In this document: positions 1 through 64,000 of the stretch, piece after piece
Layout: every line of letters starts with the position of its first letter
Position numbering within the stretch: position 1 is the stretch's first letter
Assembly: GCA_903896925.1 (NCBI GenBank)
Contig: CAITZM010000016.1
Span: 859-64,858, forward strand
From: an uncultured Lentisphaerota bacterium
GTDB taxonomy: Bacteria > Verrucomicrobiota > Kiritimatiellia > CAIQIC01
Direction: 5' to 3'
DNA: 64,000 nucleotides
The notes under the pieces: generated by a model
What the model was told of the DNA's origin: nothing
The model's database searches: none
The model's input: only the letters and a program-made list of their open reading frames with translations
Translations under genes and position numbers: made by a program

Positions 1-2058
1 GCCGTCGGTGATGCGCGTGGCTTCCTGCCAGCCGAGGTAATAGACGCCCCCGAACTTGTCGAAGGTCGGCTTGGAATTGCTGCCCTTGGTGACGAACGGG
101 CGGGACTCGCCCTTGCTCCAGGTCTTGCCGTCCTTGCTGGTGGTGAAGACGTAGTTGCGATCGCCGCTCTCCGTGCGGCAGATCGCCAGCCAGGTACCGT
201 CGGGCAGCCGGTTGACGGCCGACTCGGTGAGGTTGAGGTCGGCCGGTTCGTTGTAGTGGCCGAGGATTTCGAGCGTGTCGCGCTGGTCGTTGAGCACCCC
301 GAGCGCGTTTTGCGCGCCGGGGAAATTATTGATGACCGCATAGGTCTGGCCGTCGAAAACCTTGAACGAGTCAATCAGGTAGAGGCCGTAGCCCTTGGCT
401 TTCTTCTTGAAGCCCTGCTTGACGGCGTCGGAATTAAAATACTTGGGCTGCATGTCGAATGTGCCCGCGGCTGTCTTGAGCTGCATGCGATGGATGTCGG
501 GCTCGAACGTGAGCGACGCGCTGTCGAAGTCGCGATACCACATCTGCGCCTGGCCTCCGCCCTTTCCGTTTTGATCCTCGCACGCAAAGAAGCAGCGCAG
601 CGTGGTCTCGTTGAGCTGGAGGATGCGCGGGACGAAGCAGGCACCGACGGGCAGCGTCACGTTGGCGAACGCCTGCTCGGATTTGGCGAGCAGAAGTCGG
701 CGCTCGACTTGAAGGCTCTTCAGATTCACGACCGACAGCGTGCAGTATTCATCCTTGCCTGCGCCGTGCCCCGGCTTGATGTCGTTGGCAATCGCGACCA
801 CGAAAGCCCGGTCGCCGACGCAGCTCAGATCCGCATCGTGCGCGCCCTTCACCTCCGGCCCGGTGACCTGAAAAATATTCGACAGCACCTTGTCCGCCGC
901 AGCCTTCGGATTCCAGCTGGGCGGGAGCAGTGTTGGCTTGGCGAGCTTGTTGATCACCTGCTTCAGCGTCACCGCACCGGACACGTCTTTGCCTGCCACC
1001 ACGTCTTCCTCGCGGAACTTCGCGAGCAGGATCTCGCCAGCGCCGTTGCGGTCGCGGTCATAGGTGATCCAGATCAGGCCGTCCTTGTCTTGGACGCCGT
1101 CAGGATAGGAAACGCCGCCGCGTTCATCGAGCAACAGCCCGTCGTTCCACGTCGCGCCATCGTCGGTGGAACGTTGCGCGGTGAGGTGGCTGCGGCCCTT
1201 GAACTTGTAATGGTTCACCAACAGCAGATGACCGGAAGCGAGTCGCCGGATGAAAAAGCGGGAGCCGGGGCTCTTGATCGTGCTCGCCGTGCCTTCGCTC
1301 CATGTGTGTCCTTTGTCGGTGGAGTGGCTTTGCCAAAGAACACCGCTGCTCGTGCGGATCAGCATCCAGAGCCGGCCATCTTGGAGTTCGATGATCATGT
1401 TCTCCAGCGCCCAAGGCGGCGCCTTAACCGCGCCGTGGAGTTTCCAGGTCTTACCCTCGTCCGTGGAGATGCCGACGCCGTGGAGCGTCGGTTCCTGGTT
1501 GGTGGTGTAACCGGTGCACCACTCGCGGACGGGCTGCGCGGCATGGGTGACGGGCATGAGCCACTCACCCGTGGAGAGCACCGTGATTTTGTTCATGCGG
1601 AAGGCAAACGGAGCCTCGTAGCCGACGCGAAACTCTCGGCCGAACTTCGGCGGCGTGGCATCGGGATCGTCGCAAATGCGGGCGTGGACACCATGCACGG
1701 CCAAGTCCTTGTTGCCGCGATTAAAAACATACCAGAGCCGACCCTTCGGGTCCCTCCAGAGCGTCGGATCGTAACAGCGGGTGCCATCGGATGTGGGCCG
1801 CCCCATCGCCACCGGCGGGGTGAAAGTGTTTCCACCGTCATCGCTGTAGCAAAGCACCACCGTATTGTCCGGCGCCGGCTCTTTCGGCCCGCCCGTAAAC
1901 CACGACATAAACACGCGGCCTTTGGCAGTGCGTTCGAGTCCGGGAATGCCCTGCCAGGTGCGCTTGGCCAGATCGATGGTGACGCTTTCCGCGGCCTGAA
2001 TCGCGACCAACGAAGCCAACAACAGCGCGGCAAGAGGGATGGACGGGTTGATTTTCAT
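1..2058 (-). CDS. BNR/Asp-box repeat sialidase-like (GH33-like) secreted protein, partial: its 3' end lies beyond the window start
   Basis: My own minus-strand translation from the ATG at 2058..2056 gives MKINPSIPLAALLLASLVAIQAAES..., a Sec signal peptide. It runs 686 codons to position 1 without a stop. Asp-box motifs are present: YSDDGGNTF, STDKGHTWS, STDDGATW and TSKDGKTWS. The protein has two tandem propeller-like halves. It is not in the ORF track because there is no stop in the window. The listed + ORF 256..2193 is its antisense shadow. Confidence 0.75.
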   Translation of the reverse strand, partial: MKINPSIPLAALLLASLVAIQAAESVTIDLAKRTWQGIPGLERTAKGRVFMSWFTGGPKEPAPDNTVVLCYSDDGGNTFTPPVAMGRPTSDGTRCYDPTLWRDPKGRLWYVFNRGNKDLAVHGVHARICDDPDATPPKFGREFRVGYEAPFAFRMNKITVLSTGEWLMPVTHAAQPVREWCTGYTTNQEPTLHGVGISTDEGKTWKLHGAVKAPPWALENMIIELQDGRLWMLIRTSSGVLWQSHSTDKGHTWSEGTASTIKSPGSRFFIRRLASGHLLLVNHYKFKGRSHLTAQRSTDDGATWNDGLLLDERGGVSYPDGVQDKDGLIWITYDRDRNGAGEILLAKFREEDVVAGKDVSGAVTLKQVINKLAKPTLLPPSWNPKAAADKVLSNIFQVTGPEVKGAHDADLSCVGDRAFVVAIANDIKPGHGAGKDEYCTLSVVNLKSLQVERRLLLAKSEQAFANVTLPVGACFVPRILQLNETTLRCFFACEDQNGKGGGQAQMWYRDFDSASLTFEPDIHRMQLKTAAGTFDMQPKYFNSDAVKQGFKKKAKGYGLYLIDSFKVFDGQTYAVINNFPGAQNALGVLNDQRDTLEILGHYNEPADLNLTESAVNRLPDGTWLAICRTESGDRNYVFTTSKDGKTWSKGESRPFVTKGSNSKPTFDKFGGVYYLGWQEATRITDG

Positions 2059-2073
2059 ATTACGGCTCCACAC

Positions 2074-2123
2074 TTTTCCAAGCCTCGGAAAAACAGCGTG
2101 TGCCGTTTCCAATGCTTGGAAAC
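2074..2123. promoter_or_regulatory. Pair of palindromes TTTTCCAAGCCTCGGAAAAA and GTTTCCAATGCTTGGAAAC with centres about 30 bp apart, 17-65 nt upstream of the sialidase-like start codon; candidate operator
   Basis: Read directly in the uxaC-stop to sialidase-start intergenic region. The second site is a perfect palindrome with 8-bp arms. The same motif and spacing recur at about 7250-7300 and about 32721-32768. Confidence 0.45.
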
Positions 2124-2189
2124 CGCCGCCACGAATCCGATCGTTTTTGCTCTGCATATTTCTGCCCGCCATCTTTCTGCCTGCTGTTG

Positions 2190-3389
2190 CTAGGCCATCC
2201 ATTGCATCGCATTTCCATAACTGATGGCGCGGACCAGCGGTCCGAGGTCCGCCGGCAGTTCGCCGGTTTCCACCTTGTCTCCGAGCCAGTCGCACAGCAC
2301 GCGGCGGAAATATTCGTGACGCACCATCGAGAGGAGGCTGCGCGAGTCGGTGGTCATGCCGATGAAGGTCGCGAGCAGGCCGTAGCTGGCGAGGGCGTCG
2401 AGTTGCTGGCGGATGCCTAGCGCGTGGTCGTTGTACCACCATGCCGGGCCGAACTGAATTTTGCCGCGGACCCCGTCGGCCGCGAACGAGCCGGTCAGCG
2501 TCGCGATGGCGGCGTAGTCGGCCGGGTTGAGCGGATAGAGGATCGTGCGCGGCAGGCAGCCCTCGCGCTCCAGTCCGTCGAGAAACTGGCAGAGCGCGGG
2601 AATATCGCAGGCGTTGCCGATGGTCGCGTAGCCGCCGGCGGGCCCGGCGAGCTGGCGCAGGCGGGTGCTGGTCTCGCGCTGCGCGCCGAAGTGCAGTTGC
2701 AGGATCCAGCCGCGCCGGGCGTACTCACGGGCAAACGCGGTCAACGCTTCCGAGTCGAAAGTGTTGACCGCGTGATCGGCGAGCCGGCAGCCGAGGCGCG
2801 CGAAGGCGTCCAGCCGTGCGGCATCGGGAGCTTCGGCGTCGCGCGGCGAGGGCAGCACGCGCGTCTTGAAATCCGATTGCGCGAGCTTGGCGTGCGCGGC
2901 GAGATCGTCAGTGAGCCGGTCCGATGTGCAGAGCACCTCGACGTTGGCGCGGGCGATGAGCTGGCGCGCCGTGAACGCTTTTGTCCGCAGCTTCTCGTTG
3001 CACTGTTCCCAGATGCACGCGGCCGTCTCCGGCGACAGCAACTCGCCGATATCGAAACAGCGTTTCAATTCCAGCGCCGTCCAGTGGAACAGCGGGTTAC
3101 CGAGGGTCAGCGGCACGGTTGCCGCCCACGCATCGAACTTCTCGCGGTCGGTGGCGTCGCCCGTGATCAGCCGCTCCGGCACGCCGGCGATGCGCATCGC
3201 GCGGTGCTTGTAGGGATCGGTGGCGATCCAGAGCTGCGTGATGTTCGCGAACGCGCGGTCCTCGGCGAGCGCGTGAGGATCGAGATGATTGTGATAGTCC
3301 ACAATCGGGAGCCCCGCGGCGTGCTCGTGATAGAGCCGACGCGCCACCGCGGTCTTCAGCAGGAAGTCGTCGTGGATGAAAGCGGTCAT
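2190..3389 (-). CDS. uxaC: Glucuronate (uronate) isomerase
   Basis: The protein MTAFIHDDFLLKTAVARRLYHEHAAGLPIVDYHNHLDPH...YFRRVLCDWLG aligns along its length with E. coli UxaC (HxH metal motif, DREKFDAWAATVP, RHEYFRR). The track ORF 2190..3647 is 5'-overextended. The start was trimmed to the ATG at 3389, which forms an ATGA overlap with the stop of the upstream GH115 gene. Confidence 0.9.
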   Translation of the reverse strand: MTAFIHDDFLLKTAVARRLYHEHAAGLPIVDYHNHLDPHALAEDRAFANITQLWIATDPYKHRAMRIAGVPERLITGDATDREKFDAWAATVPLTLGNPLFHWTALELKRCFDIGELLSPETAACIWEQCNEKLRTKAFTARQLIARANVEVLCTSDRLTDDLAAHAKLAQSDFKTRVLPSPRDAEAPDAARLDAFARLGCRLADHAVNTFDSEALTAFAREYARRGWILQLHFGAQRETSTRLRQLAGPAGGYATIGNACDIPALCQFLDGLEREGCLPRTILYPLNPADYAAIATLTGSFAADGVRGKIQFGPAWWYNDHALGIRQQLDALASYGLLATFIGMTTDSRSLLSMVRHEYFRRVLCDWLGDKVETGELPADLGPLVRAISYGNAMQWMA

Positions 3390-5569
3390 GGTTTGCTCTC
3401 CCTTTGCGCGGCGTGCGCCTGCGCTTGCCGCGCCTGTTCCAGCACGTCGCGGGTTTTCTTCAGTGTGGTTTCCACATTGAGTTTCTTGCAGCCGCGATAC
3501 CAGTTTTCCCACGGGCTCCGGCAATAGTCTTGGGCGAGCACCGGCAGTTGCGCGAACGCTGCCTCGGCTTTGGCGAGCGCTGCGACGCACGCGCCGGTCT
3601 GGCCCAGCTCGAGCGCTTCGTCCGCCAGCAACACCTGCTCCAGCCACGCGCCGGTCTGGAACATGAGGGCGCTTTGATAGATCAGGTTGTCGCGCAGGAA
3701 AGCCGCCTCGCGTTCCGGCAGCGCTGCCGCCGCCGTGCGCGCGTGCAGCAAGGCCAAGGTGAGTCCGGCCTGTTGCGCCGCCAAAGGCTTGAGCGTTTCG
3801 CGCCGCCCGAGGTTGCGCGGATGCATGTCGTTCAGTCCCACCCAGAACGCGTCGTTGGTTGCGGCGGTTGCGGTCGCCGCCGGGTTATGCGCGGCCTGCC
3901 GATCAGGCTCCGCACTGACGCCACCGGTTTGCTTGCCCAGCAAACGCTGTGCGATCTGCTTCAAGGCGGTATGGCCCGCGCCGAACATCTGCCCATCCAT
4001 CAGAAACGGCACCTGTTGTTCGGGATGGAGCTGCCACGCGTTGAAATAGATTTTATAAGCTCGCGCGATAGGCTCCTGTTGGCTGGAGAAACGCATGCGC
4101 ACCCAGTCCGCGAGCCACGCCTCGGGATCGAACGCGTCCATCCGCCATGTCATCTTCGCCGTCGCATCCACGCCCAGCACGAACTCGCGGAGGTTGGATA
4201 CGTTGCAGATCGCATAGGTCCCGGCGCCCTGTTCCGCGGCAGTCTTCAGGCACGCGAACGTCTTGTGCGGCCCCGGCACCTGCGCCAGGTGCGGGCCGGA
4301 CCCGATCAGCCCGTGGTGATAGTAGACGCCGTAGGTGTTCCCCGGATCGCGCGGCGTCGAGTAGAAATCCTGCTGCCATTTCCAGCCGGGCGAGTTGTCG
4401 GCGAAGACGATGATCGTCCCCGCCGGAATCGTGAGCAGCTTCTGCTGGTTCAGCGCCGAGCCTTCCGCCCAGAGTGTGGTGGAGAGCTGGCGCGGCTGGC
4501 GCGGCGCGACCTCGTCGAGGATCTGCACCTGCGCCGCCATCGCCTCGGAGATGAGCCGGCCGCGGTCGGCGTCGGACTGCGGCGTCTGCGGATCAGCCAT
4601 CCACATCGGCCGGTCGGCGATGCCGCGCAGTCCGAGCTGCCAGATCACGTTCGGATAGGCCGCCCATTTCTTGGCGTAGGCGCGCCACACCTCGCGCACC
4701 TCGGCCGGGTGGCTGAAGTAGGAATACTTCAAATCCCGACCGCGCTGCTTCCAGTAGATAAAGTAACTGAACGCACTCACGCCGAGCGGCTCGACGTGAT
4801 GCTGCGACACGAACACGCCGCGGCGCGCGCATTCCTGCACCAGCGCCTCCTCCGGCGGATTCATGATGTCCACGAAGCTGGCGGGGATGATCAGGTTGCA
4901 GCGGCTACGCACGAGCGCCTCGGCCACGGCGCGCATCACCTCGCGCGGCACCACCTGTTTGTAATATGGATAATCGATGCGCCGCTGCCCGCCGCTTTCC
5001 TGCCACTCGGTCAGCAGATCCTCGTCATTGATGAACCAGCCGCGGAACTTGAAGGAGGGCCCGCCGGACGCAAGTTGGACGCCATCCCACGCCAACGTCG
5101 CGCGCGGCTGCGGCGGACGCGAGGCCCAGAACCAGAGCGGGTCCACGCCGAGATATTTTTCGATGAACGCGTAGAGACCAAACATCGTCCCGTGCTCATC
5201 GCTGCCCGCGATGATCAGCCGGTCGCCGCTGGTCTCGACGCGGTAGGCTTCCCACTTGCCCTTGAGCCCCTCGCCAAAGCCCGGCGCGATTTTCTCCAGC
5301 AGCGCAGCGGACTCCGGCCGGTTCAGCGTGACCACGACAACAGAGCCTGCGCTCTCGCCAGCCAGAAGTGTTTGTCCGGTGATTTTGCTCACATCGCTGA
5401 CGAGATCCGCCGCCGCCAGGCGTACGCACTCCGGCTCGCCCGCCGGCACGCAGAGCTTGGCGGTCCGCTGCGGTGACGCCAGTTCGAACGCGGCGGCGTG
5501 AACCGTCAGCAGCGCGATGCCAACGAAGCGCGCCAGCGTCTTTACGGCAGGCATGGGCTCATGGGTCAT
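3386..5569 (-). CDS. Alpha-glucuronidase-like glycoside hydrolase (GH115-like), secreted
   Basis: 727 aa with a signal peptide (MTHEPMPAVKTLARFVGIALLTVHAAAFE). The N-terminal domain has RLIIAGSDEHGTMFGLYAFIEKYLGVDPLWFW, which resembles the GH20b-like GH115 N-domain. FKFRGWFINDEDLL matches the GH115 catalytic-region signature as I recall it. It sits immediately upstream of, and is translationally coupled to, uxaC. Confidence 0.7.
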   Translation of the reverse strand: MTHEPMPAVKTLARFVGIALLTVHAAAFELASPQRTAKLCVPAGEPECVRLAAADLVSDVSKITGQTLLAGESAGSVVVVTLNRPESAALLEKIAPGFGEGLKGKWEAYRVETSGDRLIIAGSDEHGTMFGLYAFIEKYLGVDPLWFWASRPPQPRATLAWDGVQLASGGPSFKFRGWFINDEDLLTEWQESGGQRRIDYPYYKQVVPREVMRAVAEALVRSRCNLIIPASFVDIMNPPEEALVQECARRGVFVSQHHVEPLGVSAFSYFIYWKQRGRDLKYSYFSHPAEVREVWRAYAKKWAAYPNVIWQLGLRGIADRPMWMADPQTPQSDADRGRLISEAMAAQVQILDEVAPRQPRQLSTTLWAEGSALNQQKLLTIPAGTIIVFADNSPGWKWQQDFYSTPRDPGNTYGVYYHHGLIGSGPHLAQVPGPHKTFACLKTAAEQGAGTYAICNVSNLREFVLGVDATAKMTWRMDAFDPEAWLADWVRMRFSSQQEPIARAYKIYFNAWQLHPEQQVPFLMDGQMFGAGHTALKQIAQRLLGKQTGGVSAEPDRQAAHNPAATATAATNDAFWVGLNDMHPRNLGRRETLKPLAAQQAGLTLALLHARTAAAALPEREAAFLRDNLIYQSALMFQTGAWLEQVLLADEALELGQTGACVAALAKAEAAFAQLPVLAQDYCRSPWENWYRGCKKLNVETTLKKTRDVLEQARQAQAHAAQRESKP

Positions 5570-7218
5570 TGCTTTGTCTTCACCTCGGTAAACGGCAGCT
5601 TCTCCGTGTAGACCTTCAGGTTGCGGAACACCATCGCCGTATGGACCATGCAGCGCAGGGCGATGTGGCCGTAGTTGAGGATGCAGCCGGTGTTGGTCCG
5701 CGAGCTGTCGTCAATCTCCAGCAGCACCTTGCCATCGATCGCGCCGCGGATCTTGCCCTCGTGCTGCACGAGCTGCGCCTTGTGCCACTGGTTGTTGGCG
5801 AACGGCGCCGGCGAGCTGCCGAAGCCGATGCGATAGGCGAACGGATTCTTGCGGCTGAAAGCGGTCCCGACATCGTTCCGCACATCGTTCATCTCGCGAT
5901 AAAATTCCCAATGGTAGTTGCGCACATTCTCGCCGTGCACGGTCTGCATGATGCCCGAGGTCTTCTTGGGATAGTCGGCCATGAAGTCCTCGCGCGACAT
6001 GCCGGAGGCGTGGATCATCAGCAGCGCGAGTCCGTTCGGCTTGAGCGCCTTCCACTCGAACTCCACATAGATGTTCCCCTCGAAGGTCCGGTTGCTCCAT
6101 ATGTACACCTGCTTCGGATAAGCATTCCAGCCGTACGGAATATCCGGCGTCTCGATCAGCAAGCCCTCGGGGTGGCCGGCCGGCTTGATGGCTTCGCGAT
6201 AGCCTTGGATGTAGAACTCCTTGATCTGCTCGACGGGCGTTTTGAAATCCAAATCGAACTGCTTCGTCCAGTTCGCGCCGGGCTGGAACGTAAAGTTTTC
6301 CAGCGCGGCCCCCGCGAAGCGGTTTTTGAGTTCGTCCTCGATGCCCTGGTCGAAATCCGGCGCGCCCGCGCGATACAGTCTGTAGAGTTCCCCGCCGCCG
6401 AGCACGCCCGCGAAAAATTCAATCTGCCCGTGGCAGAGCGCGGGGCAACCGGCATAGAGCACGTCGCCGCAGCGGTCGCGGTGGAAGTCCTTGTTGAACC
6501 GGTCGCTCGTGCCGATGAGGATGCCGTTGACGAACAGCTCCGCGCTCTTCGCAGCGTCGTCCCAGGTGACCGCAAGCTGATACCAGCGGAATTTCTGGAA
6601 GTAGTTAAAGGGCACCGCCTGCACCCACGCCTTCTGCGGCGGGTCGAAGCCCAGACGTGGATAAACCGTCCCCTTGAAAAACTTCGCGCGAAACTCATTG
6701 AAGCGGTTCCACTCGAAGCTGAAGTTCGCCTCGGCGACATCGCGCGGCATGGCGTGATCGCTCAGGAACGCATAGGTCGCGAAAAATTTATTATCGATCG
6801 CCATGTGATCGGCGAGGAAGCTGGCCGCCAGATCTTCCAGCGCGAAGAACCACAGCACCAGCGTGCCGCTGGGCTCGTTGAGCGTGTGCCCGCCCGCCAG
6901 CTTGATGGCCGTGTGAATGCTTGTCGGGTTGATGCCCTTGCGGCCATGCAGTTCGAGCACGCGCGCGGAACCGTTGATGCTCTCGTTCGCCGCGAGCGCG
7001 GCCGCGTCGGCGAGATAACGCTGCCTCGCTTGCGGCGCCGTTCCCGCCGCGCCTCGCGCCGGAGGAAACAACGAGCAGGCCGCGACGGCCGCCGTGGAAG
7101 TCTTGAGGAACTGACGCCGGGTGGTTGCATCAACGGGTTTCATGGCCGGCAGTTTAGCGGAAGCCCCGGCGGCCTCAAGCACTTGGACCTGCTGCGCGGA
7201 TGATGGTGGATTGTTCAT
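5566..7218 (-). CDS. Tat-secreted protein with concanavalin A-like (LamG/glucanase-like) domains; putative polysaccharide-active enzyme of unknown family
   Basis: The track ORF 5566..7692 is overextended. A Tat motif TTRRQFLKTSTAAVAACSLF is present. The start ATG at 7218 (MNNPPSS...) has AGGAG 8 nt upstream; the alternative ATG at 7143 (MKPVDATTRRQFLK) is also possible. WYQLAVTWDDAAKSAELFVNGILIGTSD is LamG/ConA-like. ATGA overlap with the GH115 start. Confidence 0.6.
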   Translation of the reverse strand: MNNPPSSAQQVQVLEAAGASAKLPAMKPVDATTRRQFLKTSTAAVAACSLFPPARGAAGTAPQARQRYLADAAALAANESINGSARVLELHGRKGINPTSIHTAIKLAGGHTLNEPSGTLVLWFFALEDLAASFLADHMAIDNKFFATYAFLSDHAMPRDVAEANFSFEWNRFNEFRAKFFKGTVYPRLGFDPPQKAWVQAVPFNYFQKFRWYQLAVTWDDAAKSAELFVNGILIGTSDRFNKDFHRDRCGDVLYAGCPALCHGQIEFFAGVLGGGELYRLYRAGAPDFDQGIEDELKNRFAGAALENFTFQPGANWTKQFDLDFKTPVEQIKEFYIQGYREAIKPAGHPEGLLIETPDIPYGWNAYPKQVYIWSNRTFEGNIYVEFEWKALKPNGLALLMIHASGMSREDFMADYPKKTSGIMQTVHGENVRNYHWEFYREMNDVRNDVGTAFSRKNPFAYRIGFGSSPAPFANNQWHKAQLVQHEGKIRGAIDGKVLLEIDDSSRTNTGCILNYGHIALRCMVHTAMVFRNLKVYTEKLPFTEVKTKQ

Positions 7219-7249
7219 GGTTGCTCCTGTCGCCTGTGACTCCCGCAAG

Positions 7250-7300
7250 TTTTCCAGGGATTGGAAGCCGAAACCGTCGTTTTTTCCAAGCATTGGAAAA
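7250..7300. promoter_or_regulatory. Pair of palindromes TTTTCCAGGGATTGGAAG and TTTTCCAAGCATTGGAAAA with centres about 32 bp apart, 30-80 nt upstream of the Tat-protein start
   Basis: Read directly in the 7219..7336 intergenic gap. The second site has perfect 8-bp arms TTTTCCAA/TTGGAAAA. Confidence 0.45.
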
Positions 7301-7336
7301 GCCCGGGCACAACGCGCAGCGCATGGTTGCTGAAAC

Positions 7337-8770
7337 TCATGGGGCGACTCGTGGTTCCAGCGTGAGGAGCGCGCGGTCGGCGATGAGCACCGGCGAGTCG
7401 TAGATGGGGAGCTGGCGGAAGGCGATGCCTTCGCCCACGCGCGACCAGTTGGCCTGCGGGATGGCGCGCACTTCGCCGGTGAGCAGGTCGGCGTACACCG
7501 GCTCGGTGAACGCGCCGCGCTCCAGCGTGACATCGAGCGGCGTGGTGGTGCCCGCGTCCGCGGGGACCTTGTCCTTGAACCAGAGCGTGACGGCTTGCAG
7601 TCCGCTGGTCTTGTGGCGATAGGCGAAGAGCGCGAGCTTCTTCTGGTCCGGCACGGTAGCGGGATAGTCGGCGATGCGCACGAGCGCGGCATCGAACACG
7701 CTGAACACGCGCTGCGCCGCGGCGTAGGCGGGCTTGGCGTAGGCGACGGTCTGGTCCGGGTTCGAGGCGAGCAGGCCCTTGTAGTTCATGTCCAGCTTCG
7801 GGCCGAAGCGATAGTGCAGATCCATCATCGTGAACAAATTGACGGGCACATCCTTCCCGTGATGGGCGAGCATCCGGCGCAGGTTCCACTTCGCCTGGAT
7901 CGTCTCGGTCATCGGCAACTTCTTCAGCGCAAAGTTTTCCTGATATTTGGAGGTCGCCCCCGTCTCGCCCTGGCGCACGGCGATGGGCGCGCCGCCGTGC
8001 TTGGCGATGAGCGCGCGCAGTTCGTCGATGTTGTGGGTCTGGTCGGGATTCTCCGGGTAGCTGTGCACCGTGATGGCGTCCACGAGCGCGAGCTTGCCGC
8101 ACTGGTGGACGCGGGCTAGGAACGCGTCGGCGTAGGGCTCCTTGTGGGCGAGCGCGAGCGCGTAGAGGCGCGCCTGCGGTTGTTCGCTGCGGATGACCTC
8201 CGCCGTGCGGATGAAGAAATCCGCATAGGCTACCGCGGGCGTCGGGCCCAGGTCGGGCTCGTTCCAGATTTCCCATTCCGTCACGCGGTCGCGATAGCGG
8301 CGCACAAGGGCGCGCACCCAGTTGTCCCACGCCGTCAACGCCGCCGGCGCTTTCGGAATGCCGCCGCCGAGCCCGGTGCCGCCGCCGTCGGGGTAAAGTT
8401 TGTTGCCGTAGGAAACTTCCAGCCACGGCTGCACGCCCTGCGCGAGCGCATCCGCCACCACGGCGTCGAGCCACGCGAAGTCATAGACGCCCTGCTTGCT
8501 CTCGCACTTGGCCCAACCGGTCTGGAGGCGGAGGCCCTTCGCGCCGAGCGGCCCGAGATATTTTTTGTAGTTAGCGTAGATCGCAAAATCGCGGTCGAGC
8601 GTCTCGCCGCCGATGGACCAGCTCGACGCAACAATTTCCTGCGCCGGCCGCGTCTTGATTTTACCGAGGAGCGGAAAAGAAACCGCTGAAGTCGCGGGCG
8701 GTGTGGCGACCACGGTGGCGGTATGCATCGCCAGCAAAGCGGCGAGTAGCGCGAGGGCGTGTAGCTTCAT
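7337..8770 (-). CDS. Clan GH-A TIM-barrel glycoside hydrolase (GH39/GH30/GH79-like; candidate beta-xylosidase or beta-glucuronidase), secreted
   Basis: The track ORF 7337..9013 was trimmed to the ATG at 8770 (MKLHALALLAALLAMHTATVVA, signal peptide). WEIWNEPD matches the clan-A acid/base NEP motif. There is a C-terminal beta-sandwich region. ATGA overlap with the stop of the upstream paralog. Confidence 0.65.
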   Translation of the reverse strand: MKLHALALLAALLAMHTATVVATPPATSAVSFPLLGKIKTRPAQEIVASSWSIGGETLDRDFAIYANYKKYLGPLGAKGLRLQTGWAKCESKQGVYDFAWLDAVVADALAQGVQPWLEVSYGNKLYPDGGGTGLGGGIPKAPAALTAWDNWVRALVRRYRDRVTEWEIWNEPDLGPTPAVAYADFFIRTAEVIRSEQPQARLYALALAHKEPYADAFLARVHQCGKLALVDAITVHSYPENPDQTHNIDELRALIAKHGGAPIAVRQGETGATSKYQENFALKKLPMTETIQAKWNLRRMLAHHGKDVPVNLFTMMDLHYRFGPKLDMNYKGLLASNPDQTVAYAKPAYAAAQRVFSVFDAALVRIADYPATVPDQKKLALFAYRHKTSGLQAVTLWFKDKVPADAGTTTPLDVTLERGAFTEPVYADLLTGEVRAIPQANWSRVGEGIAFRQLPIYDSPVLIADRALLTLEPRVAP

Positions 8771-10233
8771 TTGGCTCCGGTCGGCTCGAATTTCAACACG
8801 GCCTTTTCGGCGATCAGCACGGGCGCGTCGTAGAGCGGCAGGTCTTTGAACGTGGTGATGCCGCCGGCGCGCTGGATACGATCTGCGGGAATTTCGTAGA
8901 CGCGGCCGGAGACCAGATCCACCCACACCGGGTCGGTGAAGGCCAGGTCCTTGACCGCGACCTGCGCGGGCCGCGTCAGGAAGACATCGTCCGGCGTGCC
9001 GGAGTTGTCCCACAGCACGATCAGGTTCTGCCCGGCTTTGTTCCGGTAAGCGTAGCTCGCGGTGGCCTTGTCGAACGTCACCTCGACCGCGGGCTGCTGG
9101 ATGCGCTCCAGCGTGTCGTCGAAAACCGAGACGCAGTTCTGCACCGAGTAATAGGCGAGCTTGATCCCATCCACCTGCTTGTCCGCGGTCGCGTGGAGCA
9201 GGCCTTTGCGGTTGATCTCGCGACCGGTGTGGTTGAAGTCACAGATCGTGAAGACCGCCGATTCCACGTCGTGCCCGAGGTCGCCGAGCATCCGCCGCAG
9301 GTCCCACTTGGCCTGGCTGGACTGCGTCCACGGGTGGTTGGAGAGCGCGAACTTCGTCGCCTTCTCCGAGGGGCAGCCGTTTTCGCCCTGCCGCATTTTC
9401 GCCTTGGTCGAATATTTCGCGAGTGTCGCCTTCAGTTCCTCGACGTTCTTGTAGGAGCTGTCCGGGTTCATCGCGTAGCCGTGGTAGATGAACCAGTGGA
9501 AGAGATCCACCTTGCCCTTTTCGGCGAGGGCCTTGAGGCAGCTCTCCAGCAGCTTCGGGCTGGAACTCGCGAGCGAGAGCCCGGCGATCCGCGCCCCGGG
9601 AATGACGCGCTTGATGATCTCCGCCGTACGGATGTCGAAGGTGGCGATGTCCTGCGGCTTGTGCTTTTTGTTGATGTCCGGCTCGTTCCACATCGCCCAG
9701 TCGGTGACCTTGCCCTGGTAGCGGGTGGCCAGCGCCTCAACCCACTTGTCCCACGCGGCCAACGCCGTCTCGGAGGTCGGGAAGCCTCCGGCGAGGTCCG
9801 CGCCGCCGCCGCCCTCATAGATAGGATTGCCGTAATCGGTCTCCAGCAGGATGTTCAGTCCGCGCCCGCGCGCATCGTCAACGAGTGTATCCAGCCAGCT
9901 GAAATCGTAGATGCCCTTGGCCTTCTCCGTCTTGGCCCAGCCACCTTGCAGGCGGATGGTCTTGATGCCCAGCGGCACGATGTAGCCCTTGTACTGCTGG
10001 AAGTCCGCGAAGTCGCGGTCGAGGGTTTCGCAGCCCAGCGTCCAGTTCGAACCCTGAATCTCGGCCGCGCTGCGCGGCTTGAGGGTGCCGAGCTGCTTGA
10101 GGCCCGGGTTCAACGCGGTCTTGGCCCGCTCTGCCGAGTTGTCAAGCTGCGGCCCTGCCACGGCGGCCAACGTGGTCGCGCTGCACGCGGCCACCGCCGC
10201 GGCAAAGAGCATTCCTGTTCGTGATTTCATCAT
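8767..10233 (-). CDS. Clan GH-A TIM-barrel glycoside hydrolase, tandem paralog of 7337..8770
   Basis: 488 aa with signal peptide MMKSRTGMLFAAAVAACSATTLAAVAG. Motifs shared with its neighbour: GCETLDRDFADFQQYKGY, LRLQGGWAKTE, WAMWNEPD. Confidence 0.65.
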   Translation of the reverse strand: MMKSRTGMLFAAAVAACSATTLAAVAGPQLDNSAERAKTALNPGLKQLGTLKPRSAAEIQGSNWTLGCETLDRDFADFQQYKGYIVPLGIKTIRLQGGWAKTEKAKGIYDFSWLDTLVDDARGRGLNILLETDYGNPIYEGGGGADLAGGFPTSETALAAWDKWVEALATRYQGKVTDWAMWNEPDINKKHKPQDIATFDIRTAEIIKRVIPGARIAGLSLASSSPKLLESCLKALAEKGKVDLFHWFIYHGYAMNPDSSYKNVEELKATLAKYSTKAKMRQGENGCPSEKATKFALSNHPWTQSSQAKWDLRRMLGDLGHDVESAVFTICDFNHTGREINRKGLLHATADKQVDGIKLAYYSVQNCVSVFDDTLERIQQPAVEVTFDKATASYAYRNKAGQNLIVLWDNSGTPDDVFLTRPAQVAVKDLAFTDPVWVDLVSGRVYEIPADRIQRAGGITTFKDLPLYDAPVLIAEKAVLKFEPTGAK

Positions 10234-10283
10234 GTCACCTTTTGCTGAATTCTATTTTCTGCGGCTTTTCATCTGGAAACAAA

Positions 10284-11135
10284 TCAAACACCCGAGGAGG
10301 AGGTGAAACCGCCGTCCACCGCCACGGTGATGCCCGTGACGAAAGCGGCGCGCTCGTCGTCGAGCAGCCAGCACACGGCGCCCAGCAGATCCTGCGCCTC
10401 GCCCAGGCGCTTCATCGGCGTGTGGGCCATCACGCTCTGGCCGCGCGCCGTCAGGCCGCCGTCCTCGGTCAGGAGGATTTTGCGGCTGCGGTCGTTGGCA
10501 AAGAAACCGGGCGCCACGGCGTTGACGCGGATGCCGGCGGGCGCCAGGTATGCGGCCAGCCACTGGGTGAGGTTGACCACCCCGGCCTTGGCCAGGGAGT
10601 AGGCGAGATTCTTCGTGAGCGGCCGGTAGCTGTTCATGGAACCGAAATTCACGATCGCTCCCCGGCCCTGATGCGCCATCTCACGGCCGAACACCTGACA
10701 CGGAATGAGCGTGCCGATGGTGTTGAGCTCGATGACGTCGAGCAGCCGGTCCGGGTCGAGATTGAAGAAGCCGCGCATGTTTTCCGGTTTGGCGTCGCCG
10801 ATCTCTGCGGGATCGAACTCGGTGGTGGTCGTCACCGCATCGTTACGGTTGCCGCCGGCGCCATTCACCAGCAGCGCGCATGGACCCAGTTCTTGGGCGA
10901 TGCGCTGGCGTGCGGCCTCGACCGCTGCCGCATCGGTGACGTCCACGCTAAGCGGCAGGGCGATGCCGTTGGCGGCGCGAATGCGTGCGGCGACCGTCTC
11001 CAGTTTTTCCATGGTGCGGCCGAGCAGGGCCACCCTGGCGCCCAGCCGGGCGAGTTCGATGGCGATGGCGGAGCACAGGGTCCCGCCCGCGCCGGTCACC
11101 ACGGCGGTTTTGTTATGGAAGATGTTTTCGTTCAT
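10284..11135 (-). CDS. SDR-family NAD(P)-dependent oxidoreductase; candidate SDR-type D-mannonate/fructuronate oxidoreductase (UxuB-like)
   Basis: The Rossmann motif TAVVTGAGGTLCSAIAIELARLGARVAL and the SDR catalytic region YSLAKAG are present. It sits between the hexuronate transporter and GH genes in the uxaC/uxuA locus. The uxuB assignment is an inference from context. Confidence 0.75.
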   Translation of the reverse strand: MNENIFHNKTAVVTGAGGTLCSAIAIELARLGARVALLGRTMEKLETVAARIRAANGIALPLSVDVTDAAAVEAARQRIAQELGPCALLVNGAGGNRNDAVTTTTEFDPAEIGDAKPENMRGFFNLDPDRLLDVIELNTIGTLIPCQVFGREMAHQGRGAIVNFGSMNSYRPLTKNLAYSLAKAGVVNLTQWLAAYLAPAGIRVNAVAPGFFANDRSRKILLTEDGGLTARGQSVMAHTPMKRLGEAQDLLGAVCWLLDDERAAFVTGITVAVDGGFTSSSGV

Positions 11136-11138
11136 GGC

Positions 11139-12437
11139 TCAGTGCTCCTGTGGGCTGTTTGTTTCACGTAAGCGTTCGATCCGGCCGATCCCAAACACCA
11201 GTGTCAGGCACGCCAGCAAGGGGACGATGCCGACAATCCATAGTACCGGCCCATAACCGGCCTTGTCCACCAGCAAGCCCGCGATATAGGTGAACGCTGC
11301 GCCGCCCAGGCTGGAGCCCATGCCGGTCAGCCCGACGGCCGTCGCGAGGGTCTGCGTCGGGAAAATATCCGCATGCAAGGCGTAGATGTTGGCGCTCCAC
11401 ATGCCGAAGCCAAACGTCGCCACGCACACCCACGCCAGCGCCGTCACGGGCGTGGCCGCGCCGACCACCATCAGGCCGGCGCTCATCATCAGCCCGCCGC
11501 ATACCATGACGCTCTTGCGGGCAAAGGTGGCCCCCAGTCCAAGGGCGAGCAGCCGGTCGGAGCCCATGCCGCCGACCAGCTTGCCCACATCCACCGCCAG
11601 ATAGGGGATCCAGCCATAGAAGCCGATTTCCTTCAGCGAAAAGCCGCGCGCCTTGCTCAAATAATCCGGCAGCCAAAACACATAAAACCACCATACCGGC
11701 GTTGCAAGCATCCGCGTCGCCAACATCCCCCAGACCGCCCGGGTGCCGATGATGCCGCGCAGCGCGGCGAAAAAGGTTCCGCTCTGTTGCGGCGCGGGGC
11801 CCACCTCCGCCAGCACCACCGCGCGGTCAGCCGGCGACAGCCAGGCGTGGTGTTCCGGTTCGTCATAGATCATCAGCCAGGCCACCAGCCACACGAAGCC
11901 CAGCAGGGCCGTCCCGGCAAAAGCGGCCTGCCAGCCAAACTGCAACGCCAGCAGCGCCACGAGCGGCGGGGCCAGGACGGCGCCCAGGGCCGCGCCGCTA
12001 TCGAAGACTGCCATCCCCATGCCGCGGCGGTGGGGCGGGAACCAGCGGGCCACGGTCTTGGCACCGGCGGGGAAGTTGCCCGCCTCGGTCAGGGCCAGCA
12101 GGCCGCGGAAAATACCCAGGCTCAGCGCGCCGCGCGCCAGGGCGTGCGCCAGGGCCGAGAGCGACCAGCCGACGACGAAGACATTGAAACTGCGCCGGAT
12201 GCCGATCCTGTCAATGAGCATGCCCGCCCCGAGCTGGGCAACCGTGTAGGCGAGCATGAACACCATGGTGATGGTGCCGTAGGCCTCGCTGGTGAGTTTC
12301 AAGTCGATCCGCAGGGTCGGCAACAACACCGAGAGCGCCTGCCGGTCCACATAGTTGATGGCCGTGGAGAAAAACAGCAGGCCGAGGATCAGCCAGCGCA
12401 AGCGGGTGAGCGAAATCTGTCGCGGCACAAGGATCAT
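11139..12437 (-). CDS. exuT: MFS transporter, ACS family (hexuronate transporter ExuT-like)
   Basis: The track ORF 11139..12527 was trimmed to the ATG at 12437 (MILVPRQISLTRLRWLILGLLFFSTAINYVDRQALSV). INYVDRQ and TEAGNFPAGAKTVARWFP are typical of ExuT/ACS-family transporters. 12 TM-like hydrophobic segments. Confidence 0.75.
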   Translation of the reverse strand: MILVPRQISLTRLRWLILGLLFFSTAINYVDRQALSVLLPTLRIDLKLTSEAYGTITMVFMLAYTVAQLGAGMLIDRIGIRRSFNVFVVGWSLSALAHALARGALSLGIFRGLLALTEAGNFPAGAKTVARWFPPHRRGMGMAVFDSGAALGAVLAPPLVALLALQFGWQAAFAGTALLGFVWLVAWLMIYDEPEHHAWLSPADRAVVLAEVGPAPQQSGTFFAALRGIIGTRAVWGMLATRMLATPVWWFYVFWLPDYLSKARGFSLKEIGFYGWIPYLAVDVGKLVGGMGSDRLLALGLGATFARKSVMVCGGLMMSAGLMVVGAATPVTALAWVCVATFGFGMWSANIYALHADIFPTQTLATAVGLTGMGSSLGGAAFTYIAGLLVDKAGYGPVLWIVGIVPLLACLTLVFGIGRIERLRETNSPQEH

Positions 12438-12577
12438 AAGGTTTGGTTCTTTCCTGTATCCAGGGCTTGAGAAAAGGCGCTGACGGTTATCCGGGGTTTG
12501 GAAACTGCTGCATGGGAATTTCCACATCTTGGGGGAATAGGTGGTCCCATTTTCGAGCCCTTGGGAAACCGATCGAG

Positions 12578-12599
12578 TATGAAACAGGTTGTTTTCATG
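12578..12599. promoter_or_regulatory. KdgR-box-like palindrome TATGAAACAGGTTGTTTTCATG (IclR-family operator candidate), about 140 nt upstream of the exuT-like gene
   Basis: Near-perfect inverted repeat ATGAAAC/GTTTTCAT. It resembles the KdgR consensus AATRAAAYRNYRTTTYATT (established knowledge for Dickeya/E. coli KdgR). An IclR-family regulator is encoded at 31444..32202. Confidence 0.4.
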
Positions 12600-12770
12600 G
12601 GTGACCGGTCATGGGATAGTGTGCGGACTCGGCGAAAATGAAACCCGACCTGGCGAGCTTCGTATCCTCGCTGTGCTGGCGCGCGCGCTCAATGGCGTCG
12701 CGGCTCGTGCCGTCGCCGGCGGGGTCGACGCCCGCCTTGCGCAGCGCATCCACGAGTACCGGACTTCTGT

Positions 12771-14270
12771 TCATGGTGTTACGTCCTTCCGCCCCATGGC
12801 TTTGGGCGACAATATGATCTTGTTACCCGTGACCGTCAGATCGCCCGCGCCGTCGCTCGTTTCGCAAAATAAGGCATCCACGCGCTTGACCGAAACAATT
12901 TTCTCGCCGGGGTTGAGTGTGATTTCGCTCGCATCGTTAAGAAAGACCACGAACAGCTTTTGCGTCTTGGGTTGCCGGGAATAAATGATGTTCTCATCCA
13001 TCCGGCTGTTGGCGCTCGTATAGGCTGATCCCGTGAATGAGCGGTTGGCGAGCGGAACGCCGTTCAGGTTGTCCCAGTTGGCCACCACCCGGATCAATTG
13101 CAGCCAGTTGGGCACTTCGCTGATTTCGTGCATAGGCGTCTTGTCGCCTGTACCGCTCAAACGGCCGAACCAGTTGAACCAGGCGCCATTAATACCCGCC
13201 TTGGCGGCGATGGTCAGGTTGTTCTGCAGATCGTGGTTGTCCGGCGTGTCGGAGCCCACCTGATCTTTCTTGATCAACCCCGATTTGAACATGCGGGGAT
13301 CATCCACAAACTCGGTTCCGATGGACCAGGGCGTGTGGCCCGACTCTTGGGCGATCAGCGCATGGGCAAACAACTGGGTTTGGATCGAAACATCCAACTT
13401 CGCTATGGCGGCAACCCAGTGAGCGATCGGATAGTGCTCGAAGATGAAACCCAGTTTGCGCTCGGGGAATTTGGCCATGGCCGCTTGCTTGACGGCGTTG
13501 AGATAGGCCACCTTTCCCTCGAGATAGGTTTTGTATTGATGAACCGTGCCCGGAAACTGCGCCGTCGAATCGGTCCCTGTCCAGAAGGATATCGGTTTGG
13601 GTTTGCCGCCGGCGTAGAAAAGCCCGTTGACTTCCGGCACATCCCAGGCGAGACCGCCAAACAAAAAATGGTTTTCCTTTTTTTCGACTTTCGCGGCGAT
13701 GGCCAGCACCTTGCCGGCAAAATAATCAATGACCTTCTGTTGCTGGTAATCCGGCTCAATACAGAAGGCGTCTTTCACGGGCCAGCCGGGGAGCATGTTC
13801 TTTGGGAAAGGCGACGTGGTGTCTTTGAGGGCAAAGTGCTGTTGGTAGGCGGCGATCTGGGCCCGGGTGTAGGTCTTGCTCCCGGATATAGTCCGGTCAA
13901 CACCCAGACCGCTATACGCCAGATATTCCGGCGTTTCCAGATAGAAGTAGAAATCCTTGGCCAGCGGGCTCTTTTCCATGCCGCTTTTATGGAAGACGTA
14001 GGAGTAGCCCATCTGCCGGGCAAACTGCAGGCCTTCGTCCACGTTGCGCGCCCAACAGATGCCGTAATAATGAAACCTCAACAGGTCAGCGTAATCCTTC
14101 GGCAGGACCGGCGCAGGATCGCACGCCAACTGAATGATGTAGGCCTTGCCGTTGGCGGGATAACAGAGCGCATTGCTTTGTGCGCCTGAAGATGCGGCCA
14201 AGGCCGCGCCTGAAACAAAAAGCCCACTCAGAAGAGCTATCGCTTCGCCGCATCTCGTTCTCATAGTCAT
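12771..14270 (-). CDS. Uncharacterised secreted protein, family A copy 1 (paralog of 19597..21087); putative novel carbohydrate-active enzyme
   Basis: 499 aa with a signal peptide. Motifs shared with its paralog: FARQMGY, EPDYQ, FLFGG/FLFAG, HWTGTDS, WFGR, RVVANWDN/RVAAWDN. I recognise no known family. Confidence 0.7.
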   Translation of the reverse strand: MTMRTRCGEAIALLSGLFVSGAALAASSGAQSNALCYPANGKAYIIQLACDPAPVLPKDYADLLRFHYYGICWARNVDEGLQFARQMGYSYVFHKSGMEKSPLAKDFYFYLETPEYLAYSGLGVDRTISGSKTYTRAQIAAYQQHFALKDTTSPFPKNMLPGWPVKDAFCIEPDYQQQKVIDYFAGKVLAIAAKVEKKENHFLFGGLAWDVPEVNGLFYAGGKPKPISFWTGTDSTAQFPGTVHQYKTYLEGKVAYLNAVKQAAMAKFPERKLGFIFEHYPIAHWVAAIAKLDVSIQTQLFAHALIAQESGHTPWSIGTEFVDDPRMFKSGLIKKDQVGSDTPDNHDLQNNLTIAAKAGINGAWFNWFGRLSGTGDKTPMHEISEVPNWLQLIRVVANWDNLNGVPLANRSFTGSAYTSANSRMDENIIYSRQPKTQKLFVVFLNDASEITLNPGEKIVSVKRVDALFCETSDGAGDLTVTGNKIILSPKAMGRKDVTP

Positions 14271-14305
14271 TACCTAAAGGGTTTAGATCTTGTTTCCTGG
14301 TCGGG

Positions 14306-15604
14306 CTAATCAACACTGCGCAGCCGCCACCAAGCAGACTCCACCCAGAAGAAAGAGCAGCAGTGGAGTTGCTTGTAGTCATAGTGCGCGATGACGCGCT
14401 CGACTTCGGCAGCACGCTGTTTCAAGATCACGGGATCGGGCGCCAGCGTGACGATCCAGGCGGCGGAAGCGGGCTCGCGAACCAACGTGCATTCCAAGCT
14501 CCGACGCGGTGACTGCTTCCCCAAGGCGATCAATTGCATGTGGGCGATGTCTTGCGCCTCCTTCTCGGTTTGCTGCGGTTTCCAAAGCGGCATCATGCAT
14601 TTGCGCCAGTCGGGCTCGAAGACCGATCGGTCATGGAGATCGAACTGCTGTGCCAGCGGCAGATATTGAAAGGCCACATCGGCGCTGGCTTGCAGACCTC
14701 GTGCGAAGGCCGCGCGCAGGGTTTCGTCCTGCTCCATGTCCCACAAGGCCCGCAGCGCACCGACGCTGCAGCAGTCGGTCCACGTGTGGTGAAACGCCGT
14801 CTCAAAGAACATGCCTCGTTCGCACATCTCAAGGCCGGTGAGCTTGCCCTTGCCGCCGCGTTTCGCAAGAGCCTCCCTGTAAATCGCATCCCATTTTGCA
14901 TCGCCAGTGAGTGCGTGCATCATTTTCGCCGTAAAGAGCAACCGCGGCATGCCTCCAAATGAGGATGCCGAGAAAGAGCCGCGTCTGCCAAAGGGCGGCT
15001 CTGCGGGCATCGCCCAGTTGAGCCGCAGGATCGTTTCGGCGGTCTCAACCAACTTGGCCACGATGCGCTGGCGTTCATCGGCGGTGGCCAGTCCGGAGTC
15101 GAGATAACGCCACAGGCCGAGGAACCACGGCAAGGTCTGGTCGTTCGAGCCCATGGCATAATGCGATTTCCCATCCGTGCTGACGCCGCGACCGACGAAG
15201 CCCTTCACATCGCTGATTGAACTTAGAAAGAGCAAACCCTCCATCAAGCGCCGCGCCTTGGCCGCATCGTCTGCCGACTTCGTATGACGCCAGCGGTTAA
15301 CCGCCGCGTCCATGTAGAGCCCGCCGAACATCGCGCCGTTCTCGATGGGCGTCCACCAGCCGAGGGCATTGGGTTTGCCCAGGCGGCACTCCTCCGGCGT
15401 CGGCAATGAAATCGAGCCGTCGGGCATGGTGAAATCGAGCATGACGTTCTGCTTGTCGAGGAATCGCCGCCACAGCTCCGCGTGGGCCTGCTCCACGGCG
15501 CCGACCACCGAAGGCTGGAGCGGCGCCGTTGTCTTCTCCGCAGCCGTGGCTCCTGACAGCCGTGCCGCGAAGGCGATGATGATGACAGGATGATAAAGTT
15601 TCAT
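14306..15604 (-). CDS. Uncharacterised secreted protein, family B copy 1 (paralog of 21084..22385); possibly an (alpha/alpha)-toroid hydrolase/lyase-like protein
   Basis: 432 aa with signal peptide MKLYHPVIIIAFAARLSGATAA. Motifs shared with its paralog: AVEQAHAELW, GWWTPIENGAMFGGLY, DQTLPWFLGL, HYDYKQL. Confidence 0.7.
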   Translation of the reverse strand: MKLYHPVIIIAFAARLSGATAAEKTTAPLQPSVVGAVEQAHAELWRRFLDKQNVMLDFTMPDGSISLPTPEECRLGKPNALGWWTPIENGAMFGGLYMDAAVNRWRHTKSADDAAKARRLMEGLLFLSSISDVKGFVGRGVSTDGKSHYAMGSNDQTLPWFLGLWRYLDSGLATADERQRIVAKLVETAETILRLNWAMPAEPPFGRRGSFSASSFGGMPRLLFTAKMMHALTGDAKWDAIYREALAKRGGKGKLTGLEMCERGMFFETAFHHTWTDCCSVGALRALWDMEQDETLRAAFARGLQASADVAFQYLPLAQQFDLHDRSVFEPDWRKCMMPLWKPQQTEKEAQDIAHMQLIALGKQSPRRSLECTLVREPASAAWIVTLAPDPVILKQRAAEVERVIAHYDYKQLHCCSFFWVESAWWRLRSVD

Positions 15605-15694
15605 GACTGGTTTATGCTTCCTACGGTTTTGCTTGGAAGTTGCTCGATGGCGATGGACAAGGGACAGATGCTTTGATCGCCTTGTCGCCGGACT

Positions 15695-17371
15695 TCATTT
15701 GAAGTGGATATCCTCCACATATTCGTTGGTTTTGAAATCCTTGATGGATTCCAGCTTCTTTCCGCCGATGGTGACGTTGTCGAAGGTCAGTTCGCGAATT
15801 TTGCATTCGGCGCCTCCCCTCAGCAGATTGGTTTGGCCCAAGATGCTCGGTTGCAGCTCGATGTTCTGGAAAAGGACCCCGGCCAAGTCTCCGGGACCCC
15901 GGCTCATAGGCTTCGGCCACGCGTAGGGTTTCTCGGTGACCATCTGGAGTTGGAATGCTTCCAGTGTTGGACGTGGATCCGCCACCCGGATATTACGAAA
16001 GACCACATCGCGCCCGCCTTCCCCTTTACCTTCTCCGCGCATGTTGAAGATGCGCCCGCCGTTGTGCCACACACCGCGATTGCGGGCGAAGATCACATCG
16101 CAATCCTCCACCGCCAGGGGCTGACCTTTTTGAAAAGATAAATTGGTTAACAGGAAAACCGATCCGTTGGCATCATGCCAAATGACCAGCCGGCGGATGC
16201 CAAGGCCACAGGGATAGATGGTGTCATCCTGGGTGCGAACGAAACAATCTTCTACCACGGCGTTACGGGATTGGCCAAAGGCGTCGCTGTTGACCCGCCA
16301 GCCCAAGACCTTTACCCAGTGGATCAGCGTGGGACGCATGGCATCGTACTCTGCTGCCGTCCACATGCTGCAGGCCCCATTGGCCGGATTGGCAATGGTG
16401 AGGCCCTCGACCGTGGTGTTATAGGGTCCGTGAATCATGATGGAACGGTAGATTTGGTCGCGATAATGACCTTCTTTACCTCCAAGGACGGGCGGATTCT
16501 GGTAGGCCGGATGAGTCAAGCGGTCGCCCGAGAGCGTCCCGCAACCGAAGATCCGGATATCATGCCCACCGCCCCGGATGCCGGTTCCATGGAGAGTGCC
16601 GTAAACCACTGCATCGCCCGGGATATAATAATTCCTGTTGGTTTGGAGGGGATAGGCGAGTCCGATATCATGCACGCCGGGCAGGAAAGCGAGGGTCTTC
16701 CAGTTGCCATTTGTGGGCGGCATTTCGCCAGGCTTGACGGCCTGCACCGTCGGATCTCCCAGCCGCGGCTTGTCAGGAAAAATGGGATTAGCGAAAATGG
16801 AAAGCCCATGCAGAGGCGGGCCGCTATAGATCTTCCCACTGGGTGTCATGCCCGTGTCCTGGTCACGCATGGCGCCATCAATATCCACCGCCACCAAGCA
16901 GGGTTTCTCGATGTTGAAATAGGCCTTGCCGCCCTTGAGATGAACATTTCGACCGTAGCGCTCCGGATGAACAGTGGCTTTGCGGATGGCCGTGCCGTCC
17001 GCCTTGGCGACTTCCACCTCCACCGGTCCCGCCATTTCAAAATTCACGTAGGAATGACTCCAGCCGCTAAGAACGCGCCAGTAACCCTCTGTAACATTCC
17101 CCCTTCCTTGCGAGCCAACAGCTTTGCTGGCCGTCTTGAAAACGAAAGGCGTCTGCCAGGGCGCGTCGTTGCCAGCCGGTCGCAGGCGCACAGCGTAGTG
17201 ATCGGATGGTGTGAGCCCGGGCACCGGGCCGTAAACGATCAGCTTGCTTGGGGCGGTTTCCGCTACGGCCGCAGAAGACCAACAAGCGCAGAGCTGCGCG
17301 GCGATAACGCCGGCCGGGAGCGCAAGCCGTCGTAGGGTCAACGTGAGGCGGCGGAGGTGGTGTGCTTTCAT
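15695..17371 (-). CDS. Right-handed parallel beta-helix (pectin-lyase fold) protein, secreted; GH28/PL-like
   Basis: 561 aa. Repetitive beta-helix rungs are visible (NTTVEGLTIANPANG, RNAVVEDCFVRTQDDTIYP, IWHDANGSVFLLTNLSF). The start was set at the internal ATG 17371, just after the stop of the upstream LVIVD gene; the track start at 17380 would overlap it by 7 nt. Confidence 0.6.
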   Translation of the reverse strand: MKAHHLRRLTLTLRRLALPAGVIAAQLCACWSSAAVAETAPSKLIVYGPVPGLTPSDHYAVRLRPAGNDAPWQTPFVFKTASKAVGSQGRGNVTEGYWRVLSGWSHSYVNFEMAGPVEVEVAKADGTAIRKATVHPERYGRNVHLKGGKAYFNIEKPCLVAVDIDGAMRDQDTGMTPSGKIYSGPPLHGLSIFANPIFPDKPRLGDPTVQAVKPGEMPPTNGNWKTLAFLPGVHDIGLAYPLQTNRNYYIPGDAVVYGTLHGTGIRGGGHDIRIFGCGTLSGDRLTHPAYQNPPVLGGKEGHYRDQIYRSIMIHGPYNTTVEGLTIANPANGACSMWTAAEYDAMRPTLIHWVKVLGWRVNSDAFGQSRNAVVEDCFVRTQDDTIYPCGLGIRRLVIWHDANGSVFLLTNLSFQKGQPLAVEDCDVIFARNRGVWHNGGRIFNMRGEGKGEGGRDVVFRNIRVADPRPTLEAFQLQMVTEKPYAWPKPMSRGPGDLAGVLFQNIELQPSILGQTNLLRGGAECKIRELTFDNVTIGGKKLESIKDFKTNEYVEDIHFK

Positions 17372-17373
17372 GG

Positions 17374-19563
17374 TTACCACTTTGCAACAAGGCCATCTTG
17401 CAGCTTCGGTACCGGCATGCGCAACACCCCCGCATATCCCAAGGGAATATACACCTGCCCGTTGTGAACTTGAACACGCCCGGGTCTTCCTTCAACGTCA
17501 AATGAAGCAAGCAATCGGGGGGCTTGAGGATTGGCAATGCTCGCAACAAACACTTTCTTCTTTATGTCGTCCACGATGTACACATTCTGGTCATAGCGCC
17601 GGTATTTGCAACGACCATAGCCAGGCCCATAATCACCCGGGATGGCTATTCGTGGCAACGCTTTATCTTTCTCGCTCCCTATGCGATGTGCAGCATCATC
17701 AACAAGGCGGTAATTCAGATGCGTTCCAATCAGCAATTGCCCATTGTCCAGCATGGCCACGCTACTGTTCCACGTCGAGCCTTCATAGGCACTGCCATCT
17801 TTCCGAGGTACAGGTCCGCCATACAGATCGTATCGGTAATAGGGGAAGTTATTATGGGAAGCCAGCGCATAGCGCTTGTCCACGAGCTGGTCGTACATGC
17901 GAAACGCGTACGTACCAAGATCCCGCAGTTTCAAAGAAATGCGGGCAGGGTTGGAAATGTCAACTATTTCAAGGCCGCCGCACTCCAGGAGGGCATATTT
18001 CCCCGGTGGAGGAACCGCCACATCAACAACCGGCGCCCCTGACTTGGAGCGATACCTGCCGAGTAAGGCAAGACTTCCCGCACCGGTATTGCGGTAGATT
18101 GACAAACCGCCGCCGGCCTCGGCCGCCATCACGAGGTCTCCAGATACCCGAACGTTCATCACAATATCCTCACTGGGATATTGGTTTAGAAGTTTCATCG
18201 TGGTGTAATCAACAAGTTGGATGCCACCATGGCCTGCTCCGACCACCATGGTAGTGCCGATAAAATCAACAGACCGGATGTTAAAGGGCGGTTGGTAGAC
18301 AATGCGTGCATCGGGTTTCTTTGCGCGAGTCCCCACGGATACACGTGCTGTGTCCCAGGGTTGCGGAACATGTTCTATTTCTGGCGCAGCGAGAATACTG
18401 ACACCGCCTTTGGGATCGGTATCGGTACGTTTGTTCCCCCAGAGGTTGGCTGCAATGACATATCCTTTGATAACCGCAATACTGGAGGTGTAATCATAGG
18501 TATTGGATGCAAGTGATGGGTCTTCCCCTTTTGTGATCCTGGTCTTCCATGGCACTGGTAGTGTGTATTTGTTCTGAGCGGCAATTGTCGGCGCCGCAGG
18601 ATTTGTAATATCAACAACCAGAACCCCGTTGATTCCATCAGCAACGACGGCGTATTTTCCGGCGATTTCCACGCCCCACCAATCAGGCCCGTGAATGAAG
18701 AAGCGGGGGAATTTCACCCGGCCGCAGAAGCGCGGCCTTTCCGGGGCTGAGATGTCAAATATTTCGAGGCCCCGTCCTTCTCCCCAGCCCGCTTCTCCGG
18801 GGCTCACCGCCTCCTGAGATTTGCCAAATGTGGTGCGACTGTGATGACCGGTGGCGATATAGCAAAAGTCTCCGGCCACCCGTACACCGTCAGCAAATCC
18901 GTCGAGTGGAGCCCGGGCAATTATTTTCGGTTGACGGGGGATGCGGGCATCCACAATCACCAGTTCCATTTCGTGGTGAATGGGCGCATAGACATACCCA
19001 TTGCGTATGGCAACCGATTGCACCTCGCCGACAAAGGTGGTGCTGAGAAACTCAGGCTGCCGCGGATTGCTGACATCAACAAGTTCCAGGCCGAGGCCCG
19101 TGCCCGCAATAGCGAGGATATTCCCGGAGATGGCAAGCCCGGTTGTATTGCCCGAGACATCGGCATCGTAATGGCACAAGAGCCTTGGTGTCTTTGGCTG
19201 GGTAATGTCAATAATATAGACGCCTTTGCCGGGGTCTCGCGCCGACACATAAGCAATGTGATTGGCAATGACAACCTGCCGGCCGCCGACCAGCGGAAGT
19301 TGACCCATAAACTGGGGTCGTTCAGGGGTAGAAATATCTGCGGTAATAAAGGCACCGGAAGCCAGAATGCACAACGTCGTACCATCCACTGCCACCGCTA
19401 TGGTGGTGCCGGTGTGGAGTGATGCAACTTCTTTCATCTGGATTGGCAGGCGGGCTAGATCGCTGGTGGAGATGCGGGTGTCGCCCCCCCCAAAAGCAGC
19501 GCACATGGAAGATAGTATGGCAAAAGAGAGGCAGGCGGCAATTCGAGTCTTATTCATAGTCAT
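17374..19563 (-). CDS. LVIVD-repeat beta-propeller protein, secreted
   Basis: 729 aa with signal peptide MTMNKTRIAACLSFAILSSMCAAFG. Repeated LVIVD-type blades: YIIDITQPKTP, LELVDVSNPRQP, LVIVDARIPRQP, LEIFDISAPERP, VLVVDITNPAAP, LEIVDISNPA. Confidence 0.7.
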   Translation of the reverse strand: MTMNKTRIAACLSFAILSSMCAAFGGGDTRISTSDLARLPIQMKEVASLHTGTTIAVAVDGTTLCILASGAFITADISTPERPQFMGQLPLVGGRQVVIANHIAYVSARDPGKGVYIIDITQPKTPRLLCHYDADVSGNTTGLAISGNILAIAGTGLGLELVDVSNPRQPEFLSTTFVGEVQSVAIRNGYVYAPIHHEMELVIVDARIPRQPKIIARAPLDGFADGVRVAGDFCYIATGHHSRTTFGKSQEAVSPGEAGWGEGRGLEIFDISAPERPRFCGRVKFPRFFIHGPDWWGVEIAGKYAVVADGINGVLVVDITNPAAPTIAAQNKYTLPVPWKTRITKGEDPSLASNTYDYTSSIAVIKGYVIAANLWGNKRTDTDPKGGVSILAAPEIEHVPQPWDTARVSVGTRAKKPDARIVYQPPFNIRSVDFIGTTMVVGAGHGGIQLVDYTTMKLLNQYPSEDIVMNVRVSGDLVMAAEAGGGLSIYRNTGAGSLALLGRYRSKSGAPVVDVAVPPPGKYALLECGGLEIVDISNPARISLKLRDLGTYAFRMYDQLVDKRYALASHNNFPYYRYDLYGGPVPRKDGSAYEGSTWNSSVAMLDNGQLLIGTHLNYRLVDDAAHRIGSEKDKALPRIAIPGDYGPGYGRCKYRRYDQNVYIVDDIKKKVFVASIANPQAPRLLASFDVEGRPGRVQVHNGQVYIPLGYAGVLRMPVPKLQDGLVAKW

Positions 19564-19596
19564 GGTTCAGAGTGTCCTTGGTTGCCCCAGTCATTT

Positions 19597-21087
19597 CTAT
19601 TTTACCGCCATGATATATCCCTTTTCAAGGCCCGCGCTGTTGTGTAGGCGCACCTCATTTCCCTTCACTTCGACATCGCCCAGGCCGCTGGCGGCTTCGA
19701 TGAACAAAGGGTCCGTTTGCTGGATGGTCTCGACCTTCAAGCCCGCCGGGATTTTCACCACGCCATCCGGCCTGAGCCAAACCGCGAAGAGTTTGCCCGT
19801 CTTGGGATGGGTGGACCAGATCACACTTTCGCTGATGCAACTGCCCGGACTGGAATAAGTCTTCCCATCCCAGGACCGTTTGGCCAGGGGGATGCCATTC
19901 CGATTGTCCCAAGCGGCGACCCGGCGCACGAGTTGCAGGCGGGCAGGCACATCGGCAATATTTTTGAAATTGGGCATGTTCCCGGTGCCGCCAAACCGCC
20001 CAAACCAAGCAAAGCAGGAACCGTGGACGGCCGCATGGGCGGCGAGTTCACGGTTTTCCTTCTCAGTAAAGCAGTTCGGGGTTGAGCAACCCACGGCCGC
20101 ATGGCCTTTGATCAGACCCGAGTCAAATATCCGCGTATCGGTGGCGAATTCCTTCCCGGCGCTTTCCTGCAAAAGCAGGTCCGGCATGATCTCCTTCGCA
20201 TCCGGCCGGTTCTTGACCAGCTCCAGCCAATTCTCCCAGATCCGATAAGGCTCCATGATGAACTTGGCTGCGGGAAATTGAGCGCGAGTTTGCGTGAAGA
20301 GGTGGCGATAAAATGCCGCATGGCCATCGCTGACGGTGGCGTATCGAAAAGTTGTCCCGGAGGGCTTATAGGCGCTGTCGGTGCCGGTCCAATGAGCCAC
20401 GGTGATCTGCCGGCCGCCGCCCCCCTTGCCGCCATGAGCTTGCTGCTTGTCCCAAAAATCTCCCGTGAGATTCGGCACATCCCACGCGTATCCGGCGAAG
20501 AGAAAGCGGCGATCCTTCCTTTCCAGCGTCTTCACACGGTGAATAATATGTTCTATGAAGTAATCGATGACCTCCTGGTTTTGATAATCCGGCTCCACCG
20601 AAAACACCGTGGGAGTGAAAAACCAGCCCGTAGCGAGGTTGCCGGGGAATGGCTGGTTGTCTTTCTTGACGAAGTAATGCTCGTATAATTTCCGCTCGCT
20701 GGCGGTGTAGGTCTTGGTCGGATCAAAGTTTCGCCGCACCGGGTAAACCTGATACTCGGGCCCATCCAGGTAAAAACCCAGGTCGGCAGCAAGGGGATTG
20801 GTTTCCATCCCGCGCTGATACATAACAAAGTCATAGCCCATCTGCCTGGCAAACCGGAGGTTTGATTCGACATCGCCGCGCCAAGCGATGCCATAGAAAT
20901 CCCGATAGTCTTTCGGCGGCAACGCATGGGGAAGCGAGGGCTCGGCAGCAAGTCGGCTCACACCGGACAAGAGCAGAAGCAAGCATAAACCAACGGCCAG
21001 TTTAACCGGATGGCCATGGGGGAGTATCGAACCAGCCGCCAGACGGATACTCGCGATCGGCCCTAGAGGTGTAGTCCTCGTTTTCAT
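19597..21087 (-). CDS. Uncharacterised secreted protein, family A copy 2
   Basis: The track ORF 19597..21126 was trimmed to the ATG at 21087 (MKTRTTPLGPIASIRLAAG...), which forms an ATGA overlap with the family B2 stop. By eye it is about 40-45% identical to 12771..14270. Confidence 0.7.
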   Translation of the reverse strand: MKTRTTPLGPIASIRLAAGSILPHGHPVKLAVGLCLLLLLSGVSRLAAEPSLPHALPPKDYRDFYGIAWRGDVESNLRFARQMGYDFVMYQRGMETNPLAADLGFYLDGPEYQVYPVRRNFDPTKTYTASERKLYEHYFVKKDNQPFPGNLATGWFFTPTVFSVEPDYQNQEVIDYFIEHIIHRVKTLERKDRRFLFAGYAWDVPNLTGDFWDKQQAHGGKGGGGRQITVAHWTGTDSAYKPSGTTFRYATVSDGHAAFYRHLFTQTRAQFPAAKFIMEPYRIWENWLELVKNRPDAKEIMPDLLLQESAGKEFATDTRIFDSGLIKGHAAVGCSTPNCFTEKENRELAAHAAVHGSCFAWFGRFGGTGNMPNFKNIADVPARLQLVRRVAAWDNRNGIPLAKRSWDGKTYSSPGSCISESVIWSTHPKTGKLFAVWLRPDGVVKIPAGLKVETIQQTDPLFIEAASGLGDVEVKGNEVRLHNSAGLEKGYIMAVK

Positions 21088-22385
21088 GGTTCCTTGGTTT
21101 TGTTGGGCAGCGCGTAGTAGGCGCACTCGGAGAAGAAGAACTCCGACATGTTGAGCTTCGCATAGTCGTAGTGGCGCAGCGCCCTCTCGATGGCGTCGCG
21201 GCCGGTGCCCTCGCCGGCGAGCGCGACGACCGCCGCCGCCGCGAGCGGGTTCCTCATGTAGCGGGACTCATAACCCTTGCGCGCGCCGCGTTTCGTTTTG
21301 TCGCCGGTTTCCGACAAGCGCTTGGCCTCGGCCTGCGTCGGCTGCGGGAACCATGTCGTGTAGACCGCCCGCCAGTTGGCGTTGCCAAAGACCTTCGTGT
21401 CGTTGTTGTCGAAGCCCTGGTAGGCCTCGATGCTGGCGAGGGCCGACTGGGCGTTGAGGGCCAGTCCGGCGCGGTACTGTGCGCAAAGGGCCGCATCGGT
21501 CTCCAACGCGACGAGTTGCGCCAGCGCGCCTTGAGAGCCGACGTAGATCCACAGCCCGTATTCTTCGATCCCCTTGATCGCCTCGCGATCATGCGGATAG
21601 CCGGCGGCGCAGATCTCGGAGCGCGTCTTCTCGCTCTTCGCGGGCCGCTCGGCGGCGGCCTTCCGGTAACGCTCGAGCCAGACGTTGTCGCCCGTCACAT
21701 CGAACATCGCCCTCAACATGAACAAATACCGCACGGCATCGCGGAACAGATGCCCTTGGAAGCCGCCACGGAAATCTTTCTTGAACGCGCCGTCGCAAGG
21801 ACATTTCCAGCCGGTGGACTCCAGCACGTTCGCGACTGCCTGCATCTTCTGCACGATCTGCTTGCGCTCCGCGTCGGAAGGCAGGCCGCTCTTGCAATAG
21901 GCGTGCAGGCCCAGGAACCACGGTTGCGTCTGGTCGTCGGAGCCGAGCGGATAATGGCAGCGGCCATCGGTGCCCATGCCGCGCGCGATGAAGCCGGGCA
22001 CATCGGAAACCGAGGCGCATTTCACGAGGCCCTCCGCGAGCCGGCGCGCGTTGGCCTTGTCTGCGGCGGCGCCGCTACGGCGCGCGCGCTCGCACATCGC
22101 CGGCAGATACATGCCGGTGAACATCGGCCCGTTCTCGATCGGGCTCCACCAGCCGATCGCGTTCGGCCGCCCGAGCTGGCAGTCCTCGGGCGTGGGGATT
22201 TCGCCGACGTAGTCGAGCATCACACCGTGCCGGTCAATGCGCCTGCCCCACAGCTCCGCGTGCGCCTGCTCGACGGCTTGGAGCGTCGTTCGCGCCGGGC
22301 TTGGTTCTGCCGCTTGTGCTCCAGTCATCGCACCGGCTGCGGAGAGCGCAGCAGCCAACAGCAGCGTACCCGTTGACGTTTTCAT
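21084..22385 (-). CDS. Uncharacterised secreted protein, family B copy 2
   Basis: The track ORF ends at 22412. The start was set at the internal ATG 22385 (MKTSTGTLLLAAALSAAGAMTGAQA, signal peptide), which avoids overlap with the GH10 gene. It shares AVEQAHAELW, GWWSPIENGPMF, DQTQPWFLGL and RHYDYAKL with 14306..15604. Confidence 0.7.
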   Translation of the reverse strand: MKTSTGTLLLAAALSAAGAMTGAQAAEPSPARTTLQAVEQAHAELWGRRIDRHGVMLDYVGEIPTPEDCQLGRPNAIGWWSPIENGPMFTGMYLPAMCERARRSGAAADKANARRLAEGLVKCASVSDVPGFIARGMGTDGRCHYPLGSDDQTQPWFLGLHAYCKSGLPSDAERKQIVQKMQAVANVLESTGWKCPCDGAFKKDFRGGFQGHLFRDAVRYLFMLRAMFDVTGDNVWLERYRKAAAERPAKSEKTRSEICAAGYPHDREAIKGIEEYGLWIYVGSQGALAQLVALETDAALCAQYRAGLALNAQSALASIEAYQGFDNNDTKVFGNANWRAVYTTWFPQPTQAEAKRLSETGDKTKRGARKGYESRYMRNPLAAAAVVALAGEGTGRDAIERALRHYDYAKLNMSEFFFSECAYYALPNKTKEP

Positions 22386-22389
22386 GGCG

Positions 22390-23772
22390 TCAAAATTTGA
22401 TAATCCATTCATTGGGGTTGCCTTTCTTCAATGGGAAGGTTTGCTTCACCGTCTGGCCGCCGGCTTGCGCCGTGACGGTGTAGGTGCCGTGGAAACCGCG
22501 GAAGGCCACGTCGCTGCGCGCCGCGCTGTTGGTCTCCAGCACGGTCTTCCAGTCGTGGTTGATCAGGCGGTCCAAGGCCTCGTAGACGGGCTTGGGCGAG
22601 AAGTCCCGTCGCACGAGCCCGGCGTGCCACTTGTCCTCGCCCTTGGCGGCGGTGCCATCCACGAGGTTCCACCAGCTGATGGCCTCGACGCGCGGATGGC
22701 TGAACCAGAGCCGGTAGAAGTTGCGCGCCACCGTCGCCTGGCTCTGCTCGCCCGCGGGGGAGTCGGGCAGTGCGGGGATGGTGATCTCGGTGATGTGGAT
22801 GGGGCTGCCGAAGTCGCTGTAACGGTCGAGCACCTTGAATAGGTCGGCCGGTGCGAACCGCTTGCCCGCCAGGGTCAACTGCCAGGCCGGCTCGGAGAAG
22901 ATGTGCAACTGCATGCCCAACTCCTCCACGCGCGCGCCGCGATCGAGCATGTCGCGGATCAGCCTGTAGTAAGGACTCCGCTCTGCGCTGAACTCCAGCC
23001 ACGAGTAGGTCGTCGCCTCGTTGAGCATCATCCGGTCCCCCGCGGGGAATTGTGCGGCGGCGCTCAAGGAACGAAACAGGTAATCCTCCGGCAGGTTGAA
23101 CCATTTGTCCGCGAACTTGCCGCGTTCGCAGGGTTCGTTGACCACCTCCCAGCGCGGGATGACCGCGCCATAACGTGCATTGATTTCCGCGATGCGTTGT
23201 TCGGCACGGCGCATGGCCGCCTGCGGGTCGTCGGGCCGCCACTTGGGATACCACTGATGCCACACCAGCGGATGGCCTTTCATGGCCAGGTCGTGTGCGC
23301 GGCAAAACTCGACGACCGTGTCCGGCGGCGGCCGGCGGTAGAGCGGCGGACTGTCCTTGGCGAACCGCGGCTGGCCCGGCTCCGGTTCGAGGTCGGACCA
23401 GTAGAAGGGCACGGTGGCATAATTGAGGAGCGCCGTGAATGTCGCTTCGAAGCGACGGTTTTCCCCGGGCGTCGGAAAACCTCCAAGCATGAAGATGTTC
23501 GCCCCGAACAGGAAGTCATGACGGACCTGCTCAATACGCGCCGTAACGTTGGTCACAGGCCGGCCGTCGGCGCCGGTGAAGCGCAAGGTAACGCCGTCCA
23601 TCCGGTTCGTCCGGATGCCGTCTTCGATGCGGCGCGACACTTGCGGGTCGCTCCAGAGGGTTTGATAAGCCCCACCCGGCGCCGGCTCTGCCGCCCAGCA
23701 GCAGGCACCAGCGGCCAGCCAGGCTGCGGTCAGCCCGGTTTTCAGGGGAGTTTTTCTTTTTCGAAATGTCAT
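22390..23772 (-). CDS. Endo-1,4-beta-xylanase, glycoside hydrolase family 10
   Basis: Trimmed from the track ORF 22390..23841 to the ATG at 23772 (MTFRKRKTPLKTGLTAAWLAAGACCWA, signal peptide). The GH10 catalytic motifs are WEVVNEP (acid/base) and HITEITI (nucleophile), plus LVWHQ. Confidence 0.85.
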   Translation of the reverse strand: MTFRKRKTPLKTGLTAAWLAAGACCWAAEPAPGGAYQTLWSDPQVSRRIEDGIRTNRMDGVTLRFTGADGRPVTNVTARIEQVRHDFLFGANIFMLGGFPTPGENRRFEATFTALLNYATVPFYWSDLEPEPGQPRFAKDSPPLYRRPPPDTVVEFCRAHDLAMKGHPLVWHQWYPKWRPDDPQAAMRRAEQRIAEINARYGAVIPRWEVVNEPCERGKFADKWFNLPEDYLFRSLSAAAQFPAGDRMMLNEATTYSWLEFSAERSPYYRLIRDMLDRGARVEELGMQLHIFSEPAWQLTLAGKRFAPADLFKVLDRYSDFGSPIHITEITIPALPDSPAGEQSQATVARNFYRLWFSHPRVEAISWWNLVDGTAAKGEDKWHAGLVRRDFSPKPVYEALDRLINHDWKTVLETNSAARSDVAFRGFHGTYTVTAQAGGQTVKQTFPLKKGNPNEWIIKF

Positions 23773-24542
23773 CACGGTAGCCCCATGCCCCCGCCCACGA
23801 CGAGATCCGCGCCGGTGATGTAGCGGCCGGCGTCGGAGCACAGCAGCAGCGCCGCGCCGACGCAGTCCTCCGCTTCGCCGAAGAAGCGCAGCGGGATCAG
23901 GTCGCGCACGCGGGCCGCGGTGGCCTCGTCAGCGAGGACGTCCGTGTTGCGGTCGGTCAGGATGACGCCGGGCGCAAGGTTGTTGATCGTGATGCCGTCG
24001 GGGCCGAGCTGCTTGGCGAGATTGCGGACGAGGTTTTCCTGCGCCGACTTGCTGGCGGCATAGACGAGCATGTCGGGGTGGGGGCGCTGCTGCTGGACAC
24101 TGCCGACCGTCAGGATGCGGCCCCATTGGCGGTGCTGCATCCCCGGCGCGGCGGCTTGGATCATGCGCAGCGTGGCGTGGAAGTTCACCTGCATCTGCAG
24201 CTCCGCGTCCGCCTGCGTGATCTGCGCCCATGACTTGCGCAGCTGGACCGAGGCGTTGGCGACGAGGATGTCGAGCGTGCCGAGCGCGGCCACCGCGTCG
24301 GTCACGATCCGCTCCGCCGCGGCGGGCTCCGAGAGCTCGCCGATGACGGCGACGCTGCGGGGCGACAGCTGCTGCACCTCGGCCAGCGTCGCATCGAGGA
24401 CAGGGCCCGGTTTGGTGCCGTGCACGGCGACCGCGGCGCCGCACTCCGCCAGCCCGAGCGCAATGGCACGGCCGATGCCGCGCGACGAGCCGGTCACCAG
24501 CGCGGCGCGGCCGGAGAGGTTGAACAAATTATGATGCGGCAT
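23772..24542 (-). CDS. SDR-family oxidoreductase (KduD/gluconate-5-dehydrogenase-like)
   Basis: It carries the Rossmann motif GRAALVTGSSRGIGRAIALGLAECGAAV and the catalytic YAASKSA. The start is at the ATG 24542 (MPHHNLF), which has aaGGAa about 8 nt upstream; the track start 24560 is possible. Its stop shares one nt with the GH10 start (TGATG). Confidence 0.75.
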   Translation of the reverse strand: MPHHNLFNLSGRAALVTGSSRGIGRAIALGLAECGAAVAVHGTKPGPVLDATLAEVQQLSPRSVAVIGELSEPAAAERIVTDAVAALGTLDILVANASVQLRKSWAQITQADAELQMQVNFHATLRMIQAAAPGMQHRQWGRILTVGSVQQQRPHPDMLVYAASKSAQENLVRNLAKQLGPDGITINNLAPGVILTDRNTDVLADEATAARVRDLIPLRFFGEAEDCVGAALLLCSDAGRYITGADLVVGGGMGLP

Positions 24543-24613
24543 GATGGGTTCCTTTCTCATTCACCTCAAGGCGGGGCGGAGTCATTTCCAGAAGTAGAAG
24601 GGGATTTGTTTGT

Positions 24614-26269
24614 TTATGGTTCACGGGCCGCGACTCCAAATTGCATCGGCGGAGCACCGCGCTGGTGCGCTCCGATATCGGGCGCCTTGCCGGAACAACC
24701 GTCGCTAAAGTTGGGAATCAGTTCGCCGGCGCCGGCGCCGGGGCTGGCGGGATCGAGTTGGAAGACGCCGGTCTTCTTGGCTGTATCAAAACCGGCGCCG
24801 GGCGCATAGCGCGGCTCGCCGCGGACGCCATGGGCTTCCGTACCTGCCGGCACGCGCCCGTTGCAGAGGTCGAAGTCGAAATCGTTGTCGGCGTTCTGCT
24901 TGGCCTCGCTGGCGCTGTAACCTTTGTTTTTCTCGTCGCGGATATGCAGGATATTGTTGCGCGAGACGGTGTGCTTGACGATGCGGTTGCCGCCGAGACC
25001 GCCGGTCGGCAGATACTCATCAGACTGGAAGAGCGTGTTGTGGAAGATGTACTGGTGCCCGGTCATCCAGCCATCGTTGCCGGCAAAACCCATTTTCAGA
25101 AAATAGCCCCCGCCCGCGTTGGGCTGCCACTGGCTGCGCGCGACGATGTTGTTCCAGATATAGAGCGGGCCGATGGAGCACGCCGCGTTGCCGATCATCA
25201 TCATGCTTTGCGTGATGTAGTTGCCCCACACGCGCACATTGCGGCTGCCGCCTTCGACCTCGAGGCCGTCGTCCCAGCAGTGGCTGACGAGGTTGCCGTA
25301 GATGTCGGAGTCAGGGCCGGGCGCGCCCTGGAAGCTGCCGTTGCTGCCGCCGCCGATGCCGTCATTGCACATGTGCTCGAGATCGGAAAAACATTCGTTG
25401 AAGCGGATGACGTGGTTGCCGCCGGCGTTGAAGAGGGAGATATACTGCGGGCCCTGGGTGTGCGTTGGATACTTCGGCTCATACCATGTGCTGCCGTCAT
25501 AGGTCGGATGATGCAGCTTACAGCGCTGGACGATCAGCCGGCGCAGCGTTTTGCAGTTCGAGAAAACTGCGGCGTCGTAGTCGAAACCGAAACCCGTCTT
25601 CGGATTGAGCCGGCCCCAGTCGGAGACGTCGCAGTCCTCGATGACGATGTCGTGGCCGCCCTCGATGCGGATGGCGCCGATGATGCCCTTCTTGGTGTTG
25701 CCGGCCGCGCCCGCCCCTTTGAGCGTGAAGCCGCGCAGGATGATGTTCGAGGCGTTGATCGTGATGCACGCGTCGTGCTGGTGGCGCACGTCCAGCGTCG
25801 CGCCACGGCCGTCATAGACCCGCCATGCGTCGGGCGTGCCGGACTCGGTGATCGCCAGCGGCGTGTTGCTGCTTTCCACGCGCACCGCGGGGCCTTCGGG
25901 AAACTTCTCGCTCCATGTCGTCGCCGTCAGGTTGGTGGTCGTGCGCGTGCCGGCCAGTGTCAGCTCGATGTCATAGGTTTTCGCCGGCGCGAGGTGGACG
26001 ATGCTGCCACGATAGTCCGTCAGACATTCGGCGCACTTGGGAATCGGGTTGTAGCGCATCGGCAGGCCGGTCTTCCACTCCGTGGCGCCCGACTGGCGAT
26101 AGCGCACCAGCACGTCCTTGCCGGCCGCGCCGCCCGGCGGCGACCAATAGAGGCCCAGGCAGTGGAAGGTGGGAATCGCCAGCGGCCCGACCTCGGCGCC
26201 GCCCGCAGGCAACAACGCCAGCAGCAGCCCCGCGCAAACCACACTGGTTGTCAGTACAGATGTTTTCAC
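24614..26269 (-). CDS. Right-handed beta-helix (pectate-lyase-like) secreted protein with an N-terminal beta-sandwich
   Basis: 551 aa with signal peptide MKTSVLTTSVVCAGLLLALLPAGGA. Beta-helix rungs: NASNIILRGFTLKGAG, GGHDIVIEDCDVSDWG, NHVIRFNECFSDLEHMCNDGIGGG. Confidence 0.6.
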   Translation of the reverse strand: MKTSVLTTSVVCAGLLLALLPAGGAEVGPLAIPTFHCLGLYWSPPGGAAGKDVLVRYRQSGATEWKTGLPMRYNPIPKCAECLTDYRGSIVHLAPAKTYDIELTLAGTRTTTNLTATTWSEKFPEGPAVRVESSNTPLAITESGTPDAWRVYDGRGATLDVRHQHDACITINASNIILRGFTLKGAGAAGNTKKGIIGAIRIEGGHDIVIEDCDVSDWGRLNPKTGFGFDYDAAVFSNCKTLRRLIVQRCKLHHPTYDGSTWYEPKYPTHTQGPQYISLFNAGGNHVIRFNECFSDLEHMCNDGIGGGSNGSFQGAPGPDSDIYGNLVSHCWDDGLEVEGGSRNVRVWGNYITQSMMMIGNAACSIGPLYIWNNIVARSQWQPNAGGGYFLKMGFAGNDGWMTGHQYIFHNTLFQSDEYLPTGGLGGNRIVKHTVSRNNILHIRDEKNKGYSASEAKQNADNDFDFDLCNGRVPAGTEAHGVRGEPRYAPGAGFDTAKKTGVFQLDPASPGAGAGELIPNFSDGCSGKAPDIGAHQRGAPPMQFGVAAREP

Positions 26270-26279
26270 GGTTGTCGTC

Positions 26280-27251
26280 TCAGTCGACCGGTATCTTCAA
26301 TGCCTGCATGACGCCCTTGGTGTAGCCGATGGCAAAGAGGCGGCCGAGCGAGCCGTAGCCGGGTTGGTCGTTGGTCTCGCCCGCGAGGGTGGGGACGTGG
26401 TCCACGCGGACCGGGCCGGCAAAGCCGAGCTCGTGGTAGAGCTTCAGCAGCGCGGGCATGTCGGTCGGGCCGTCGTCGTGGAACGTTTCCTCGAACCGCT
26501 GCGCCGTGCCGCGCACGTCGCGGAAGTGGACGAAGAAGATCTTCTTCTGCTCCATGAACCGCCGTGCCCATGCGGCCACGTCGCAACCCATCAGCTTGAA
26601 GTTCGCCTGGCAGAACGTGACGCCGTTGTTTGGACTGGACGCGAGCGCCATCGCGCGCTCGAAGTTCTCCGGCCTGGAGAGGATGCGGGCGATGCCGCGC
26701 AGCACCGGCAGCGGCGGATCGTCGGGATGCATGCCCATGCGCACGCCGGCCTGCTCCGCGACCGGCATCACGCGGCGGATGAAGTAGGCGTAATTCTCCC
26801 ACATCTGCTCCTCGCTGACGGCGCCCGCCTCCGTGAGCGAGGCCGGAATATCGGCGGCGTCGAAACGCGACGTGAGCGCGCCGCCGCGGGTGGGCACATC
26901 GCCGTGCGTGCGGTGCCAGCCGATGCCGGCCATGAAGTTGTAGCAGAGCAGGGGAATGCCGAGCGCGCCCATGTTGCGGAGCATCCTGCAATAGAGTTCG
27001 AGGTCGTCATCGCGCCCGTCGAGGCCGAGCTTGATGCGGCGCATGTCGAACTGGTCGCCTTCAAGCCCATAGACCGTCAACCCGGCGTCGGTGAACCGTT
27101 TCTGGATCGTGCGCAGCGCGTCGAGGTCCCACGGCGCTTTCAGCCCCGTCAGCTCCGGTGCGCACTTGCAGATCGCATGGCGCACGCCCATCTGGCGTGC
27201 GTACTGCCACTGAACGTGCGGCGCCGCCGGAAGAAATTCGGCGATGATCAT
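26280..27251 (-). CDS. uxuA: D-mannonate dehydratase
   Basis: It shares with E. coli UxuA the motifs CYNFM, VRMGMHPDDPP (E. coli VRMAVHPDDPP) and GYGSLGRLFAIGYTKGV. 323 aa, a short form. Confidence 0.8.
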   Translation of the reverse strand: MIIAEFLPAAPHVQWQYARQMGVRHAICKCAPELTGLKAPWDLDALRTIQKRFTDAGLTVYGLEGDQFDMRRIKLGLDGRDDDLELYCRMLRNMGALGIPLLCYNFMAGIGWHRTHGDVPTRGGALTSRFDAADIPASLTEAGAVSEEQMWENYAYFIRRVMPVAEQAGVRMGMHPDDPPLPVLRGIARILSRPENFERAMALASSPNNGVTFCQANFKLMGCDVAAWARRFMEQKKIFFVHFRDVRGTAQRFEETFHDDGPTDMPALLKLYHELGFAGPVRVDHVPTLAGETNDQPGYGSLGRLFAIGYTKGVMQALKIPVD

Positions 27252-28102
27252 GGGCGGGGCTCCTCACGGTGTAGTTCGGGCGCAAACAGCGGCACGCCCA
27301 GACCGAGGTCGGGCAGGCTCAACAGCTCGCCGTGCTCGGCCTCGGTCACGACCAGCCCCAGTGGGCCGGCGGGATCAAACGCGCAGTTGGTGGGATTCTT
27401 TCCCGGCAAGTCGCGTGCGCCGACCTGCTGACCCGCGGCGTCGAAAATTTTGATCTGGCCGGAACCGTAGACCGCCACGTAGAGCAGCCCATCGGTGCCG
27501 AGCGCCATGCCATCCGGGCCGGGCGCGCCGGTGACGTCGCCGGCCCAGATGCGCGCGTTGCGCCACTCGCGCCGTTGCGGGTCCCATTCGCCGATCCACA
27601 GCCGCTGCCGGTAGGTTTCGGCGAGGATCAGGGAGTGGCCGCCGTTCACGAAGGCGAGGCCGTTCGGGAAATATTTTTCGCGTGTGATCACACTGACCTC
27701 GCCGGACGGCGCGAGGCAGCAGGCATAGCCGGTCGGCTCCTGGCGCGAATCGCCGGGACAGGAGAACAGCAGATTGCCGGCCGCGTCGAAGGCGAGGTCG
27801 TTGGGCTTGAAGAAGGGGCGTCCCTCCAGCTGTTCCACGATGCTCACGCAGGCACCGGTCTGCGGGTCAAGCCGGCGGATGGAGTTGTGCCCCGAGTCGC
27901 AAAACCAGATGCGGCCTGCCTGGTCGACGGCCGCACCGTTGGGTCCGCCGCCGGTGTCGACGCGCGTCAGCTCGCCCTGCTGCCAGCGCGCCAGGCCGCC
28001 GCCCTTCAGCTCCACGCACCAGAGCGCGCCGTCGGGCGTGAAGACCGGGCCCTCGGGGAACCGCAGGCCGGTGGCGAGCACGTTGACCGGGTTACTGGGC
28101 AC
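27248..28102 (-). CDS. SMP-30/gluconolactonase/LRE-like (SGL) six-bladed propeller lactonase
   Basis: Motifs GLRFPEGPVFTPDG, PNDLAFDAAGNLLFS and GPDGMALGTDGLLYVAVYGSG. The track start 28165 would overlap the MFS gene by 74 nt. I place the start at GTG 28102, which has GGAGGA 8 nt upstream. ATGA overlap with the uxuA start. Confidence 0.65.
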   Translation of the reverse strand: MPSNPVNVLATGLRFPEGPVFTPDGALWCVELKGGGLARWQQGELTRVDTGGGPNGAAVDQAGRIWFCDSGHNSIRRLDPQTGACVSIVEQLEGRPFFKPNDLAFDAAGNLLFSCPGDSRQEPTGYACCLAPSGEVSVITREKYFPNGLAFVNGGHSLILAETYRQRLWIGEWDPQRREWRNARIWAGDVTGAPGPDGMALGTDGLLYVAVYGSGQIKIFDAAGQQVGARDLPGKNPTNCAFDPAGPLGLVVTEAEHGELLSLPDLGLGVPLFAPELHREEPRP

Positions 28103-29327
28103 GGGTGTAGTCCTCCGCAAAGAATTTCTGCCGCGCCAGCAGGATGAGCGCGGCCCCCGCCACATAGAGCACGCCCAGCGAAGAGAGGCCGAGGCTCAGG
28201 CTGACGTGCTTCTTCACCACGCCGAGCAGCAGGGGCGCCAGCGAGCCGATGGTGAAGCCAAAGAAGAGCATCAGGCCCGTCGCCGAGGAGCGGCAGCGCA
28301 GCGGGACCACGTCGAAAAGGGCGGCGAACAGGTTCGAGTCGTAGCACCCGCGGAACAGGCCGAAGGCGGCCAGCGCGGCGTAGACCAGCACCGCGCTGGG
28401 CGCAAAGCCGAGCAGCGCGATGAACGGCGCGCCGAGCAGCAGGCCCAGCGCCTTGATTTCGATGCGGACCGCCGGGCGGCGCGGGGCGAGCCGGTCGGCC
28501 ATGCGGCTGCCGGCCATCACGCCGACGAAGGCGAACAGGTAGTGGCAGATCATCGCGCAGAAGTTCGCCTCCTGCAGCGGCCGGTGGAATTTTTCCACGA
28601 GGAAGGTCGGCATCCACGTCATCCAGCCGGTGTTGACGAACACCATGCAGCCGAACGCGAGGCTCAGGCAGTAGAAGGTCGGCGTGCGCAGCACGATGCC
28701 GAGCACCTCGCGCGGGCGCGGCGTCGGCTCGGTGGCGATGGTCCCGCCGCGGTCGTTTTGCAGCCGCAGGGCGAGCACCACGGCCAGCAGCAGTCCGAGG
28801 AAGCCGAAGGTGTAGAAGGACGCGCGCCAGCCGTAGTGCTCGCCGACGAAGGCGGCGAGCCAGCTGCTCACCACGATGCCGACGTAGAGCGCGGTCTGGT
28901 GGATGCCCAGCGCCTGCGCCCGCGTGGTGGGATGATGGTGGCCGAGCAGCGCGGTGGCCGCGGGGTAATAACAGGCCTCGCCGCCGCCGGTGGTCAGGCT
29001 GCGGAACAGGACCAACCCGACCAGTCCGCCCGCGAGCCCGGTCATGAGCGTGCCCAGGCTGAAGATGAGCAGGCTCAGGACCACGATCCATTTGCGCGAG
29101 AGGAAATCGCCGAGGCAGCCGGCGATCGGCACCAGCAGGCCATAGACCAGCGTGAAGCCCGTCGCCACAAGCCCCAGCTGCACATCGTCCACGTGCAGGT
29201 CGGCCTTGATCAGCGGCAGGACGGCGTTGAAGATCTGGCGGTCGCCCTGGTTCAGGAAATAGGCGAACCAGAACAGGATCACCAGTTCCCACTTATAAAA
29301 TGGACGCGGTGACTTCATGCTTCCCAT
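28092..29327 (-). CDS. MFS transporter (sugar-acid/anion permease-like)
   Basis: 411 aa with 12 hydrophobic segments. The motif FLNQGDRQIFNAVLP is like the ACS/galactonate-transporter family. Confidence 0.75.
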   Translation of the reverse strand: MGSMKSPRPFYKWELVILFWFAYFLNQGDRQIFNAVLPLIKADLHVDDVQLGLVATGFTLVYGLLVPIAGCLGDFLSRKWIVVLSLLIFSLGTLMTGLAGGLVGLVLFRSLTTGGGEACYYPAATALLGHHHPTTRAQALGIHQTALYVGIVVSSWLAAFVGEHYGWRASFYTFGFLGLLLAVVLALRLQNDRGGTIATEPTPRPREVLGIVLRTPTFYCLSLAFGCMVFVNTGWMTWMPTFLVEKFHRPLQEANFCAMICHYLFAFVGVMAGSRMADRLAPRRPAVRIEIKALGLLLGAPFIALLGFAPSAVLVYAALAAFGLFRGCYDSNLFAALFDVVPLRCRSSATGLMLFFGFTIGSLAPLLLGVVKKHVSLSLGLSSLGVLYVAGAALILLARQKFFAEDYTRAQ

Positions 29328-29330
29328 GCG

Positions 29331-30239
29331 TCAGTGCGTGCCCCCGGTGGCTGCGATGAACTCCACGATGGCCCGACGTGCCGGGTCATTTTCCTCTGCG
29401 ATTTTTCCCGCGATGCTGCCGTGCGTCCGGTCGGCGATCAGCCGGCCGGCGACGCGCTGGTTGCCCGCGCCTTGCAGCAGCGCGACGAGAAACGCATTTT
29501 CTTCCGCACGCGCAGGCATGTCGTGGTCTGCATACAGCACGAGCATCGGTGGCGTATCCTTTCGGGCGAAGTACACCGGCGCGGCCTCGTCGGCCGTCAC
29601 GCTGAACTTGTCAATCCCGCGTTCGGCACGCACCGTATAGTGCGTCATCACCTGCCCGCTCACCGGAATCAGCCCCGCGACGGCCGGGAGGGGTATATCG
29701 TATTTCGCCAGATAGCTTGCATCCATTCCAACCATCAGCGCCAGATAGCCGCCGGCCGAGTGGCCGCCGATGAACAGCTTGTTGGCGTCGCCGCCGTGCT
29801 TTGCGATATGCGCGTGCGTCCAGGCCACCGCCGCGGCCGCGTCCTCGATGTACGCGGGGAATTGCACCTTGGGGCTCAAACGGTAATTGGGCACCACCAC
29901 GCACACGCCGGCGCGTGCCAACCTGCGCGCGACGCCTGGCGTGTCCACATCCCGGTCCGCCAGGTCCTTGCTGCCCATCGTCAGCCCGCCGCCGTGGAAC
30001 CACACCAGCGTTGCAAAGCCCGTCGGGCTGTGCGGCAGATAGACATCGAGTACACAGCGCTGTTGCTCGTAGCCCGTGAGCGCGGCACCGGTCTTGTAGG
30101 GGATGTTGCTCAGCTTCTTGCCGCTGTCCGCGGCCGGCGGCGTCGCGCAACCGCTGGCGAGGGCCAGCACGAGTGTGAGGAGCAGACTATGGCCTAGCCG
30201 CACCGCCTTGGTCGATTGTAGCTGCTGCTGTGTGGTCAT
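29331..30239 (-). CDS. Alpha/beta-hydrolase fold-3 esterase lipoprotein (carbohydrate esterase candidate)
   Basis: Trimmed to the ATG at 30239 (MTTQQQ...LLLTLVLALASGCATP, lipobox LASGC). Oxyanion motif VWFHGGGL; nucleophile elbow GGHSAGGY. Confidence 0.7.
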   Translation of the reverse strand: MTTQQQLQSTKAVRLGHSLLLTLVLALASGCATPPAADSGKKLSNIPYKTGAALTGYEQQRCVLDVYLPHSPTGFATLVWFHGGGLTMGSKDLADRDVDTPGVARRLARAGVCVVVPNYRLSPKVQFPAYIEDAAAAVAWTHAHIAKHGGDANKLFIGGHSAGGYLALMVGMDASYLAKYDIPLPAVAGLIPVSGQVMTHYTVRAERGIDKFSVTADEAAPVYFARKDTPPMLVLYADHDMPARAEENAFLVALLQGAGNQRVAGRLIADRTHGSIAGKIAEENDPARRAIVEFIAATGGTH

Positions 30240-30256
30240 GATGCACTCCCGTCTCT

Positions 30257-31447
30257 TCAGGTTCCGCCGACGATGGGGTACCACTCCGGCCGGCGCGGGT
30301 CCTGGTGGAAGCGCGCATAGTAGTCGCCCTTCTCCTCGAAATAGCGCTCGTACTTTTTCATCTTCTCCTCGTCGAGCTTCACTCCCAGGCCCGGCCCCGT
30401 CGGCACCGCGATCTGGCCGTCGACGTACTTCATCAGCCCGCCCTCGATGATGTCGTCGGTCAGGAAGTGATAGTGCGCGTCGCCGGCGAAGTGCATCTCC
30501 GGGATCGTCGCCGAGGTGTGCAACATTGCCGCCAGCTCGATGCCGAACTCCGCACCGCTGTGCATCGCCACGCCGAGGTTGAAGGTGCGGCAGACGGCGA
30601 CGAGATCCTTCACCCCACGCGGGCCTTCCCAGTAGTGCAGGTCGGTCAGCACGATGTCCACCGCGCCCAGGCGGATCGCCGGGCCGAGGTCGTCGAACTT
30701 GTTCGGATACATGTTGGTGGCGATGGGAGTCCGGATCGCCTTGCGCACGGCCGCGTTGCCTTCCAGGCCCCAGGCCGGGTCCTCGAAATACTCCATGTTC
30801 ATCGGCTCCAGCCGGCGGCCGATGCGCGTCGCCGTCGCCACCGACCAGGTCCCGTTCGGATCGATCCGCAGCCCGAACGACGGCCCCAGCCGCGCGCGGC
30901 AGAGCTCGACGACGCGGGCTTCCTCGTCCGGCGGCATGACGCCGGCCTTGAGCTTCATCGCCTTGACGCCGAGCGTCCCGTGCAGCTCCTCGCAGAGGTC
31001 GGCCATATCCTCGGCGCAGGTGTCGTCGCCGCCCTGCGGCCGGTCATAGCGCCAGAAGAGGTAGGCGATCATCGGCACGGCGTCGCGGACGCGGCCGCCG
31101 AGCAGGTCGCTCATCGGCCGGCCCAGCGCCTTGCCCTGGATGTCGAGGCAGGCCATCTCGATGGCCGCGTAGAGGCGCGAGTTCGACAGGTAGTAGATGC
31201 TCCGCAGCACCTTGAGCTTGATGATTTCCAGCTGGAAGGGATCGAGGCCGAGGATGCGCGGCTTCAGCTTCAGGATCGCCCCGCGCTGGTCGCCGCCGCC
31301 GACCTCTCCGAGACCGACAAGGCCCTCGTCGGTGAAAATTTCGATGATTGTGCGCAGGAGGTAGCCGGGATGGACGCCGGTATTATGGCGCAGCTGCGAG
31401 TTGAGCGGGATCGCCACGGTCCGGGCTTTTACGTCGATGATTTTCAT
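30257..31447 (-). CDS. Enolase-superfamily glucarate-dehydratase-like protein
   Basis: The track ORF 30257..32131 has an Arg/Ala-rich spurious N-terminal extension. The real start is the ATG at 31447 (MKIIDVKARTVAIP), 396 aa. Motifs IDPNGTWS, PIATNM and GPGLGV align to E. coli GudD LDPNGAWS, PTATNM and KPGLGV. Confidence 0.7.
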   Translation of the reverse strand: MKIIDVKARTVAIPLNSQLRHNTGVHPGYLLRTIIEIFTDEGLVGLGEVGGGDQRGAILKLKPRILGLDPFQLEIIKLKVLRSIYYLSNSRLYAAIEMACLDIQGKALGRPMSDLLGGRVRDAVPMIAYLFWRYDRPQGGDDTCAEDMADLCEELHGTLGVKAMKLKAGVMPPDEEARVVELCRARLGPSFGLRIDPNGTWSVATATRIGRRLEPMNMEYFEDPAWGLEGNAAVRKAIRTPIATNMYPNKFDDLGPAIRLGAVDIVLTDLHYWEGPRGVKDLVAVCRTFNLGVAMHSGAEFGIELAAMLHTSATIPEMHFAGDAHYHFLTDDIIEGGLMKYVDGQIAVPTGPGLGVKLDEEKMKKYERYFEEKGDYYARFHQDPRRPEWYPIVGGT

Positions 31448-32202
31448 GGTGCCTTGTGTTTCCTTCCTTGATTGAGAACGGCGGCCTGCCCCAGCAACAG
31501 CTGCCGCCAGCCGGCGAGTTGGGCCTTGGTGTGGCCATGGCGCAGGCCCGTCAGCGTCAGTGCGCCTTGAATCTGTCCTTCCATGTCCAGCAGCGGCACG
31601 GAGATGCCGAAGATGTCCGGCCGGTAGGTGGCCGCGTCGGTCGCGACGCCCTGGCGGCGGACCTCGCGGATCCGTTTCCAGACGGCCTCCGGTTTCTGCC
31701 ACTGCCAGCACTCCGGCGGCGCGTCGTGCAGGATCTGTTCGATCCCGGCGTCGGGCAGCCCGCTCAGCAGCACGGCGCCCGAGGCGCCCAGCGTCAGGTG
31801 GAAGCGCGCGCCGGGCTGGACGGCCAGCGCCATCGGTTGTGACGAGGCCACGCGCAGCAGCGTGACCGCCTCGGCGCCGTCCCGGGCCGAGACCTTGCTG
31901 GCCACGCCCGTCGCCGCGGTCAGCGCCTGCAGCGCATCCTGCACCGGCCGGCCCAGGAGCTCGTGGCGCTGCAGCCGCTCCAGCAGCGGCAGCAGGCCCA
32001 GCCCGAGCGCGCATTGCCCGTCCGCGCCCAGCTGCACCCAGCCGGCGTGCGCCAGGGTCTGGAGGATGCGGTAGCAGGTCGCCGGCGCGATGGACAGGGT
32101 GCGGGCCAGGACGGCTGCGGTCGGCTCGCACCGCCCGCCCGCGACGGCCTCGAGGACCTGGACGGCCTTCCGCAGCACGGGGATCTGGTTCGTCGGCTTC
32201 AT
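31444..32202 (-). CDS. IclR-family transcriptional regulator (KdgR-like), first gene of the minus-strand array
   Basis: 252 aa with an N-terminal wHTH (VLRKAVQVLEAVAG...LARTLSIAPATCYRILQTL) and a C-terminal effector domain. ATGA overlap with the start of the dehydratase-like gene. Confidence 0.8.
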   Translation of the reverse strand: MKPTNQIPVLRKAVQVLEAVAGGRCEPTAAVLARTLSIAPATCYRILQTLAHAGWVQLGADGQCALGLGLLPLLERLQRHELLGRPVQDALQALTAATGVASKVSARDGAEAVTLLRVASSQPMALAVQPGARFHLTLGASGAVLLSGLPDAGIEQILHDAPPECWQWQKPEAVWKRIREVRRQGVATDAATYRPDIFGISVPLLDMEGQIQGALTLTGLRHGHTKAQLAGWRQLLLGQAAVLNQGRKHKAP

Positions 32203-32720
32203 TTCAATAGAGAATAATAGATTTCAATACAGAAACAGGACGGCGTCTGTCAATCCCGTTTTTCGGGCCGTCCTGCGGCGGCGGGACGCCGCTGCCAGGA
32301 GCGGTAATGTCCTGAAGGTAGGGCCGTGTAGAAGCGGCCTCACGGCTCCGTGCTGCACTACGCCGGTGTGAGCCGGCCGCTTATCTTCAGCATGGTGGGC
32401 GGGGTTTTCAACCCCGCGAACCAAGTCCCAGCCTATCACCGAGGAGCTGACACAGCAGTCAAAGGAGGGCGCCTTCCGCCGCGCAACATCAAACCGCAGG
32501 ATAAGCGGCGGCCCACCGCTTCCACCAGGCGATCAAGCAGGCGGCATATGAACAGGAGCCGCTCCGTGTAGCTGTGGAGGTGAGTCCGCGAGGCAAGGGC
32601 TGAGGGTGCCGCGTTTTTGACAAACGCGGCTACAGGCGGTGGTGGCCCTCGTGGGGCTGGGCGGGCGTGTCCAGTTCTCTGGCGTGATTACCAAAGACTG
32701 GAAGGGGCGGGCGCGGTTTA

Positions 32721-32768
32721 TTCCAAGGCTTGGAAGAAACACCACACCTGTCTTCCAAGGTTTGGAAA
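32721..32768. promoter_or_regulatory. Pair of palindromes TTCCAAGGCTTGGAA and TTCCAAGGTTTGGAAA with centres about 32 bp apart, inside a 936-bp non-coding gap
   Basis: Read directly. Perfect 7- and 6-bp arms. They are followed by a GC hairpin CTCCGCC-GG-GGCGGAG at about 32781..32796. Confidence 0.4.
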
Positions 32769-32800
32769 GGTTCGCTTGGGCTCCGCCGGGGCGGAGTGCG

Positions 32801-32941
32801 TCAAGCCTTAGGCGCAGCCGCGGGGGCTGCCGCCGCGGCCGGCTTGGCTGCGGGTTTGGCCTTATTGGCCGCCGTTTTCAGACGTTTGATCCGCCGTATG
32901 CGGGCGGCCCGTTTCACTCTGACTCGAAGTTGTTGTCCCAT
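32801..32941 (-). CDS. Candidate small basic protein (46 aa, histone H1/HC1-like KPAAK tail); speculative
   Basis: Own translation MGQQLRVRVKRAARIRRIKRLKTAANKAKPAAKPAAAAAPAAAPKA. Upstream on the minus strand is TTGACG-N18-TATAGC about 15 nt before the ATG. It is below the ORF-track length cut-off. GC3 is about 60%. Confidence 0.25.
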   Translation of the reverse strand: MGQQLRVRVKRAARIRRIKRLKTAANKAKPAAKPAAAAAPAAAPKA

Positions 32942-33138
32942 GGCCAAAAGCTATAGCTCAGCGCCGCCGCCGCCGTCAAGCCTGAACAAAAAAACGTGCG
33001 CCAAAGTGGTGTATGTTGGCGCCCGCGAGCGGGGGCGCGGGTGACGTCGCACGGCTCCCTGTTGCACTATTTCCTTGGCACCGGGCTGGCAGGCGTGATA
33101 GTTTGCCCTGAATTTTTGGCCGGAGAAAATCGTAATTT

Positions 33139-36000
33139 ATGAGTACTGAAAAGAAATCTATCGTGGTGGCAGGGGCGCGCGAGCACAACCTGAAGAACAT
33201 CACGGTCACCATTCCGCGCAACAGCCTGACGGTCGTGACGGGCTTGAGCGGGTCGGGCAAGTCGTCGCTGGCCTTCGACACCATCTATGCGGAAGGGCAG
33301 CGCAAGTACGTCGAGAGCCTGTCGGCCTACGCGCGGCAGTTCCTGGAGCAGATGCAGAAGCCGGACGTGGACTACATCGAGGGGCTGTCGCCGGCGATCG
33401 CCATCGAGCAGCGGACCGCGGGCGCGAATCCGCGCTCGATCGTGGCGACGACCACGGAGATCCACGACTATCTGCGCCTGATGTATGCGAGCATCGGCCG
33501 GGTGCACTGCTACCAGTGCGGCAAGCCGATCACCCAGCAGAGCGCGGACGAGATCGTGGACCGGCTGATGCAGCTGCCGAACCTGATGAAGCTGATGATC
33601 CTGGCGCCGGTGGTGCGCGGGCGCAAGGGCGAGCACGAGGAGATCCTGCAGGGTCTGCGCAAGCAGGGGTTCGTGCGCGTGCGGCTGGACGGCGAGCTCT
33701 ACGACCTGGACGCGATGCCGAAGATGGAGAAGAACAAGAAGCACACGGTCGAGGTCGTCGTGGACCGGCTGGTCATCACGAACAAGGTGCGCACGCGCCT
33801 GACCGACTCGGTGGAGCTGGCGCTGAAGCACGGCGAGGGCCTGATCCTGGCGGTCGCGCCGGAGCCGGAGGGCGCGCCGTGGAAGGAAAAGCTGTTCTCC
33901 GAGAAGAACGCCTGCCCCGACTGCGGCATCAGCTTCGACACGCTCACGCCGCGGCATTTCTCGTTCAACAGCCCCTACGGCGCCTGCCCGACGTGCCTCG
34001 GGCTCGGCACCATGATGGTGTTCGACGAGGACCTGATGATCCCCGACAAGACGCTGTCGCTCGAGGATGGCGCGATCCACCCGTGGCGGCGCGGCGGGCG
34101 GCGGATGATCATCTACCTGAAGGGCCTGCTGCGGGCCGTGGTCCAGCACTATGGCGCGAACATGGAGACGCCCTGGGAGGACCTGCCCGAGGACTTCAAG
34201 AAGACCCTGATGAACGGCTCCGGCGAGCAGGAGCTGCAGTTCGGCTTCTGGCGCGGCGGCAAATACCACAAGTATTCCAAGGCGTTCGAGGGCGTCGTGG
34301 CCAACCTCAAGCGCCGCTACGAGGAGACGGACAGCGACTACATGCGCCAGAAGCTGTCGGAATACATGAGCCGCCCGCCCTGCACCTCGTGCGACGGCTC
34401 GCGGATGCGGCCGGAGACGCTCGCCTGCCGCGTCAGCGGCAAGAACATCGTCGAGGTGACGCGGCTGTCGGTGAAGCAGGCGATCGCGTATTTCGACAAG
34501 CTCGACGTCTCGGAGCAGGAAGCCAAGATCGCGCACGAGGTCATCAAGGAGATCCGGCAGCGCCTGTCCTTCCTGGCGAACGTCGGCCTCGACTACCTGA
34601 CGCTCGACCGCGAGAGCGGCTCGCTCTCCGGCGGCGAGGCCCAGCGCATCCGGCTGGCCACGCAGATCGGCGCGGGCCTCGTCGGCGTGCTCTACGTCCT
34701 TGACGAGCCCTCCATCGGCCTGCACCAGCGCGACAACGAGAAGCTGATCGCCACGCTCAAGGGCCTGCGCGACATCGGCAACACGGTGGTCGTGGTCGAG
34801 CACGACGACCAGACGATCCGCGAGGCGGACTACGTGATCGACCTCGGTCCCGGCGCCGGCCGCAACGGCGGCTATGTGGTGCACGCGGGCACGGTGCCGG
34901 AGCTGCTGGCGAACCCCAAGTCGCTGACGGCGCGCTACCTCAACGGGGAGATGGAGGTCACGCTGCCGGACAAGCGCAAGGAGGGGCACGGCAACACGCT
35001 CGAGATCCTCGGCGCCGCCGAGAACAACCTCAAGAACATCAACGTCAAGATTCCGCTCGGCTGCATGGTCTGCATCACGGGCGTCTCCGGCAGCGGCAAG
35101 AGCACGCTGCTCGATGAAATCCTGCGGCGCGCGCTGTTCCGCCACTTCTTCACGTCGAAGGAAAAGCCCGGCAAGCACAAGAAGATCACCGGGCTGGAGC
35201 ACCTCGACAAGGTGATCGTCATCGACCAGTCGCCGATCGGCCGCACGCCGCGGTCGAACCCCTCGACCTACACCGGCGCCTTCTCCGTGATCCGCGACCT
35301 GTTCGCGCAGCTCCCCGGCTCGCGCGTCCGCGGCTACGGCCCGGGCCGCTACAGCTTCAACGTCAAGGGCGGCCGCTGCGAGCGCTGCAAGGGCGACGGC
35401 ATCCTCAAGATCGAGATGCAGTTCCTGCCCGACGTCTACGTGACGTGCGAGCAGTGCCGCGGCCAGCGCTACAACCGCGAGACGCTCGAGGTGCGCTACG
35501 CCGGCCGCAACATCGCCGACGTGCTCAACATGACGATCGACGACGCGCTGGAGTTCTTCCGCGCCGTGCCCGCGATGGAGCGCAAGCTGCGCACCCTCTC
35601 CGACGTCGGCCTCGGCTACCTGCAGCTCGGGCAGCCGGCGACGACGCTCTCCGGCGGCGAGGCGCAGCGCGTCAAGCTGTCGTCGGAGCTGAGCAAGAGC
35701 GATACCGGCCGGACGATCTACCTGCTGGACGAGCCGACCACCGGCCTGCACTTCGCCGACGTCCACAAGCTGCTGCACGTCCTGCAGCAGCTCCGCGACG
35801 CCGGCAACACGCTGGTGATCATCGAGCACAACCTCGATGTGATCAAGACGGCGGACTACGTCATCGACCTCGGCCCCGAGGGCGGCGACAACGGCGGCCG
35901 CATCGTGGCTCAGGGCACCCCGGAAGAGGTGGCCGCGAACCCGAAGTCCTTCACCGGCCACTACCTCAAACCCTTCCTGGTCCGCAAGCCCGAGGCGTGA
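33139..36000 (+). CDS. uvrA: Excinuclease ABC subunit A
   Basis: 953 aa. It starts [68 protein letters not shown] and carries two ABC ATPase modules plus zinc fingers. Confidence 0.95.
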
Positions 36001-36002
36001 GC

Positions 36003-38534
36003 ATGGTGCCCAGCCGTCAGAACGAACGTGGCGCGTGGCGCGTGGCACTCCTGGCGCTCCTGGCCGCCCCGGCGGCGTGGGCGCAGGTGGCGCCCCTCGT
36101 GCCGGTGGACCCGCTGCTCACCGGGCGCGCGGCCTTCGAGGACGGTTTCTACGACGTGGCCGGCCGCACGTTCGCGCAGGCGGCGCGGCTCCTCGGCGAG
36201 CCGGCGCAGCGGCTGGAGGCGCGGCTCTGGCAGGCGCGCGCGCTGCTCGCCGCGCACCATGCCGCCGAGGCGCGGGTGCTGCTGGCCGGGTGCCAGGCCG
36301 AGGCGCGCGGCGGCGCAGGCGAGGCGGCCTGGGTCTATCTCTCCGCGCTTGCCAGCTTCGAGGACGGCCAGTTTGCCGAGGCCGGCCTGCTGGTGCGCGA
36401 TTTTGAAACGCGGTATCCCAACAGCCCGGAGACCGTCCGCGCGCTGCGGCTGGAGGCCAATATTTTGCTCCAGCAGGGCCAGCCGGAGCCGGCGCTGCTG
36501 CTGTTCGAGCAGGTCCAGAAAAAATTCGCGCAGTCGCCGGAGGCCGCGGAGAACCTGTGGCAGTGGGCGGAGGCGCTGCGCACGCTGCGCCGCGCCGAGG
36601 CCGCCCGGGCGGTGCTCGAAAAACTGGTGGCCGAGCGGCCGGAGACGCCGTTCGCCGACCAGGCCCGCCTGCGGCTCGCCGAGCTGTTCGGCCAGGCGCA
36701 GCAGTGGCCGCAGAGCGAGCAGGCCCTGAAGGCGCTGGCCGCACGCGCCAAGGCGCGGCCCGACCTGCGGATGACGGCGTGGGGCCAGCTCGCGCAACTT
36801 TACGAGTCGCAGACCAACAGCGCCGCGGCGATCCTGGCGCTGACGCAGGTGGCGGCGCTCCAGCCCGATCCCGTCGCCCGCCTGCGCACCGACCTGCTCC
36901 GCGGCAAACTGTTGTTCCGCCTGAACCGCGACGACGAGGGCGCGCAGGTCCTGCGCGGCATCGTCCAGCAGCCCAACGCGGGCGCGCTGGCCGCGGAGGC
37001 GCAGCTCGAGCTCGCGGACCTGCTGCTGCAGCACAAGCGCTACGCCCCGGCGCTCGCCGAATTCCAGGCCTATGTCGAGGCCTTCGCCGAGCCGGCGGGC
37101 CAGCGGCGCGCCCTGATGGGCAAGGGCTGGTGCCTGTGGCACCTGGGCCGGTTCGACGAGGCCGCCAGCGCGTTCGGCAAGGCCGGCGATGCCTCCGGCA
37201 CTCCCGCCGCCATCACCGAGGCGCGCTTCAAGGAGGCCGACGCGTGGTTCGCCGCCCAGCAGTTCCGCCGGGCGCTGCCGCTCTACCTGACGCTGACCAA
37301 TGACCTGGTCAGTGTCAGCCAGGCCGCGCAGGCGCTCTACCAGGCGGGCCTTTGCCACGTCCGGCTCAGCCAGCCGGCCGACGCCGAAAAGCTGTTCACC
37401 GCGCTGGCGGGCGTGCGGACCAACGGCATCGACGCCGCGCGCGCCTGGCTCGGCCTCGCGCTGGTGCGCGAAGACCAGGGCCGCTGGGAACAGGCCGTGG
37501 CCGCCTATGACCGGGCCGCCGCCGCCGCGACCGGCACGCTGTGGCAGGCGCAGGCGCTCAGCGGCCGCGGCCTGCTGCTCTACCGCACCGGCCAGTTCGA
37601 GCCGGCGCTCGCGACCTTCGACGAACTCCTGAAGAAGGCGGCCGGCGACCGCCTCGCGGAGCAGGCCTTTTACATGCGCGGCTGGTGCCTCTACCTGCTG
37701 CACAAGGAGGGCGAGGCGCTCCAGATCGCGCGCGATTTCATCGCCCGGTATCCGCAGTCGGCGTGGGCGCCCGACGTGCTCTTCTGGCTCGGGGAATACC
37801 TCTTCAACCGCGGCGACTACGCCGGCGCCGAGCGCCAGTTTGCCGACCTGGCGCAGGCCCATCCGAAGAGCGAGCTGGCCGACAAGGCGCTGTTCTGGGC
37901 CGGCCGCGCCGCCGCCGCCGCGGGCCAGCACAAGCGCGCGCTCGAAAAATACTACGGCCCGCTCGCCAAGCTGTATCCCGACAGCGGCAAGCTGGCCGAG
38001 ACGCGCTTCGCGCAGGGCGACGCCCTGAGCGAGCTGGGCAAGTTCGCCGACGCGATCCTCGCGTTCGAGGAGGTCATCCGCAAATTCCCGAACAGCTACC
38101 TCGCCAACCTCGCCCGCGGCCGGCGCGGCGACTGCGAGTTCACGTTGGGCAACGAGGACCAGACGCGCTTCGCCGATGCGCTCAGCGACTATCGCGCCGT
38201 GCTCGACAGCCCGACCGCCGACCGCGACCTCAAGTGGCAGGCGGAATTCAAGATCGGCCGCTGCGCCGAGAAGCAGGGCAAGACCGCCGTGGCGCTGGAG
38301 CGCTACCTCGCGGTCGTCTACGCGTTTCTGTCCGAGCGCCAGCGGGGCCAGCACGGCGACCCGCTCTGGTTCACCCGCGCCGCGTTCAACGCCGCCGAGA
38401 TCCAGGAGAAGTCGGGCGACTGGCGCAAGGCCGTGCAGGTATATCAGCGGGTCGTCGAGGCCGGCGTGCCCGCCGCGCAGGAGGCGCTGCAGCGTCTGCA
38501 GCGCATCAAGCTGGAACACTGGATGCTGTTTTGA
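36003..38534 (+). CDS. Secreted tetratricopeptide-repeat protein (843 aa), first gene of the TPR-ExbB-ExbD-TonB-like cluster
   Basis: The track ORF 35445..38534 was trimmed to the ATG at 36003, 2 nt after the uvrA stop (MVPSRQNERGAWRVALLALLAAPAAWAQ, signal peptide). It is Ala/Leu/Gln-rich with TPR-like periodicity throughout. Confidence 0.7.
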   Translation: MVPSRQNERGAWRVALLALLAAPAAWAQVAPLVPVDPLLTGRAAFEDGFYDVAGRTFAQAARLLGEPAQRLEARLWQARALLAAHHAAEARVLLAGCQAEARGGAGEAAWVYLSALASFEDGQFAEAGLLVRDFETRYPNSPETVRALRLEANILLQQGQPEPALLLFEQVQKKFAQSPEAAENLWQWAEALRTLRRAEAARAVLEKLVAERPETPFADQARLRLAELFGQAQQWPQSEQALKALAARAKARPDLRMTAWGQLAQLYESQTNSAAAILALTQVAALQPDPVARLRTDLLRGKLLFRLNRDDEGAQVLRGIVQQPNAGALAAEAQLELADLLLQHKRYAPALAEFQAYVEAFAEPAGQRRALMGKGWCLWHLGRFDEAASAFGKAGDASGTPAAITEARFKEADAWFAAQQFRRALPLYLTLTNDLVSVSQAAQALYQAGLCHVRLSQPADAEKLFTALAGVRTNGIDAARAWLGLALVREDQGRWEQAVAAYDRAAAAATGTLWQAQALSGRGLLLYRTGQFEPALATFDELLKKAAGDRLAEQAFYMRGWCLYLLHKEGEALQIARDFIARYPQSAWAPDVLFWLGEYLFNRGDYAGAERQFADLAQAHPKSELADKALFWAGRAAAAAGQHKRALEKYYGPLAKLYPDSGKLAETRFAQGDALSELGKFADAILAFEEVIRKFPNSYLANLARGRRGDCEFTLGNEDQTRFADALSDYRAVLDSPTADRDLKWQAEFKIGRCAEKQGKTAVALERYLAVVYAFLSERQRGQHGDPLWFTRAAFNAAEIQEKSGDWRKAVQVYQRVVEAGVPAAQEALQRLQRIKLEHWMLF

Positions 38535-38550
38535 AGAAGTGGAGTTGATT

Positions 38551-39192
38551 ATGTTTGAAGTCATGCACCAAGGCGGGCCGATCATGGTCGTCCTGTTCTT
38601 TGTCGGGTTCTTCGCCGTGGCGATCTTCCTGGAGCGGCTGTTCCAGCTGCACCGGGCGCAGATCCGCTGGCGCGATTTTCTGCAGGGGCTTGTGGTCATC
38701 CTCAAGCGCGGCAACGTCGCCGAGGCGGTCAGCCTGTGCGAGGAGGCGTCCGGGCCCGTGCCGATGATCATCCGCGCGGCGATCCTGCACCACGACGAGG
38801 GCGCCGAGCAGATGCGCGCGGCGATGCACGAGGCGGGCCTGCAGGAGATTCCGCGCATCGAGAAGAACATGCCCCTGCTGGCGACGCTCGCGCACATCGC
38901 GCCGATGCTCGGCCTGCTGGGCACGATCCTGGGCCTGATGCAGATGCTGATCGCCATCCAGCAGCGCGCGCCGCTGGTCCATGCCGGCGACCTCGCGGCG
39001 GGCCTGTGGGCGGCGCTGCTCGTCAGCGCGGCGGGCCTCGCCATCTCCATCCCGGCCTACGCGGGCTACAACCTGCTCGTCGGCCGCGTCGAGTCGCTGA
39101 CGCTCGACATGGAGCGCGCGGCGGCGGAGATCCTCAATTTCTTCGCGCAGAACAAGGTCGGCGACGCCGTGCTCAAGGAGAAGAAGGCGTGA
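38551..39192 (+). CDS. MotA/TolQ/ExbB proton-channel family protein
   Basis: 213 aa (MFEVMHQGGPIMVVLFFVGFFAVAIFLERL...) with 3 TM segments. GGAG lies 7 nt upstream of the ATG. Confidence 0.8.
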   Translation: MFEVMHQGGPIMVVLFFVGFFAVAIFLERLFQLHRAQIRWRDFLQGLVVILKRGNVAEAVSLCEEASGPVPMIIRAAILHHDEGAEQMRAAMHEAGLQEIPRIEKNMPLLATLAHIAPMLGLLGTILGLMQMLIAIQQRAPLVHAGDLAAGLWAALLVSAAGLAISIPAYAGYNLLVGRVESLTLDMERAAAEILNFFAQNKVGDAVLKEKKA

Positions 39193-39656
39193 AGAAGTCC
39201 CCGCCCGTGCCGACGCCGCTGCCGATCCTGCAGCGCCAGTTCCGGCCGCGCGTCCAGCGCGTCTGCCGGCTGATCGAGCCGGCGGCGCTCTTCAACGGCA
39301 TCGTGCTGGTCGTGGCGGCGTTTCTCGTCACGGCGCGCTTCATCCTGCAGCCGGGCGTCTCGGTCACGCTGCCGGAGGCGCCATTCCACGAGGGCGCGCC
39401 CTACGGCGCCCTGGTCGTCACGCTCTCGCAGGAAGGTTTCGTGTTCTTCAACGACACGCGGATGACGCTCGACGACCTGCGCGCCGCGTTCGCGCAGGCG
39501 CGGCACGACCAGCCGGGCGCGTCGCTGGTCATCGAGGCCGACGCCCGCGTCAGCTCCGGCACGCTGGTCAACATCTACAACATGGCCCGCGCCGCCGGCA
39601 TCCAGCAGGTGCTGATCGCCTCGCGGCTGCCCGCGCCGGTCGAGGTGAAGCCGTGA
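39189..39656 (+). CDS. ExbD/TolR biopolymer transport protein
   Basis: 155 aa from the GTG at 39189, overlapping the ExbB stop (GTGA). A single N-terminal TM segment (IVLVVAAFLVTARFIL) precedes a periplasmic ExbD domain. Confidence 0.75.
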   Translation: MKKSPPVPTPLPILQRQFRPRVQRVCRLIEPAALFNGIVLVVAAFLVTARFILQPGVSVTLPEAPFHEGAPYGALVVTLSQEGFVFFNDTRMTLDDLRAAFAQARHDQPGASLVIEADARVSSGTLVNIYNMARAAGIQQVLIASRLPAPVEVKP

Positions 39657-40447
39657 GTCCGGCCGCGGCCGAGGCGCTCCGCGCGCCACCCTCCTGGACC
39701 TTGCGCCGCCTGTGGCTGCTGACGCTGCCGCTGGCCGCGCTCTGGTTCGGTTTCTGGGGCCTGCTCTGGGAGCCGGAGTCCTTCACGGCGCCGCGCGAGG
39801 CGCCCCGCTTTACGCCGCACGCGCGCTTCCTCCCGGTCCGCGCGCCGGCCGACGGCGGCGAGCCGCAGAGCGACCTGCGCGTGATGTGGTCGCCCGTGCT
39901 CTTTGCGCTGCCGACCCCGATGGGGTTCAGCCGTGCGCCCGCCGCGGGTGACGGCCACGACCGGCCGCGCGTCCAGCGGCCGACCATCGAGCCGCAGCTC
40001 ATGCCGCCGCCGCCGGCCGCGCTGCTGACGCCCGTGGTGCCGGCCCCCCGGCCGCCGGAGTTCAACGACGGCGTGCACTTCCGGCTGGATGGCGCCACGC
40101 CCGCCTTCGCCGGGCTGCCGGCGGCCACCAACGCCTTGACGGTCGAGGTGCTCGGCGCGCTGGCGGACCTCCGGTGCCTGGCCACGCCGCTGCCGCCGCT
40201 GCCGCCGGACCTCGCGGCGGATTCGTGGACCATCGCGGCCACGCTCGAGGTCGGGCGCGAAGGGCGCGTGCTGCATGTCTTCCTGGACCCGCCCTCCGCC
40301 TCCGCCGAGTTCAACGCGCAGCTGACGCAGGCCCTGTTCCGCTGGCGGTTCGGGACGGCCGCCGCGGCCGCGCAGGGGCTGGTGCATCTGCACCATGCCG
40401 CCGCGCTCCAGGTTCCGCCACCGAAGACGGAGGACGCCGCGCCATGA
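39653..40447 (+). CDS. TonB/TolA-like energy-transducer protein (N-terminal TM anchor, proline-rich linker, C-terminal domain)
   Basis: GTG start overlapping the ExbD stop (GTGA). TM segment LWLLTLPLAALWFGFWGLLW. The central region is Pro-rich (PPPPAALLTPVVPAPRPPE). Confidence 0.6.
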   Translation: MSPAAAEALRAPPSWTLRRLWLLTLPLAALWFGFWGLLWEPESFTAPREAPRFTPHARFLPVRAPADGGEPQSDLRVMWSPVLFALPTPMGFSRAPAAGDGHDRPRVQRPTIEPQLMPPPPAALLTPVVPAPRPPEFNDGVHFRLDGATPAFAGLPAATNALTVEVLGALADLRCLATPLPPLPPDLAADSWTIAATLEVGREGRVLHVFLDPPSASAEFNAQLTQALFRWRFGTAAAAAQGLVHLHHAAALQVPPPKTEDAAP

Positions 40448-40671
40448 TCGTGAGCCCGACCATCTTCTTCTTCGTACCGCTGTTCTTCGCCCTGGTTGCG
40501 ATTTTCGCCAGCTGGTTGTATTACTCTTTCCGGATGCGCGTGCCGCTGCCGCCGCGGCGCTCGCGCATCTATCGCTGCGCCAGCTGCGGCCATGTCTACG
40601 CGGACCACCGCGACCGGCCGCTGTGCCGCTGCCTGAAATGCGGCGCGATGAACGAAGCGCTGCGCCGCTGA
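40444..40671 (+). CDS. Small membrane-anchored zinc-ribbon protein (75 aa)
   Basis: MIVSPTIFFFVPLFFALVAIFASWLYYSF is the TM segment, followed by CASCGH...CRCLKCG (CxxC-N16-CxxC). ATGA overlap with the TonB-like stop. Confidence 0.55.
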   Translation: MIVSPTIFFFVPLFFALVAIFASWLYYSFRMRVPLPPRRSRIYRCASCGHVYADHRDRPLCRCLKCGAMNEALRR

Positions 40672-40683
40672 GCCCGAAAGGAT

Positions 40684-41991
40684 TTGAACACCATGCAAGC
40701 CAAAATTGTCCGCTGGTCGCCGGCCGCCCCCCACGCGGCGGTCGACGCGCTGCTGCACCGCCCGGCGTTCGACGCCGGGGCCGAGCAGGTGGCGCGCGAA
40801 GTGCTCGACGCCATCCGCGCCGAGGGCGACGCCGCCCTCGTGCGCTACGTCAAGAAGTTCGACGGCGCCGACATCGCCCCCGCCCAGTTGCGCGTGACGT
40901 CCGAGGAGATCAAGGCCTCCTACGAGGCCGTGGACCTCGAGTTCAAGCAGTCCGCCACCGAGGCCTACAAGCGGATCATCCACTTCAGCAAGTCCGGCAT
41001 GCGCAAGGACTGGACGATCGCCAGCCCCAAGGGCGGCGTGCTCGGCGAGCAGTTCACCCCGCTCGCCCGCGTCGGCTGTTACATCCCCGGCGGCGCCGCG
41101 CCGCTGGCCTCCACCGCGCTGATGACCGCGACGCTCGCCCGTGTCGCCGATGTCCGCGAGGTCGTCGCCTGCACCCCCGCGGGCAAGGACGGCAAGGTCA
41201 ACCCCTACCTGCTCTACACGCTCGACCTCGCCGGCGCGACGGAGATCTACAAGCTCGGCGGCGTGCAGGCGATCGGCGCCATGGCGTTCGGTACGGCGAC
41301 CATCCGCAAGGTGCAGAAGATCGTCGGCCCCGGCGGCCCGTTCGTCACGGCGGCCAAGCGGCTGGTCTACGGCCACGTGGACCTCGACCTCGTCGCCGGC
41401 CCGAGCGAGATCGCGATCCTCGCGGACGAGACGGCCAACCCCGCCGCCGTCGCCGCCGACCTGCTCTCGCAGGCCGAGCACGGCACCGGCCACGAGAAGG
41501 CGCTGCTGGTCACCTCGTCGGAAATGCTTGCCAAGGCGGTCCAGGCGGAGCTCACGAAGCAGACGGCGACCCTGTCGCGCCGCGTCGCGATCGAGAAGGT
41601 GATCGAGCATGGGCTGCTGCTCGTGATCGTGGAGCAGCTCGACGCCGGCATGGATCTGTGCAACCTGTTCGCGCCGGAGCACCTCGAGATCATGGTGCGC
41701 GAGCCGCGGTCGTGGGCGCGCAAGGCGACCAGCGCGGGCGCGGTCTTCCTCGGCCCGTGGACGCCGGAAGCGGCGGGCGATTTCGTCGCCGGCCCGAGCC
41801 ACGTCCTGCCCACCGGCGGCATGGCGGCGGTCTTCTCCGGTCTGACCGTGGACCTGTTCCGGCGGCGCACGAGCATCGTCTCGCTGACCCGCGCCGACCT
41901 GCAGGAGATGCTGCCCGTGATCGAGGCTTTCGGCCGCGTCGAGCAGCTCGACGGCCACGCCCGCTCCGCCAAAATCCGGTTTGCAAAATAG
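40684..41991 (+). CDS. hisD: Histidinol dehydrogenase
   Basis: 435 aa. Conserved blocks: VGCYIPGGAAPLASTALM, KIVGPGGPFVTAAK, DLVAGPSEIAILAD, QAEHGTGHE. Confidence 0.9.
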   Translation: MNTMQAKIVRWSPAAPHAAVDALLHRPAFDAGAEQVAREVLDAIRAEGDAALVRYVKKFDGADIAPAQLRVTSEEIKASYEAVDLEFKQSATEAYKRIIHFSKSGMRKDWTIASPKGGVLGEQFTPLARVGCYIPGGAAPLASTALMTATLARVADVREVVACTPAGKDGKVNPYLLYTLDLAGATEIYKLGGVQAIGAMAFGTATIRKVQKIVGPGGPFVTAAKRLVYGHVDLDLVAGPSEIAILADETANPAAVAADLLSQAEHGTGHEKALLVTSSEMLAKAVQAELTKQTATLSRRVAIEKVIEHGLLLVIVEQLDAGMDLCNLFAPEHLEIMVREPRSWARKATSAGAVFLGPWTPEAAGDFVAGPSHVLPTGGMAAVFSGLTVDLFRRRTSIVSLTRADLQEMLPVIEAFGRVEQLDGHARSAKIRFAK

Positions 41992-42009
41992 CCCCTCGCG
42001 GTCCGGGTA

Positions 42010-42078
42010 GGGGCGCAGCTTGCTGCGCCCAATGTGTGCGGCATGGGGGGGGAAGAGGGCGCAGCAAGACTGCGCCCC
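42010..42078. repeat. Two palindromic GC-rich hairpins in inverse orientation (GGGCGCAGC-TT-GCTGCGCCC and GGGCGCAG-CAAGA-CTGCGCCC) in the hisD-hisC gap; REP-like
   Basis: Read directly. 8-9 bp perfect stems. The second is nearly the reverse complement of the first. No T-run follows. Confidence 0.5.
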
Positions 42079-42101
42079 TACGAAAAAACGAACGCGAGAG
42101 C

Positions 42102-43157
42102 ATGACGATGAGCGATTTGATCCGTAGAGCGGTGGCGGTATTGGAAGGCTACACGCCCGGCGAGCAGCCGCAGGTGCCGGGCCTGGTGAAGCTCAACACC
42201 AACGAGAATCCCTATCCGCCCTCGCCGCGCATCGCCGGGGTGCTGCAGCACTTTCCCGCGGAAAGCCTCCGGCTCTATCCCGACCCCATGGCCGTGAAAT
42301 TGCGCGAGGCGATCGCCCGCAAGCACGGCTGTGCATTGGCGAATGTCTTTGCTGGCAACGGCTCTGACGAGGTGCTGGCGCTCTGCACGCGCGCCTTTGT
42401 GGGCCCGACCGGCACGATCGGTTTCTTCGAGCCCTCCTACTCGCTCTATCCCGTGCTCACCGCGATCCAGGACGTGGCGCAGAAGCCCGTGCGGCTGAAC
42501 GCGGATTTTTCGTGGCGCATGGAGCCGGGCTACGCGGCGAACCTGTTCTTCCTCGCCAACCCCAACGCGCCGACGGGCATCCAGTATCCGCGCGAGACGG
42601 TGCGCGCGTTCTGCCAGGAGTTTCCGGGCGTCGTGCTGGTGGACGAGGCCTATGCGGATTTCGCGGAATATGACTGCGCCGACCTGGCGCTCGCGCTGCC
42701 GAACGTGCTCGTGGCGCGCACGCTCTCGAAGTCGTCGTCGCTCGCCGGCCTGCGCCTGGGCTATGCGCTGGGTGCCGTGCCGCTGATCGAGGCGCTGTAC
42801 AAGATCAAGGACTCCTACAACCTCGACCGCCTGACACAGGAGATCGGCCGCGCCGCCATCGAGGACGGCGACCACCTGCGCCGCAACGCCGACCAGATCA
42901 AGGCGACCCGCGCCCGCACCACCGCCGCGCTGACGCAACTCGGCTTTGTGGTGCTGCCTTCGGCGGCGAACTTCCTCTTCGTCAAGCCCCCGCGCCTCTC
43001 CGCCGCCGAAGTCTTTGCCGCCCTCCGCGCGCGCAAGATCCTCGTCCGCTATTTCCCCGGCGACCTCACCGGCGCCTACCTGCGCGTCACCATCGGCACC
43101 GACCCCGAAATGGACCAGTTCCTCGCCGCCCTGCGGGAAATCCTGTCGGCGCCTTGA
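42102..43157 (+). CDS. hisC: Histidinol-phosphate aminotransferase
   Basis: Trimmed from the track ORF 40395..43157 to the ATG at 42102 (MTMSDLIRRAV...). It has VKLNTNENPYPPSP and the PLP-lysine region LSKSSSLAGLRLGYALG. Confidence 0.9.
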   Translation: MTMSDLIRRAVAVLEGYTPGEQPQVPGLVKLNTNENPYPPSPRIAGVLQHFPAESLRLYPDPMAVKLREAIARKHGCALANVFAGNGSDEVLALCTRAFVGPTGTIGFFEPSYSLYPVLTAIQDVAQKPVRLNADFSWRMEPGYAANLFFLANPNAPTGIQYPRETVRAFCQEFPGVVLVDEAYADFAEYDCADLALALPNVLVARTLSKSSSLAGLRLGYALGAVPLIEALYKIKDSYNLDRLTQEIGRAAIEDGDHLRRNADQIKATRARTTAALTQLGFVVLPSAANFLFVKPPRLSAAEVFAALRARKILVRYFPGDLTGAYLRVTIGTDPEMDQFLAALREILSAP

Positions 43158-43370
43158 GTCCGGGCTGACACCGCCCGTCAAATCGAACCCGCCGGTGAGG
43201 CAGACCGTCCAGCGATCAGGGATGTTTTGTCCCACAACGATGTAAAGCGAGGGTTGGCGAAGGCGTGTTCGAATGAAGAGTCGCTTGTCATGATGTGAAG
43301 CTATTGCCCCTCACCTCGGCCCCACCGCCAAAGCGGCAGAGGCGGGCTGCTGTCGACGCGGCAGGGCGGC

Positions 43371-43480
43371 TCGGTCGGGCGGGTGCTGAGCGACCTGCGC
43401 GGCAACGTTGGGGTTGTGTCGGGCCTGCTGTCGTTGGCGATACCTCGAAGTTCGAGGTATCCGTGGGCTGTGGCTGTCGT
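43371..43480. repeat. About 110-bp direct-repeat element, copy 1, containing the perfect hairpin GATACCTCG-aagtt-CGAGGTATC
   Basis: About 80% identical to 43646..43755. The stems are identical and the loops diverged. Confidence 0.6.
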
Positions 43481-43568
43481 CAGGTCAGGCTGAGCGTCAG
43501 ACGGTGAGCCGTGATCGTCAAGCTGCTCCCAGTTCGCCCTGTGGTCTGGCTTTCATGTCCCCGTTTGT

Positions 43569-43594
43569 AATGATTCTGTCCACCATGGTGATGT
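43569..43594 (+). repeat. 26-bp motif ATGATTCTG-TCCACC-ATGGTGATGTC (tandem ATGRTTCTG half-sites 15 bp apart); it starts a 31-codon ORF MILSTMVMSR...
   Basis: Related copies are at 51189..51214 (minus orientation) and 51280..51305. Confidence 0.45.
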
Positions 43595-43645
43595 CGCGTC
43601 TTGCAGCGCTGTCGGCCCTCGCCTCGAAACTCACCCTCGACACCA

Positions 43646-43755
43646 AGCGGTCGGTCAGCTGCTGAACGACCTGCGCGGTGACGCCGGGGTTGTGCAGGGC
43701 CTGACGGCTTTGGCGATACCTCGGTATCCGAGGTATCCGTGGTCTGTGGCTTGTA
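43646..43755. repeat. About 110-bp direct-repeat element, copy 2, containing the hairpin GATACCTCG-gtatc-CGAGGTATC
   Basis: See copy 1. Spacing between the copies is about 275 bp. Confidence 0.6.
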
Positions 43756-43834
43756 TCATTTCGTGAGCGCGGTTGGATGGTGAAGGAGCGTGGCCTGGAT
43801 ACTAGTATCAGAATTTGTTTTCTCAGCAGGCTGG

Positions 43835-43948
43835 TAGGGCACCTTACGAAAGCCTCTCGTGGAGCGAGAGGTCTACTATGACGCGGCGGCAACGTAGTCC
43901 TCACGCTCCGCCTGAGGCGGACAAGTCTGCGTGAGGTTTGGCTGCGGC
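43835..43948. repeat. About 110-bp inverted repeat, left copy, 75 bp downstream of the radical SAM gene stop; contains hairpins CCTCTCG-N6-CGAGAGG and CCTCACGC...GCGTGAGG
   Basis: The reverse complement of 45647..45757 aligns at about 80% identity, with one 17-bp indel. Confidence 0.6.
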
Positions 43949-44022
43949 GCCAGTCGCGCCGGGCACTCTTCACGACGATCCGCTGGCGGGCTGCGCTCGG
44001 ATGGATGGCGGCTCGCGCGAGG

Positions 44023-45501
44023 TCACGCGTGGACCGAGGCGGAGGTGCGGCGGAAATGATGACCGTAGATGGCCAGGGTGACGGCCAGGGGCAGCAGGCG
44101 CGGACAGCGGAAGAAGGTCCATACCAGCAGGCCCCAGTACTGGAAGCGCTCGCGGCCGATGATGCCGAGGCGGAACGTGGAGCGCAGAAACGCCGAACAG
44201 TTGCGCCAGCTCATGTTCGAGGGGATTTTGGGCGGATGATATTCGCGCAGGAACGTGCGTACCCGCTTGTAGTAGGGACCCGGCGCGTAGATGTGCTGGA
44301 GGATGCGCCCGTAGCCGGCGCGCAGTTTTTCGATGCCCATGCGCGGTACGACGTTGGTCGTGCCATCCGAATTGTTTCCAGTGGACGGGCCGGCGAGGCG
44401 GCCTTCGCGTTTCAGGCGCGCGTAGAGCTTGGTGCCGGGCGGGGCGCTCAGCATGCCGACCATCGCGGTGACAATGCCGCTCTTCTGGATGAAGTCGATC
44501 TGCCGCTGGAAGATGGAGGCCGTGTCGCTGTCGAAGCCGACGATGAACCCGCCTTGCACCTGCAGGCCCGAGTTCTGGATGCGCTTGATGTCCGCGATCA
44601 GGTTGCGGTGCTGGTTCTGGCCCTTGTTGCATTCGGCCAGGCCGGCCTCGTCCGGCGTCTCGATGCCGATGAAGACCGTGTCGAAGCCCGCCTGCACCAT
44701 CGCCCCCATCAGCTCGGCGTCGTCTGCCAGGTTGATCGAGGCCTCGGTGAAGAACGTGATGCTGGGGTGCGCCTGCCGCCAGGCGCTCAGGACGGGCAGC
44801 AGCTCTTCCTTGAGATAGCGTTTGTTGCCGATGAAGTTGTCATCCACGAAGAACACCTGCCGGTGCCAGCCGGCCTGATAGAGGCCTTCCAGTTCGGCGA
44901 CGATCTGGGCCGGCGACTTCATGCGCGGGCGGTGGCCAAAGAGCGCGGTGATGTTGCAGAACTCGCAGTCGAACGGGCAGCCGCGTGAGAATTGGATGCT
45001 CATTGAGGCGTAGCGCTTCAGGTCGGCCAGGCCCCACAGCGGCACGGGCGTCTGGTGCAGGTCGGGGAATTCCGTCGACGTATAGATGCGTTGCGGAGTG
45101 CCTTGTTCCCAGTCGTGCAGGAACCTGGGTAGCGTCACCTCGGCCTCGTTCAATACGAAATGATCCACCTCGGGGAATTGCTCCTGTTCGGCGCTGAAGA
45201 GCGGCCCGCCGGCGACCACCGTTTTCCCGGCCGCATGGGCGCGGGCGATCAGCTCCCGTGCGGAGTCGCGCTGGGCGATCATGGCGCTGATGAACACCAC
45301 CTCGGCCCAGGCAAGGTCGCTGGCCTGCAGGCGGCGTATGTTGACATCCACCAGCCGCTTGGACCACGCGGCGGGCAGCATGGCCGCGACGGTCAGCAGG
45401 CCCAAGGGCGGCAGCGAAACTTTCCGGTGGACGAACTTCAAGGCGTGCTTGAAGCTCCAGAAGGTCTCCGGAAATTCCGGGTATAGTAATAACACTTTCA
45501 C
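44023..45501 (-). CDS. B12-binding-domain radical SAM protein (class B, DUF4070-type C-terminus), function unknown
   Basis: 492 aa. The N-terminus MKVLLLYPEFPETFWSFKHALKFVHRKVSLPPLGLLTVAAMLP is a cobalamin-binding fold. CPFDCEFC is the CxxxCxxC radical SAM cluster motif. Confidence 0.8.
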   Translation of the reverse strand: MKVLLLYPEFPETFWSFKHALKFVHRKVSLPPLGLLTVAAMLPAAWSKRLVDVNIRRLQASDLAWAEVVFISAMIAQRDSARELIARAHAAGKTVVAGGPLFSAEQEQFPEVDHFVLNEAEVTLPRFLHDWEQGTPQRIYTSTEFPDLHQTPVPLWGLADLKRYASMSIQFSRGCPFDCEFCNITALFGHRPRMKSPAQIVAELEGLYQAGWHRQVFFVDDNFIGNKRYLKEELLPVLSAWRQAHPSITFFTEASINLADDAELMGAMVQAGFDTVFIGIETPDEAGLAECNKGQNQHRNLIADIKRIQNSGLQVQGGFIVGFDSDTASIFQRQIDFIQKSGIVTAMVGMLSAPPGTKLYARLKREGRLAGPSTGNNSDGTTNVVPRMGIEKLRAGYGRILQHIYAPGPYYKRVRTFLREYHPPKIPSNMSWRNCSAFLRSTFRLGIIGRERFQYWGLLVWTFFRCPRLLPLAVTLAIYGHHFRRTSASVHA

Positions 45502-45646
45502 AAGAAAAGATACGCCCGAAGAGTACGATCGCCAGCCGCCGTCAGCAATGAGTTTTCCAAGCCGGCAGCACCCTCACCCCGAGAAGGGAGAGGTCGAGAG
45601 CAGCAGAAGCGCTCACGCCTTCTGCTGGTGAGCACAGCGCGGCCTA

Positions 45647-45757
45647 CGGCCGCAACCAAACCTCACGCGGAGCGTGAGGACCACTTTGCCGGAGCCGCCG
45701 CCATAGTAGTCCTCTCGTTCCGCGAGAGGCTTTTGTAAGTTGCCCTGCCGGCACTCT
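45647..45757. repeat. About 110-bp inverted repeat, right copy, about 145 bp upstream of the radical SAM start
   Basis: See the left copy. It has internal hairpins CCTCACGC-ggag-CGTGAGG and CCTCTCG-ttccg-CGAGAGG. Confidence 0.6.
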
Positions 45758-45904
45758 GAAAATAAATATCTTTTCCGTAATGCGGCGATTTTTCAGGCTA
45801 GTTGCAGAGACGACTCTTTCACACCTGTACCGCATACTGCGCTTTGGGCGCTTGGCTTCCTCGCCCCTCTGGGAAGAGGACGGAGGTGAGGGGCACGCTG
45901 CTGT

Positions 45905-46879
45905 TTAGCGGATCGGCACGGGCTGGTTCCACGTGTGCTGGCCGTCGAAGACCGCGGTGAAGAGGTGGGTGGCCGCGCCATTCTCGAACAGCAGCCAAGG
46001 CCGCTCGCGGCGCACGGGGTGAAACTCCGTCCCGTCCGACCAGCGGATGGTGTGGTCATAATCCGCGGCGGCGGACAGCGGCTGCCAGTCGTGGAGGCCG
46101 TCCTTGGATACCAGATGGGCGCCCCACCGCGCTTGGCCGGTGATGTGGCCCGCGTTGTCCTCGCAGAGCAGGTGCCACCGGTCCCCCTGCTTGAAGAAAA
46201 AGAAATCCTCCAGCCGCGCCGCCGGCCAGAGATTGGTGTTGGCGAGCTGATAGGGGCCGGCGTAGTTGGTCGCGGTGGAGATGCAGACGCGCAGGTCCTT
46301 GGTCCGCCAGACCAGTTTCAGGCAGCCGTCGGCTTCGAAGCAGGCGCTGGGGTTGTTGGCGTCGGTGGCGCAGCCGAGGTCGAGCGGTCGGTCGCTGCGC
46401 GCCCACGGCCCGGTGATCGCCGGCGCTGTGGCGCAGCCGATCTGCCGGTAGCTCGCGCCGACATCCGAGCCGATGTAGAAGAGCACGAACCGGTCGCCGA
46501 CCCGGTAGATTGCCGGATTGTGCGCCATGCCGGCGTCCCAACGGCCTGCGGCGCGCGCGCCGATGACGACCTCCTGGAACGTGTAGGGGCCTTCCGGCCG
46601 CGTGGCGGTGGCGCGCACGATTTCCGAATGCTGGCGGTAGCCCTCGGGGAATTTCGTCGCCTCCGGCCAGCGCGCGGCGAACAGGTGATAGGTCGCGCCG
46701 ACCTTGATGGCGGCGCCGCACCAGACGAAATAGCCCGGCATCCGGAATCCGCTGTCGCGGCTCGCCGGTTGCAGCCGCTCGCGCAGCGAGGGCTCGGCCG
46801 CCGTTGCGGGCACCAGCGTCAGGCCGGGCAGCGCGAGCAGCGCAGAGACAACCAGGCGGCGCAGCTGGGGCCGGTTCAT
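45905..46879 (-). CDS. Secreted five-bladed beta-propeller glycoside hydrolase-like protein (GH43/GH117-like)
   Basis: 324 aa with signal peptide MNRPQLRRLVVSALLALPGLTLVPATAAE. Motifs MAHNPAIYRVGDRFVLFYIGSD and DRWHLLCEDNAGH. The family assignment is tentative. Confidence 0.5.
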   Translation of the reverse strand: MNRPQLRRLVVSALLALPGLTLVPATAAEPSLRERLQPASRDSGFRMPGYFVWCGAAIKVGATYHLFAARWPEATKFPEGYRQHSEIVRATATRPEGPYTFQEVVIGARAAGRWDAGMAHNPAIYRVGDRFVLFYIGSDVGASYRQIGCATAPAITGPWARSDRPLDLGCATDANNPSACFEADGCLKLVWRTKDLRVCISTATNYAGPYQLANTNLWPAARLEDFFFFKQGDRWHLLCEDNAGHITGQARWGAHLVSKDGLHDWQPLSAAADYDHTIRWSDGTEFHPVRRERPWLLFENGAATHLFTAVFDGQHTWNQPVPIR

Positions 46880-47565
46880 GGCGTCTTCTTGGCCGGCGCC
46901 GGCGGCGTGAGGGGCTGATAGGTCTCGATGAACTTGAGGAGGGTGGGGCGGTACTGTTCGGCCAGCTCGGCCGGCATCTCGCAGAAAATCTGGTGGGCGA
47001 TGCGATCCTTGACGAAGTCGATCGCCAGGACCTTGCTCTTCATCAGCGCCAGCTCCCGCCGCGCGGCGGGGATGCCGTGGAGGTAAATGGTCTGCACCTC
47101 GGTGCGCACGTTGTTGTCGCGCTCGCGCTGGCTCATCGCCTTGAACAGTGTCGGCAGGTCGTCGAACGGCACGCGCGCCGCGCTCAGGCTGACGCTGACC
47201 CGGTTCGGGCTGACGAGCGTGAGGTCATAGGGCGCCACGTCCGGGCCCGTCTGCAGCACCCAGCCGTCCGGCTCCACGAAGCTGAACAGGCCGCCGGCGG
47301 CGGTGACGCGCCGCCCGGCGGCGATATCGCGCTCCAGTTGCTGGAGCTCGGCCGGCACGCTTTGCAGCTGCTGCGAAAAACTGCCGCCGCGGCTCAAGTG
47401 GACCATGTCGGCGACGATGGCCACCACGAACAGGACGCCGAAGGTCAGCAGCAGCGGCTGCACCCAGCGATGCCTGTCCGCGTCCAGGGCGATTTCCCCC
47501 CGCCGCGGCACAGCCTTCAGCCGCCGCTCCCGCATTTTGCCGAGTTGTTCGAGTGTTATTTTCAT
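46876..47565 (-). CDS. Hypothetical membrane protein (single TM segment), translationally coupled to the GH43-like gene
   Basis: 229 aa. TM segment WVQPLLLTFGVLFVVAIVADMV. ATGA overlap with the downstream gene. Confidence 0.55.
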   Translation of the reverse strand: MKITLEQLGKMRERRLKAVPRRGEIALDADRHRWVQPLLLTFGVLFVVAIVADMVHLSRGGSFSQQLQSVPAELQQLERDIAAGRRVTAAGGLFSFVEPDGWVLQTGPDVAPYDLTLVSPNRVSVSLSAARVPFDDLPTLFKAMSQRERDNNVRTEVQTIYLHGIPAARRELALMKSKVLAIDFVKDRIAHQIFCEMPAELAEQYRPTLLKFIETYQPLTPPAPAKKTP

Positions 47566-47702
47566 GCGACCCGTTGCAATCTAGCGGCCCGCCGCCCGCC
47601 CCGCAAGCCAAAGCGGGCCTGTCCTGTCGTCAGCGCCGGGGCCAGCGACCTTTGCGCCGACCCGGCGCTTGACTTGGCGCGGCAACCCGAGAAAATGCAC
47701 GC

Positions 47703-49010
47703 ATGAACTTCCCACGTCGGCTGGACTGCGGATCCCGGCGCGCCTGCGCCCTCGCTGCTTTGGTCGTGCTCGGGTTGCTGGCCGTCGGCGCCGCGCCTGC
47801 ATCCAAGACGAAAACCGCGCCGTCTCCGCTGACGTGGAAGGCTGGCGTGGCTTCCGTCTTGGTCACGCCGACCAACCTCTTGTGGATGGCGGGATACGCC
47901 GCGCGCAAGAAGCCTGCCGAGGGCAAGGTGCAGGAGCTCTTCGCCAAGGCGCTGGCGCTGCAGGATGAGCAGGGTCAGAAACTCGTCATCGTGACCATGG
48001 ATTTGATCGGGGTGGGGCAGCCGCTCCATCACCGTCTCGCCGAGCGCGTGCAGCGGGAACTGGGTTTGCCGCCGCAGTTTCTCCTGCTGAACGCCTCGCA
48101 CACGCACTCCGGGCCGGCGCTGCGCACGACGCCGGTGACGGCGAAGGACCTGGAGAACGAGCGCACGCGCAGCGCCTATGCCTACACGCAGCAACTGGAA
48201 AGCAACTTGTTCCAAGTGATCAGCGAAGCGCTGGCGCGCCTGGAACCGGCCCGGCTGACGTGGCACCGCGCGCAGTGCGGCTTCGCGATGAACCGCCGGC
48301 TGCCGTCGCCGACCGGTTATCGCAACAGCCCGAACCCCGACGGACCGGTGGATCACGAGGTGCCGGTCTTGCGCGTCGAGGTCGCGGGCGGGGTGTTGCG
48401 CGCGCTGCTCTTCGGGTACGCCTGCCACAACACCTGCCTGGGCTTCTACAACTATTGCGGCGACTATGCCGGCTACGCGCAGGAGTATGTGCAGGCGAAC
48501 CGGACCAACTGCATCGCGCTGTTCCTCCAGGGCTGCGCCGCCGATCAGAATCCCTACCCGCGCGGCACCGGCGTGGTGCCGGGCCTGACGGATCTCGATC
48601 TCGCCCGGCAGCACGGCCGCACGCTCGCCAACGCCGTGGAGATGGCGAACCTGACCCCGCAGCGTGAGGTGCATGGTCCGCTGCGCGCCGCTTACGAGGA
48701 GGTCGCGCTCGACTATGCAAAGCCGCGCCCGGCGCACCCCTATCCCGTGCAGGTGATCCAGTTCGGCCCGGATCTCACGCTCGTCGCGCTCGGGAGCGAA
48801 GTGGTGGTCGACTACTCGCTGCGCCTGAAGAAGGAACTGGCGGGCCAGGCGGCGGTGTGGATCGTCGGCTACGCGAACGACTACAGCGGCTACATCCCGA
48901 GCCTGCGCGTGCTCAAGGAGGGCGGCTATGAGGCGCAAGCCGGCTGGGCCGACACGGTCGAGGAGCGCATCGTCGGGAAGGTCCACGAACTCTACGGGCG
49001 TTTGCGTTAA
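47703..49010 (+). CDS. Neutral/alkaline ceramidase N-terminal-domain family hydrolase, secreted
   Basis: 435 aa with a signal peptide. LLNASHTHSGPAL matches the neutral-ceramidase GASHTHSGP zinc-site motif. Confidence 0.6.
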   Translation: MNFPRRLDCGSRRACALAALVVLGLLAVGAAPASKTKTAPSPLTWKAGVASVLVTPTNLLWMAGYAARKKPAEGKVQELFAKALALQDEQGQKLVIVTMDLIGVGQPLHHRLAERVQRELGLPPQFLLLNASHTHSGPALRTTPVTAKDLENERTRSAYAYTQQLESNLFQVISEALARLEPARLTWHRAQCGFAMNRRLPSPTGYRNSPNPDGPVDHEVPVLRVEVAGGVLRALLFGYACHNTCLGFYNYCGDYAGYAQEYVQANRTNCIALFLQGCAADQNPYPRGTGVVPGLTDLDLARQHGRTLANAVEMANLTPQREVHGPLRAAYEEVALDYAKPRPAHPYPVQVIQFGPDLTLVALGSEVVVDYSLRLKKELAGQAAVWIVGYANDYSGYIPSLRVLKEGGYEAQAGWADTVEERIVGKVHELYGRLR

Positions 49011-49291
49011 TCCCTGCTGCACCAACAACGCGCGGCGATGTGCGGGTGCGTTTCCCTTTTCGGTCTTTGGAGTATGGGCTGGCCGTGTTCTGACGAACGC
49101 GGCTGCTTGCGTGAGACTCAAATTCAATCATGCAGAGGAATTTGCTGTCGGTGCTTTGTTTATTTCGTAGCCGCACTCGTGAGCGTGCGGCCCGCCCGGT
49201 CCTGCACAAAAGCGCAGACGAAAATCTGCCCGGCAGCAGCGCTCCTTTGCGGCGCGTGTGCTAATGCCGGTTTTTCTGTTAAGCTCCGCCC

Positions 49292-50983
49292 ATGAAAGCT
49301 GACAAAGAACTGTACCGGGAACTGCGCGGACTGACGTGCGACCAGCTCTGGAACGACGAGGTGGCGCGCTTCAACCGGGCGACGCCGAAGGAACGGATGG
49401 ACCGCGTGGCGGTCATCCGCGCCGTCGGCGTGGTCTTTGCCGGCCGCGGGACCGCGGAACAGCGGATCGCCGTCCGGGCGTGGCTGCGGGGGCTGCTGCA
49501 GGATCCCGCCGAGAAAATCCGTCGGTATGCGATGGCGGCGCTGCCGAAAATCGGCGCGGGCGAGGGCGAGGAAAAGGAACTGTTGTCCTTGCTCCAGACC
49601 ACCACGGTGGAGCGCGAGAAGAAATTTCTGGGCCGGGCGCTCGACAAGATCGGCGGCGCGGCGACGCTGGATGTGGTCGCCAGCGTACCGGGGCTCCTGC
49701 CGCAGACGGAGCAAAAGGTGCGCGCAAGCCTGGCGCGCAAGGAACAGCCGAGCGCGATCCGGATGGACCAGGTCTTCCCTTGCGTCCCCGAACTCCGGAT
49801 TCATCTTCGCTGCCGGCGCGGCCTGGAGGGGATCGTGCGCGATGAGCTGCAGGACTACATCGCGAAGCGTGGCCCGTTCCGGCTCCTGGAGGTGCAACCG
49901 GGCGTCGTCGCCGTGGCGCCCATCGCGCCGTTTTCGCTGACCCAAATTTATGTGCTGCGTTGTTTCGCCACGGTGGGCTTTGTCCTCGGTACGGTCCGGC
50001 CGGCCGGTGATGCGGAAGCCGTGGAGGGCCTGGCCGCGGCGCTCACCTCGCCGCTGTCGCGGCAGCTCCTGACGGCGTTCACGGAAGGTTCCATCCGTTA
50101 CCGCCTGGATTTCATCGGCAAGGGTCACCAGCGTGGCGCGGTGCGCGATGTGGTCAACCGTGCCTACGCGCTGTGCCCGGAGATTTTGAACGATGCGCGC
50201 AGCGCGCCGTGGGCGATGGATGTGTACGAGACCGGGAGCGGCCAGGCGGTCGAGCTGCGGCCGAAGTTCGCGCCCGATCCGCGGCTCGGCTATCGCCTGG
50301 ACGACGTGGATGCGGCCTCCCATCCGCCGCTGGCCGCCTGCATGGCCCGGCTGGCCGGACGGAAGGGCGCGGAGCTGGTGTGGGATCCGTTCTGCGGCTC
50401 GGGACTGGAACTGATCGAAAGCGCGCTGCTGGGCGGCGTGAAGCAACTCTTCGGCACGGATATCAGCCCGGAGGCCATTGCGATCGCGCAGGCGAATGTC
50501 GCGGCAGCCCAGCTGAAGGACGTCCCGGCGAAGCTGGTCTGCTGTGACTTTCGCAGGCACGCCCAGATCGATGGCCTCGGCCCGGCGAGCGTCACGCTGG
50601 TCATCACGAATCCGCCGCTGGGCCGGCGCGTCCGCGTGCCTGATATGCGCGGGCTGTTTGCCGATCTCTTCAGCGTCGCGGCGAACGTGCTCAAGCCCGG
50701 CGGCCGGCTGGTCTTCGCCAATCCGCTGAAGCTTGAACCCAGCGACCCCTCGCTGAAACTCCAGTATCGGGAGGTCATCGACCTCGGCGGGTTCGATTGC
50801 CGGCTGGAAATGTATGAAAAGCTGGCGGGACCGGCCGCGCGGCCCATGCCGCCCGCGGCGCGCGCGACAACCGTAAAACGCAGTCCTGAAGCGGGCCGTG
50901 ACGATCGCGACAAGGCGCGCTGGTTTTCCGGCATGAGCCGCACCCGTCCACCTGCGCAGCGGCATGGCCGGGACCGGGCATAG
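49292..50983 (+). CDS. THUMP-domain class I SAM-dependent RNA methyltransferase (RlmL/RlmKL-like) with an N-terminal HEAT-like region
   Basis: 563 aa. VWDPFCGSGLELIESAL is SAM-binding motif I. LVITNPPLGRR is the NPP(Y/L) catalytic motif. Confidence 0.65.
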   Translation: MKADKELYRELRGLTCDQLWNDEVARFNRATPKERMDRVAVIRAVGVVFAGRGTAEQRIAVRAWLRGLLQDPAEKIRRYAMAALPKIGAGEGEEKELLSLLQTTTVEREKKFLGRALDKIGGAATLDVVASVPGLLPQTEQKVRASLARKEQPSAIRMDQVFPCVPELRIHLRCRRGLEGIVRDELQDYIAKRGPFRLLEVQPGVVAVAPIAPFSLTQIYVLRCFATVGFVLGTVRPAGDAEAVEGLAAALTSPLSRQLLTAFTEGSIRYRLDFIGKGHQRGAVRDVVNRAYALCPEILNDARSAPWAMDVYETGSGQAVELRPKFAPDPRLGYRLDDVDAASHPPLAACMARLAGRKGAELVWDPFCGSGLELIESALLGGVKQLFGTDISPEAIAIAQANVAAAQLKDVPAKLVCCDFRRHAQIDGLGPASVTLVITNPPLGRRVRVPDMRGLFADLFSVAANVLKPGGRLVFANPLKLEPSDPSLKLQYREVIDLGGFDCRLEMYEKLAGPAARPMPPAARATTVKRSPEAGRDDRDKARWFSGMSRTRPPAQRHGRDRA

Positions 50984-51188
50984 GCCGGTTTCCGGGTGCA
51001 GTGGCCTGCGGGCAGTTCCGGGACATCGCGGTTGGATCGATCCGGCTGGCCGGGGGAGCGGCGGCACTCCTGCCGCCGCAGAAAGAAACAGCGCGGCTAC
51101 GCCGCAGCCCAACTTCACGCGGACTTGTCCGCCTCAGGTGGAGTTGGAAGGTCACTATTCCGAAACCGCCATCCGAAGCGTAAGAGAC

Positions 51189-51214
51189 GACAGAATCATT
51201 GATGGCAGAACCAT
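51189..51214 (-). repeat. Inverted copy of the ATGRTTCTG-N6-ATGRTTCTGTC motif; on the minus strand it starts a 19-codon ORF MVLPSMILSSLTLRMAVSE
   Basis: The plus strand reads GACAGAATCATTGATGGCAGAACCAT. It forms an imperfect inverted repeat with 51280..51305, about 81% identical, with a 65-bp spacer. Confidence 0.45.
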
Positions 51215-51279
51215 TTCAAGAAGGCGCGAGCGCTACGCACGGCGGCGACCAAGCAGCCCAATCTGACCTTCGCCGTCTA

Positions 51280-51305
51280 ATGATTCTGCCGACCATGGTT
51301 CTGTC
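51280..51305 (+). repeat. ATGATTCTG-CCGACC-ATGGTTCTGTC motif; it starts a 12-codon ORF MILPTMVLSKSM
   Basis: Read directly. Related to 43569..43594. Confidence 0.45.
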
Positions 51306-51568
51306 AAAATCCATGTAAAGTGAGTTGAGCAACCTAAATGCTGATGGTTAGCAATGCAGAACGCGAGACCTGTTCATCTTGCACGTAGAGGGCTGGGATG
51401 AGTTGGGGCTGTTTCGGCGGCAGGAGTGCCGCCGCTCCCTGCAGCGGTGCTCCGGATGGTGTCGCACGCAGCAAGCTTTCCAGCGCTGTCATCCGTGAAA
51501 GAAGCGGGTGAGGTGCTGCTGGGCCCCGCGCCACCCGCCCCTTGACACTTGGCCCTCGTCCCTTCCGT

Positions 51569-52006
51569 TCAGCGCCGGGCGCGGTTCTGGGTGACGAAGT
51601 GCTCGCGGGTGTAAGAACAAGCGGTTTCGAGGCTGGGCAGGAGCTTGGTGCAGAAGCGGACCATCCACGGGTTGCTGTCCTTGAACGTGAACGGGGTGAA
51701 GGCGATGACGAACTTGTTCAGGTCGTGGCTGGCGTAGAACACCTCCATCGCGGTGCCGATGGAGTTCTTGTTGTAGTTGACGAGGATGATGTCGGCGTCG
51801 CGCACGTCCTGCAGGTCGAACTCGACGATTTCGTTGGCGCTGTCCACCTCGCGGTCCTTGAAGTTGCGGCGCATGGGGTCGAGGAGGATGAAGTGCTTGC
51901 CGAGCAGCTTTTTCGCGGTTTCGCGCCACGCGCGGGCCTGGCCCTCGTGCTCGTCCATGATCGGTCCGCACAGGTAAATCTTCTGCTTGCCCGTTTCGTT
52001 TTTCAT
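51569..52006 (-). CDS. Nucleoside 2-deoxyribosyltransferase-like (NDT/LOG-like Rossmann) protein
   Basis: 145 aa. KIYLCGPI and MEVFYASH match NDT-family motifs. Confidence 0.5.
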   Translation of the reverse strand: MKNETGKQKIYLCGPIMDEHEGQARAWRETAKKLLGKHFILLDPMRRNFKDREVDSANEIVEFDLQDVRDADIILVNYNKNSIGTAMEVFYASHDLNKFVIAFTPFTFKDSNPWMVRFCTKLLPSLETACSYTREHFVTQNRARR

Positions 52007-52086
52007 CGCCGGCTCCGTGGTTTCTGCTTGTTTGCGAGCGGCGCGGAGCCTACCTTACCCGCCGACAATTTCCAAGAGGAGCCCTT

Positions 52087-53820
52087 ATGATTCGTTGGAG
52101 CCAATACTTGATACCGACGCTGCGGGAAGCGCCGGCCGAAGCGGAAATCCCGAGCCATCAGCTGATGTTGCGGGCGGGGCTGATCCGCAAGCTCGCCGGC
52201 GGCCTCTACACCTTTCTGCCGCTCGGCCTGCGCGCGTTGCGCAAGGTGGAGCGCATCGTCCGCGAGGAGATGGATGGCGCCGGCGCGCAGGAAATCCTGA
52301 TGCCCGCGATGCACCCGCAGGAGCTCTGGGAGCGGACCGGCCGCTTCGATGTGCTCAAGGACGTGATGTTCAAGATCACGGACCGGCAGGAGCGCCATCT
52401 GGTGCTCGGCCCGACGCACGAGGAGGTCGTGACCGAACTCGTCGCGCACGAGGTGCAGTCCTACCGCCAGCTCCCGATCAACCTCTACCAGATCCAGACG
52501 AAATTCCGCGATGAGATCCGCCCGCGCTTCGGCCTGATGCGCGCGAAGGAGTTCATCATGAAGGACGCCTACAGCTTCGACATGGACCTGGCGGGCGTCG
52601 AGAAGAGCTACCAGGCGATGTACCGCGCCTACGAGCGCATCTTCAAGCGCGCCGGGCTGCGCACGAAGGCCGTCGAGGCCGACACCGGCGCGATGGGCGG
52701 CAGCGCCTCGCACGAGTTCATGGTGCTGGCCGAGGCCGGCGAGGACGGCGTGATCGAGTGCGATGCCTGCGCCTACGCGGCGAACCTCGAGCGCGCCGAG
52801 GGCGTCGGCCGTGGCGAAAAGGTCTTCGCCGGCGCGGACCTGCCCACCGCCGTGGTCGCCACGCCCAACCGGAAGTCGATCACGGGCGTCGCCGCCTTCT
52901 TCCAGTCGCCGGCCGCGCGGCTGATCAAGACGCTGATCTATCTCGCCGACGGGAAGCCCGTCGGTGTGCTGGTCCCGGGCGACCGCGAGGTGAACGAGCT
53001 CAAGCTCAAGCGCGCCCTCAAGGCCAAGACCCTGGCGCTGGCCGACGATGCGACGGTGGCCACGGTCACCGGCGCGCCGGTCGGCTTTGCCGGTCCGGTC
53101 GGGCTCACGATCCCCCTCGTCGCCGACGAAAAGTTGCAGGGCTATCGCGGTGCGATCGCCGGTGCCAACCAGGTCGATGCCCATCTCGTCAACGTGGACC
53201 TGGCGCGCGACGCGCAGGTCGGCACGTGGGGCGACCTCAGCAACGCGAACGCCGGCGATGGCTGTCCGCGCTGCGGCGCGGGCACGCTCGTCGCCAAGCG
53301 CGGCATCGAGGTCGGGCACGTCTTCAAGCTCGGCACGAAGTACAGCGAGGCGCTCGGTGCCGGTTATCTCGACGTGGCCGGCCAGCGCCAGACGGCCATC
53401 ATGGGCTGCTACGGCATCGGCGTCACCCGCACGCTGCAGTCGGTGATCGAGCAGAGCCACGACGCCAACGGCATCGTCTGGCCGATCTCGATCGCGCCCT
53501 ACCAGGTGGAAGTGCTGCCGATCAACGTGGCGCACGCCCCGACGATGGAAGCGGCCCTCAAGATCGCCGCGGAACTGGAAGCCGCGGGCTTCGATGTGCT
53601 GTTCGACGACCGCGACGAGCGCCCCGGCGTGAAGTTCAAAGACGCCGACCTGCTGGGCCTGCCGATCCGCGTGAACGTGGGCGAAAAGGGCCTCGCGAAG
53701 GGCGTGCTGGAAATCAAACTGCGCCACAATGGCGAGATGCGCACCGCGGCGCCGGATCAAACGCTCGCGGCGGTGCAGGCCGCGGCCCAGGAATTGCGGC
53801 TGGCTGTGACGCCGGTCTAG
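52087..53820 (+). CDS. proS: Proline--tRNA ligase
   Basis: 577 aa. It starts MIRWSQYLIPTLREAPAEAEIPSHQLMLRAGLIRKLAGGLYTFLPLG and carries class II aaRS motifs plus an editing-domain insertion. Confidence 0.9.
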   Translation: MIRWSQYLIPTLREAPAEAEIPSHQLMLRAGLIRKLAGGLYTFLPLGLRALRKVERIVREEMDGAGAQEILMPAMHPQELWERTGRFDVLKDVMFKITDRQERHLVLGPTHEEVVTELVAHEVQSYRQLPINLYQIQTKFRDEIRPRFGLMRAKEFIMKDAYSFDMDLAGVEKSYQAMYRAYERIFKRAGLRTKAVEADTGAMGGSASHEFMVLAEAGEDGVIECDACAYAANLERAEGVGRGEKVFAGADLPTAVVATPNRKSITGVAAFFQSPAARLIKTLIYLADGKPVGVLVPGDREVNELKLKRALKAKTLALADDATVATVTGAPVGFAGPVGLTIPLVADEKLQGYRGAIAGANQVDAHLVNVDLARDAQVGTWGDLSNANAGDGCPRCGAGTLVAKRGIEVGHVFKLGTKYSEALGAGYLDVAGQRQTAIMGCYGIGVTRTLQSVIEQSHDANGIVWPISIAPYQVEVLPINVAHAPTMEAALKIAAELEAAGFDVLFDDRDERPGVKFKDADLLGLPIRVNVGEKGLAKGVLEIKLRHNGEMRTAAPDQTLAAVQAAAQELRLAVTPV

Positions 53821-53831
53821 GAGCAGCACCC

Positions 53832-54275
53832 ATGGCACGACGCTTCAACGTTCAGGGCACCAACGATTTTATCGTCTGGGCGGTCGTGTTGCTTGCGCTG
53901 GGCCTGTGGTGCATCAAGGACGGCTGGTTTCCCTCGCAGGCGACGCTGGACAAGCATCCGCACGAGGTGCAGGTCAAGGCGCCGCAGGGCGGCGTGGTCA
54001 AGGACGTGTTCGTCAAGCGTGGCGAACTGATCCGCGCCGAGCAGCCGATCGTGCGGATCGCGCTCACGGAGACGAACGCCGATGTGCTGCTCAAGGCGTC
54101 GGTGCAGGGCGAGATCGCGGGCGTGCTGGCGGAAAAGGGCGCGACGATCGGCCGCGATCAGTCCGTGGCCACGCTGATCCCGGAAGACACCTTCTACACG
54201 TTCAATCATAGCCTCGCCTTTCTGTCCCTGCTGGGCGCGCTGGTCTGCGCCGTCGTGCATTTCCTGGTGCGCTGA
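53832..54275 (+). CDS. Hypothetical small membrane protein (2 TM segments)
   Basis: Trimmed from the track ORF 52758..54275 to the ATG at about 53832 (MARRFNVQGTNDFIVWAVVLLALGLWCI). It has a C-terminal TM segment. Confidence 0.5.
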   Translation: MARRFNVQGTNDFIVWAVVLLALGLWCIKDGWFPSQATLDKHPHEVQVKAPQGGVVKDVFVKRGELIRAEQPIVRIALTETNADVLLKASVQGEIAGVLAEKGATIGRDQSVATLIPEDTFYTFNHSLAFLSLLGALVCAVVHFLVR

Positions 54276-54307
54276 AGTTTGCGGCGGTCCCGGCTGCGCC
54301 TGGTGCC

Positions 54308-54639
54308 ATGAAGAAGTTCCCACAGGGTGTCAGACTGTTCACCGCCTGCCTTGCGCTGGCGCCGCGCGCTACGTGAGCGGCTACCTGCTCACGCGCCCGC
54401 CGCCCGGCAAGCCGAAATACGTCGGCGCCGATGCCTCGCACTGCTGGGTGTCCGTGTTCGCGCCCGGCCTCGGCTGGATCGACCTTGACCCGACCAACGG
54501 CTGCTTCGTCGCGGACGAACACATCACCATCGCCTGGGGGCGGGACTACAACGATGTGACCCCGGTCAAGGGCGTCATCCTCGGCGGTGGCCACCAGTCG
54601 ATCCACGTCGCGGTGGACGTGGACCCCGTCACGCGCTGA
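54308..54639 (+). pseudogene. Transglutaminase-like protein remnant: an orphan signal-peptide mini-ORF plus a C-terminal His/Asp half of the TGase core, with no Cys-containing N-terminal half
   Basis: MKKFPQGVRLFTACLALAPRAT is followed by a stop. The ORF 54373..54639 encodes DASHCWVSVFAPGLGWIDLDPTNG, the transglutaminase-like H...D region, without the catalytic Cys segment. Confidence 0.45.
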
Positions 54640-54663
54640 GCCGTCTCGTCCGGTCGCGCTGGG

Positions 54664-54682
54664 TTTTCCAAGGCCTGGAAAA
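54664..54682. promoter_or_regulatory. Single palindrome TTTTCCAAGGCCTGGAAAA of the TTCCAAG/CTTGGAA family, in a convergent 3'-3' gap
   Basis: Read directly. 7-bp arms. Confidence 0.35.
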
Positions 54683-54697
54683 GCTCATGGCCGCGGG

Positions 54698-55534
54698 TTA
54701 TTTCCGGCGGCGTACGTAGAGCAGCGCACCCAATCCGCTCAGGGCGCACAGGGTCAGCGTCGTTGGCTCGGGGATGGCGACCACGCCGGTGTTGAGTCCG
54801 GCCAGGGCTTCCTCTGCGGTGGTGACCACCAGGATATTGTCGTAGTTCCGGGTTTCCGGGCTGACAGGATCAGCCGCCAACCGCAAGGAGCCGATGGTGG
54901 TCAGGGCTCCCTCCAGCACGAAACCGCTGACCAGGGGCGAGCCCAAGCTCACGCCGTCCGTCAGGTTGGCGTCCACATACAAGTCACCCGTGTTAAAGGT
55001 GCCGCTGCTGCCCGTGTCGTAAAAGTGCGCCAGCACCGCGATGTTTTCGCCGTCGGCCACCGTATAACCATCGATAGACGTGCCGTACATGGGTCCGCCC
55101 AAGCGGACCTGCATGTTATTTCCCCACCACCCGGCCATGCCGGCAAACTGCGTGTTTCGGGGATCGGCCGGGAGCGATGTGTCCGCCAACAGGTGCCCGC
55201 CTCCCGCCCAAGTATCCGGGGCCTGCGGGCGCATTAAAAAGCCCAGCCAGATGCCTTGCGCCGAGGCGCTGACCGGGTTGCTCAGGAATGCCATGGGATA
55301 CGCGGTGGCGGCAAGGTAGTTGCCTTGCGAGACGCCGTTGACCACAAATGGATCGGCGGTTTCCGTCGTGCAGCCGGCACCACTGCCGAAAACGGTTCCG
55401 CTCCAATCCACCCACGAGTTCGTATAGGCGCCGCTGTCCGCACCTGCCGAGAGGAATAGCACCTCCGCTCCTGCGCGCGGCAGTACCGCCAACAACAAGA
55501 CGGCCGTTGAACAAGCGAGCAACCTGGTTTTCAT
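54698..55534 (-). CDS. PEP-CTERM sorting-domain secreted protein
   Basis: Trimmed to the ATG at 55534 (MKTRLLACSTAVLLLAVLPRAGA, signal peptide). The C-terminus VAIPEPTTLTLCALSGLGALLYVRRRK is the PEP motif, then a TM segment, then a basic tail. Confidence 0.75.
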   Translation of the reverse strand: MKTRLLACSTAVLLLAVLPRAGAEVLFLSAGADSGAYTNSWVDWSGTVFGSGAGCTTETADPFVVNGVSQGNYLAATAYPMAFLSNPVSASAQGIWLGFLMRPQAPDTWAGGGHLLADTSLPADPRNTQFAGMAGWWGNNMQVRLGGPMYGTSIDGYTVADGENIAVLAHFYDTGSSGTFNTGDLYVDANLTDGVSLGSPLVSGFVLEGALTTIGSLRLAADPVSPETRNYDNILVVTTAEEALAGLNTGVVAIPEPTTLTLCALSGLGALLYVRRRK

Positions 55535-55764
55535 GTGTATTTGATTCCTCATGGGTTGAGTGCGCGGCACGTGGATTCCCTGCGCCCGGCAGGGAGGCCC
55601 AAGCCGGACCGGTAAGCGCGGGGCAGACAGCGGATGGAGGGAGGGCACCGTCTCACAAACGCACGCTGGCATGGTAAAAGCACGGGCGAATTTTCGCGCT
55701 CTGTCCTGCAAAGTCAAGCCGTGCCGTGCCCGTTTCTAACTTGAAGCCCAACCCGCGCCCCTCA

Positions 55765-58125
55765 TCACTCCCGCATCACGCCGAGGCGGAGGAAGGGCAG
55801 GATCTCGTCGCGCAGCGGACGGCTCAGGTCGAAGCAGACGAAGCCGGTCGCGCCGAGCTTGCGCAGGCCGACGATCTGCGCGATGGCCTGGTCGGGCCGC
55901 AGGCGGCTCTCCATCGCCGCGATGCCGAGGCCGGGATAGACCCGCCCCTCCGCGCCGGGCAGCGCGAGGTGCTGCGCGGTCCGTGCGAGGAACACGTTCG
56001 TGTCCTCGGTGTAGTTCATCGGGCAGACGAAATCCACATAGCCGTTCTTCAGCCACACCGCCCAGTCCTGGCCGACGCTGGCGGCGCACTCGGGGTAGCC
56101 GGCGTAGACCGCGGCGGATACCTTGATGCCGGGCCGCGCGGCGCGGACGCGCTGGCTGACCTGCCGCACGAAGGCGGTCATCGTGGCGCAGCGGAAGCGC
56201 TCGAACTCGGCGGCGAACGCCCCGCCGTGCGCACAGCTGGCGGGCCAGCCGCGGACGGCGCTGCCGCGTGCCGCTTCGAACGCGCGGCGTGCCGCCGGCG
56301 AGAAGTCCACCGACCGGTCGTTGTAGCGGATGTAGTCGAGGTGCAGCCCGTCCACCGGATAGCGGCGCACGAGGTCCTCGTAGGTGTTGAGCAACATGGC
56401 CACATTGTCGGGATGCGAGGGGCTCAGCCACGTCGTGCTCTTGCCGGCGGAGGTCTCCTGCAGGCGGCCGGCGCGGCGCAGCCGCGTCATGAACTCGTCC
56501 GGTGCGTTGCCGGGGTTCCAGCAGACGGCCCAGCAGTGCAACTGCAGCCCGCTGGCGTGCGCCGCGGTGACCGCGGCGGCCAGCTGGTCGCCGAAGCGCG
56601 CGCTGCTGAACGAGCGCGGCAGCGTGGCGCTCGGGAAGTGGGCCACGCCGCCCCAGAGCAGGTTGGCGAACACCGCGTTGAAGCGGCCCGCCGCCAGCTC
56701 GCGGCAGGTGCGCGACCAGTCGCCGGGATAGAGGCCCAGCCCCGAGTGTTCCCAGACCCCGCGCAGCTCGCCTCGCCGGGGTGCCTGCGCCGAGGCGTAG
56801 GCCACGGTGACGGCGTGGTCGAGCGCACGGCACTGGTCGACGGCCTCGGCGTAGCGGCGCGCCGCGAAGAGCGGGGGCAGGCCGGCGTAAATTTTCTCCG
56901 CCTCCGGCAGCGCGCCGAGCAGCGCGCGCGAGGCGCCGAAGGAGGCCGTGCCCACGACGCAGCCCGCGCGGTAATAGGCCTGCGCGGCGGCCTGCGGCCA
57001 GATGGCGGGGTCGAGCTGGCCGAGCAGCCCGAGCAGCATGCGTTGCTTGTTGGCCAGGTCCTCGTCCTGCAACACGTGCGCGAACCACACGCCCTGCGCC
57101 GAAGCCGTCCAGGCGGGCGCCGACGCGCGCTGCCCGGCCGCGTTTTCCCACCACGCGATCGTGCGTGCGGTGTCATCGGCCGGCAGCGCGGGCTGGATGT
57201 TGCTCGACTCCTGGGCGACGCAGGCGGGCACGTTCCAGCCGGCGGGGTCGGTGAAACGGAAGGCGCTCCAGCGGCCGGGCACCTCGGTGCGCTGGTAAGC
57301 GCCCAGCCTCAGGTGCATCTGCCTTGCCAGCGCCTCGTTGGCGCTGTAGCAGACCATCAGCTTGCCGCCGCGCTCGAGCAGGGCTGTCAGCGCGCGGGCC
57401 TCCCCTTTCAGGGGTTGCGAATTATAGGGCAGGATGGCCACGCTGGCGTTCTTGAGCGCCTCCGGCGTGTCGTCATCTGTCACCACGTTGTGGCCGATGC
57501 CGAGGTTGCTCAACCAACCCGAGATCAGCTTGGTCGCGCGCTGCGCCGACTTGCGCTCCGCCGGACCGTCCACCGACGAGGTCCCCTGCACCACAACCAC
57601 CCCGCCGAGGCGCGCGCTGATGCCGTGCACGACGAGGCGGACATCGTTCGACTGGCCCCGCCACGCCGAGACGCGGAGTGCTTCGATCTTTTGCCAGCCC
57701 GCCGGCCTGTCTTCCATGGTGAATTCGCTGCGCGGCAGGATCACCCGCTGCCGTCCCGCCCCGGTCAGGTACGCGCTGCCGCTGAACCAGCCCTTGCCGC
57801 TCTTGAGATGGATGGTCAGCGACTTGAACGCCGCCGGGCGGTCGCATGTCAGGTCGAGCTCGAGGCACGTCGCCCCCGCGAGGTTGGCGGAGAGCTCATG
57901 GTCCCAATAGGCGCGGTGGGTCAGGGTGAACGGACACGGGAATTCGACGCCGCCGCCTTCCGCGGCGTGCGGCCGCGGCCCACGCTCCTGGGCCTGCCAC
58001 CCGTCCGCCTGGCCCCCGCCATCGAGCCGCACGGCGCCCTCGGTGACCGGCGCGTTGCCCCAGCCCCAAGCCCGGCAGGAAGCCGCCACCGCCAACGACA
58101 CGACCAGCAGCCAAGTTTTTTTCAC
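55765..58125 (-). CDS. Large lipoprotein with a GHL10/DUF187-like TIM-barrel glycoside-hydrolase-like domain (tentative)
   Basis: 786 aa with signal peptide MKKTWLLVVSLAVAASC. GLHLDYIRYND and DFVCPMNY resemble GHL10-type proteins. Low certainty on the family. Confidence 0.4.
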   Translation of the reverse strand: MKKTWLLVVSLAVAASCRAWGWGNAPVTEGAVRLDGGGQADGWQAQERGPRPHAAEGGGVEFPCPFTLTHRAYWDHELSANLAGATCLELDLTCDRPAAFKSLTIHLKSGKGWFSGSAYLTGAGRQRVILPRSEFTMEDRPAGWQKIEALRVSAWRGQSNDVRLVVHGISARLGGVVVVQGTSSVDGPAERKSAQRATKLISGWLSNLGIGHNVVTDDDTPEALKNASVAILPYNSQPLKGEARALTALLERGGKLMVCYSANEALARQMHLRLGAYQRTEVPGRWSAFRFTDPAGWNVPACVAQESSNIQPALPADDTARTIAWWENAAGQRASAPAWTASAQGVWFAHVLQDEDLANKQRMLLGLLGQLDPAIWPQAAAQAYYRAGCVVGTASFGASRALLGALPEAEKIYAGLPPLFAARRYAEAVDQCRALDHAVTVAYASAQAPRRGELRGVWEHSGLGLYPGDWSRTCRELAAGRFNAVFANLLWGGVAHFPSATLPRSFSSARFGDQLAAAVTAAHASGLQLHCWAVCWNPGNAPDEFMTRLRRAGRLQETSAGKSTTWLSPSHPDNVAMLLNTYEDLVRRYPVDGLHLDYIRYNDRSVDFSPAARRAFEAARGSAVRGWPASCAHGGAFAAEFERFRCATMTAFVRQVSQRVRAARPGIKVSAAVYAGYPECAASVGQDWAVWLKNGYVDFVCPMNYTEDTNVFLARTAQHLALPGAEGRVYPGLGIAAMESRLRPDQAIAQIVGLRKLGATGFVCFDLSRPLRDEILPFLRLGVMRE

Positions 58126-58420
58126 GCGTATTTCCTTTGCACGGCGGCCAATCTAGCGGAGAACCCGCCCCGGTCAAGGCGCATTTCCGACCTGCGCGTG
58201 GCGGCATGGATTTGTTGCGCGCGAACCGGTGCCATGCGCCGTGGCATACTGGGGGCTTCTCGCTGCAGAACCTTTCGCGCAGGTGCTACCCGGAGGGCCG
58301 ATGAGTACGGGTAACGCGCCAAGGCGTAATGCCTCCTCTGTCGTGTTTTATTTTTCCGGTTTGGCGCCTCAACGGTAAAAAATCCCGGTGTTCCCCGGCG
58401 TTTTCTGTCACTCGTCGTGG

Positions 58421-58434
58421 CTTTCCCAGGAAAG
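58421..58434. promoter_or_regulatory. Palindrome CTTTCCCAGGAAAG upstream of the FAD-oxidase gene, followed by a CT-rich tract with 4 copies of the YTCTGAY heptamer (about 58506..58535)
   Basis: Read directly. Confidence 0.3.
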
Positions 58435-58585
58435 AGTTTTTGCTTTGCAGCAGTACCCTCTGTGACCTCCTCCGACCTCCGCGTCCTCTGCGGTGAAATC
58501 TTTTCTCCGCTGTCTTCTGACCTCTGATCTCTGACTTCTGATCGCTTTCTGCCGCCGCTCTCCGCTCTCGACGCGGCGGGGGCGA

Positions 58586-60175
58586 GTGCGGCATATTCCG
58601 GCCATGCAAAACGATTTCATATCCACGAACGTGGCGGCGGAGCATCCGGATTTTCTGCGCGACGAGTCGCGGCGCAGCGGCACGGCCGAGGCGCTCGCGC
58701 AGCCGCGCACGGAGGCGGAACTGCGCGCGGCTTTGGCCCTGGCGCAGGAGCGCGGATGGTCCGTCACCGTGCAGGGCGGGCGCACCGGCATCGCCGGCGG
58801 CGCGGTGCCGGAGGGCGGTCTGGTCGTCAATCTCGGGCGGATGAACCGCGTGCTGGGATTGCGCCAGGCGGGCGGCGGCTTTGTCGTGACGGCGCAACCG
58901 GGCGTGGTGCTGCAGGACCTGCGGCGCATGTTGCATGCGCGCGAGTTCGCCACCGCGGACTGGAGCGCGGAGTCGCTGGCGGCGCTGGCCGCACTGCGCG
59001 CCGCACCGCCGCAAGTTTTCCCGCCCGACCCGACGGAGACGACCGCAACGCTCGGCGGCATGGCGGCGTGCAACGCGTCGGGCGCCTGTACCTTCCGCTA
59101 TGGCGCGACGCGCCGGCATATCGCCGGCCTGCGGCTGATGCTGCCGGATGGCGACGTGCTCGCGCTGCCACGCGGAGCGGCGCAGGCGCAGGGCCGCGAG
59201 TTTGCGCTGGAGACGGTGGCGCACCGCCGGCTCGCGGGGCGCCTGCCGGCCTATCGACTGCCCGCGGTGAAGAACGCCGCCGGCTTCTTCGCCGCCGACG
59301 GGATGGACCTGGTGGACCTGTTCATCGGCGCGGAAGGCACGCTGGGCATCCTGACGGAGTTGGACCTGCAGTTGCAGCCGGCGCCGGTGGCACGCTGGGG
59401 TCTGATGATGTTCTTCCCCGACCAGGCGGCGGCGGTCCGGCTGGTCCACGCGGCGCGCGCGGCAGGCGATGCCCGGCTGGCGGCGCTGGAGTTTTTCGAT
59501 GCGCGTGCGCTGGCCCTGCTGCGGCGCGAACGGCCGCGGATGACGGCGCTGGGGGCGCTGCCGGAGATGCCGGCGCACTTCCACACGGCGGTCTACGCCG
59601 AGGTGCACGCGGCCGATGAGGATGCCGCGGCGGAGTCCGCGACGGCCCTCGCCGGGCTGATGACCGCCAGCGGTGGCAACGAAGACGCCTGCTGGCTGGC
59701 GACGAGCGACCCGGACATGGAAAAGTTCAAGGCGTTCCGCCATGCGCTGCCGGAAGCGGTCAACCACCTGATCGACGAGCGGCGCAAGACCGAGCCGACG
59801 CTGACGAAGCTCGGCACCGACATGGCCGTGCCGGATGCGCATCTGGGCGCGATCCTCGAACGCTACGAGCGCGACCTCACGGCGGCGGGGCTGGACTACG
59901 TCATCTTCGGCCACATCGGCAACAACCACCTGCACGTGAACATCCTCCCCGCCAGCAAGGCGGACTACCAGCGCGGCCGCGAACTCTACCTGGCTTGGGC
60001 ACGCGACGTGGTGGGGTGGGGCGGCACGGTCGCCGCCGAGCACGGCATCGGCAAGCTCAAGGCGCCGATGCTCGAGGTCATGTTCGGCGCGGCGGGCATC
60101 GCGGAGATGCGCGCGGTGAAGCGCGTCTTCGATCCCGCCGGCCGCCTCAGCCCCGGCAACCTGTTCAGCGCGTGA
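58586..60175 (+). CDS. FAD-binding PCMH-type oxidoreductase (GlcD/D-lactate dehydrogenase-like)
   Basis: 529 aa. SVTVQGGRTGIAGGAVPEGGLVVNLGRMNRV matches the FAD_binding_4 signature. The ATG at 58604 (MQNDFIST) is an alternative start. Confidence 0.75.
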   Translation: MRHIPAMQNDFISTNVAAEHPDFLRDESRRSGTAEALAQPRTEAELRAALALAQERGWSVTVQGGRTGIAGGAVPEGGLVVNLGRMNRVLGLRQAGGGFVVTAQPGVVLQDLRRMLHAREFATADWSAESLAALAALRAAPPQVFPPDPTETTATLGGMAACNASGACTFRYGATRRHIAGLRLMLPDGDVLALPRGAAQAQGREFALETVAHRRLAGRLPAYRLPAVKNAAGFFAADGMDLVDLFIGAEGTLGILTELDLQLQPAPVARWGLMMFFPDQAAAVRLVHAARAAGDARLAALEFFDARALALLRRERPRMTALGALPEMPAHFHTAVYAEVHAADEDAAAESATALAGLMTASGGNEDACWLATSDPDMEKFKAFRHALPEAVNHLIDERRKTEPTLTKLGTDMAVPDAHLGAILERYERDLTAAGLDYVIFGHIGNNHLHVNILPASKADYQRGRELYLAWARDVVGWGGTVAAEHGIGKLKAPMLEVMFGAAGIAEMRAVKRVFDPAGRLSPGNLFSA

Positions 60176-60182
60176 TTCCGCT

Positions 60183-61004
60183 TCACCTGTCGAGTGTGTC
60201 GTCCGCCAGGATGGCGCGGGTGGAGGCGAGTTGCAGGAAGCGTTGCTGGCAGTTCTGCGAGCGGCGATAGGTTTTGTGGTCCACGTAGCTGGCACCCCGC
60301 TCGCACGCATCTTTGGTCTGCTCGCGCGCGACGGGTTGGATGCCCTGCGCTATGAGCGTGATGGCGCTGGCGTGGAAGAGGTAGCGCGAAAGCGCAAACG
60401 CGGAGAGGCCGCGGATGCGATGGCCGGCGCGCACCAGCTGCTCGTTGACCTCGCAGGTGATGTCCAGGCTGTTGGCCGTGCTGAAACGGCAGCCGAGCTG
60501 GCGGAAGGGCGCGGTCTCGTAGAGCGCGCAGAACGAGCGCAACGCCGGCACCCCCGGCGCGAGTTCACGGACGCGCAGATGCTGCAGCACCGCCGACGGC
60601 AGCCAGAGCGGCGTGCGTACCGGCACCCGCTGGTGGCGCGGTCCGACGGCCGCATACCCGGTGCGCGCCAGGTCCAGCAGGTAGTCCAGCCAGCCGGGAT
60701 GATGCACGTAGGTGTCGGAATGCATCAGCAGAAAATAGGGCGTGGTGACCAGGGGCACGGCGGCGTTCAGGGCCTCGAAGTGCGCTTTCCAGCAGTGGTT
60801 GGTGCAGCCGGTGGTGACGAGTTCGATCCAGGGCACGGCGCGCAGATAGTCCAGCGAGGCGTCGCGCGAGCCGTTGTCGAGCACGCGGACGAGGCAGGGC
60901 TGGCGGGTGAATTTGCGGAGCGAGCGCAGGCAGAGCTTGATGGAATCCAGCGTTTGAAAGTGCGGGATCAAAACTGTGACCGCGGTGTTTCCCCTGTCTT
61001 CCAT
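60183..61004 (-). CDS. Family 2 glycosyltransferase
   Basis: The start was trimmed to the internal ATG (MEDRGNTAVTVLIPHFQTLDSIKLCLRSL...VLDNGSRD, GT2 DxD-type fold). The track ORF's 47-codon N-extension would overlap the divergent coiled-coil gene. Confidence 0.65.
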   Translation of the reverse strand: MEDRGNTAVTVLIPHFQTLDSIKLCLRSLRKFTRQPCLVRVLDNGSRDASLDYLRAVPWIELVTTGCTNHCWKAHFEALNAAVPLVTTPYFLLMHSDTYVHHPGWLDYLLDLARTGYAAVGPRHQRVPVRTPLWLPSAVLQHLRVRELAPGVPALRSFCALYETAPFRQLGCRFSTANSLDITCEVNEQLVRAGHRIRGLSAFALSRYLFHASAITLIAQGIQPVAREQTKDACERGASYVDHKTYRRSQNCQQRFLQLASTRAILADDTLDR

Positions 61005-61135
61005 GGCAATGCATCTCTTTCGCGGCGGAAGCATAAACAAAGTTGGCGGCACGGAAAGCTTTTTCCGGCGCGCCGGAAGTGGCGCCTGTCGCGCGGCTTG
61101 CGTTTCCTCTGGGTTCATGGTAGGTGAAAAGGACT

Positions 61136-64000
61136 GTGAATACATGGTTTTTACGCAAGCCGGACGGCGAAATTTACGGGCCGGTGGAGCAGTCGGAACT
61201 GGTGCGGTGGGCCAGCACCGACCGCATCGCGCCGGATGACGATATTTCGTCGGACCGCAAGGAGTGGCTGTCCGCGGCCAAGATGCCCGGGCTCAAGCTC
61301 AACTGGATGATCGAGTGGCCGGACGGTCATCGCGCCGGCCCTTATCATGTCAGCTCGCTCGGCGAAATGCTCGCCGACGGCGAACTGGAGGGCAACGAAG
61401 CCGTCCGGCACGTGCATTCCCAGCAGGCGGCCTCGTTGCTGGAGACCCTGCAGCAAGGGTTGCTGGCCGGCGAACTCCACCTCGGAGAGGGCGCCCTCAC
61501 CGCGGCCTTGTGCGGGATGATGCGCATCCAGACCGAGGACCCGCTGGCCGTCACCAGCCTCCTGGCCGGCGCACCGCCGGTGCAACCCGCTCCGGTCGTT
61601 TCCGCGGCGCCGGTACCGGTGGCGCCGGTCCCCTCGTCCCCGCTGCCGGCCGACCCAGGCGAGGGTGTGCGGAGGGCGGAGGCTGCCGGGGCACCCCAGG
61701 CTAAACTTTCCCTCACGCCCGCACCCGCGGCTCCGGCCGACGCCGGACAGAGCGACGAACTGGCCAAGGTGCGTGCGGCGCTCGCGGCACAGGTGGAGCA
61801 GGCGGCAGACGTCGCCCGGCAGTTGCAGGCGCAGCAGGCCGAGGCCGGCCGGTTGCGGCAGGAATGCGCAGCGCTGCAAAAGGCGCAAGCGGCGGAACGC
61901 CAGACGGCACAGCAGCAGGCGGCCACGCTGCAGCAGGTGCAGGCCCAACTCAAGGTAGCGCGAGCCGAGGCGCAGACGGCCAGCACCGCCACGGAAGCGC
62001 TACAGAAGACCCTGGATACCCTGCAGCGCGAACAGGGCGAGCGCGAGGCGGCTGCGCGCCGCGACGAACAAAGCGTCCTGAAGTTCAAGGAGCTACAGGC
62101 CGAGCAGGAAAAGCAACTGGCGGCGGCCCGCCTGCAGGCCGAGCAACAGGCCACCGCCTGCCAACAGGCGCAGGCGCAGTTGGCGCGCGCGCTCGCCGAA
62201 GCTGCGGCGACGGCCAAGGATCGCGACACCCTGCGGACCAACCTCCACGCGGCGGAGCGTGCCGTCGGGCGGCTGGCCGAGGAGCGCCAGCAGAGCGAGA
62301 CCGGGCTGCGTGCCGAGACGCAGGCGGTCAGCGCCGTCCGGGATGCGCTTCAGAAAAAACTCGAAGCCGGTCAGCGCGAACTGAGCGAGCGCGAGGCCAC
62401 CGTGCGTCAGCACGAGCAGAACGCGAAAAATTTCCAGGTGCAGGTGGCCGATGCGGAGAAGCAGCTGGTTGCCGCCCGCGCGCAGGCCGAGCAGCAGGGC
62501 GCCGCGCTCAAGCAGGCGCAGGATCAGCTGGCGGCCCGGCAGCGCGAGTTGGGCGAGCGCGATGTCGCCGTGCGCCAGCACGAGCAGCAGTCGAAGAGCT
62601 TCCAGACGCAGCTGGCCGATACGGGCATAAAATTCGCCGCGGCCCGTGCGCAGGTGGAGCAGCAGGGTGCCGCGCTCAAGCAGGCGCAGGATCAGCTGGC
62701 GGCCCGGCAGCGCGAGCTGGGCGAGCGCGATGCCGCCGCACGGCAGCATGAGCAGAACGCGAAGAATTTACAGGCGCAGGTGGCCGGTGCGGAGAAGCAG
62801 CTGGCGGCGGCCCGGGCGCAGGCCGAGCAGCAGGGCGCCGCCCTCAAACAGGCCCAGGAACAGCTCACGGCCCGCCAAGCCCAGCTCGACGCCGCCACGA
62901 AGCAGCGCACGGCGCTGGAGACCGAACGTGCGGGGCTGGTCAAGCAGCGCGACGCGCTGCAAAGCGAGCGCGAGGCCGCGCTGAAGAAGGCCGGCGAGCA
63001 GGAGCGGCTGGCGGAGGAGCGTCAGAAGGCCACCGCGCAGGCGCGAAACGAGGCGCAGACCGCCTTCGCCGCCCGGGACACCGCGCAAAAAACGCTGGAG
63101 GGCGTACGCCGCGAACTCGAAGAGACCAGCAGCAAGCTGGCGGAGCGGGATTTTTCGCTCCGGCAAGCCCAGCAGCAACTGCGCAAGCTCGAGGAGCAAG
63201 TGGTCGGGGCCGAGGCCGCGCTGGCGGAGGCGCAGCAGCAGCGCGACCGCGCGGAGGCCATCGCCGGCGACGCCGAGGCCGCGGTGGAGGCGGAGCGGGA
63301 AACGGATATTCTCAAGCGCGCCGCCTTGCAGCTGGAGCGGGACAATGCCGTCGAACGCTCCGAGGAGCGTGGCCGGTTTTGCGAGGAGATCTCGGCCGAG
63401 AAACGGCGCATGGAGCAACAGCTGCGCGGCGAGCTGAAGCAGGCGCAGGCCGCACGCGACGAAGCGCAGCGGGTGGTCGCGGATGCGCAGCGCGAAGCGG
63501 AGCAGGGGCGCGGGCGGGTGACAGCGGCCGAGGAGCAACTGCGCCAGCAGCAGCGCGCGGCGCAGGAGGCCCAGCAGCAGCTGGCCAGACTTTCTGCGCA
63601 GGTGGCGCAGGCCCAGTCCCTGCAACGGCAGGCCGAAACCGACGTGCAGCGGGAGCGCGAGGCCCGGAAGCGGCTCGAGACCGAAGCCCAGCAGGCGCAG
63701 ACCCTGCAGCGGCAGGCCGAAACCGACTTGCAGCGGGAGCGTGATACCCGGAAGCGGCTTGAGACCGAGGCGCAACAGGCGCAGGCCGAGCGCAGCCGGC
63801 AGGAAGCCGCGGTACAGCAACTGCGTCGCGATCTGGAGGCGGCCCGGCAGCGCGCGCCGGCCGTGCCTGCGCCGCCGCCCCAAGCCGACAAAGAAGCCGC
63901 AGAAGTGCGGCGCATGGGAGCCGAGGCGCAGCAGGCGCGCGAGGCCCGACAGCGGCTGGAGTCCGAACTGCAGCAGGCCCGGCAGGCCCGGCAGGGCTTG
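61136..64000 (+). CDS. Giant coiled-coil protein with two N-terminal GYF-like (DUF4339-type) domains; 3' end beyond the window end
   Basis: My own translation from about 61136 (GTG; the frame has TWFLRKPDGEIYGPVEQSELVRWASTDRIAPDDDISSDRKEWLSAAKMPG, then a second WMIEWPDGHRAGPYHVSSLGEMLADGELEG). A Pro-rich linker follows, then more than 800 aa of Q/A/E/R-rich heptad sequence with no stop to position 64000. It is absent from the ORF track because there is no stop in the window. The listed ORFs 61151..63915 on both strands are shadows of it. Confidence 0.7.
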   Translation, partial: MNTWFLRKPDGEIYGPVEQSELVRWASTDRIAPDDDISSDRKEWLSAAKMPGLKLNWMIEWPDGHRAGPYHVSSLGEMLADGELEGNEAVRHVHSQQAASLLETLQQGLLAGELHLGEGALTAALCGMMRIQTEDPLAVTSLLAGAPPVQPAPVVSAAPVPVAPVPSSPLPADPGEGVRRAEAAGAPQAKLSLTPAPAAPADAGQSDELAKVRAALAAQVEQAADVARQLQAQQAEAGRLRQECAALQKAQAAERQTAQQQAATLQQVQAQLKVARAEAQTASTATEALQKTLDTLQREQGEREAAARRDEQSVLKFKELQAEQEKQLAAARLQAEQQATACQQAQAQLARALAEAAATAKDRDTLRTNLHAAERAVGRLAEERQQSETGLRAETQAVSAVRDALQKKLEAGQRELSEREATVRQHEQNAKNFQVQVADAEKQLVAARAQAEQQGAALKQAQDQLAARQRELGERDVAVRQHEQQSKSFQTQLADTGIKFAAARAQVEQQGAALKQAQDQLAARQRELGERDAAARQHEQNAKNLQAQVAGAEKQLAAARAQAEQQGAALKQAQEQLTARQAQLDAATKQRTALETERAGLVKQRDALQSEREAALKKAGEQERLAEERQKATAQARNEAQTAFAARDTAQKTLEGVRRELEETSSKLAERDFSLRQAQQQLRKLEEQVVGAEAALAEAQQQRDRAEAIAGDAEAAVEAERETDILKRAALQLERDNAVERSEERGRFCEEISAEKRRMEQQLRGELKQAQAARDEAQRVVADAQREAEQGRGRVTAAEEQLRQQQRAAQEAQQQLARLSAQVAQAQSLQRQAETDVQREREARKRLETEAQQAQTLQRQAETDLQRERDTRKRLETEAQQAQAERSRQEAAVQQLRRDLEAARQRAPAVPAPPPQADKEAAEVRRMGAEAQQAREARQRLESELQQARQARQGL
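62404..62907 (+). repeat. Three tandem 168-bp (56-aa) coding repeats (RQHEQNAKNFQVQVADAEKQLVAARAQAEQQGAALKQAQDQLAARQRELGERD...); a further 2 x 84-bp repeat lies at about 63621..63788
   Basis: Read directly in the coiled-coil gene frame. The copies are about 85-90% identical at protein level. Confidence 0.6.

Follow-up and report, generated by a model that had tools for sequence, protein, structure and literature searches.

The paired repeat near 51.2 kb in the window (the whole 64-kb stretch of DNA that was analysed) is best explained, with a probability of roughly 65%, as a gene-less derivative of a nuclease-bearing palindromic cassette with a REPIN/RAYT-like habit, in which 12-mers are putative recognition sites of the nuclease and pairs would be maintained in trans; within this explanation the pair is a gene-less copy of the palindromic repeat element, and a solitary site at 43.57 kb is a half-copy of it that has decayed. 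In other genomes, from Verrucomicrobiota and Planctomycetota to KSB1, the arms of the element and the nuclease gene are physically linked, purifying selection acts on the 12-mer cores, and gene-less arm pairs occupy dispersed, unrelated intergenic sites with arm details like those of the resident gene-bearing copy. The mechanism overall is one that we infer.

The motif in the window is real and non-random. Written as ATGRTTCTG-N6-ATGRTTCTG, it has three matches where 0.01 would be expected from shuffles: exact ones at 51191-51214 on the minus strand and 51280-51303 on the plus strand, and one at 43570-43593 on the plus strand that carries two mismatches because its second half reads ATGGTGATG rather than ATGRTTCTG. 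Exact 9-mer half-sites number five in the 64 kb, against an expected 0.54, and all of them lie inside the three copies. Of the three 26-bp copies that the preliminary description reported, two are exact, while in the third, at 43.57 kb, the second half-site has decayed and the start, for this pattern, is at 43570 instead of 43569; the half-site spacing of 15 bp, the 65-bp gap separating the two 26-mers near 51.2 kb, the three encoded peptides of 31, 19 and 12 amino acids and the location between methyltransferase and NDT-like genes are as it gave them. The sequence logo across copies, in which conservation is confined to a 12-mer recurring every 15 bp, provides a better definition of the unit, namely the 12-mer A-ATGATTCTG-[TC]-C followed by a 3-nt variable gap, with AATGATTCTGTC as the conserved 12-mer. 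The features of the region under this definition are:

43569 to 43595, plus strand: orphan decayed arm, AATGATTCTGTC cac CATGGTGATGTC
49292 to 50983, plus strand: UPF0020/RlmL-like methyltransferase gene
51092 to 51106, minus strand: terminator-like hairpin with a T run, 3' of the inward promoter (consensus match only)
51189 to 51215, minus strand: left arm, two 12-mers on the minus strand, AATGGTTCTGCC atc AATGATTCTGTC
51216 to 51278, no strand: inter-arm spacer of 63 bp, occupying the position of the nuclease gene in full-length elements
51279 to 51305, plus strand: right arm, AATGATTCTGCC gac CATGGTTCTGTC, stem partner of the left arm
51280 to 51307, minus strand: sigma-70-like promoter, the right arm read inward as TTGACA, 16 nt, AATCAT (consensus match only, at 10 of 12 positions)
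51569 to 52006, minus strand: NDT-like gene

The left arm is nearly identical, its 6-nt gap included, to the arms flanking GxxExxY nuclease genes at two loci of other genomes (L108 and L109), and the first 19 or so nucleotides of the spacer beside it are similar to the start of the L108 5' UTR; the G+C content of L108 is 58%, against 65.5% for the window. A tblastn comparison of 60 family members with the window gave chance matches only, with no gene remnant in the spacer and no GxxExxY nuclease gene within the 64 kb. The orphan arm has a perfect first 12-mer and a degenerate second one, and is 86% identical to the right arm over 28 nt with a similar gap; no partner arm for it was seen. Rfam covariance models gave no match at the gathering threshold anywhere in the window, and chance-level matches only in the 43-52 kb region. 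The interval that holds the pair measures 585 bp in the window, compared with 12 or 61 bp in relatives of the window genome.

A census of genomes with a 27-nt near-perfect tandem pattern, using MAG taxonomy labels as deposited, found at least 97 loci, far more than three, where roughly 2 were estimated to be expected. Among the matches listed, nearly all of the loci belong to Verrucomicrobiota (including Lentisphaeria and Kiritimatiellia) or Planctomycetota, the carriers are nearly all PVC-lineage MAGs, AT-rich as well as GC-rich, and the loci are intergenic, beside unrelated housekeeping genes; viral contigs contained neither the motif nor the protein. The usual arrangement is one of tandem doublets forming an inverted pair, 12-125 bp apart. 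For half of the strict tandem matches an inverted partner lies no more than 200 bp away (at most 7 of 24 positions mismatched), divergent pairs outnumber convergent ones by 5 to 1, and lone arms make up about 35-40% of sites. Classical GTAG REPs separately adjoin some arms.

These copies bear directly on the suggestion that the repeats are micro-ORFs, leaders or attenuators. In the window the copies do literally start tiny ORFs, all three opening from ATG with a similar first nine residues, but this is not a conserved property, and real micro-proteins or leader peptides starting M-[IV]-L-x-x-M-[IV]-L-S are scarcely credible. In other genomes in-frame stops fall in the spacer codons of 13 among about 110 copies, the ORFs that begin at the ATG vary from 3 to more than 66 amino acids, with unrelated tails, no Shine-Dalgarno sequence lies upstream, and the partner arm reads the same DNA on the other strand; a check of the downstream peptides found them to be unrelated, with only the 12-mer DNA conserved among the copies. 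The copies with spacer stops include L010, L019-, L027, L037, L048, L064+, L076, L083, L093 and L094. The window pair, moreover, sits between the convergent methyltransferase and NDT-like genes, and there is therefore nothing downstream for it to attenuate.

The proposal of tandem regulator sites survives in part: the half-sites look like tandem protein-recognition sites, because their cores are conserved while the gaps are free, but no coherent gene set lies downstream. A transcription-factor regulon was rejected on the grounds of mixed intergenic contexts (27 with both neighbours on the plus strand, 21 with both on the minus strand, 16 convergent and 7 divergent), unrelated neighbours and the lack of any enriched family beside the arms in Pfam scans of 159 flanking ORFs. 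A DNA-uptake sequence was discarded because isolated half-sites occur at about the chance rate in the fetched loci, with an excess only in tandem clusters, and an intrinsic terminator because the sequence after the arms is A-rich, not T-rich. We know of no LexA, Fur, PhoB, ArgR, FNR, IHF or DnaA box, and of no Xer/dif, attC or Tn7/Mu/IS21 end, that fits the 15-bp direct period and the variable arm spacing.

The idea that the repeats are termini of a tiny MITE holds in so far as the two inverted arms behave like the ends of a small non-autonomous element. Like MITEs of DDE transposases, the elements have terminal inverted repeats, with 27-bp arms that are complementary except in their gaps and two sub-sites per end; they are 60-200 bp in size and dispersed, gene-less copies in unrelated loci have sharp borders and indel polymorphism, which would fit insertion, and the logo shows TG...CA at about half of the outer ends. 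A conventional MITE, bound at its terminal repeats by a DDE transposase encoded elsewhere, is nevertheless very improbable. No direct repeats that would represent target-site duplications were found at the borders of 17 complete pairs, no transposase appeared among the 159 flanking ORFs (Pfam scans) or in a clustering of 524 ORFs, so that the transposase-encoding partner of such MITEs is missing from these sets, and the one gene that occurs repeatedly between the arms, and that shares their termini, encodes a GxxExxY nuclease of the PD-(D/E)XK type.

In full-length elements this gene lies between the arms and its product has 265-277 amino acids, comprising a catalytic PD-(D/E)XK GxxExxY domain and a second, inactive copy of the same fold. 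The product matches the family profile (PF13366/TIGR04256) at 75-95 bits, against a curated cut-off of 35, with E = 7e-28 for PF13366, and residues D79, E89 and K91, present in the N-terminal domain but not in the second one, do not vary among 20 sequences. An AF2 model predicts two domains of the same topology that resemble Cas4, lambda exonuclease, RecB nuclease and Hjc. The apparent domain duplication rests mainly on this matching topology in the model, because the similarity between the N-domain and the C-domain by hhalign is weak (E = 0.023).

The coupling of gene and arms is seen from both directions. Among the motif-ascertained loci listed, 5 of about 97 carry the gene inside the arms or abutting them (L062 and L095 complete; L097, L031 and L019 partial), a ratio of gene-less to gene-bearing loci of about 20 to 1. 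In a set of 32 loci fetched by protein alone, a correctly oriented 10-mer lies upstream of the gene in 27/29 and, on the downstream side, at the stop codon in 28/31, compared with 5/29 and 8/31 for the wrong orientation and 5.7% for random windows. The downstream arm starts 2 nt 5' of the stop codon in 17/31 of these loci, and the gap from the upstream arm to the ATG is 16-20 nt in 13/29; in gene-bearing elements a GGAGG lies in this gap. The (NDSVx)n tails with which some of the proteins end are translated repeats. Where loci are syntenic, synonymous sites are saturated, with 16-38% identity at synonymous third positions and 50-56% between the proteins; the cores are nonetheless retained there, whereas the gaps within the arms differ. 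These gaps are genome-specific and are the same in gene-bearing and gene-less copies: TACGTA is common to L095 and L090, TCAAAA to L062, L029 and L089, and TGATGG/CCATCA to L108 and the window.

In the cassette reading, then, the full-length form is a compact unit of about 0.9 kb, ordered as two copies of GACAGAATCATT, about 17 nt with a Shine-Dalgarno sequence, the two-domain GxxExxY gene and two copies of AATGATTCTGTC, with the TGA within the first downstream 12-mer as the stop codon of the gene. The nuclease would recognize the 12-mers, most likely via its inactive second domain or as a pseudo-dimer, and the tandem pair read inward may act as a weak promoter of the sigma-70 type for the gene. 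The resident nuclease, acting in trans, would make and maintain the gene-less pairs, possibly by break-and-repair events of a homing-like or gene-conversion kind, and the pairs would depend on it as REPINs do on RAYT. Nucleases of the PD-(D/E)XK type hydrolyse DNA and do not join ends, which counts against a nuclease-driven spread of the gene-less pairs. Gene-bearing cassettes occur at conserved loci, co-directional with their neighbours and with tight intercistronic gaps, and their apparent vertical inheritance at these loci fits a resident RAYT-like gene and argues against frequent movement of the gene. The window element is probably without effect on its convergent neighbours; at most it would give rise to a read-through RNA hairpin or, from an orphan inward promoter, to a minus-strand transcript of about 190 nt, which the hairpin at 51092-51106 could bound, the membership of that hairpin in the element being uncertain.

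Judged from sequence, the association between arms and gene could be regulatory only. In that case the arms would be the promoter or operator of an autoregulated GxxExxY gene, and the gene-less pairs would be orphan modules or remnants of gene loss, with no mobility involved. The inward-read arm matches TTGACA-16-AATCAT, with a -35-like part that is moderately conserved in the logo, although at L109 no promoter was called under the scan that matched the window arm; the fixed distance from arm to ATG, with its Shine-Dalgarno sequence, and the conserved, co-directional setting of the cassettes also accord with regulation. A promoter, however, needs neither an inverted copy exactly at the stop codon nor conservation of both full 12-mers, and the preponderance of gene-less pairs, which bear genome-specific arm details at many unrelated sites, 16 convergent-gene regions included, makes a purely regulatory role unlikely.

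More doubtful again is a role in RNA, in which the arms pair in read-through transcripts and the stem is cut by RNase III or insulates or stabilizes the flanking mRNA, much like the stems around ORF-containing intervening sequences of 23S rRNA or the REP stems of operons. The window arms do pair over about 25 bp in an interrupted stem (-48.1 kcal/mol, z = -4.8), the gene-bearing cassettes lie in tight co-directional gaps, and in 31/44 co-directional contexts gene-less elements lie closer to the upstream gene's stop codon. Selection for a stem alone would, however, tolerate compensatory changes, whereas AT-rich and GC-rich genomes alike retain the same 12-mer and the gaps drift uncompensated, and the lone arms cannot form a stem at all. 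If transcription starts from the arm's own promoter, moreover, the upstream arm is absent from the mRNA, which also argues against this role.

The nuclease-cassette reading may extend beyond the two-domain subfamily. Short GxxExxY genes, covered at 4 loci, have the same layout as the long form, with a 9-bp repeat of their own, and at one of them (L138) gene-less clusters of its repeat lie nearby. GxxExxY (PDDEXK_3/TIGR04256) is a multi-copy family of thousands. It is conceivable, at somewhat less than even odds, that GxxExxY proteins as a whole are the resident nucleases of ancient, unrecognised repeat-associated elements, with subfamilies bracketed by inverted arrays of their own direct repeat (a 12-mer at 15 bp for the two-domain form, a 9-mer or other short repeat for the single-domain form), each seeding gene-less pairs in a REPIN/RAYT-like or homing-like manner. 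If so, a REPIN/RAYT-like life style would have been built on a hydrolytic nuclease of the restriction-enzyme fold and not on a transposase. Full-text literature searches found no link of the family to repeats, and matches to the motif sequence in primers only. A nuclease family whose function is listed as "Unknown" in a superfamily survey (PMC3424549) gains a first testable role, attached to a specific DNA word that is conserved across phyla, marks both the start and the stop of a gene and is scattered as gene-less pairs. For the annotation of PVC genomes, the element explains one class of palindromes between genes and of spurious micro-ORFs, and it also accounts for the odd (NDSVx)n tails of some predicted proteins.

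Several known systems share part of this architecture. The Correia elements of Neisseria are likewise 60-200 bp long, with inverted termini of about 26 bp, dispersed in intergenic DNA and with possible RNA hairpins and promoter-like sequences; they have TA duplications and no associated gene, whereas here no duplication was seen and a nuclease gene shares the termini. Homing endonuclease genes, free-standing or carried by introns and including that of the PD-(D/E)XK enzyme I-Ssp6803I, also place a small nuclease gene inside a sequence that exists empty as well, and the gene-less arm pair resembles an unoccupied site, a likeness in architecture alone. Unlike a homing target, the "site" is a multi-copy dispersed repeat and not a unique conserved gene, and the GxxExxY gene is apparently stably inherited at conserved loci; no locus with both occupied and empty alleles was found. 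The ORF-containing intervening sequences of 23S rRNA (S23p/four-helix-bundle) similarly combine a small ORF from a large family of paralogues with stem-forming terminal inverted repeats and co-directional insertion in a host transcript, but here the host is a protein-coding operon or intergenic DNA, and neither the protein fold nor the repeats are shared.

The closest likeness of the window element is to the REP/REPIN and RAYT system of Pseudomonas and E. coli (Bertels and Rainey 2011; GTAG/CGTC REPs, PMC3733652). The two have in common short intergenic repeats in inverted doublets and in clusters whose orientation alternates, a gene that is bracketed by inverted repeats and is usually single and vertically inherited, gene-less copies that far outnumber the gene, repeat variants that track the resident gene, and an absence of target duplications. 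They differ in that the unit here is a direct tandem of 12-mers with no internal palindrome and no GTAG/CGTC tag, not a palindromic 20-40 bp sequence with a GTAG/CGTC end; the flanked gene encodes a two-domain hydrolytic PD-(D/E)XK protein (PF13366/TIGR04256), not an HUH Y1, IS200/IS605-like RAYT; the arm overlaps the stop codon and the putative promoter of the gene; and the 12-mer core is kept across phyla, whereas REPs are species- or genus-specific. If the present reading is true, the element would represent a second long-term association of the REP/RAYT type between a genome and its repeats, and one that is mechanistically different.

The window holds one gene-less pair and one orphan half of a repeat family that is linked with an uncharacterised family of nucleases. 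The three matches to the 24-nt pattern ATGRTTCTG-N6-ATGRTTCTG (0.01 expected), and the two genes between which the pair lies, are as follows:

51191-51214, minus strand: exact match
51280-51303, plus strand: exact match
43570-43593, plus strand: two mismatches, the second half being ATGGTGATG
49292-50983, plus strand: UPF0020/RlmL-like methyltransferase gene (codon-position G+C, Pfam)
51569-52006, minus strand: NDT-like gene (codon-position G+C, Pfam)

Exact half-sites number five in the window, compared to 0.54 expected, and all of them lie inside these copies. The preliminary description had reported three copies of the element, and the pattern is indeed non-random in the window, but the copy at 43570-43593 is decayed. 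The 15-bp half-site spacing, the 65-bp gap between the paired copies and the three encoded peptides were recovered as first described, as was the position of the pair between the two genes, which codon-position G+C and Pfam show to be convergent. The stem that the two arms (tandem pairs of half-sites) can form is interrupted and about 25 bp long (-48.1 kcal/mol, z = -4.8), no Rfam match was found at the pair, and the local element is probably inert. A 104-nt direct repeat (43372-43475 and 43648-43751, 82% identity) lies on either side of the orphan arm at 43569, and both of its copies hold a strong palindrome (GATACCTCGAAGTTCGAGGTATC / GATACCTCGGTATCCGAGGTATC).

A scan of one genome per GTDB species with a 27-nt degenerate pattern produced at least 97 loci, compared to about 2 expected by chance on our own arithmetic, although about 7 of the matches listed fit through degenerate positions alone. 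The remaining listed loci belong to Verrucomicrobiota sensu lato (among them Akkermansiaceae, Terrimicrobiaceae, Prosthecobacter, Luteolibacter, Victivallales/Lentisphaeria and Kiritimatiellia), apart from three in Planctomycetota and a few in MAGs that are unclassified or whose binning is doubtful; the listed carrier genomes range from AT-rich to GC-rich, and 2.9 million viral contigs contained no match. The logo of all half-sites gives the conserved unit as A-ATGATTCTG-[TC]-C with a 15-bp period, and no conservation outside this 12-mer; L028 and L080, two of the loci fetched from other genomes and metagenomes (L-numbers), carry three tandem units. The suggestion that the copies are micro-ORFs or leader peptides is disposed of by these data, since 13 listed copies have a stop codon within the "spacer codons", and the ORFs that start at the motif ATG range from 3 to more than 66 aa and have unrelated tails.

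Clustering of the 524 ORFs of the motif loci yields one recurrent family, whose proteins are 265-277 aa long and carry a PF13366 (PDDEXK_3, "GxxExxY") domain at the N-terminus. The entire gene lies between both arms in L062 (Victivallaceae) and L095 (Gemmataceae), the arm is 19-20 nt from the start codon in L097 and L031, and in L019 the TGA within the first AATGATTCTG serves as the stop codon. By profile search the family numbers at least 247 clusters at 90% identity, every one named "GxxExxY protein" or without a name, and 393 clusters at 50% identity (E <=1e-30) came from an exhaustive search; the (NDSVx)n C-terminal ends of some predicted proteins are the translated 15-bp repeat run. The association was also evaluated from the protein side, with loci fetched by protein and the motif ignored (4 from assemblies and 29, of which 28 were counted, from metagenomes), a match being an oriented 10-mer with at most 2 mismatches, within 100 nt upstream or at or after the stop codon. 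The correctly oriented 10-mer is present in 27/29 loci on the upstream side and in 28/31 at the stop codon or beyond it; for the wrong orientation the counts are 5/29 and 8/31, respectively, and the background is 5.7% of random windows. In 17/31 the first 2 nt of the downstream arm directly precede the stop codon (AA|TGA), and in 13/29 the upstream arm is separated from the ATG by 16-20 nt that include GGAGG. Repeat variants match on both sides of the gene (CAAAATCAT with ATGATTTTG, CAGAATAATT with AATTATTCTG), the KSB1 form likewise being present on both sides, and, in loci with called genes, the cassette has the orientation of its upstream neighbour in 7/7 cases and of its downstream neighbour in 6/7.

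The TIGR04256 and PF13366 matches span residues ~20-128, and the invariant D79, E89 and K91 are found in the N-terminal domain only. The AF2 model (pLDDT 78.7) has two domains, both of alpha-alpha-beta-beta-beta-alpha-beta-beta topology, with Foldseek matches to Cas4 SSO0001, lambda exonuclease, the RecB nuclease domain, Hjc and EndA, and the two halves have weak sequence similarity (GRFxDExIYQ vs WGAFLDxxLYR, E = 0.023). We read the protein as the fusion of a predicted active PD-(D/E)XK domain with a duplicate that is inactive; the function of PDDEXK_3 is given as "Unknown" in a superfamily survey (PMC3424549). Four short GxxExxY genes (125-134 aa) have the layout of the long cassettes with different repeats:

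L034, 1552-2016
L138, 9961-10427 and 11280-11694
L139, 9972-10428
L080, 4220-4990

In L034, L138 and L139, short direct repeats of the 9-bp AATTCTGT[CT] type form inverted arrays around the single-domain gene, (ACAGAATTA)n being on the upstream side and (TAATTCTGT)n at the stop codon; about 1 kb from its gene, L138 has further, gene-less clusters of its repeat. In L080 the inverted arrays around the single-domain gene are of CTTTGCG type. The arrays of the long cassette of L106 (2700-4010) are expanded: there are six units of 48 bp on the upstream side and, on the downstream side, eleven of 15 bp, which are translated as (NDSAV)n. This cassette lies inside a BREX-like defence locus, with an N6_N4 methyltransferase gene on one side and SNF2 helicase and PglZ genes on the other.

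Among 70 strict tandem matches with sufficient flank, 35 have an inverted partner upstream (<=7/24 mismatches) and 7 downstream (<=6 mismatches), and the partner score in random windows was never below 8 mismatches; the typical gene-less element is thus two copies of GACAGAATCATT, a spacer of 12-125 bp and two copies of AATGATTCTGTC, and clusters of alternating orientation are also present (L019, L020, L081). The elements are intergenic in every gene orientation (++ 27, -- 21, convergent 16, divergent 7), beside unrelated housekeeping genes (e.g. gidA, mnmE, obg, rsmH, tRNA synthetases, CPSase, G6PD) with no enriched family. They occur, with sharp borders, at different loci of one genome and at differing loci in related genomes, and show indel polymorphism. 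The alternatives first proposed, regulator binding sites or MITE termini, come close, with the qualification that no target-site duplications were seen at the elements and no transposase beside them.

In L020 (25-3194) motif clusters stand on either side of a VapB/PIN toxin-antitoxin pair, and the palindrome reaches 22 nt past the arms; in a small sample (L022, L034, L056) the arm is followed by a Phd-like antitoxin gene. At Terrimicrobiaceae/Chthoniobacterales-type loci, GTAG-tagged classical REP-like hairpins (..GGCAGTCATAGACAGCCGCTACAG.., reverse complement CTGTAGCGGC..) adjoin the 12-mer arms (L056 3680-3830; downstream of arms in L071, L099, L122, L125 and L129-L132), so that two unrelated repeat systems meet at common intergenic sites; compared to L022 and L034, L056 has a 136-bp GTAG-REP-type insertion.

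L115, L119 and L121 have both neighbouring genes in common and encode nucleases that are 50-56% identical, with synonymous third positions at 16-38% identity and hence saturated; their 9-10-nt repeat cores are intact and their intra-arm gaps unrelated. The cores have thus been kept by purifying selection on their sequence, not merely as part of a stem or by recent copying. The 6-nt gap differs from genome to genome and is common to gene-bearing and gene-less copies: TACGTA in L095 and L090 (Gemmataceae MAG), TCAAAA in L062, L029 and L089 (Victivallaceae MAG), and TGATGG/CCATCA in L108 and the window. The left arm of the window and ~19 nt of its inner flank align to the upstream arm and 5' UTR start of L108; no nuclease gene remnant was found in the window.

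The intergenic region that contains the window pair is an insertion. The methyltransferase and NDT-like genes are 585 bp apart in the window, and identically so in same-strain contigs, compared to 12 bp in L006 and 61 bp in L007, whose methyltransferases are 80-81% identical to that of the window; in L005, a relative at 86% identity, the 513 bp between the genes lack the motif and have the right-hand ~100 nt alone in common with the window. A perfect 25-nt inverted repeat (51054-51078 / 51415-51439), each arm itself a GC-rich hairpin (GCGGCGGCA CTCC TGCCGCCGC) preceded by GTTGGG(G)CTG..CTGTTTC, lies symmetrically 110 and 109 nt outside the motif arms, so the whole 386-bp stretch is a nested palindrome; it is wholly missing from L006 and L007, and L005 keeps a similar hairpin on the right-hand side only.

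The three long intergenic regions of the window (43.16-44.02, 45.50-45.90 and 50.98-51.57 kb) have further repeats in common, at 43813-43949 (+), 45649-45769 (-) and 51100-51143 (-). These include a 44-nt element (43906-43949 vs 51100-51143 (-), 91% identical) and a 71-nt inverted repeat (43813-43883 / 45699-45769) in which small hairpins are conserved (CCTCTCG..CGAGAGG, CCTCACGC..GCGTGAGG). The 5' leader of a B12-binding radical SAM gene (44023-45501, minus strand) contains one copy, and the repeats, for which Rfam gave no match, could be an unannotated RNA element. Elsewhere, 12600-22300 has a G+C of 55-60% compared to ~66% and contains two diverged paralogous segments (15113-15499 vs 21906-22277, 73-75% identical; also 12617-12736 vs 21115-21234); this gene block may have arisen by duplication or acquisition. 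The coding region at 61900-64000, made up of 168-bp and 84-bp tandem repeats with strong purine skew and rich in CAGCAGG/GAGCGCGAG, probably encodes a long coiled-coil repeat protein, which continues past the window end.

Conserved cores and free gaps make it most likely that the 12-mers are sites of protein recognition, and the nuclease that they bracket would be the obvious candidate for recognising them. Read inward, the tandem pair is the promoter-like TTGACA-16-AATCAT, with 10/12 consensus matches in the window. In full-length cassettes this site would be correctly spaced for transcribing the gene; in the window copy, which has no gene, it would start a minus-strand transcript near 51273, which could stop at the terminator-like hairpin 51106-51092. 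A hydrolytic nuclease suggests that gene-less pairs may spread by break-and-repair (homing-like) copying rather than by transposition. No paper tying GxxExxY proteins to repeats was found in the searchable full-text literature, and the family-level repeat-nuclease association, which is open to direct test, appears to be undescribed. The REPs known in PVC are of the GTAG type (PMC3733652). With its stable, syntenic, single gene and its many gene-less satellites, the present family is most like REPIN/RAYT systems, but it differs from them in its repeat type, its enzyme and its cross-phylum sequence conservation.

Follow-up and report, generated by a model that had tools for sequence, protein, structure and literature searches.

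A GYF-domain coiled-coil protein with heptad-preserving repeats: a candidate cytoplasmic adaptor or scaffold in an uncultured Lentisphaerota bacterium

The gene and its extent

At the 3' end of the window (the whole 64-kb stretch of DNA that was analysed) lies the 5' part of a gene for a GYF-domain coiled-coil protein, 955 codons long and occupying 61136 to 64000 on the + strand. Translation from the GTG at 61136 meets no stop before the window end, and the other five frames over the same interval hold 4-16 stops each. A TAG at 61121-61123 precedes the open frame and the candidate starts are the GTG at 61124 and that at 61136; homologues start at MNTWFLRK, which is the equivalent of GTG 61136. 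The codon-position GC of the gene (0.82/0.47/0.84) resembles that of the reference genes ProRS and GT2. The homologues thus confirm the 61136 frame, and so the overlapping ORFs listed across the gene, which give no Pfam match, are shadow ORFs of a GC-rich gene; the gene is itself absent from the ORF list because that listing omits ORFs running past the end of the source. In these respects the preliminary description, which had proposed a single uninterrupted frame of more than 950 codons, invisible to the ORF track and crossed by artefactual ORFs, proves accurate. Its “giant” protein does not survive comparison with relatives. In L004, the 912-aa orthologue that is the closest relative, the counterpart of the final window residue is residue 842, and in the homologue P0001 it is about residue 780 of 860, and so some 70-80 codons probably lie past the window end and the full-length protein is predicted to be of about 1,025-1,035 aa. 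No exact 47-nt match to the window end is present in the contigs of GTDB species-representative genomes, and Rfam and tRNA scans found no RNA genes in the whole 64-kb window.

Head, rod, repeats and tail

The N-terminus was earlier described as two tandem GYF-like modules, and the Pfam score, the AF2 model and the top Foldseek matches all agree with this. The whole protein scores 31.8 bits with Pfam GYF_2 (PF14237, formerly DUF4339), above the gathering score of 25.8, over two stretches; no other Pfam family matches the window protein at E <= 1. Module 1 (aa 3-53; 61142 to 61294, + strand) matches at residues 4-53 with 25.5 bits when scanned alone, has GYF matches in Foldseek, and is modelled with strands at 3-7, 13-18 and 36-38 and a helix at 19-27. 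Module 2 (aa 56-100; 61301 to 61435, + strand) is more diverged in sequence, at 16.9 bits scanned alone, and is modelled with strands at 57-60, 66-70, 89-92 and 98-100 and a helix at 72-80; within the family its residues W57, D63, G64, G68, Y70, H71 and S73-L75 do not vary. Two conserved helices (aa 101-134; 61436 to 61537, + strand; AF2 helices 101-110 and 118-134), with invariant columns in SLLxTL...LAGELxL..G.LTAAxC...R, complete a family-specific N-terminal module.

The AF2 model of aa 1-135 (pLDDT 78) is made of two beta-beta-alpha-beta-beta units, and 13 of its 14 top Foldseek PDB matches are GYF domains (Smy2, GIGYF1/2, 1wh2, GltJ 7z3c and CD2BP2); the ten best GYF matches have probabilities of 0.91-1.0, yet E-values of only 0.02-0.09. 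All seven database homologues have a precomputed PF14237 match. The canonical eukaryotic GYF family (PF02213) remains below threshold in the window protein (13.9 bits against a gathering score of 25.7), the Gly-Tyr-Phe signature is not present, those positions being DRI and GEL, and a profile search of PDB sequences retrieves GIGYF1/2 at E = 0.15-0.38 only.

The head is followed by a Pro/Ala-rich linker (aa 135-205; 61538 to 61750, + strand), which is disordered, as the earlier reading of a Pro-rich linker would have it: 9-13 Pro occur per 56 aa, and AF2 gives it no secondary structure and a pLDDT below 50. Its length and sequence differ among homologues. The canonical PPG-type GYF ligand motif is not found in the linker, a ligand rule that may not hold for bacterial GYF domains. 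The coiled-coil rod then extends over aa 206-903 (61751 to 63844, + strand). The hydrophobic-residue spectrum of aa 206-955 has a single dominant peak at period 3.5, with z = 2-6 against shuffles for most 56-aa windows, and AF2 places helices at 209-358, 366-493, 505-653 and 672-903 with three short breaks between, so that the long heptad coiled coil claimed at the outset stands. The rod is composed of 23% A, 18% Q, 12.5% E and 12% R and, if fully extended, would by computation measure ~103 nm. The full-length AF2 model is of low confidence (pLDDT 61.5), informs on secondary structure and not on oligomeric state, and was kept out of the fold search.

Within the rod the core (aa ~660-770; 63113 to 63445, + strand), running LAERDFSLRQ...ERDNAVERSEERGRFCEEISAEKRRMEQQLRGEL, is the sole part with invariant columns across all 8 sequences, and includes the motif ERDNAVER.EERG.FCEEISA.KRRMEQQLR at aa 733-766 of the window protein. 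A short Pro-rich hinge, PAVPAPPPQ (63845 to 63883, + strand), breaks the rod where the AF2 helix stops at residue 903, and equivalent hinges occur in L004 and P0001; alignments to the same two relatives indicate that the helical repeat resumes at 63884 and leaves the window at 64000 on the + strand. Past the resumed helix the relatives have a further Pro-rich stretch and then the tail RPAPSSDLYCLPxRKxRDxF, a motif that, across all loci examined, is confined to the C-termini of family members and is seen also in the distant members P0020 and P0050 as SSDLYR[IL]P. Neither a signal peptide nor a transmembrane segment is found in the window protein (maximum Kyte-Doolittle 19-residue mean 1.24), and so a cytoplasmic location is predicted; the first GYF strand begins already at residue 3.

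Two repeat arrays, by far the strongest tandem repeats that TRF finds in the 64-kb window, lie within the rod sequence, in units that are heptad multiples (56 = 8 x 7, 28 = 4 x 7). The larger is a head-to-tail array of 3 x 56 aa (168 bp; aa 411-578; 62366 to 62869, + strand), reported by TRF as 168 bp x 3.0 at 62367-62874 with 80% matches, and the smaller is of 2 x 28 aa (84 bp; 63607 to 63784, + strand; TRF 84 bp x 2.1, 88% matches). The arrays are thus as the preliminary description gave them, and its “near-identical” has to be dropped: the 56-aa copies share 70-80% protein identity and the 28-aa copies 86% protein and 87% DNA identity, with DNA identity of copies at 79-88% over both arrays. 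An assembly artefact is unlikely: 12-21% of bases distinguish one copy from another, and in register no identical stretch exceeds 33 nt. An older, diverged 56-aa unit (aa 295-350; 62018 to 62185, + strand; 48-57% protein identity to the array copies) lies 116 aa upstream of the array, and a remnant of the unit at aa 667-703 is found too in P0004, P0006 and P0007. In L004 the 56-aa unit occurs three times, spaced by 116 and 77 aa and not in tandem, the 116-aa spacing between diverged copy and array also separating the first two L004 copies. One 28-aa copy is a 28-aa insertion relative to P0001, and the interruptions in the alignments with L004 and P0001 have the size of repeat units. The number and spacing of in-frame units thus differ between relatives, which bears out the suggestion that the repeats are sites of length variation.

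The family and its gene neighbourhood

The relatives comprise seven homologues, P0001-P0007, of 606-860 aa, and the 912-aa L004 orthologue. The family is uncharacterised, comes from freshwater relatives of the Lentisphaerae and Kiritimatiellia and is rare, with about ten clusters among 5.8 billion proteins; head, core and SSDLYCLP tail occur together in these ~ten clusters only, and the head profile is matched over its full 135 positions at >230 bits by ~7 cluster representatives out of 1.84 billion. The 135-aa head of the window protein shares 68-82% identity with those of the seven database members and 92% with that of L004. Overall identity in the family is 37-50%, against 68-92% for the N-terminal 135 aa, and rod length ranges from ~300 to ~700 residues; with conservation at the ends and in the core, purifying selection therefore appears to be limited to the ends and the rod core.

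The paired GYF_2 module is itself more widely spread, with 593 cluster representatives at E < 1e-10, several of them fused to coiled coils and many carrying the pair C-terminally or in several copies. P0018 (MCX7590323.1, a Kiritimatiellia “GYF domain-containing protein”) has the paired GYF_2 in common with the window protein and, unlike the window family, has GYF pairs at both ends and is without the tail. The distant double-GYF coiled-coil proteins P0049 and P0088 have neither tail nor kinase neighbour, and a word-indexed profile search with a broadened N-terminal alignment returned fragments and ~190-aa double-GYF proteins only.

In five relatives (L001-L005) the gene order is GYF/coiled-coil, Pkinase, Cob_adeno_trans and MurB with differing upstream genes: the GYF/coiled-coil gene lies 27-63 bp upstream of a soluble Hanks-type kinase without PASTA domains, and a PduO adenosyltransferase and MurB follow, the downstream genes overlapping by 4 bp. 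No + strand terminator-like site was found in the block. In L004 both this block and the RPAPSSDLYCLPxRK tail are present, and both would lie past the window end here. The kinase is 60-90% conserved across the whole class in housekeeping contexts, adjoining TadA and PriA. In other MAGs of Kiritimatiellia and Lentisphaerae the orthologous kinase genes (64-77% identity) are not preceded by a GYF/coiled-coil gene: three such loci stand at 64-69% identity, and L015 and L016 carry one kinase at 77%, faced there by the same TadA-like deaminase with the GYF/coiled-coil gene absent. With these five loci a coupling to the kinase beyond the clade is downgraded; the adjacency is confined to one clade and may reflect shared descent rather than function. 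The gene 3' of the distant member P0050 offers a 23-aa start only, too short to identify it as a kinase.

On the upstream side the adjoining, divergent GT2 gene (60183-61145, - strand), as listed, overlaps the GYF/coiled-coil gene. It is 79% identical to the GT2 of L004, with weak similarity before Met48 (ATG 61004-61002) and ~85% identity after, and from a GT2 start at Met48 the divergent intergenic or promoter region between the two genes is probably 61005 to 61135. No sigma-70-type promoter or terminator match was found in that region, with a sigma-70 model that may not suit a PVC bacterium. A GHL10 gene lies at 55765-58125 (- strand) and a PEP-CTERM-like tail in 54698-55717 (- strand). The GT2 neighbour is shared with L004 only; at the other loci a TadA-like deaminase, a GTP cyclohydrolase I or an unannotated gene lies upstream.

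Interpretation and relation to known systems

The preferred explanation, to which a probability of about 0.5 is given, is that of a soluble cytoplasmic coiled-coil adaptor or scaffold, the GYF heads of which would by analogy bind proline-rich peptides. The rod would dimerise or oligomerise to yield a tether of up to ~100 nm, and gain or loss of repeat units would alter its length with the heptad phase kept. The heads may dock proline-rich peptides either on partners or on the protein's own Pro-rich linkers, on the precedent of GltJ in the gliding-motility focal adhesion of Myxococcus xanthus, whose GYF domain recognises a proline-rich segment in its coiled-coil partner AglZ (PMC11135422), and the C-terminal peptide (SSDLYCLPxRK) could be another site of docking or regulation. 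Within its clade this gene heads a tight same-strand block, and the block order and 27-63 bp gaps make co-expression with the kinase probable. The protein is perhaps a scaffold or substrate of the kinase in growth or in peptidoglycan-precursor control, which is the weakest step of the proposal.

An intermediate-filament-like cytoskeletal element of the crescentin, FilP or Scy type, in which the rod polymerises and shapes the cell and the GYF heads are accessory, has to be weighed against this; a cytoskeletal scaffold is a plausible option, and this form of it seems on balance unlikely. The rod is long, heptad-periodic, A/Q/E/R-rich and built of units in multiples of seven, AF2 shows four long helices with short breaks between, the protein is predicted to be cytoplasmic and related double-GYF coiled-coil proteins occur widely among PVC bacteria, all of which would suit a filament. 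However conservation is found only at the ends and in one core segment, a rod ranging from ~300 to ~700 residues suits a spacer or tether more than a fixed filament lattice, and there is no Pfam, NCBIfam or structural match to known filament formers. The preliminary description had instead drawn from the neighbourhood an envelope or EPS scaffold, working with the divergent GT2, the PEP-CTERM protein and the GHL10 lipoprotein. The GT2 is indeed adjacent and is kept in L004, with GHL10 and the PEP-CTERM-like tail nearby, but the four other family loci have unrelated upstream genes and neither an export signal nor a membrane anchor nor a PEP-CTERM motif is found in the protein, and such a role now appears improbable.

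Readings of other kinds fare worse. An SMC-like or chromosome-organising protein is suggested by weak NCBIfam matches to the rod, but the 46.6 bits for TIGR02168 stand against a cut-off of 567 and cover the coiled coil only, neither Walker A/B ATPase heads nor an SMC hinge are present, the N-terminus being the GYF pair, and the L004 orthologue ends in a short peptide and not an ATPase head; SMC identity was rejected on the sub-threshold, coiled-coil-only matches, and the idea retains next to no credence. Hardly more credible is an M-protein-type surface fibrillar adhesin: a long coiled coil and tandem repeats of variable number are what it would have, but a signal peptide and a wall or membrane anchor are both absent, a folded GYF begins at residue 3, and repeats of 70-86% identity are unlike the near-identical units of antigenic variation. 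Membership in an anti-phage or conflict system acting through the adjacent kinase is also most unlikely. The kinase domain does match the PADLOC PD-T4-6 and mad6 kinase models, and paired GYF domains have been noted in planctomycete conflict systems by Aravind's group (PMC7159879). The GYF/coiled-coil protein itself, however, has no PADLOC match and the kinase matches are of generic kinase-domain similarity, on which grounds a defence system was rejected, and a class-wide kinase in housekeeping contexts with 4-bp overlaps does not resemble a variable defence island.

The adaptor or scaffold reading has also a far-reaching form, put forward here as a long shot. The protein would be a single-polypeptide GltJ-AglZ analogue in which the paired heads bind the Pro-rich linkers of neighbours, the 100-nm rods self-assemble into a PVC-specific cytoplasmic network or tether, and the co-transcribed kinase switches assembly via the SSDLY tail. 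In this improbable scheme the network would be tied to MurB-dependent supply of peptidoglycan precursors or to division, within a lineage of which the cell biology is hardly known.

In a few model bacteria coiled-coil scaffolds are known to organise polarity and growth; to our knowledge no description of one exists for Lentisphaerae or Kiritimatiellia. GYF_2 domains abound in bacteria, and we know of a ligand for one only, that of Myxococcus GltJ. The window protein combines a duplicated GYF head, proline-rich linkers, a variable rod and, from its relatives, an invariant terminal peptide. If the preferred explanation is true the family would be a tractable entry to cytoplasmic organisation and kinase signalling in PVC bacteria, and would offer a natural example of how gain and loss of repeats, with the heptad preserved, can tune the length of a rod. 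At present it amounts to a well-supported annotation of an uncharacterised family, with a mechanism that we infer.

Three known systems bear comparison. DivIVA/Wag31 and others are coiled-coil substrates or scaffolds of Hanks-type kinases tied to cell-wall synthesis, and the likeness lies in a coiled-coil gene that adjoins a Ser/Thr kinase and murB at the family loci; no DivIVA domain (PF05103) is matched at E <= 1, and unlike in those systems the family's kinase is soluble, without PASTA domains, and adjacent in one clade only. Crescentin, FilP/Scy and Helicobacter Ccrp are cytoplasmic proteins with long, repeat-built heptad rods and a structural or scaffolding role. The window protein is like them in having a long heptad-based, repeat-built rod and a predicted cytoplasmic location, and differs in showing no detectable sequence relationship and in its GYF heads, conserved C-terminal peptide and very variable rod. 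GltJ, found among the Foldseek matches as 7z3c, has a GYF_2-type domain without the eukaryotic G-Y-F residues, as does the window protein, and AglZ has a proline-rich segment and a long coiled coil. An AglZ-like receiver domain was not found (no Response_reg match in the window protein, Pfam, E <= 1), nor were MglA or Glt genes seen in the loci examined; the zinc-ribbon and membrane domain of GltJ are absent, and the host is a PVC bacterium and not a myxobacterium. What GltJ and AglZ divide between them, GYF, Pro-rich segment and coiled coil, the window protein unites in one soluble polypeptide, with the GYF duplicated.

Reading frame, head and rod

The interval 61136-64000(+) translates as 955 codons with 0 stops, the remaining five frames of the same interval carrying 4-16 stops each. 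The frame opens after a TAG at 61121-61123 with GTG codons at 61124 and 61136, and homologue starts match position 61136, with the sequence MNTWFLRK. The single open frame of more than 950 codons from about 61136 claimed in the preliminary description is therefore upheld, as 955 stop-free codons with a homologue-supported start. GC by codon position (0.82/0.47/0.84) resembles that of the secure window genes ProRS and GT2, and the gene is missing from the ORF list because that listing omits ORFs running off the source end. None of the many ORFs listed on either strand between 61151 and 63915 matches a known family; they are the shadow ORFs usual for a gene of high GC content that encodes much Ala, Gln, Glu and Arg, as had been proposed in calling them artefacts.

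With Pfam GYF_2 (PF14237), whose gathering score is 25.8 bits, the whole protein reaches 31.8 bits, and the modules taken separately reach 25.5 bits (module 1, aa 4-53) and 16.9 bits (module 2). An AlphaFold2 model of aa 1-135, made from an 8-sequence alignment and with a mean pLDDT of 78, has two beta-beta-alpha-beta-beta units and then helices at 101-110 and 118-134. When this head model was compared to the PDB by Foldseek, 13 of the 14 top matches were GYF domains, including those of Smy2, GIGYF1/2, Arabidopsis 1wh2, Myxococcus GltJ (7z3c) and CD2BP2; the ten best GYF matches had probabilities of 0.91-1.0 and target-normalised TM-scores of 0.45-0.62, with modest E-values (0.02-0.09). The canonical eukaryotic GYF model gives 13.9 bits on the window protein, below its threshold of 25.7, and the G-Y-F residues are substituted there, which is the rule among bacterial GYF domains with few exceptions (PMC11135422). 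By score and predicted fold the window protein is a member of GYF_2. The two tandem GYF-like modules read from the sequence earlier are thus supported by Pfam, the modelled fold and Foldseek, and structure prediction of the N-terminus, named beforehand as a refutation should no GYF-like fold appear, produced one.

The linker at aa 135-205 is Pro/Ala-rich, as had been claimed, varies between homologues and is predicted to be disordered. From about residue 206 on the hydrophobic residues show a single dominant periodicity of 3.5, and AlphaFold places four long helices in the rod (209-358, 366-493, 505-653 and 672-903), in line with the long heptad coiled coil expected. A short hinge, PAVPAPPPQ, follows the last of these, after which the helical repeat restarts and continues to the window end. 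The rod has some 700 residues and would by calculation span about 103 nm when fully extended. No signal peptide or transmembrane segment was found in the window protein (the Kyte-Doolittle 19-residue mean peaks at 1.24), which makes it a cytoplasmic protein.

A rare family and its tandem repeats

Only seven relatives, of 606-860 aa, were found in 5.8 billion protein clusters. An exhaustive HMMER search with the N-terminal profile against 1.84 billion cluster representatives gave 593 matches at E < 1e-10, of which only about 7 cover all 135 positions at >230 bits, so that GYF_2 pairs as such are widespread and this family is rare. A scan of GTDB genomes gave two MAGs from freshwater lakes, labelled 'uncultured Lentisphaerae bacterium'. 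The closest relative is locus L004, where the head is 92% and the divergent GT2 neighbour 79% identical to their window counterparts. As the last window residue pairs with residue 842 of 912 of the L004 protein and about 780 of 860 of the relative P0001, some 70-80 residues are missing and the full protein should have about 1,025-1,035 aa, which is longer than any other family member seen but not the giant of the preliminary description.

Every member has an invariant head, a linker rich in Pro and a rod that differs in length from protein to protein but always includes the one conserved core ERDNAVER.EERG.FCEEISA.KRRMEQQLR; at the C-terminus of full-length relatives a Pro-rich spacer leads into RPAPSSDLYCLPxRKxRDxF. 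In the distant members P0020 and P0050 the head is retained and the tail reads SSDLYR[IL]P; across all loci compared the tail motif occurs solely at family C-termini. Selection is shown to act on the ends and the core, the rod being free to vary in length. Further out, P0018 (MCX7590323.1, 674 aa), which NCBI names 'GYF domain-containing protein [Kiritimatiellia bacterium]', is a 'double-headed' variant with a GYF pair at each end of the coiled coil, and the small double-GYF_2 proteins P0155, P0159 and P0160 (about 190 aa) carry the JGI label 'ribosomal protein L19E', probably a mis-annotation.

Two arrays in the rod are by a wide margin the strongest tandem repeats of the whole window according to Tandem Repeats Finder: 168 bp x 3.0 at 62367-62874 (80% matches) and 84 bp x 2.1 at 63607-63784 (88% matches). 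Between the three 56-aa copies (aa 411-578) identity is 70-80% for protein and 79-86% for DNA, and between the two 28-aa copies it is 86% and 87%, so that the arrays described earlier exist and only the term 'near-identical' has to go. An assembly artefact is unlikely because the copies, related as they are, have diverged too far from each other. Since the periods are whole heptads (8 and 4), the coiled coil stays in phase when a unit is duplicated. At aa 295-350, 116 aa upstream of the array, there is an older copy of the 56-aa unit with 48-57% identity, and a spacing of 116 aa is also present in L004. The conserved core holds a remnant of the unit at aa 667-703, which can also be recognised in three of the distant family members; this suggests that the unit arose in the core and was amplified. 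In L004 three 56-aa copies stand at 116- and 77-aa spacing, not in tandem, and against P0001 the 28-aa duplication shows up as an insertion. Relatives have therefore indeed changed in length through their repeats, and the repeats are sites of length variation as first proposed.

Neighbouring genes

On the upstream side, GT2 (60183-61145, minus strand) adjoins the gene divergently, and further away on the same strand are a GHL10 protein whose N-terminus resembles that of a lipoprotein (55765-58125; third-position GC 0.90-0.92) and a protein with a PEP-CTERM-like IPEP...RRRK tail (54698-55717; without a Pfam match at E <= 0.01). The latter terminates in IPEPTTLTLCALSGLGALLYVRRRK, a PEP-CTERM-like sorting tail, and the long N-terminal extension of its ORF before MKTRLLACS is probably untranslated. 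These neighbours, noted in the preliminary description, are present in the window but are not conserved partners: among family loci GT2 is common only to the window and L004, the upstream gene elsewhere being a TadA-like deaminase, GTP cyclohydrolase I or an unannotated gene. With its listed start, ATG 61145, the GT2 ORF shares 10 nt with the beginning of the GYF gene. Ahead of Met48 the GT2 proteins of window and L004 are only weakly similar, beyond it about 85%, and the true start is probably ATG 61004-61002, which would leave about 130 bp between the two divergent genes. The two longest ORFs of this area, 55726-58314(+) of 862 aa and 58286-60310(-) of 674 aa, have a GC content of 0.69-0.71 at third positions and match no Pfam family; they are shadow ORFs, the real genes being those on the opposite strands for GHL10 and for an FAD-linked oxidase (58586-60175, plus strand; third-position GC 0.90-0.92).

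On the downstream side, all five loci with enough sequence (5/5) have a conserved block of a Hanks-type kinase of about 395 aa, a PduO-type cobalamin adenosyltransferase (185 aa) and MurB (308 aa). The gap before the kinase is 27-63 bp, later block genes overlap by 4 bp, and no terminator-like site was found on the plus strand in L004. The kinase (L004:12767-13951, L001:12110-13291; relatives P0170-P0289) is soluble, without PASTA or transmembrane region, and has the Gly-rich loop, the catalytic Lys and an APE motif, with HSD for HRD and DYG for DFG. Between L004 and L001 it is 82% identical, the GYF proteins of these loci being far more diverged; that of L001, P0007, has only 37% identity to the window protein. 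It belongs to a large and unusually well conserved family: at least 848 proteins match it at E < 1e-30, and the 120 best of these, from Kiritimatiellia, Lentisphaerae and Verrucomicrobia MAGs, do so at 61-93% identity. It appears to be a housekeeping kinase of this class, so far uncharacterised.

Its neighbours vary by clade, being PduO and MurB or a flavodoxin-like protein. Three loci with kinases 64-69% identical have no GYF/coiled-coil gene, a radical-SAM aminomutase and a flavodoxin-like protein adjoining instead. A kinase of 77% identity, P0186, sits on two contigs (L015, L016) where the same TadA-like deaminase directly faces it, in the layout of family loci L002 and L005 minus the GYF/coiled-coil gene (L015:5439-7269 against L002:2720-7163); as the clade diverged, the gene must have either entered or dropped out of the space between deaminase and kinase. 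Kinase adjacency is therefore limited to one clade. Within it the arrangement suggests that the two genes are co-transcribed, and the adjacency could be an inherited position instead of functional coupling, so that a specific link of the protein to the kinase is weaker than it seemed at first, and less likely than not. The more distant double-GYF coiled-coil proteins P0049 and P0088 (L008:4577-5149 and L009:10219-10971) have no kinase neighbour and lie beside or near LysM proteins, with an SLT lytic transglycosylase also at L008; a nearby Amuc_1100 gene suggests that the P0088 locus is from Verrucomicrobia. The LysM and SLT neighbours are a weak second hint at a peptidoglycan connection of the double-GYF coiled-coil superfamily.

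A candidate adaptor among known systems

Read as a whole, the window protein may be a cytoplasmic adaptor or scaffold, to which we give a probability of about 0.5. The rod would oligomerise, and the heads might dock on proline-rich peptides by analogy to GltJ-AglZ, in which the GltJ GYF domain binds a proline-rich segment of the coiled-coil AglZ through its beta sheet and with micromolar affinity (PMC11135422). The heads could find their ligands either in the linkers of the protein itself or in a partner protein, the conserved tail might act as a second docking or a phosphorylation site, and the whole would serve as an adaptor or tether, possibly together with the co-expressed kinase. The main rival, in which the protein takes a filament-forming cytoskeletal role, would draw on the same long rod and is unlikely. 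By the features compared, the window protein is neither a DivIVA nor an AglZ protein, nor an SMC or a canonical GYF protein. An SMC-like protein is poorly supported, as are a surface adhesin, a defence system, and an EPS or envelope scaffold of the kind its upstream neighbours had brought to mind.

The adaptor reading concerns a protein outside every characterised family, and the result is a solid annotation with a speculative but testable mechanism. Full-text literature searches brought up no account of a family of soluble proteins that combine a GYF pair with a coiled coil. As a rule a bacterial GYF protein joins an N-terminal GYF domain to a membrane-associated module (PMC11135422), and in the planctomycete proteins noted by Aravind's group the GYF-domain pairs go together with either a trypsin domain or a transmembrane-rich region in one fusion (PMC7159879). 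Of known systems the window protein is, in its proposed way of working, most like a fusion of both interaction sides of GltJ-AglZ, and it resembles coiled-coil-rich scaffolds at large.
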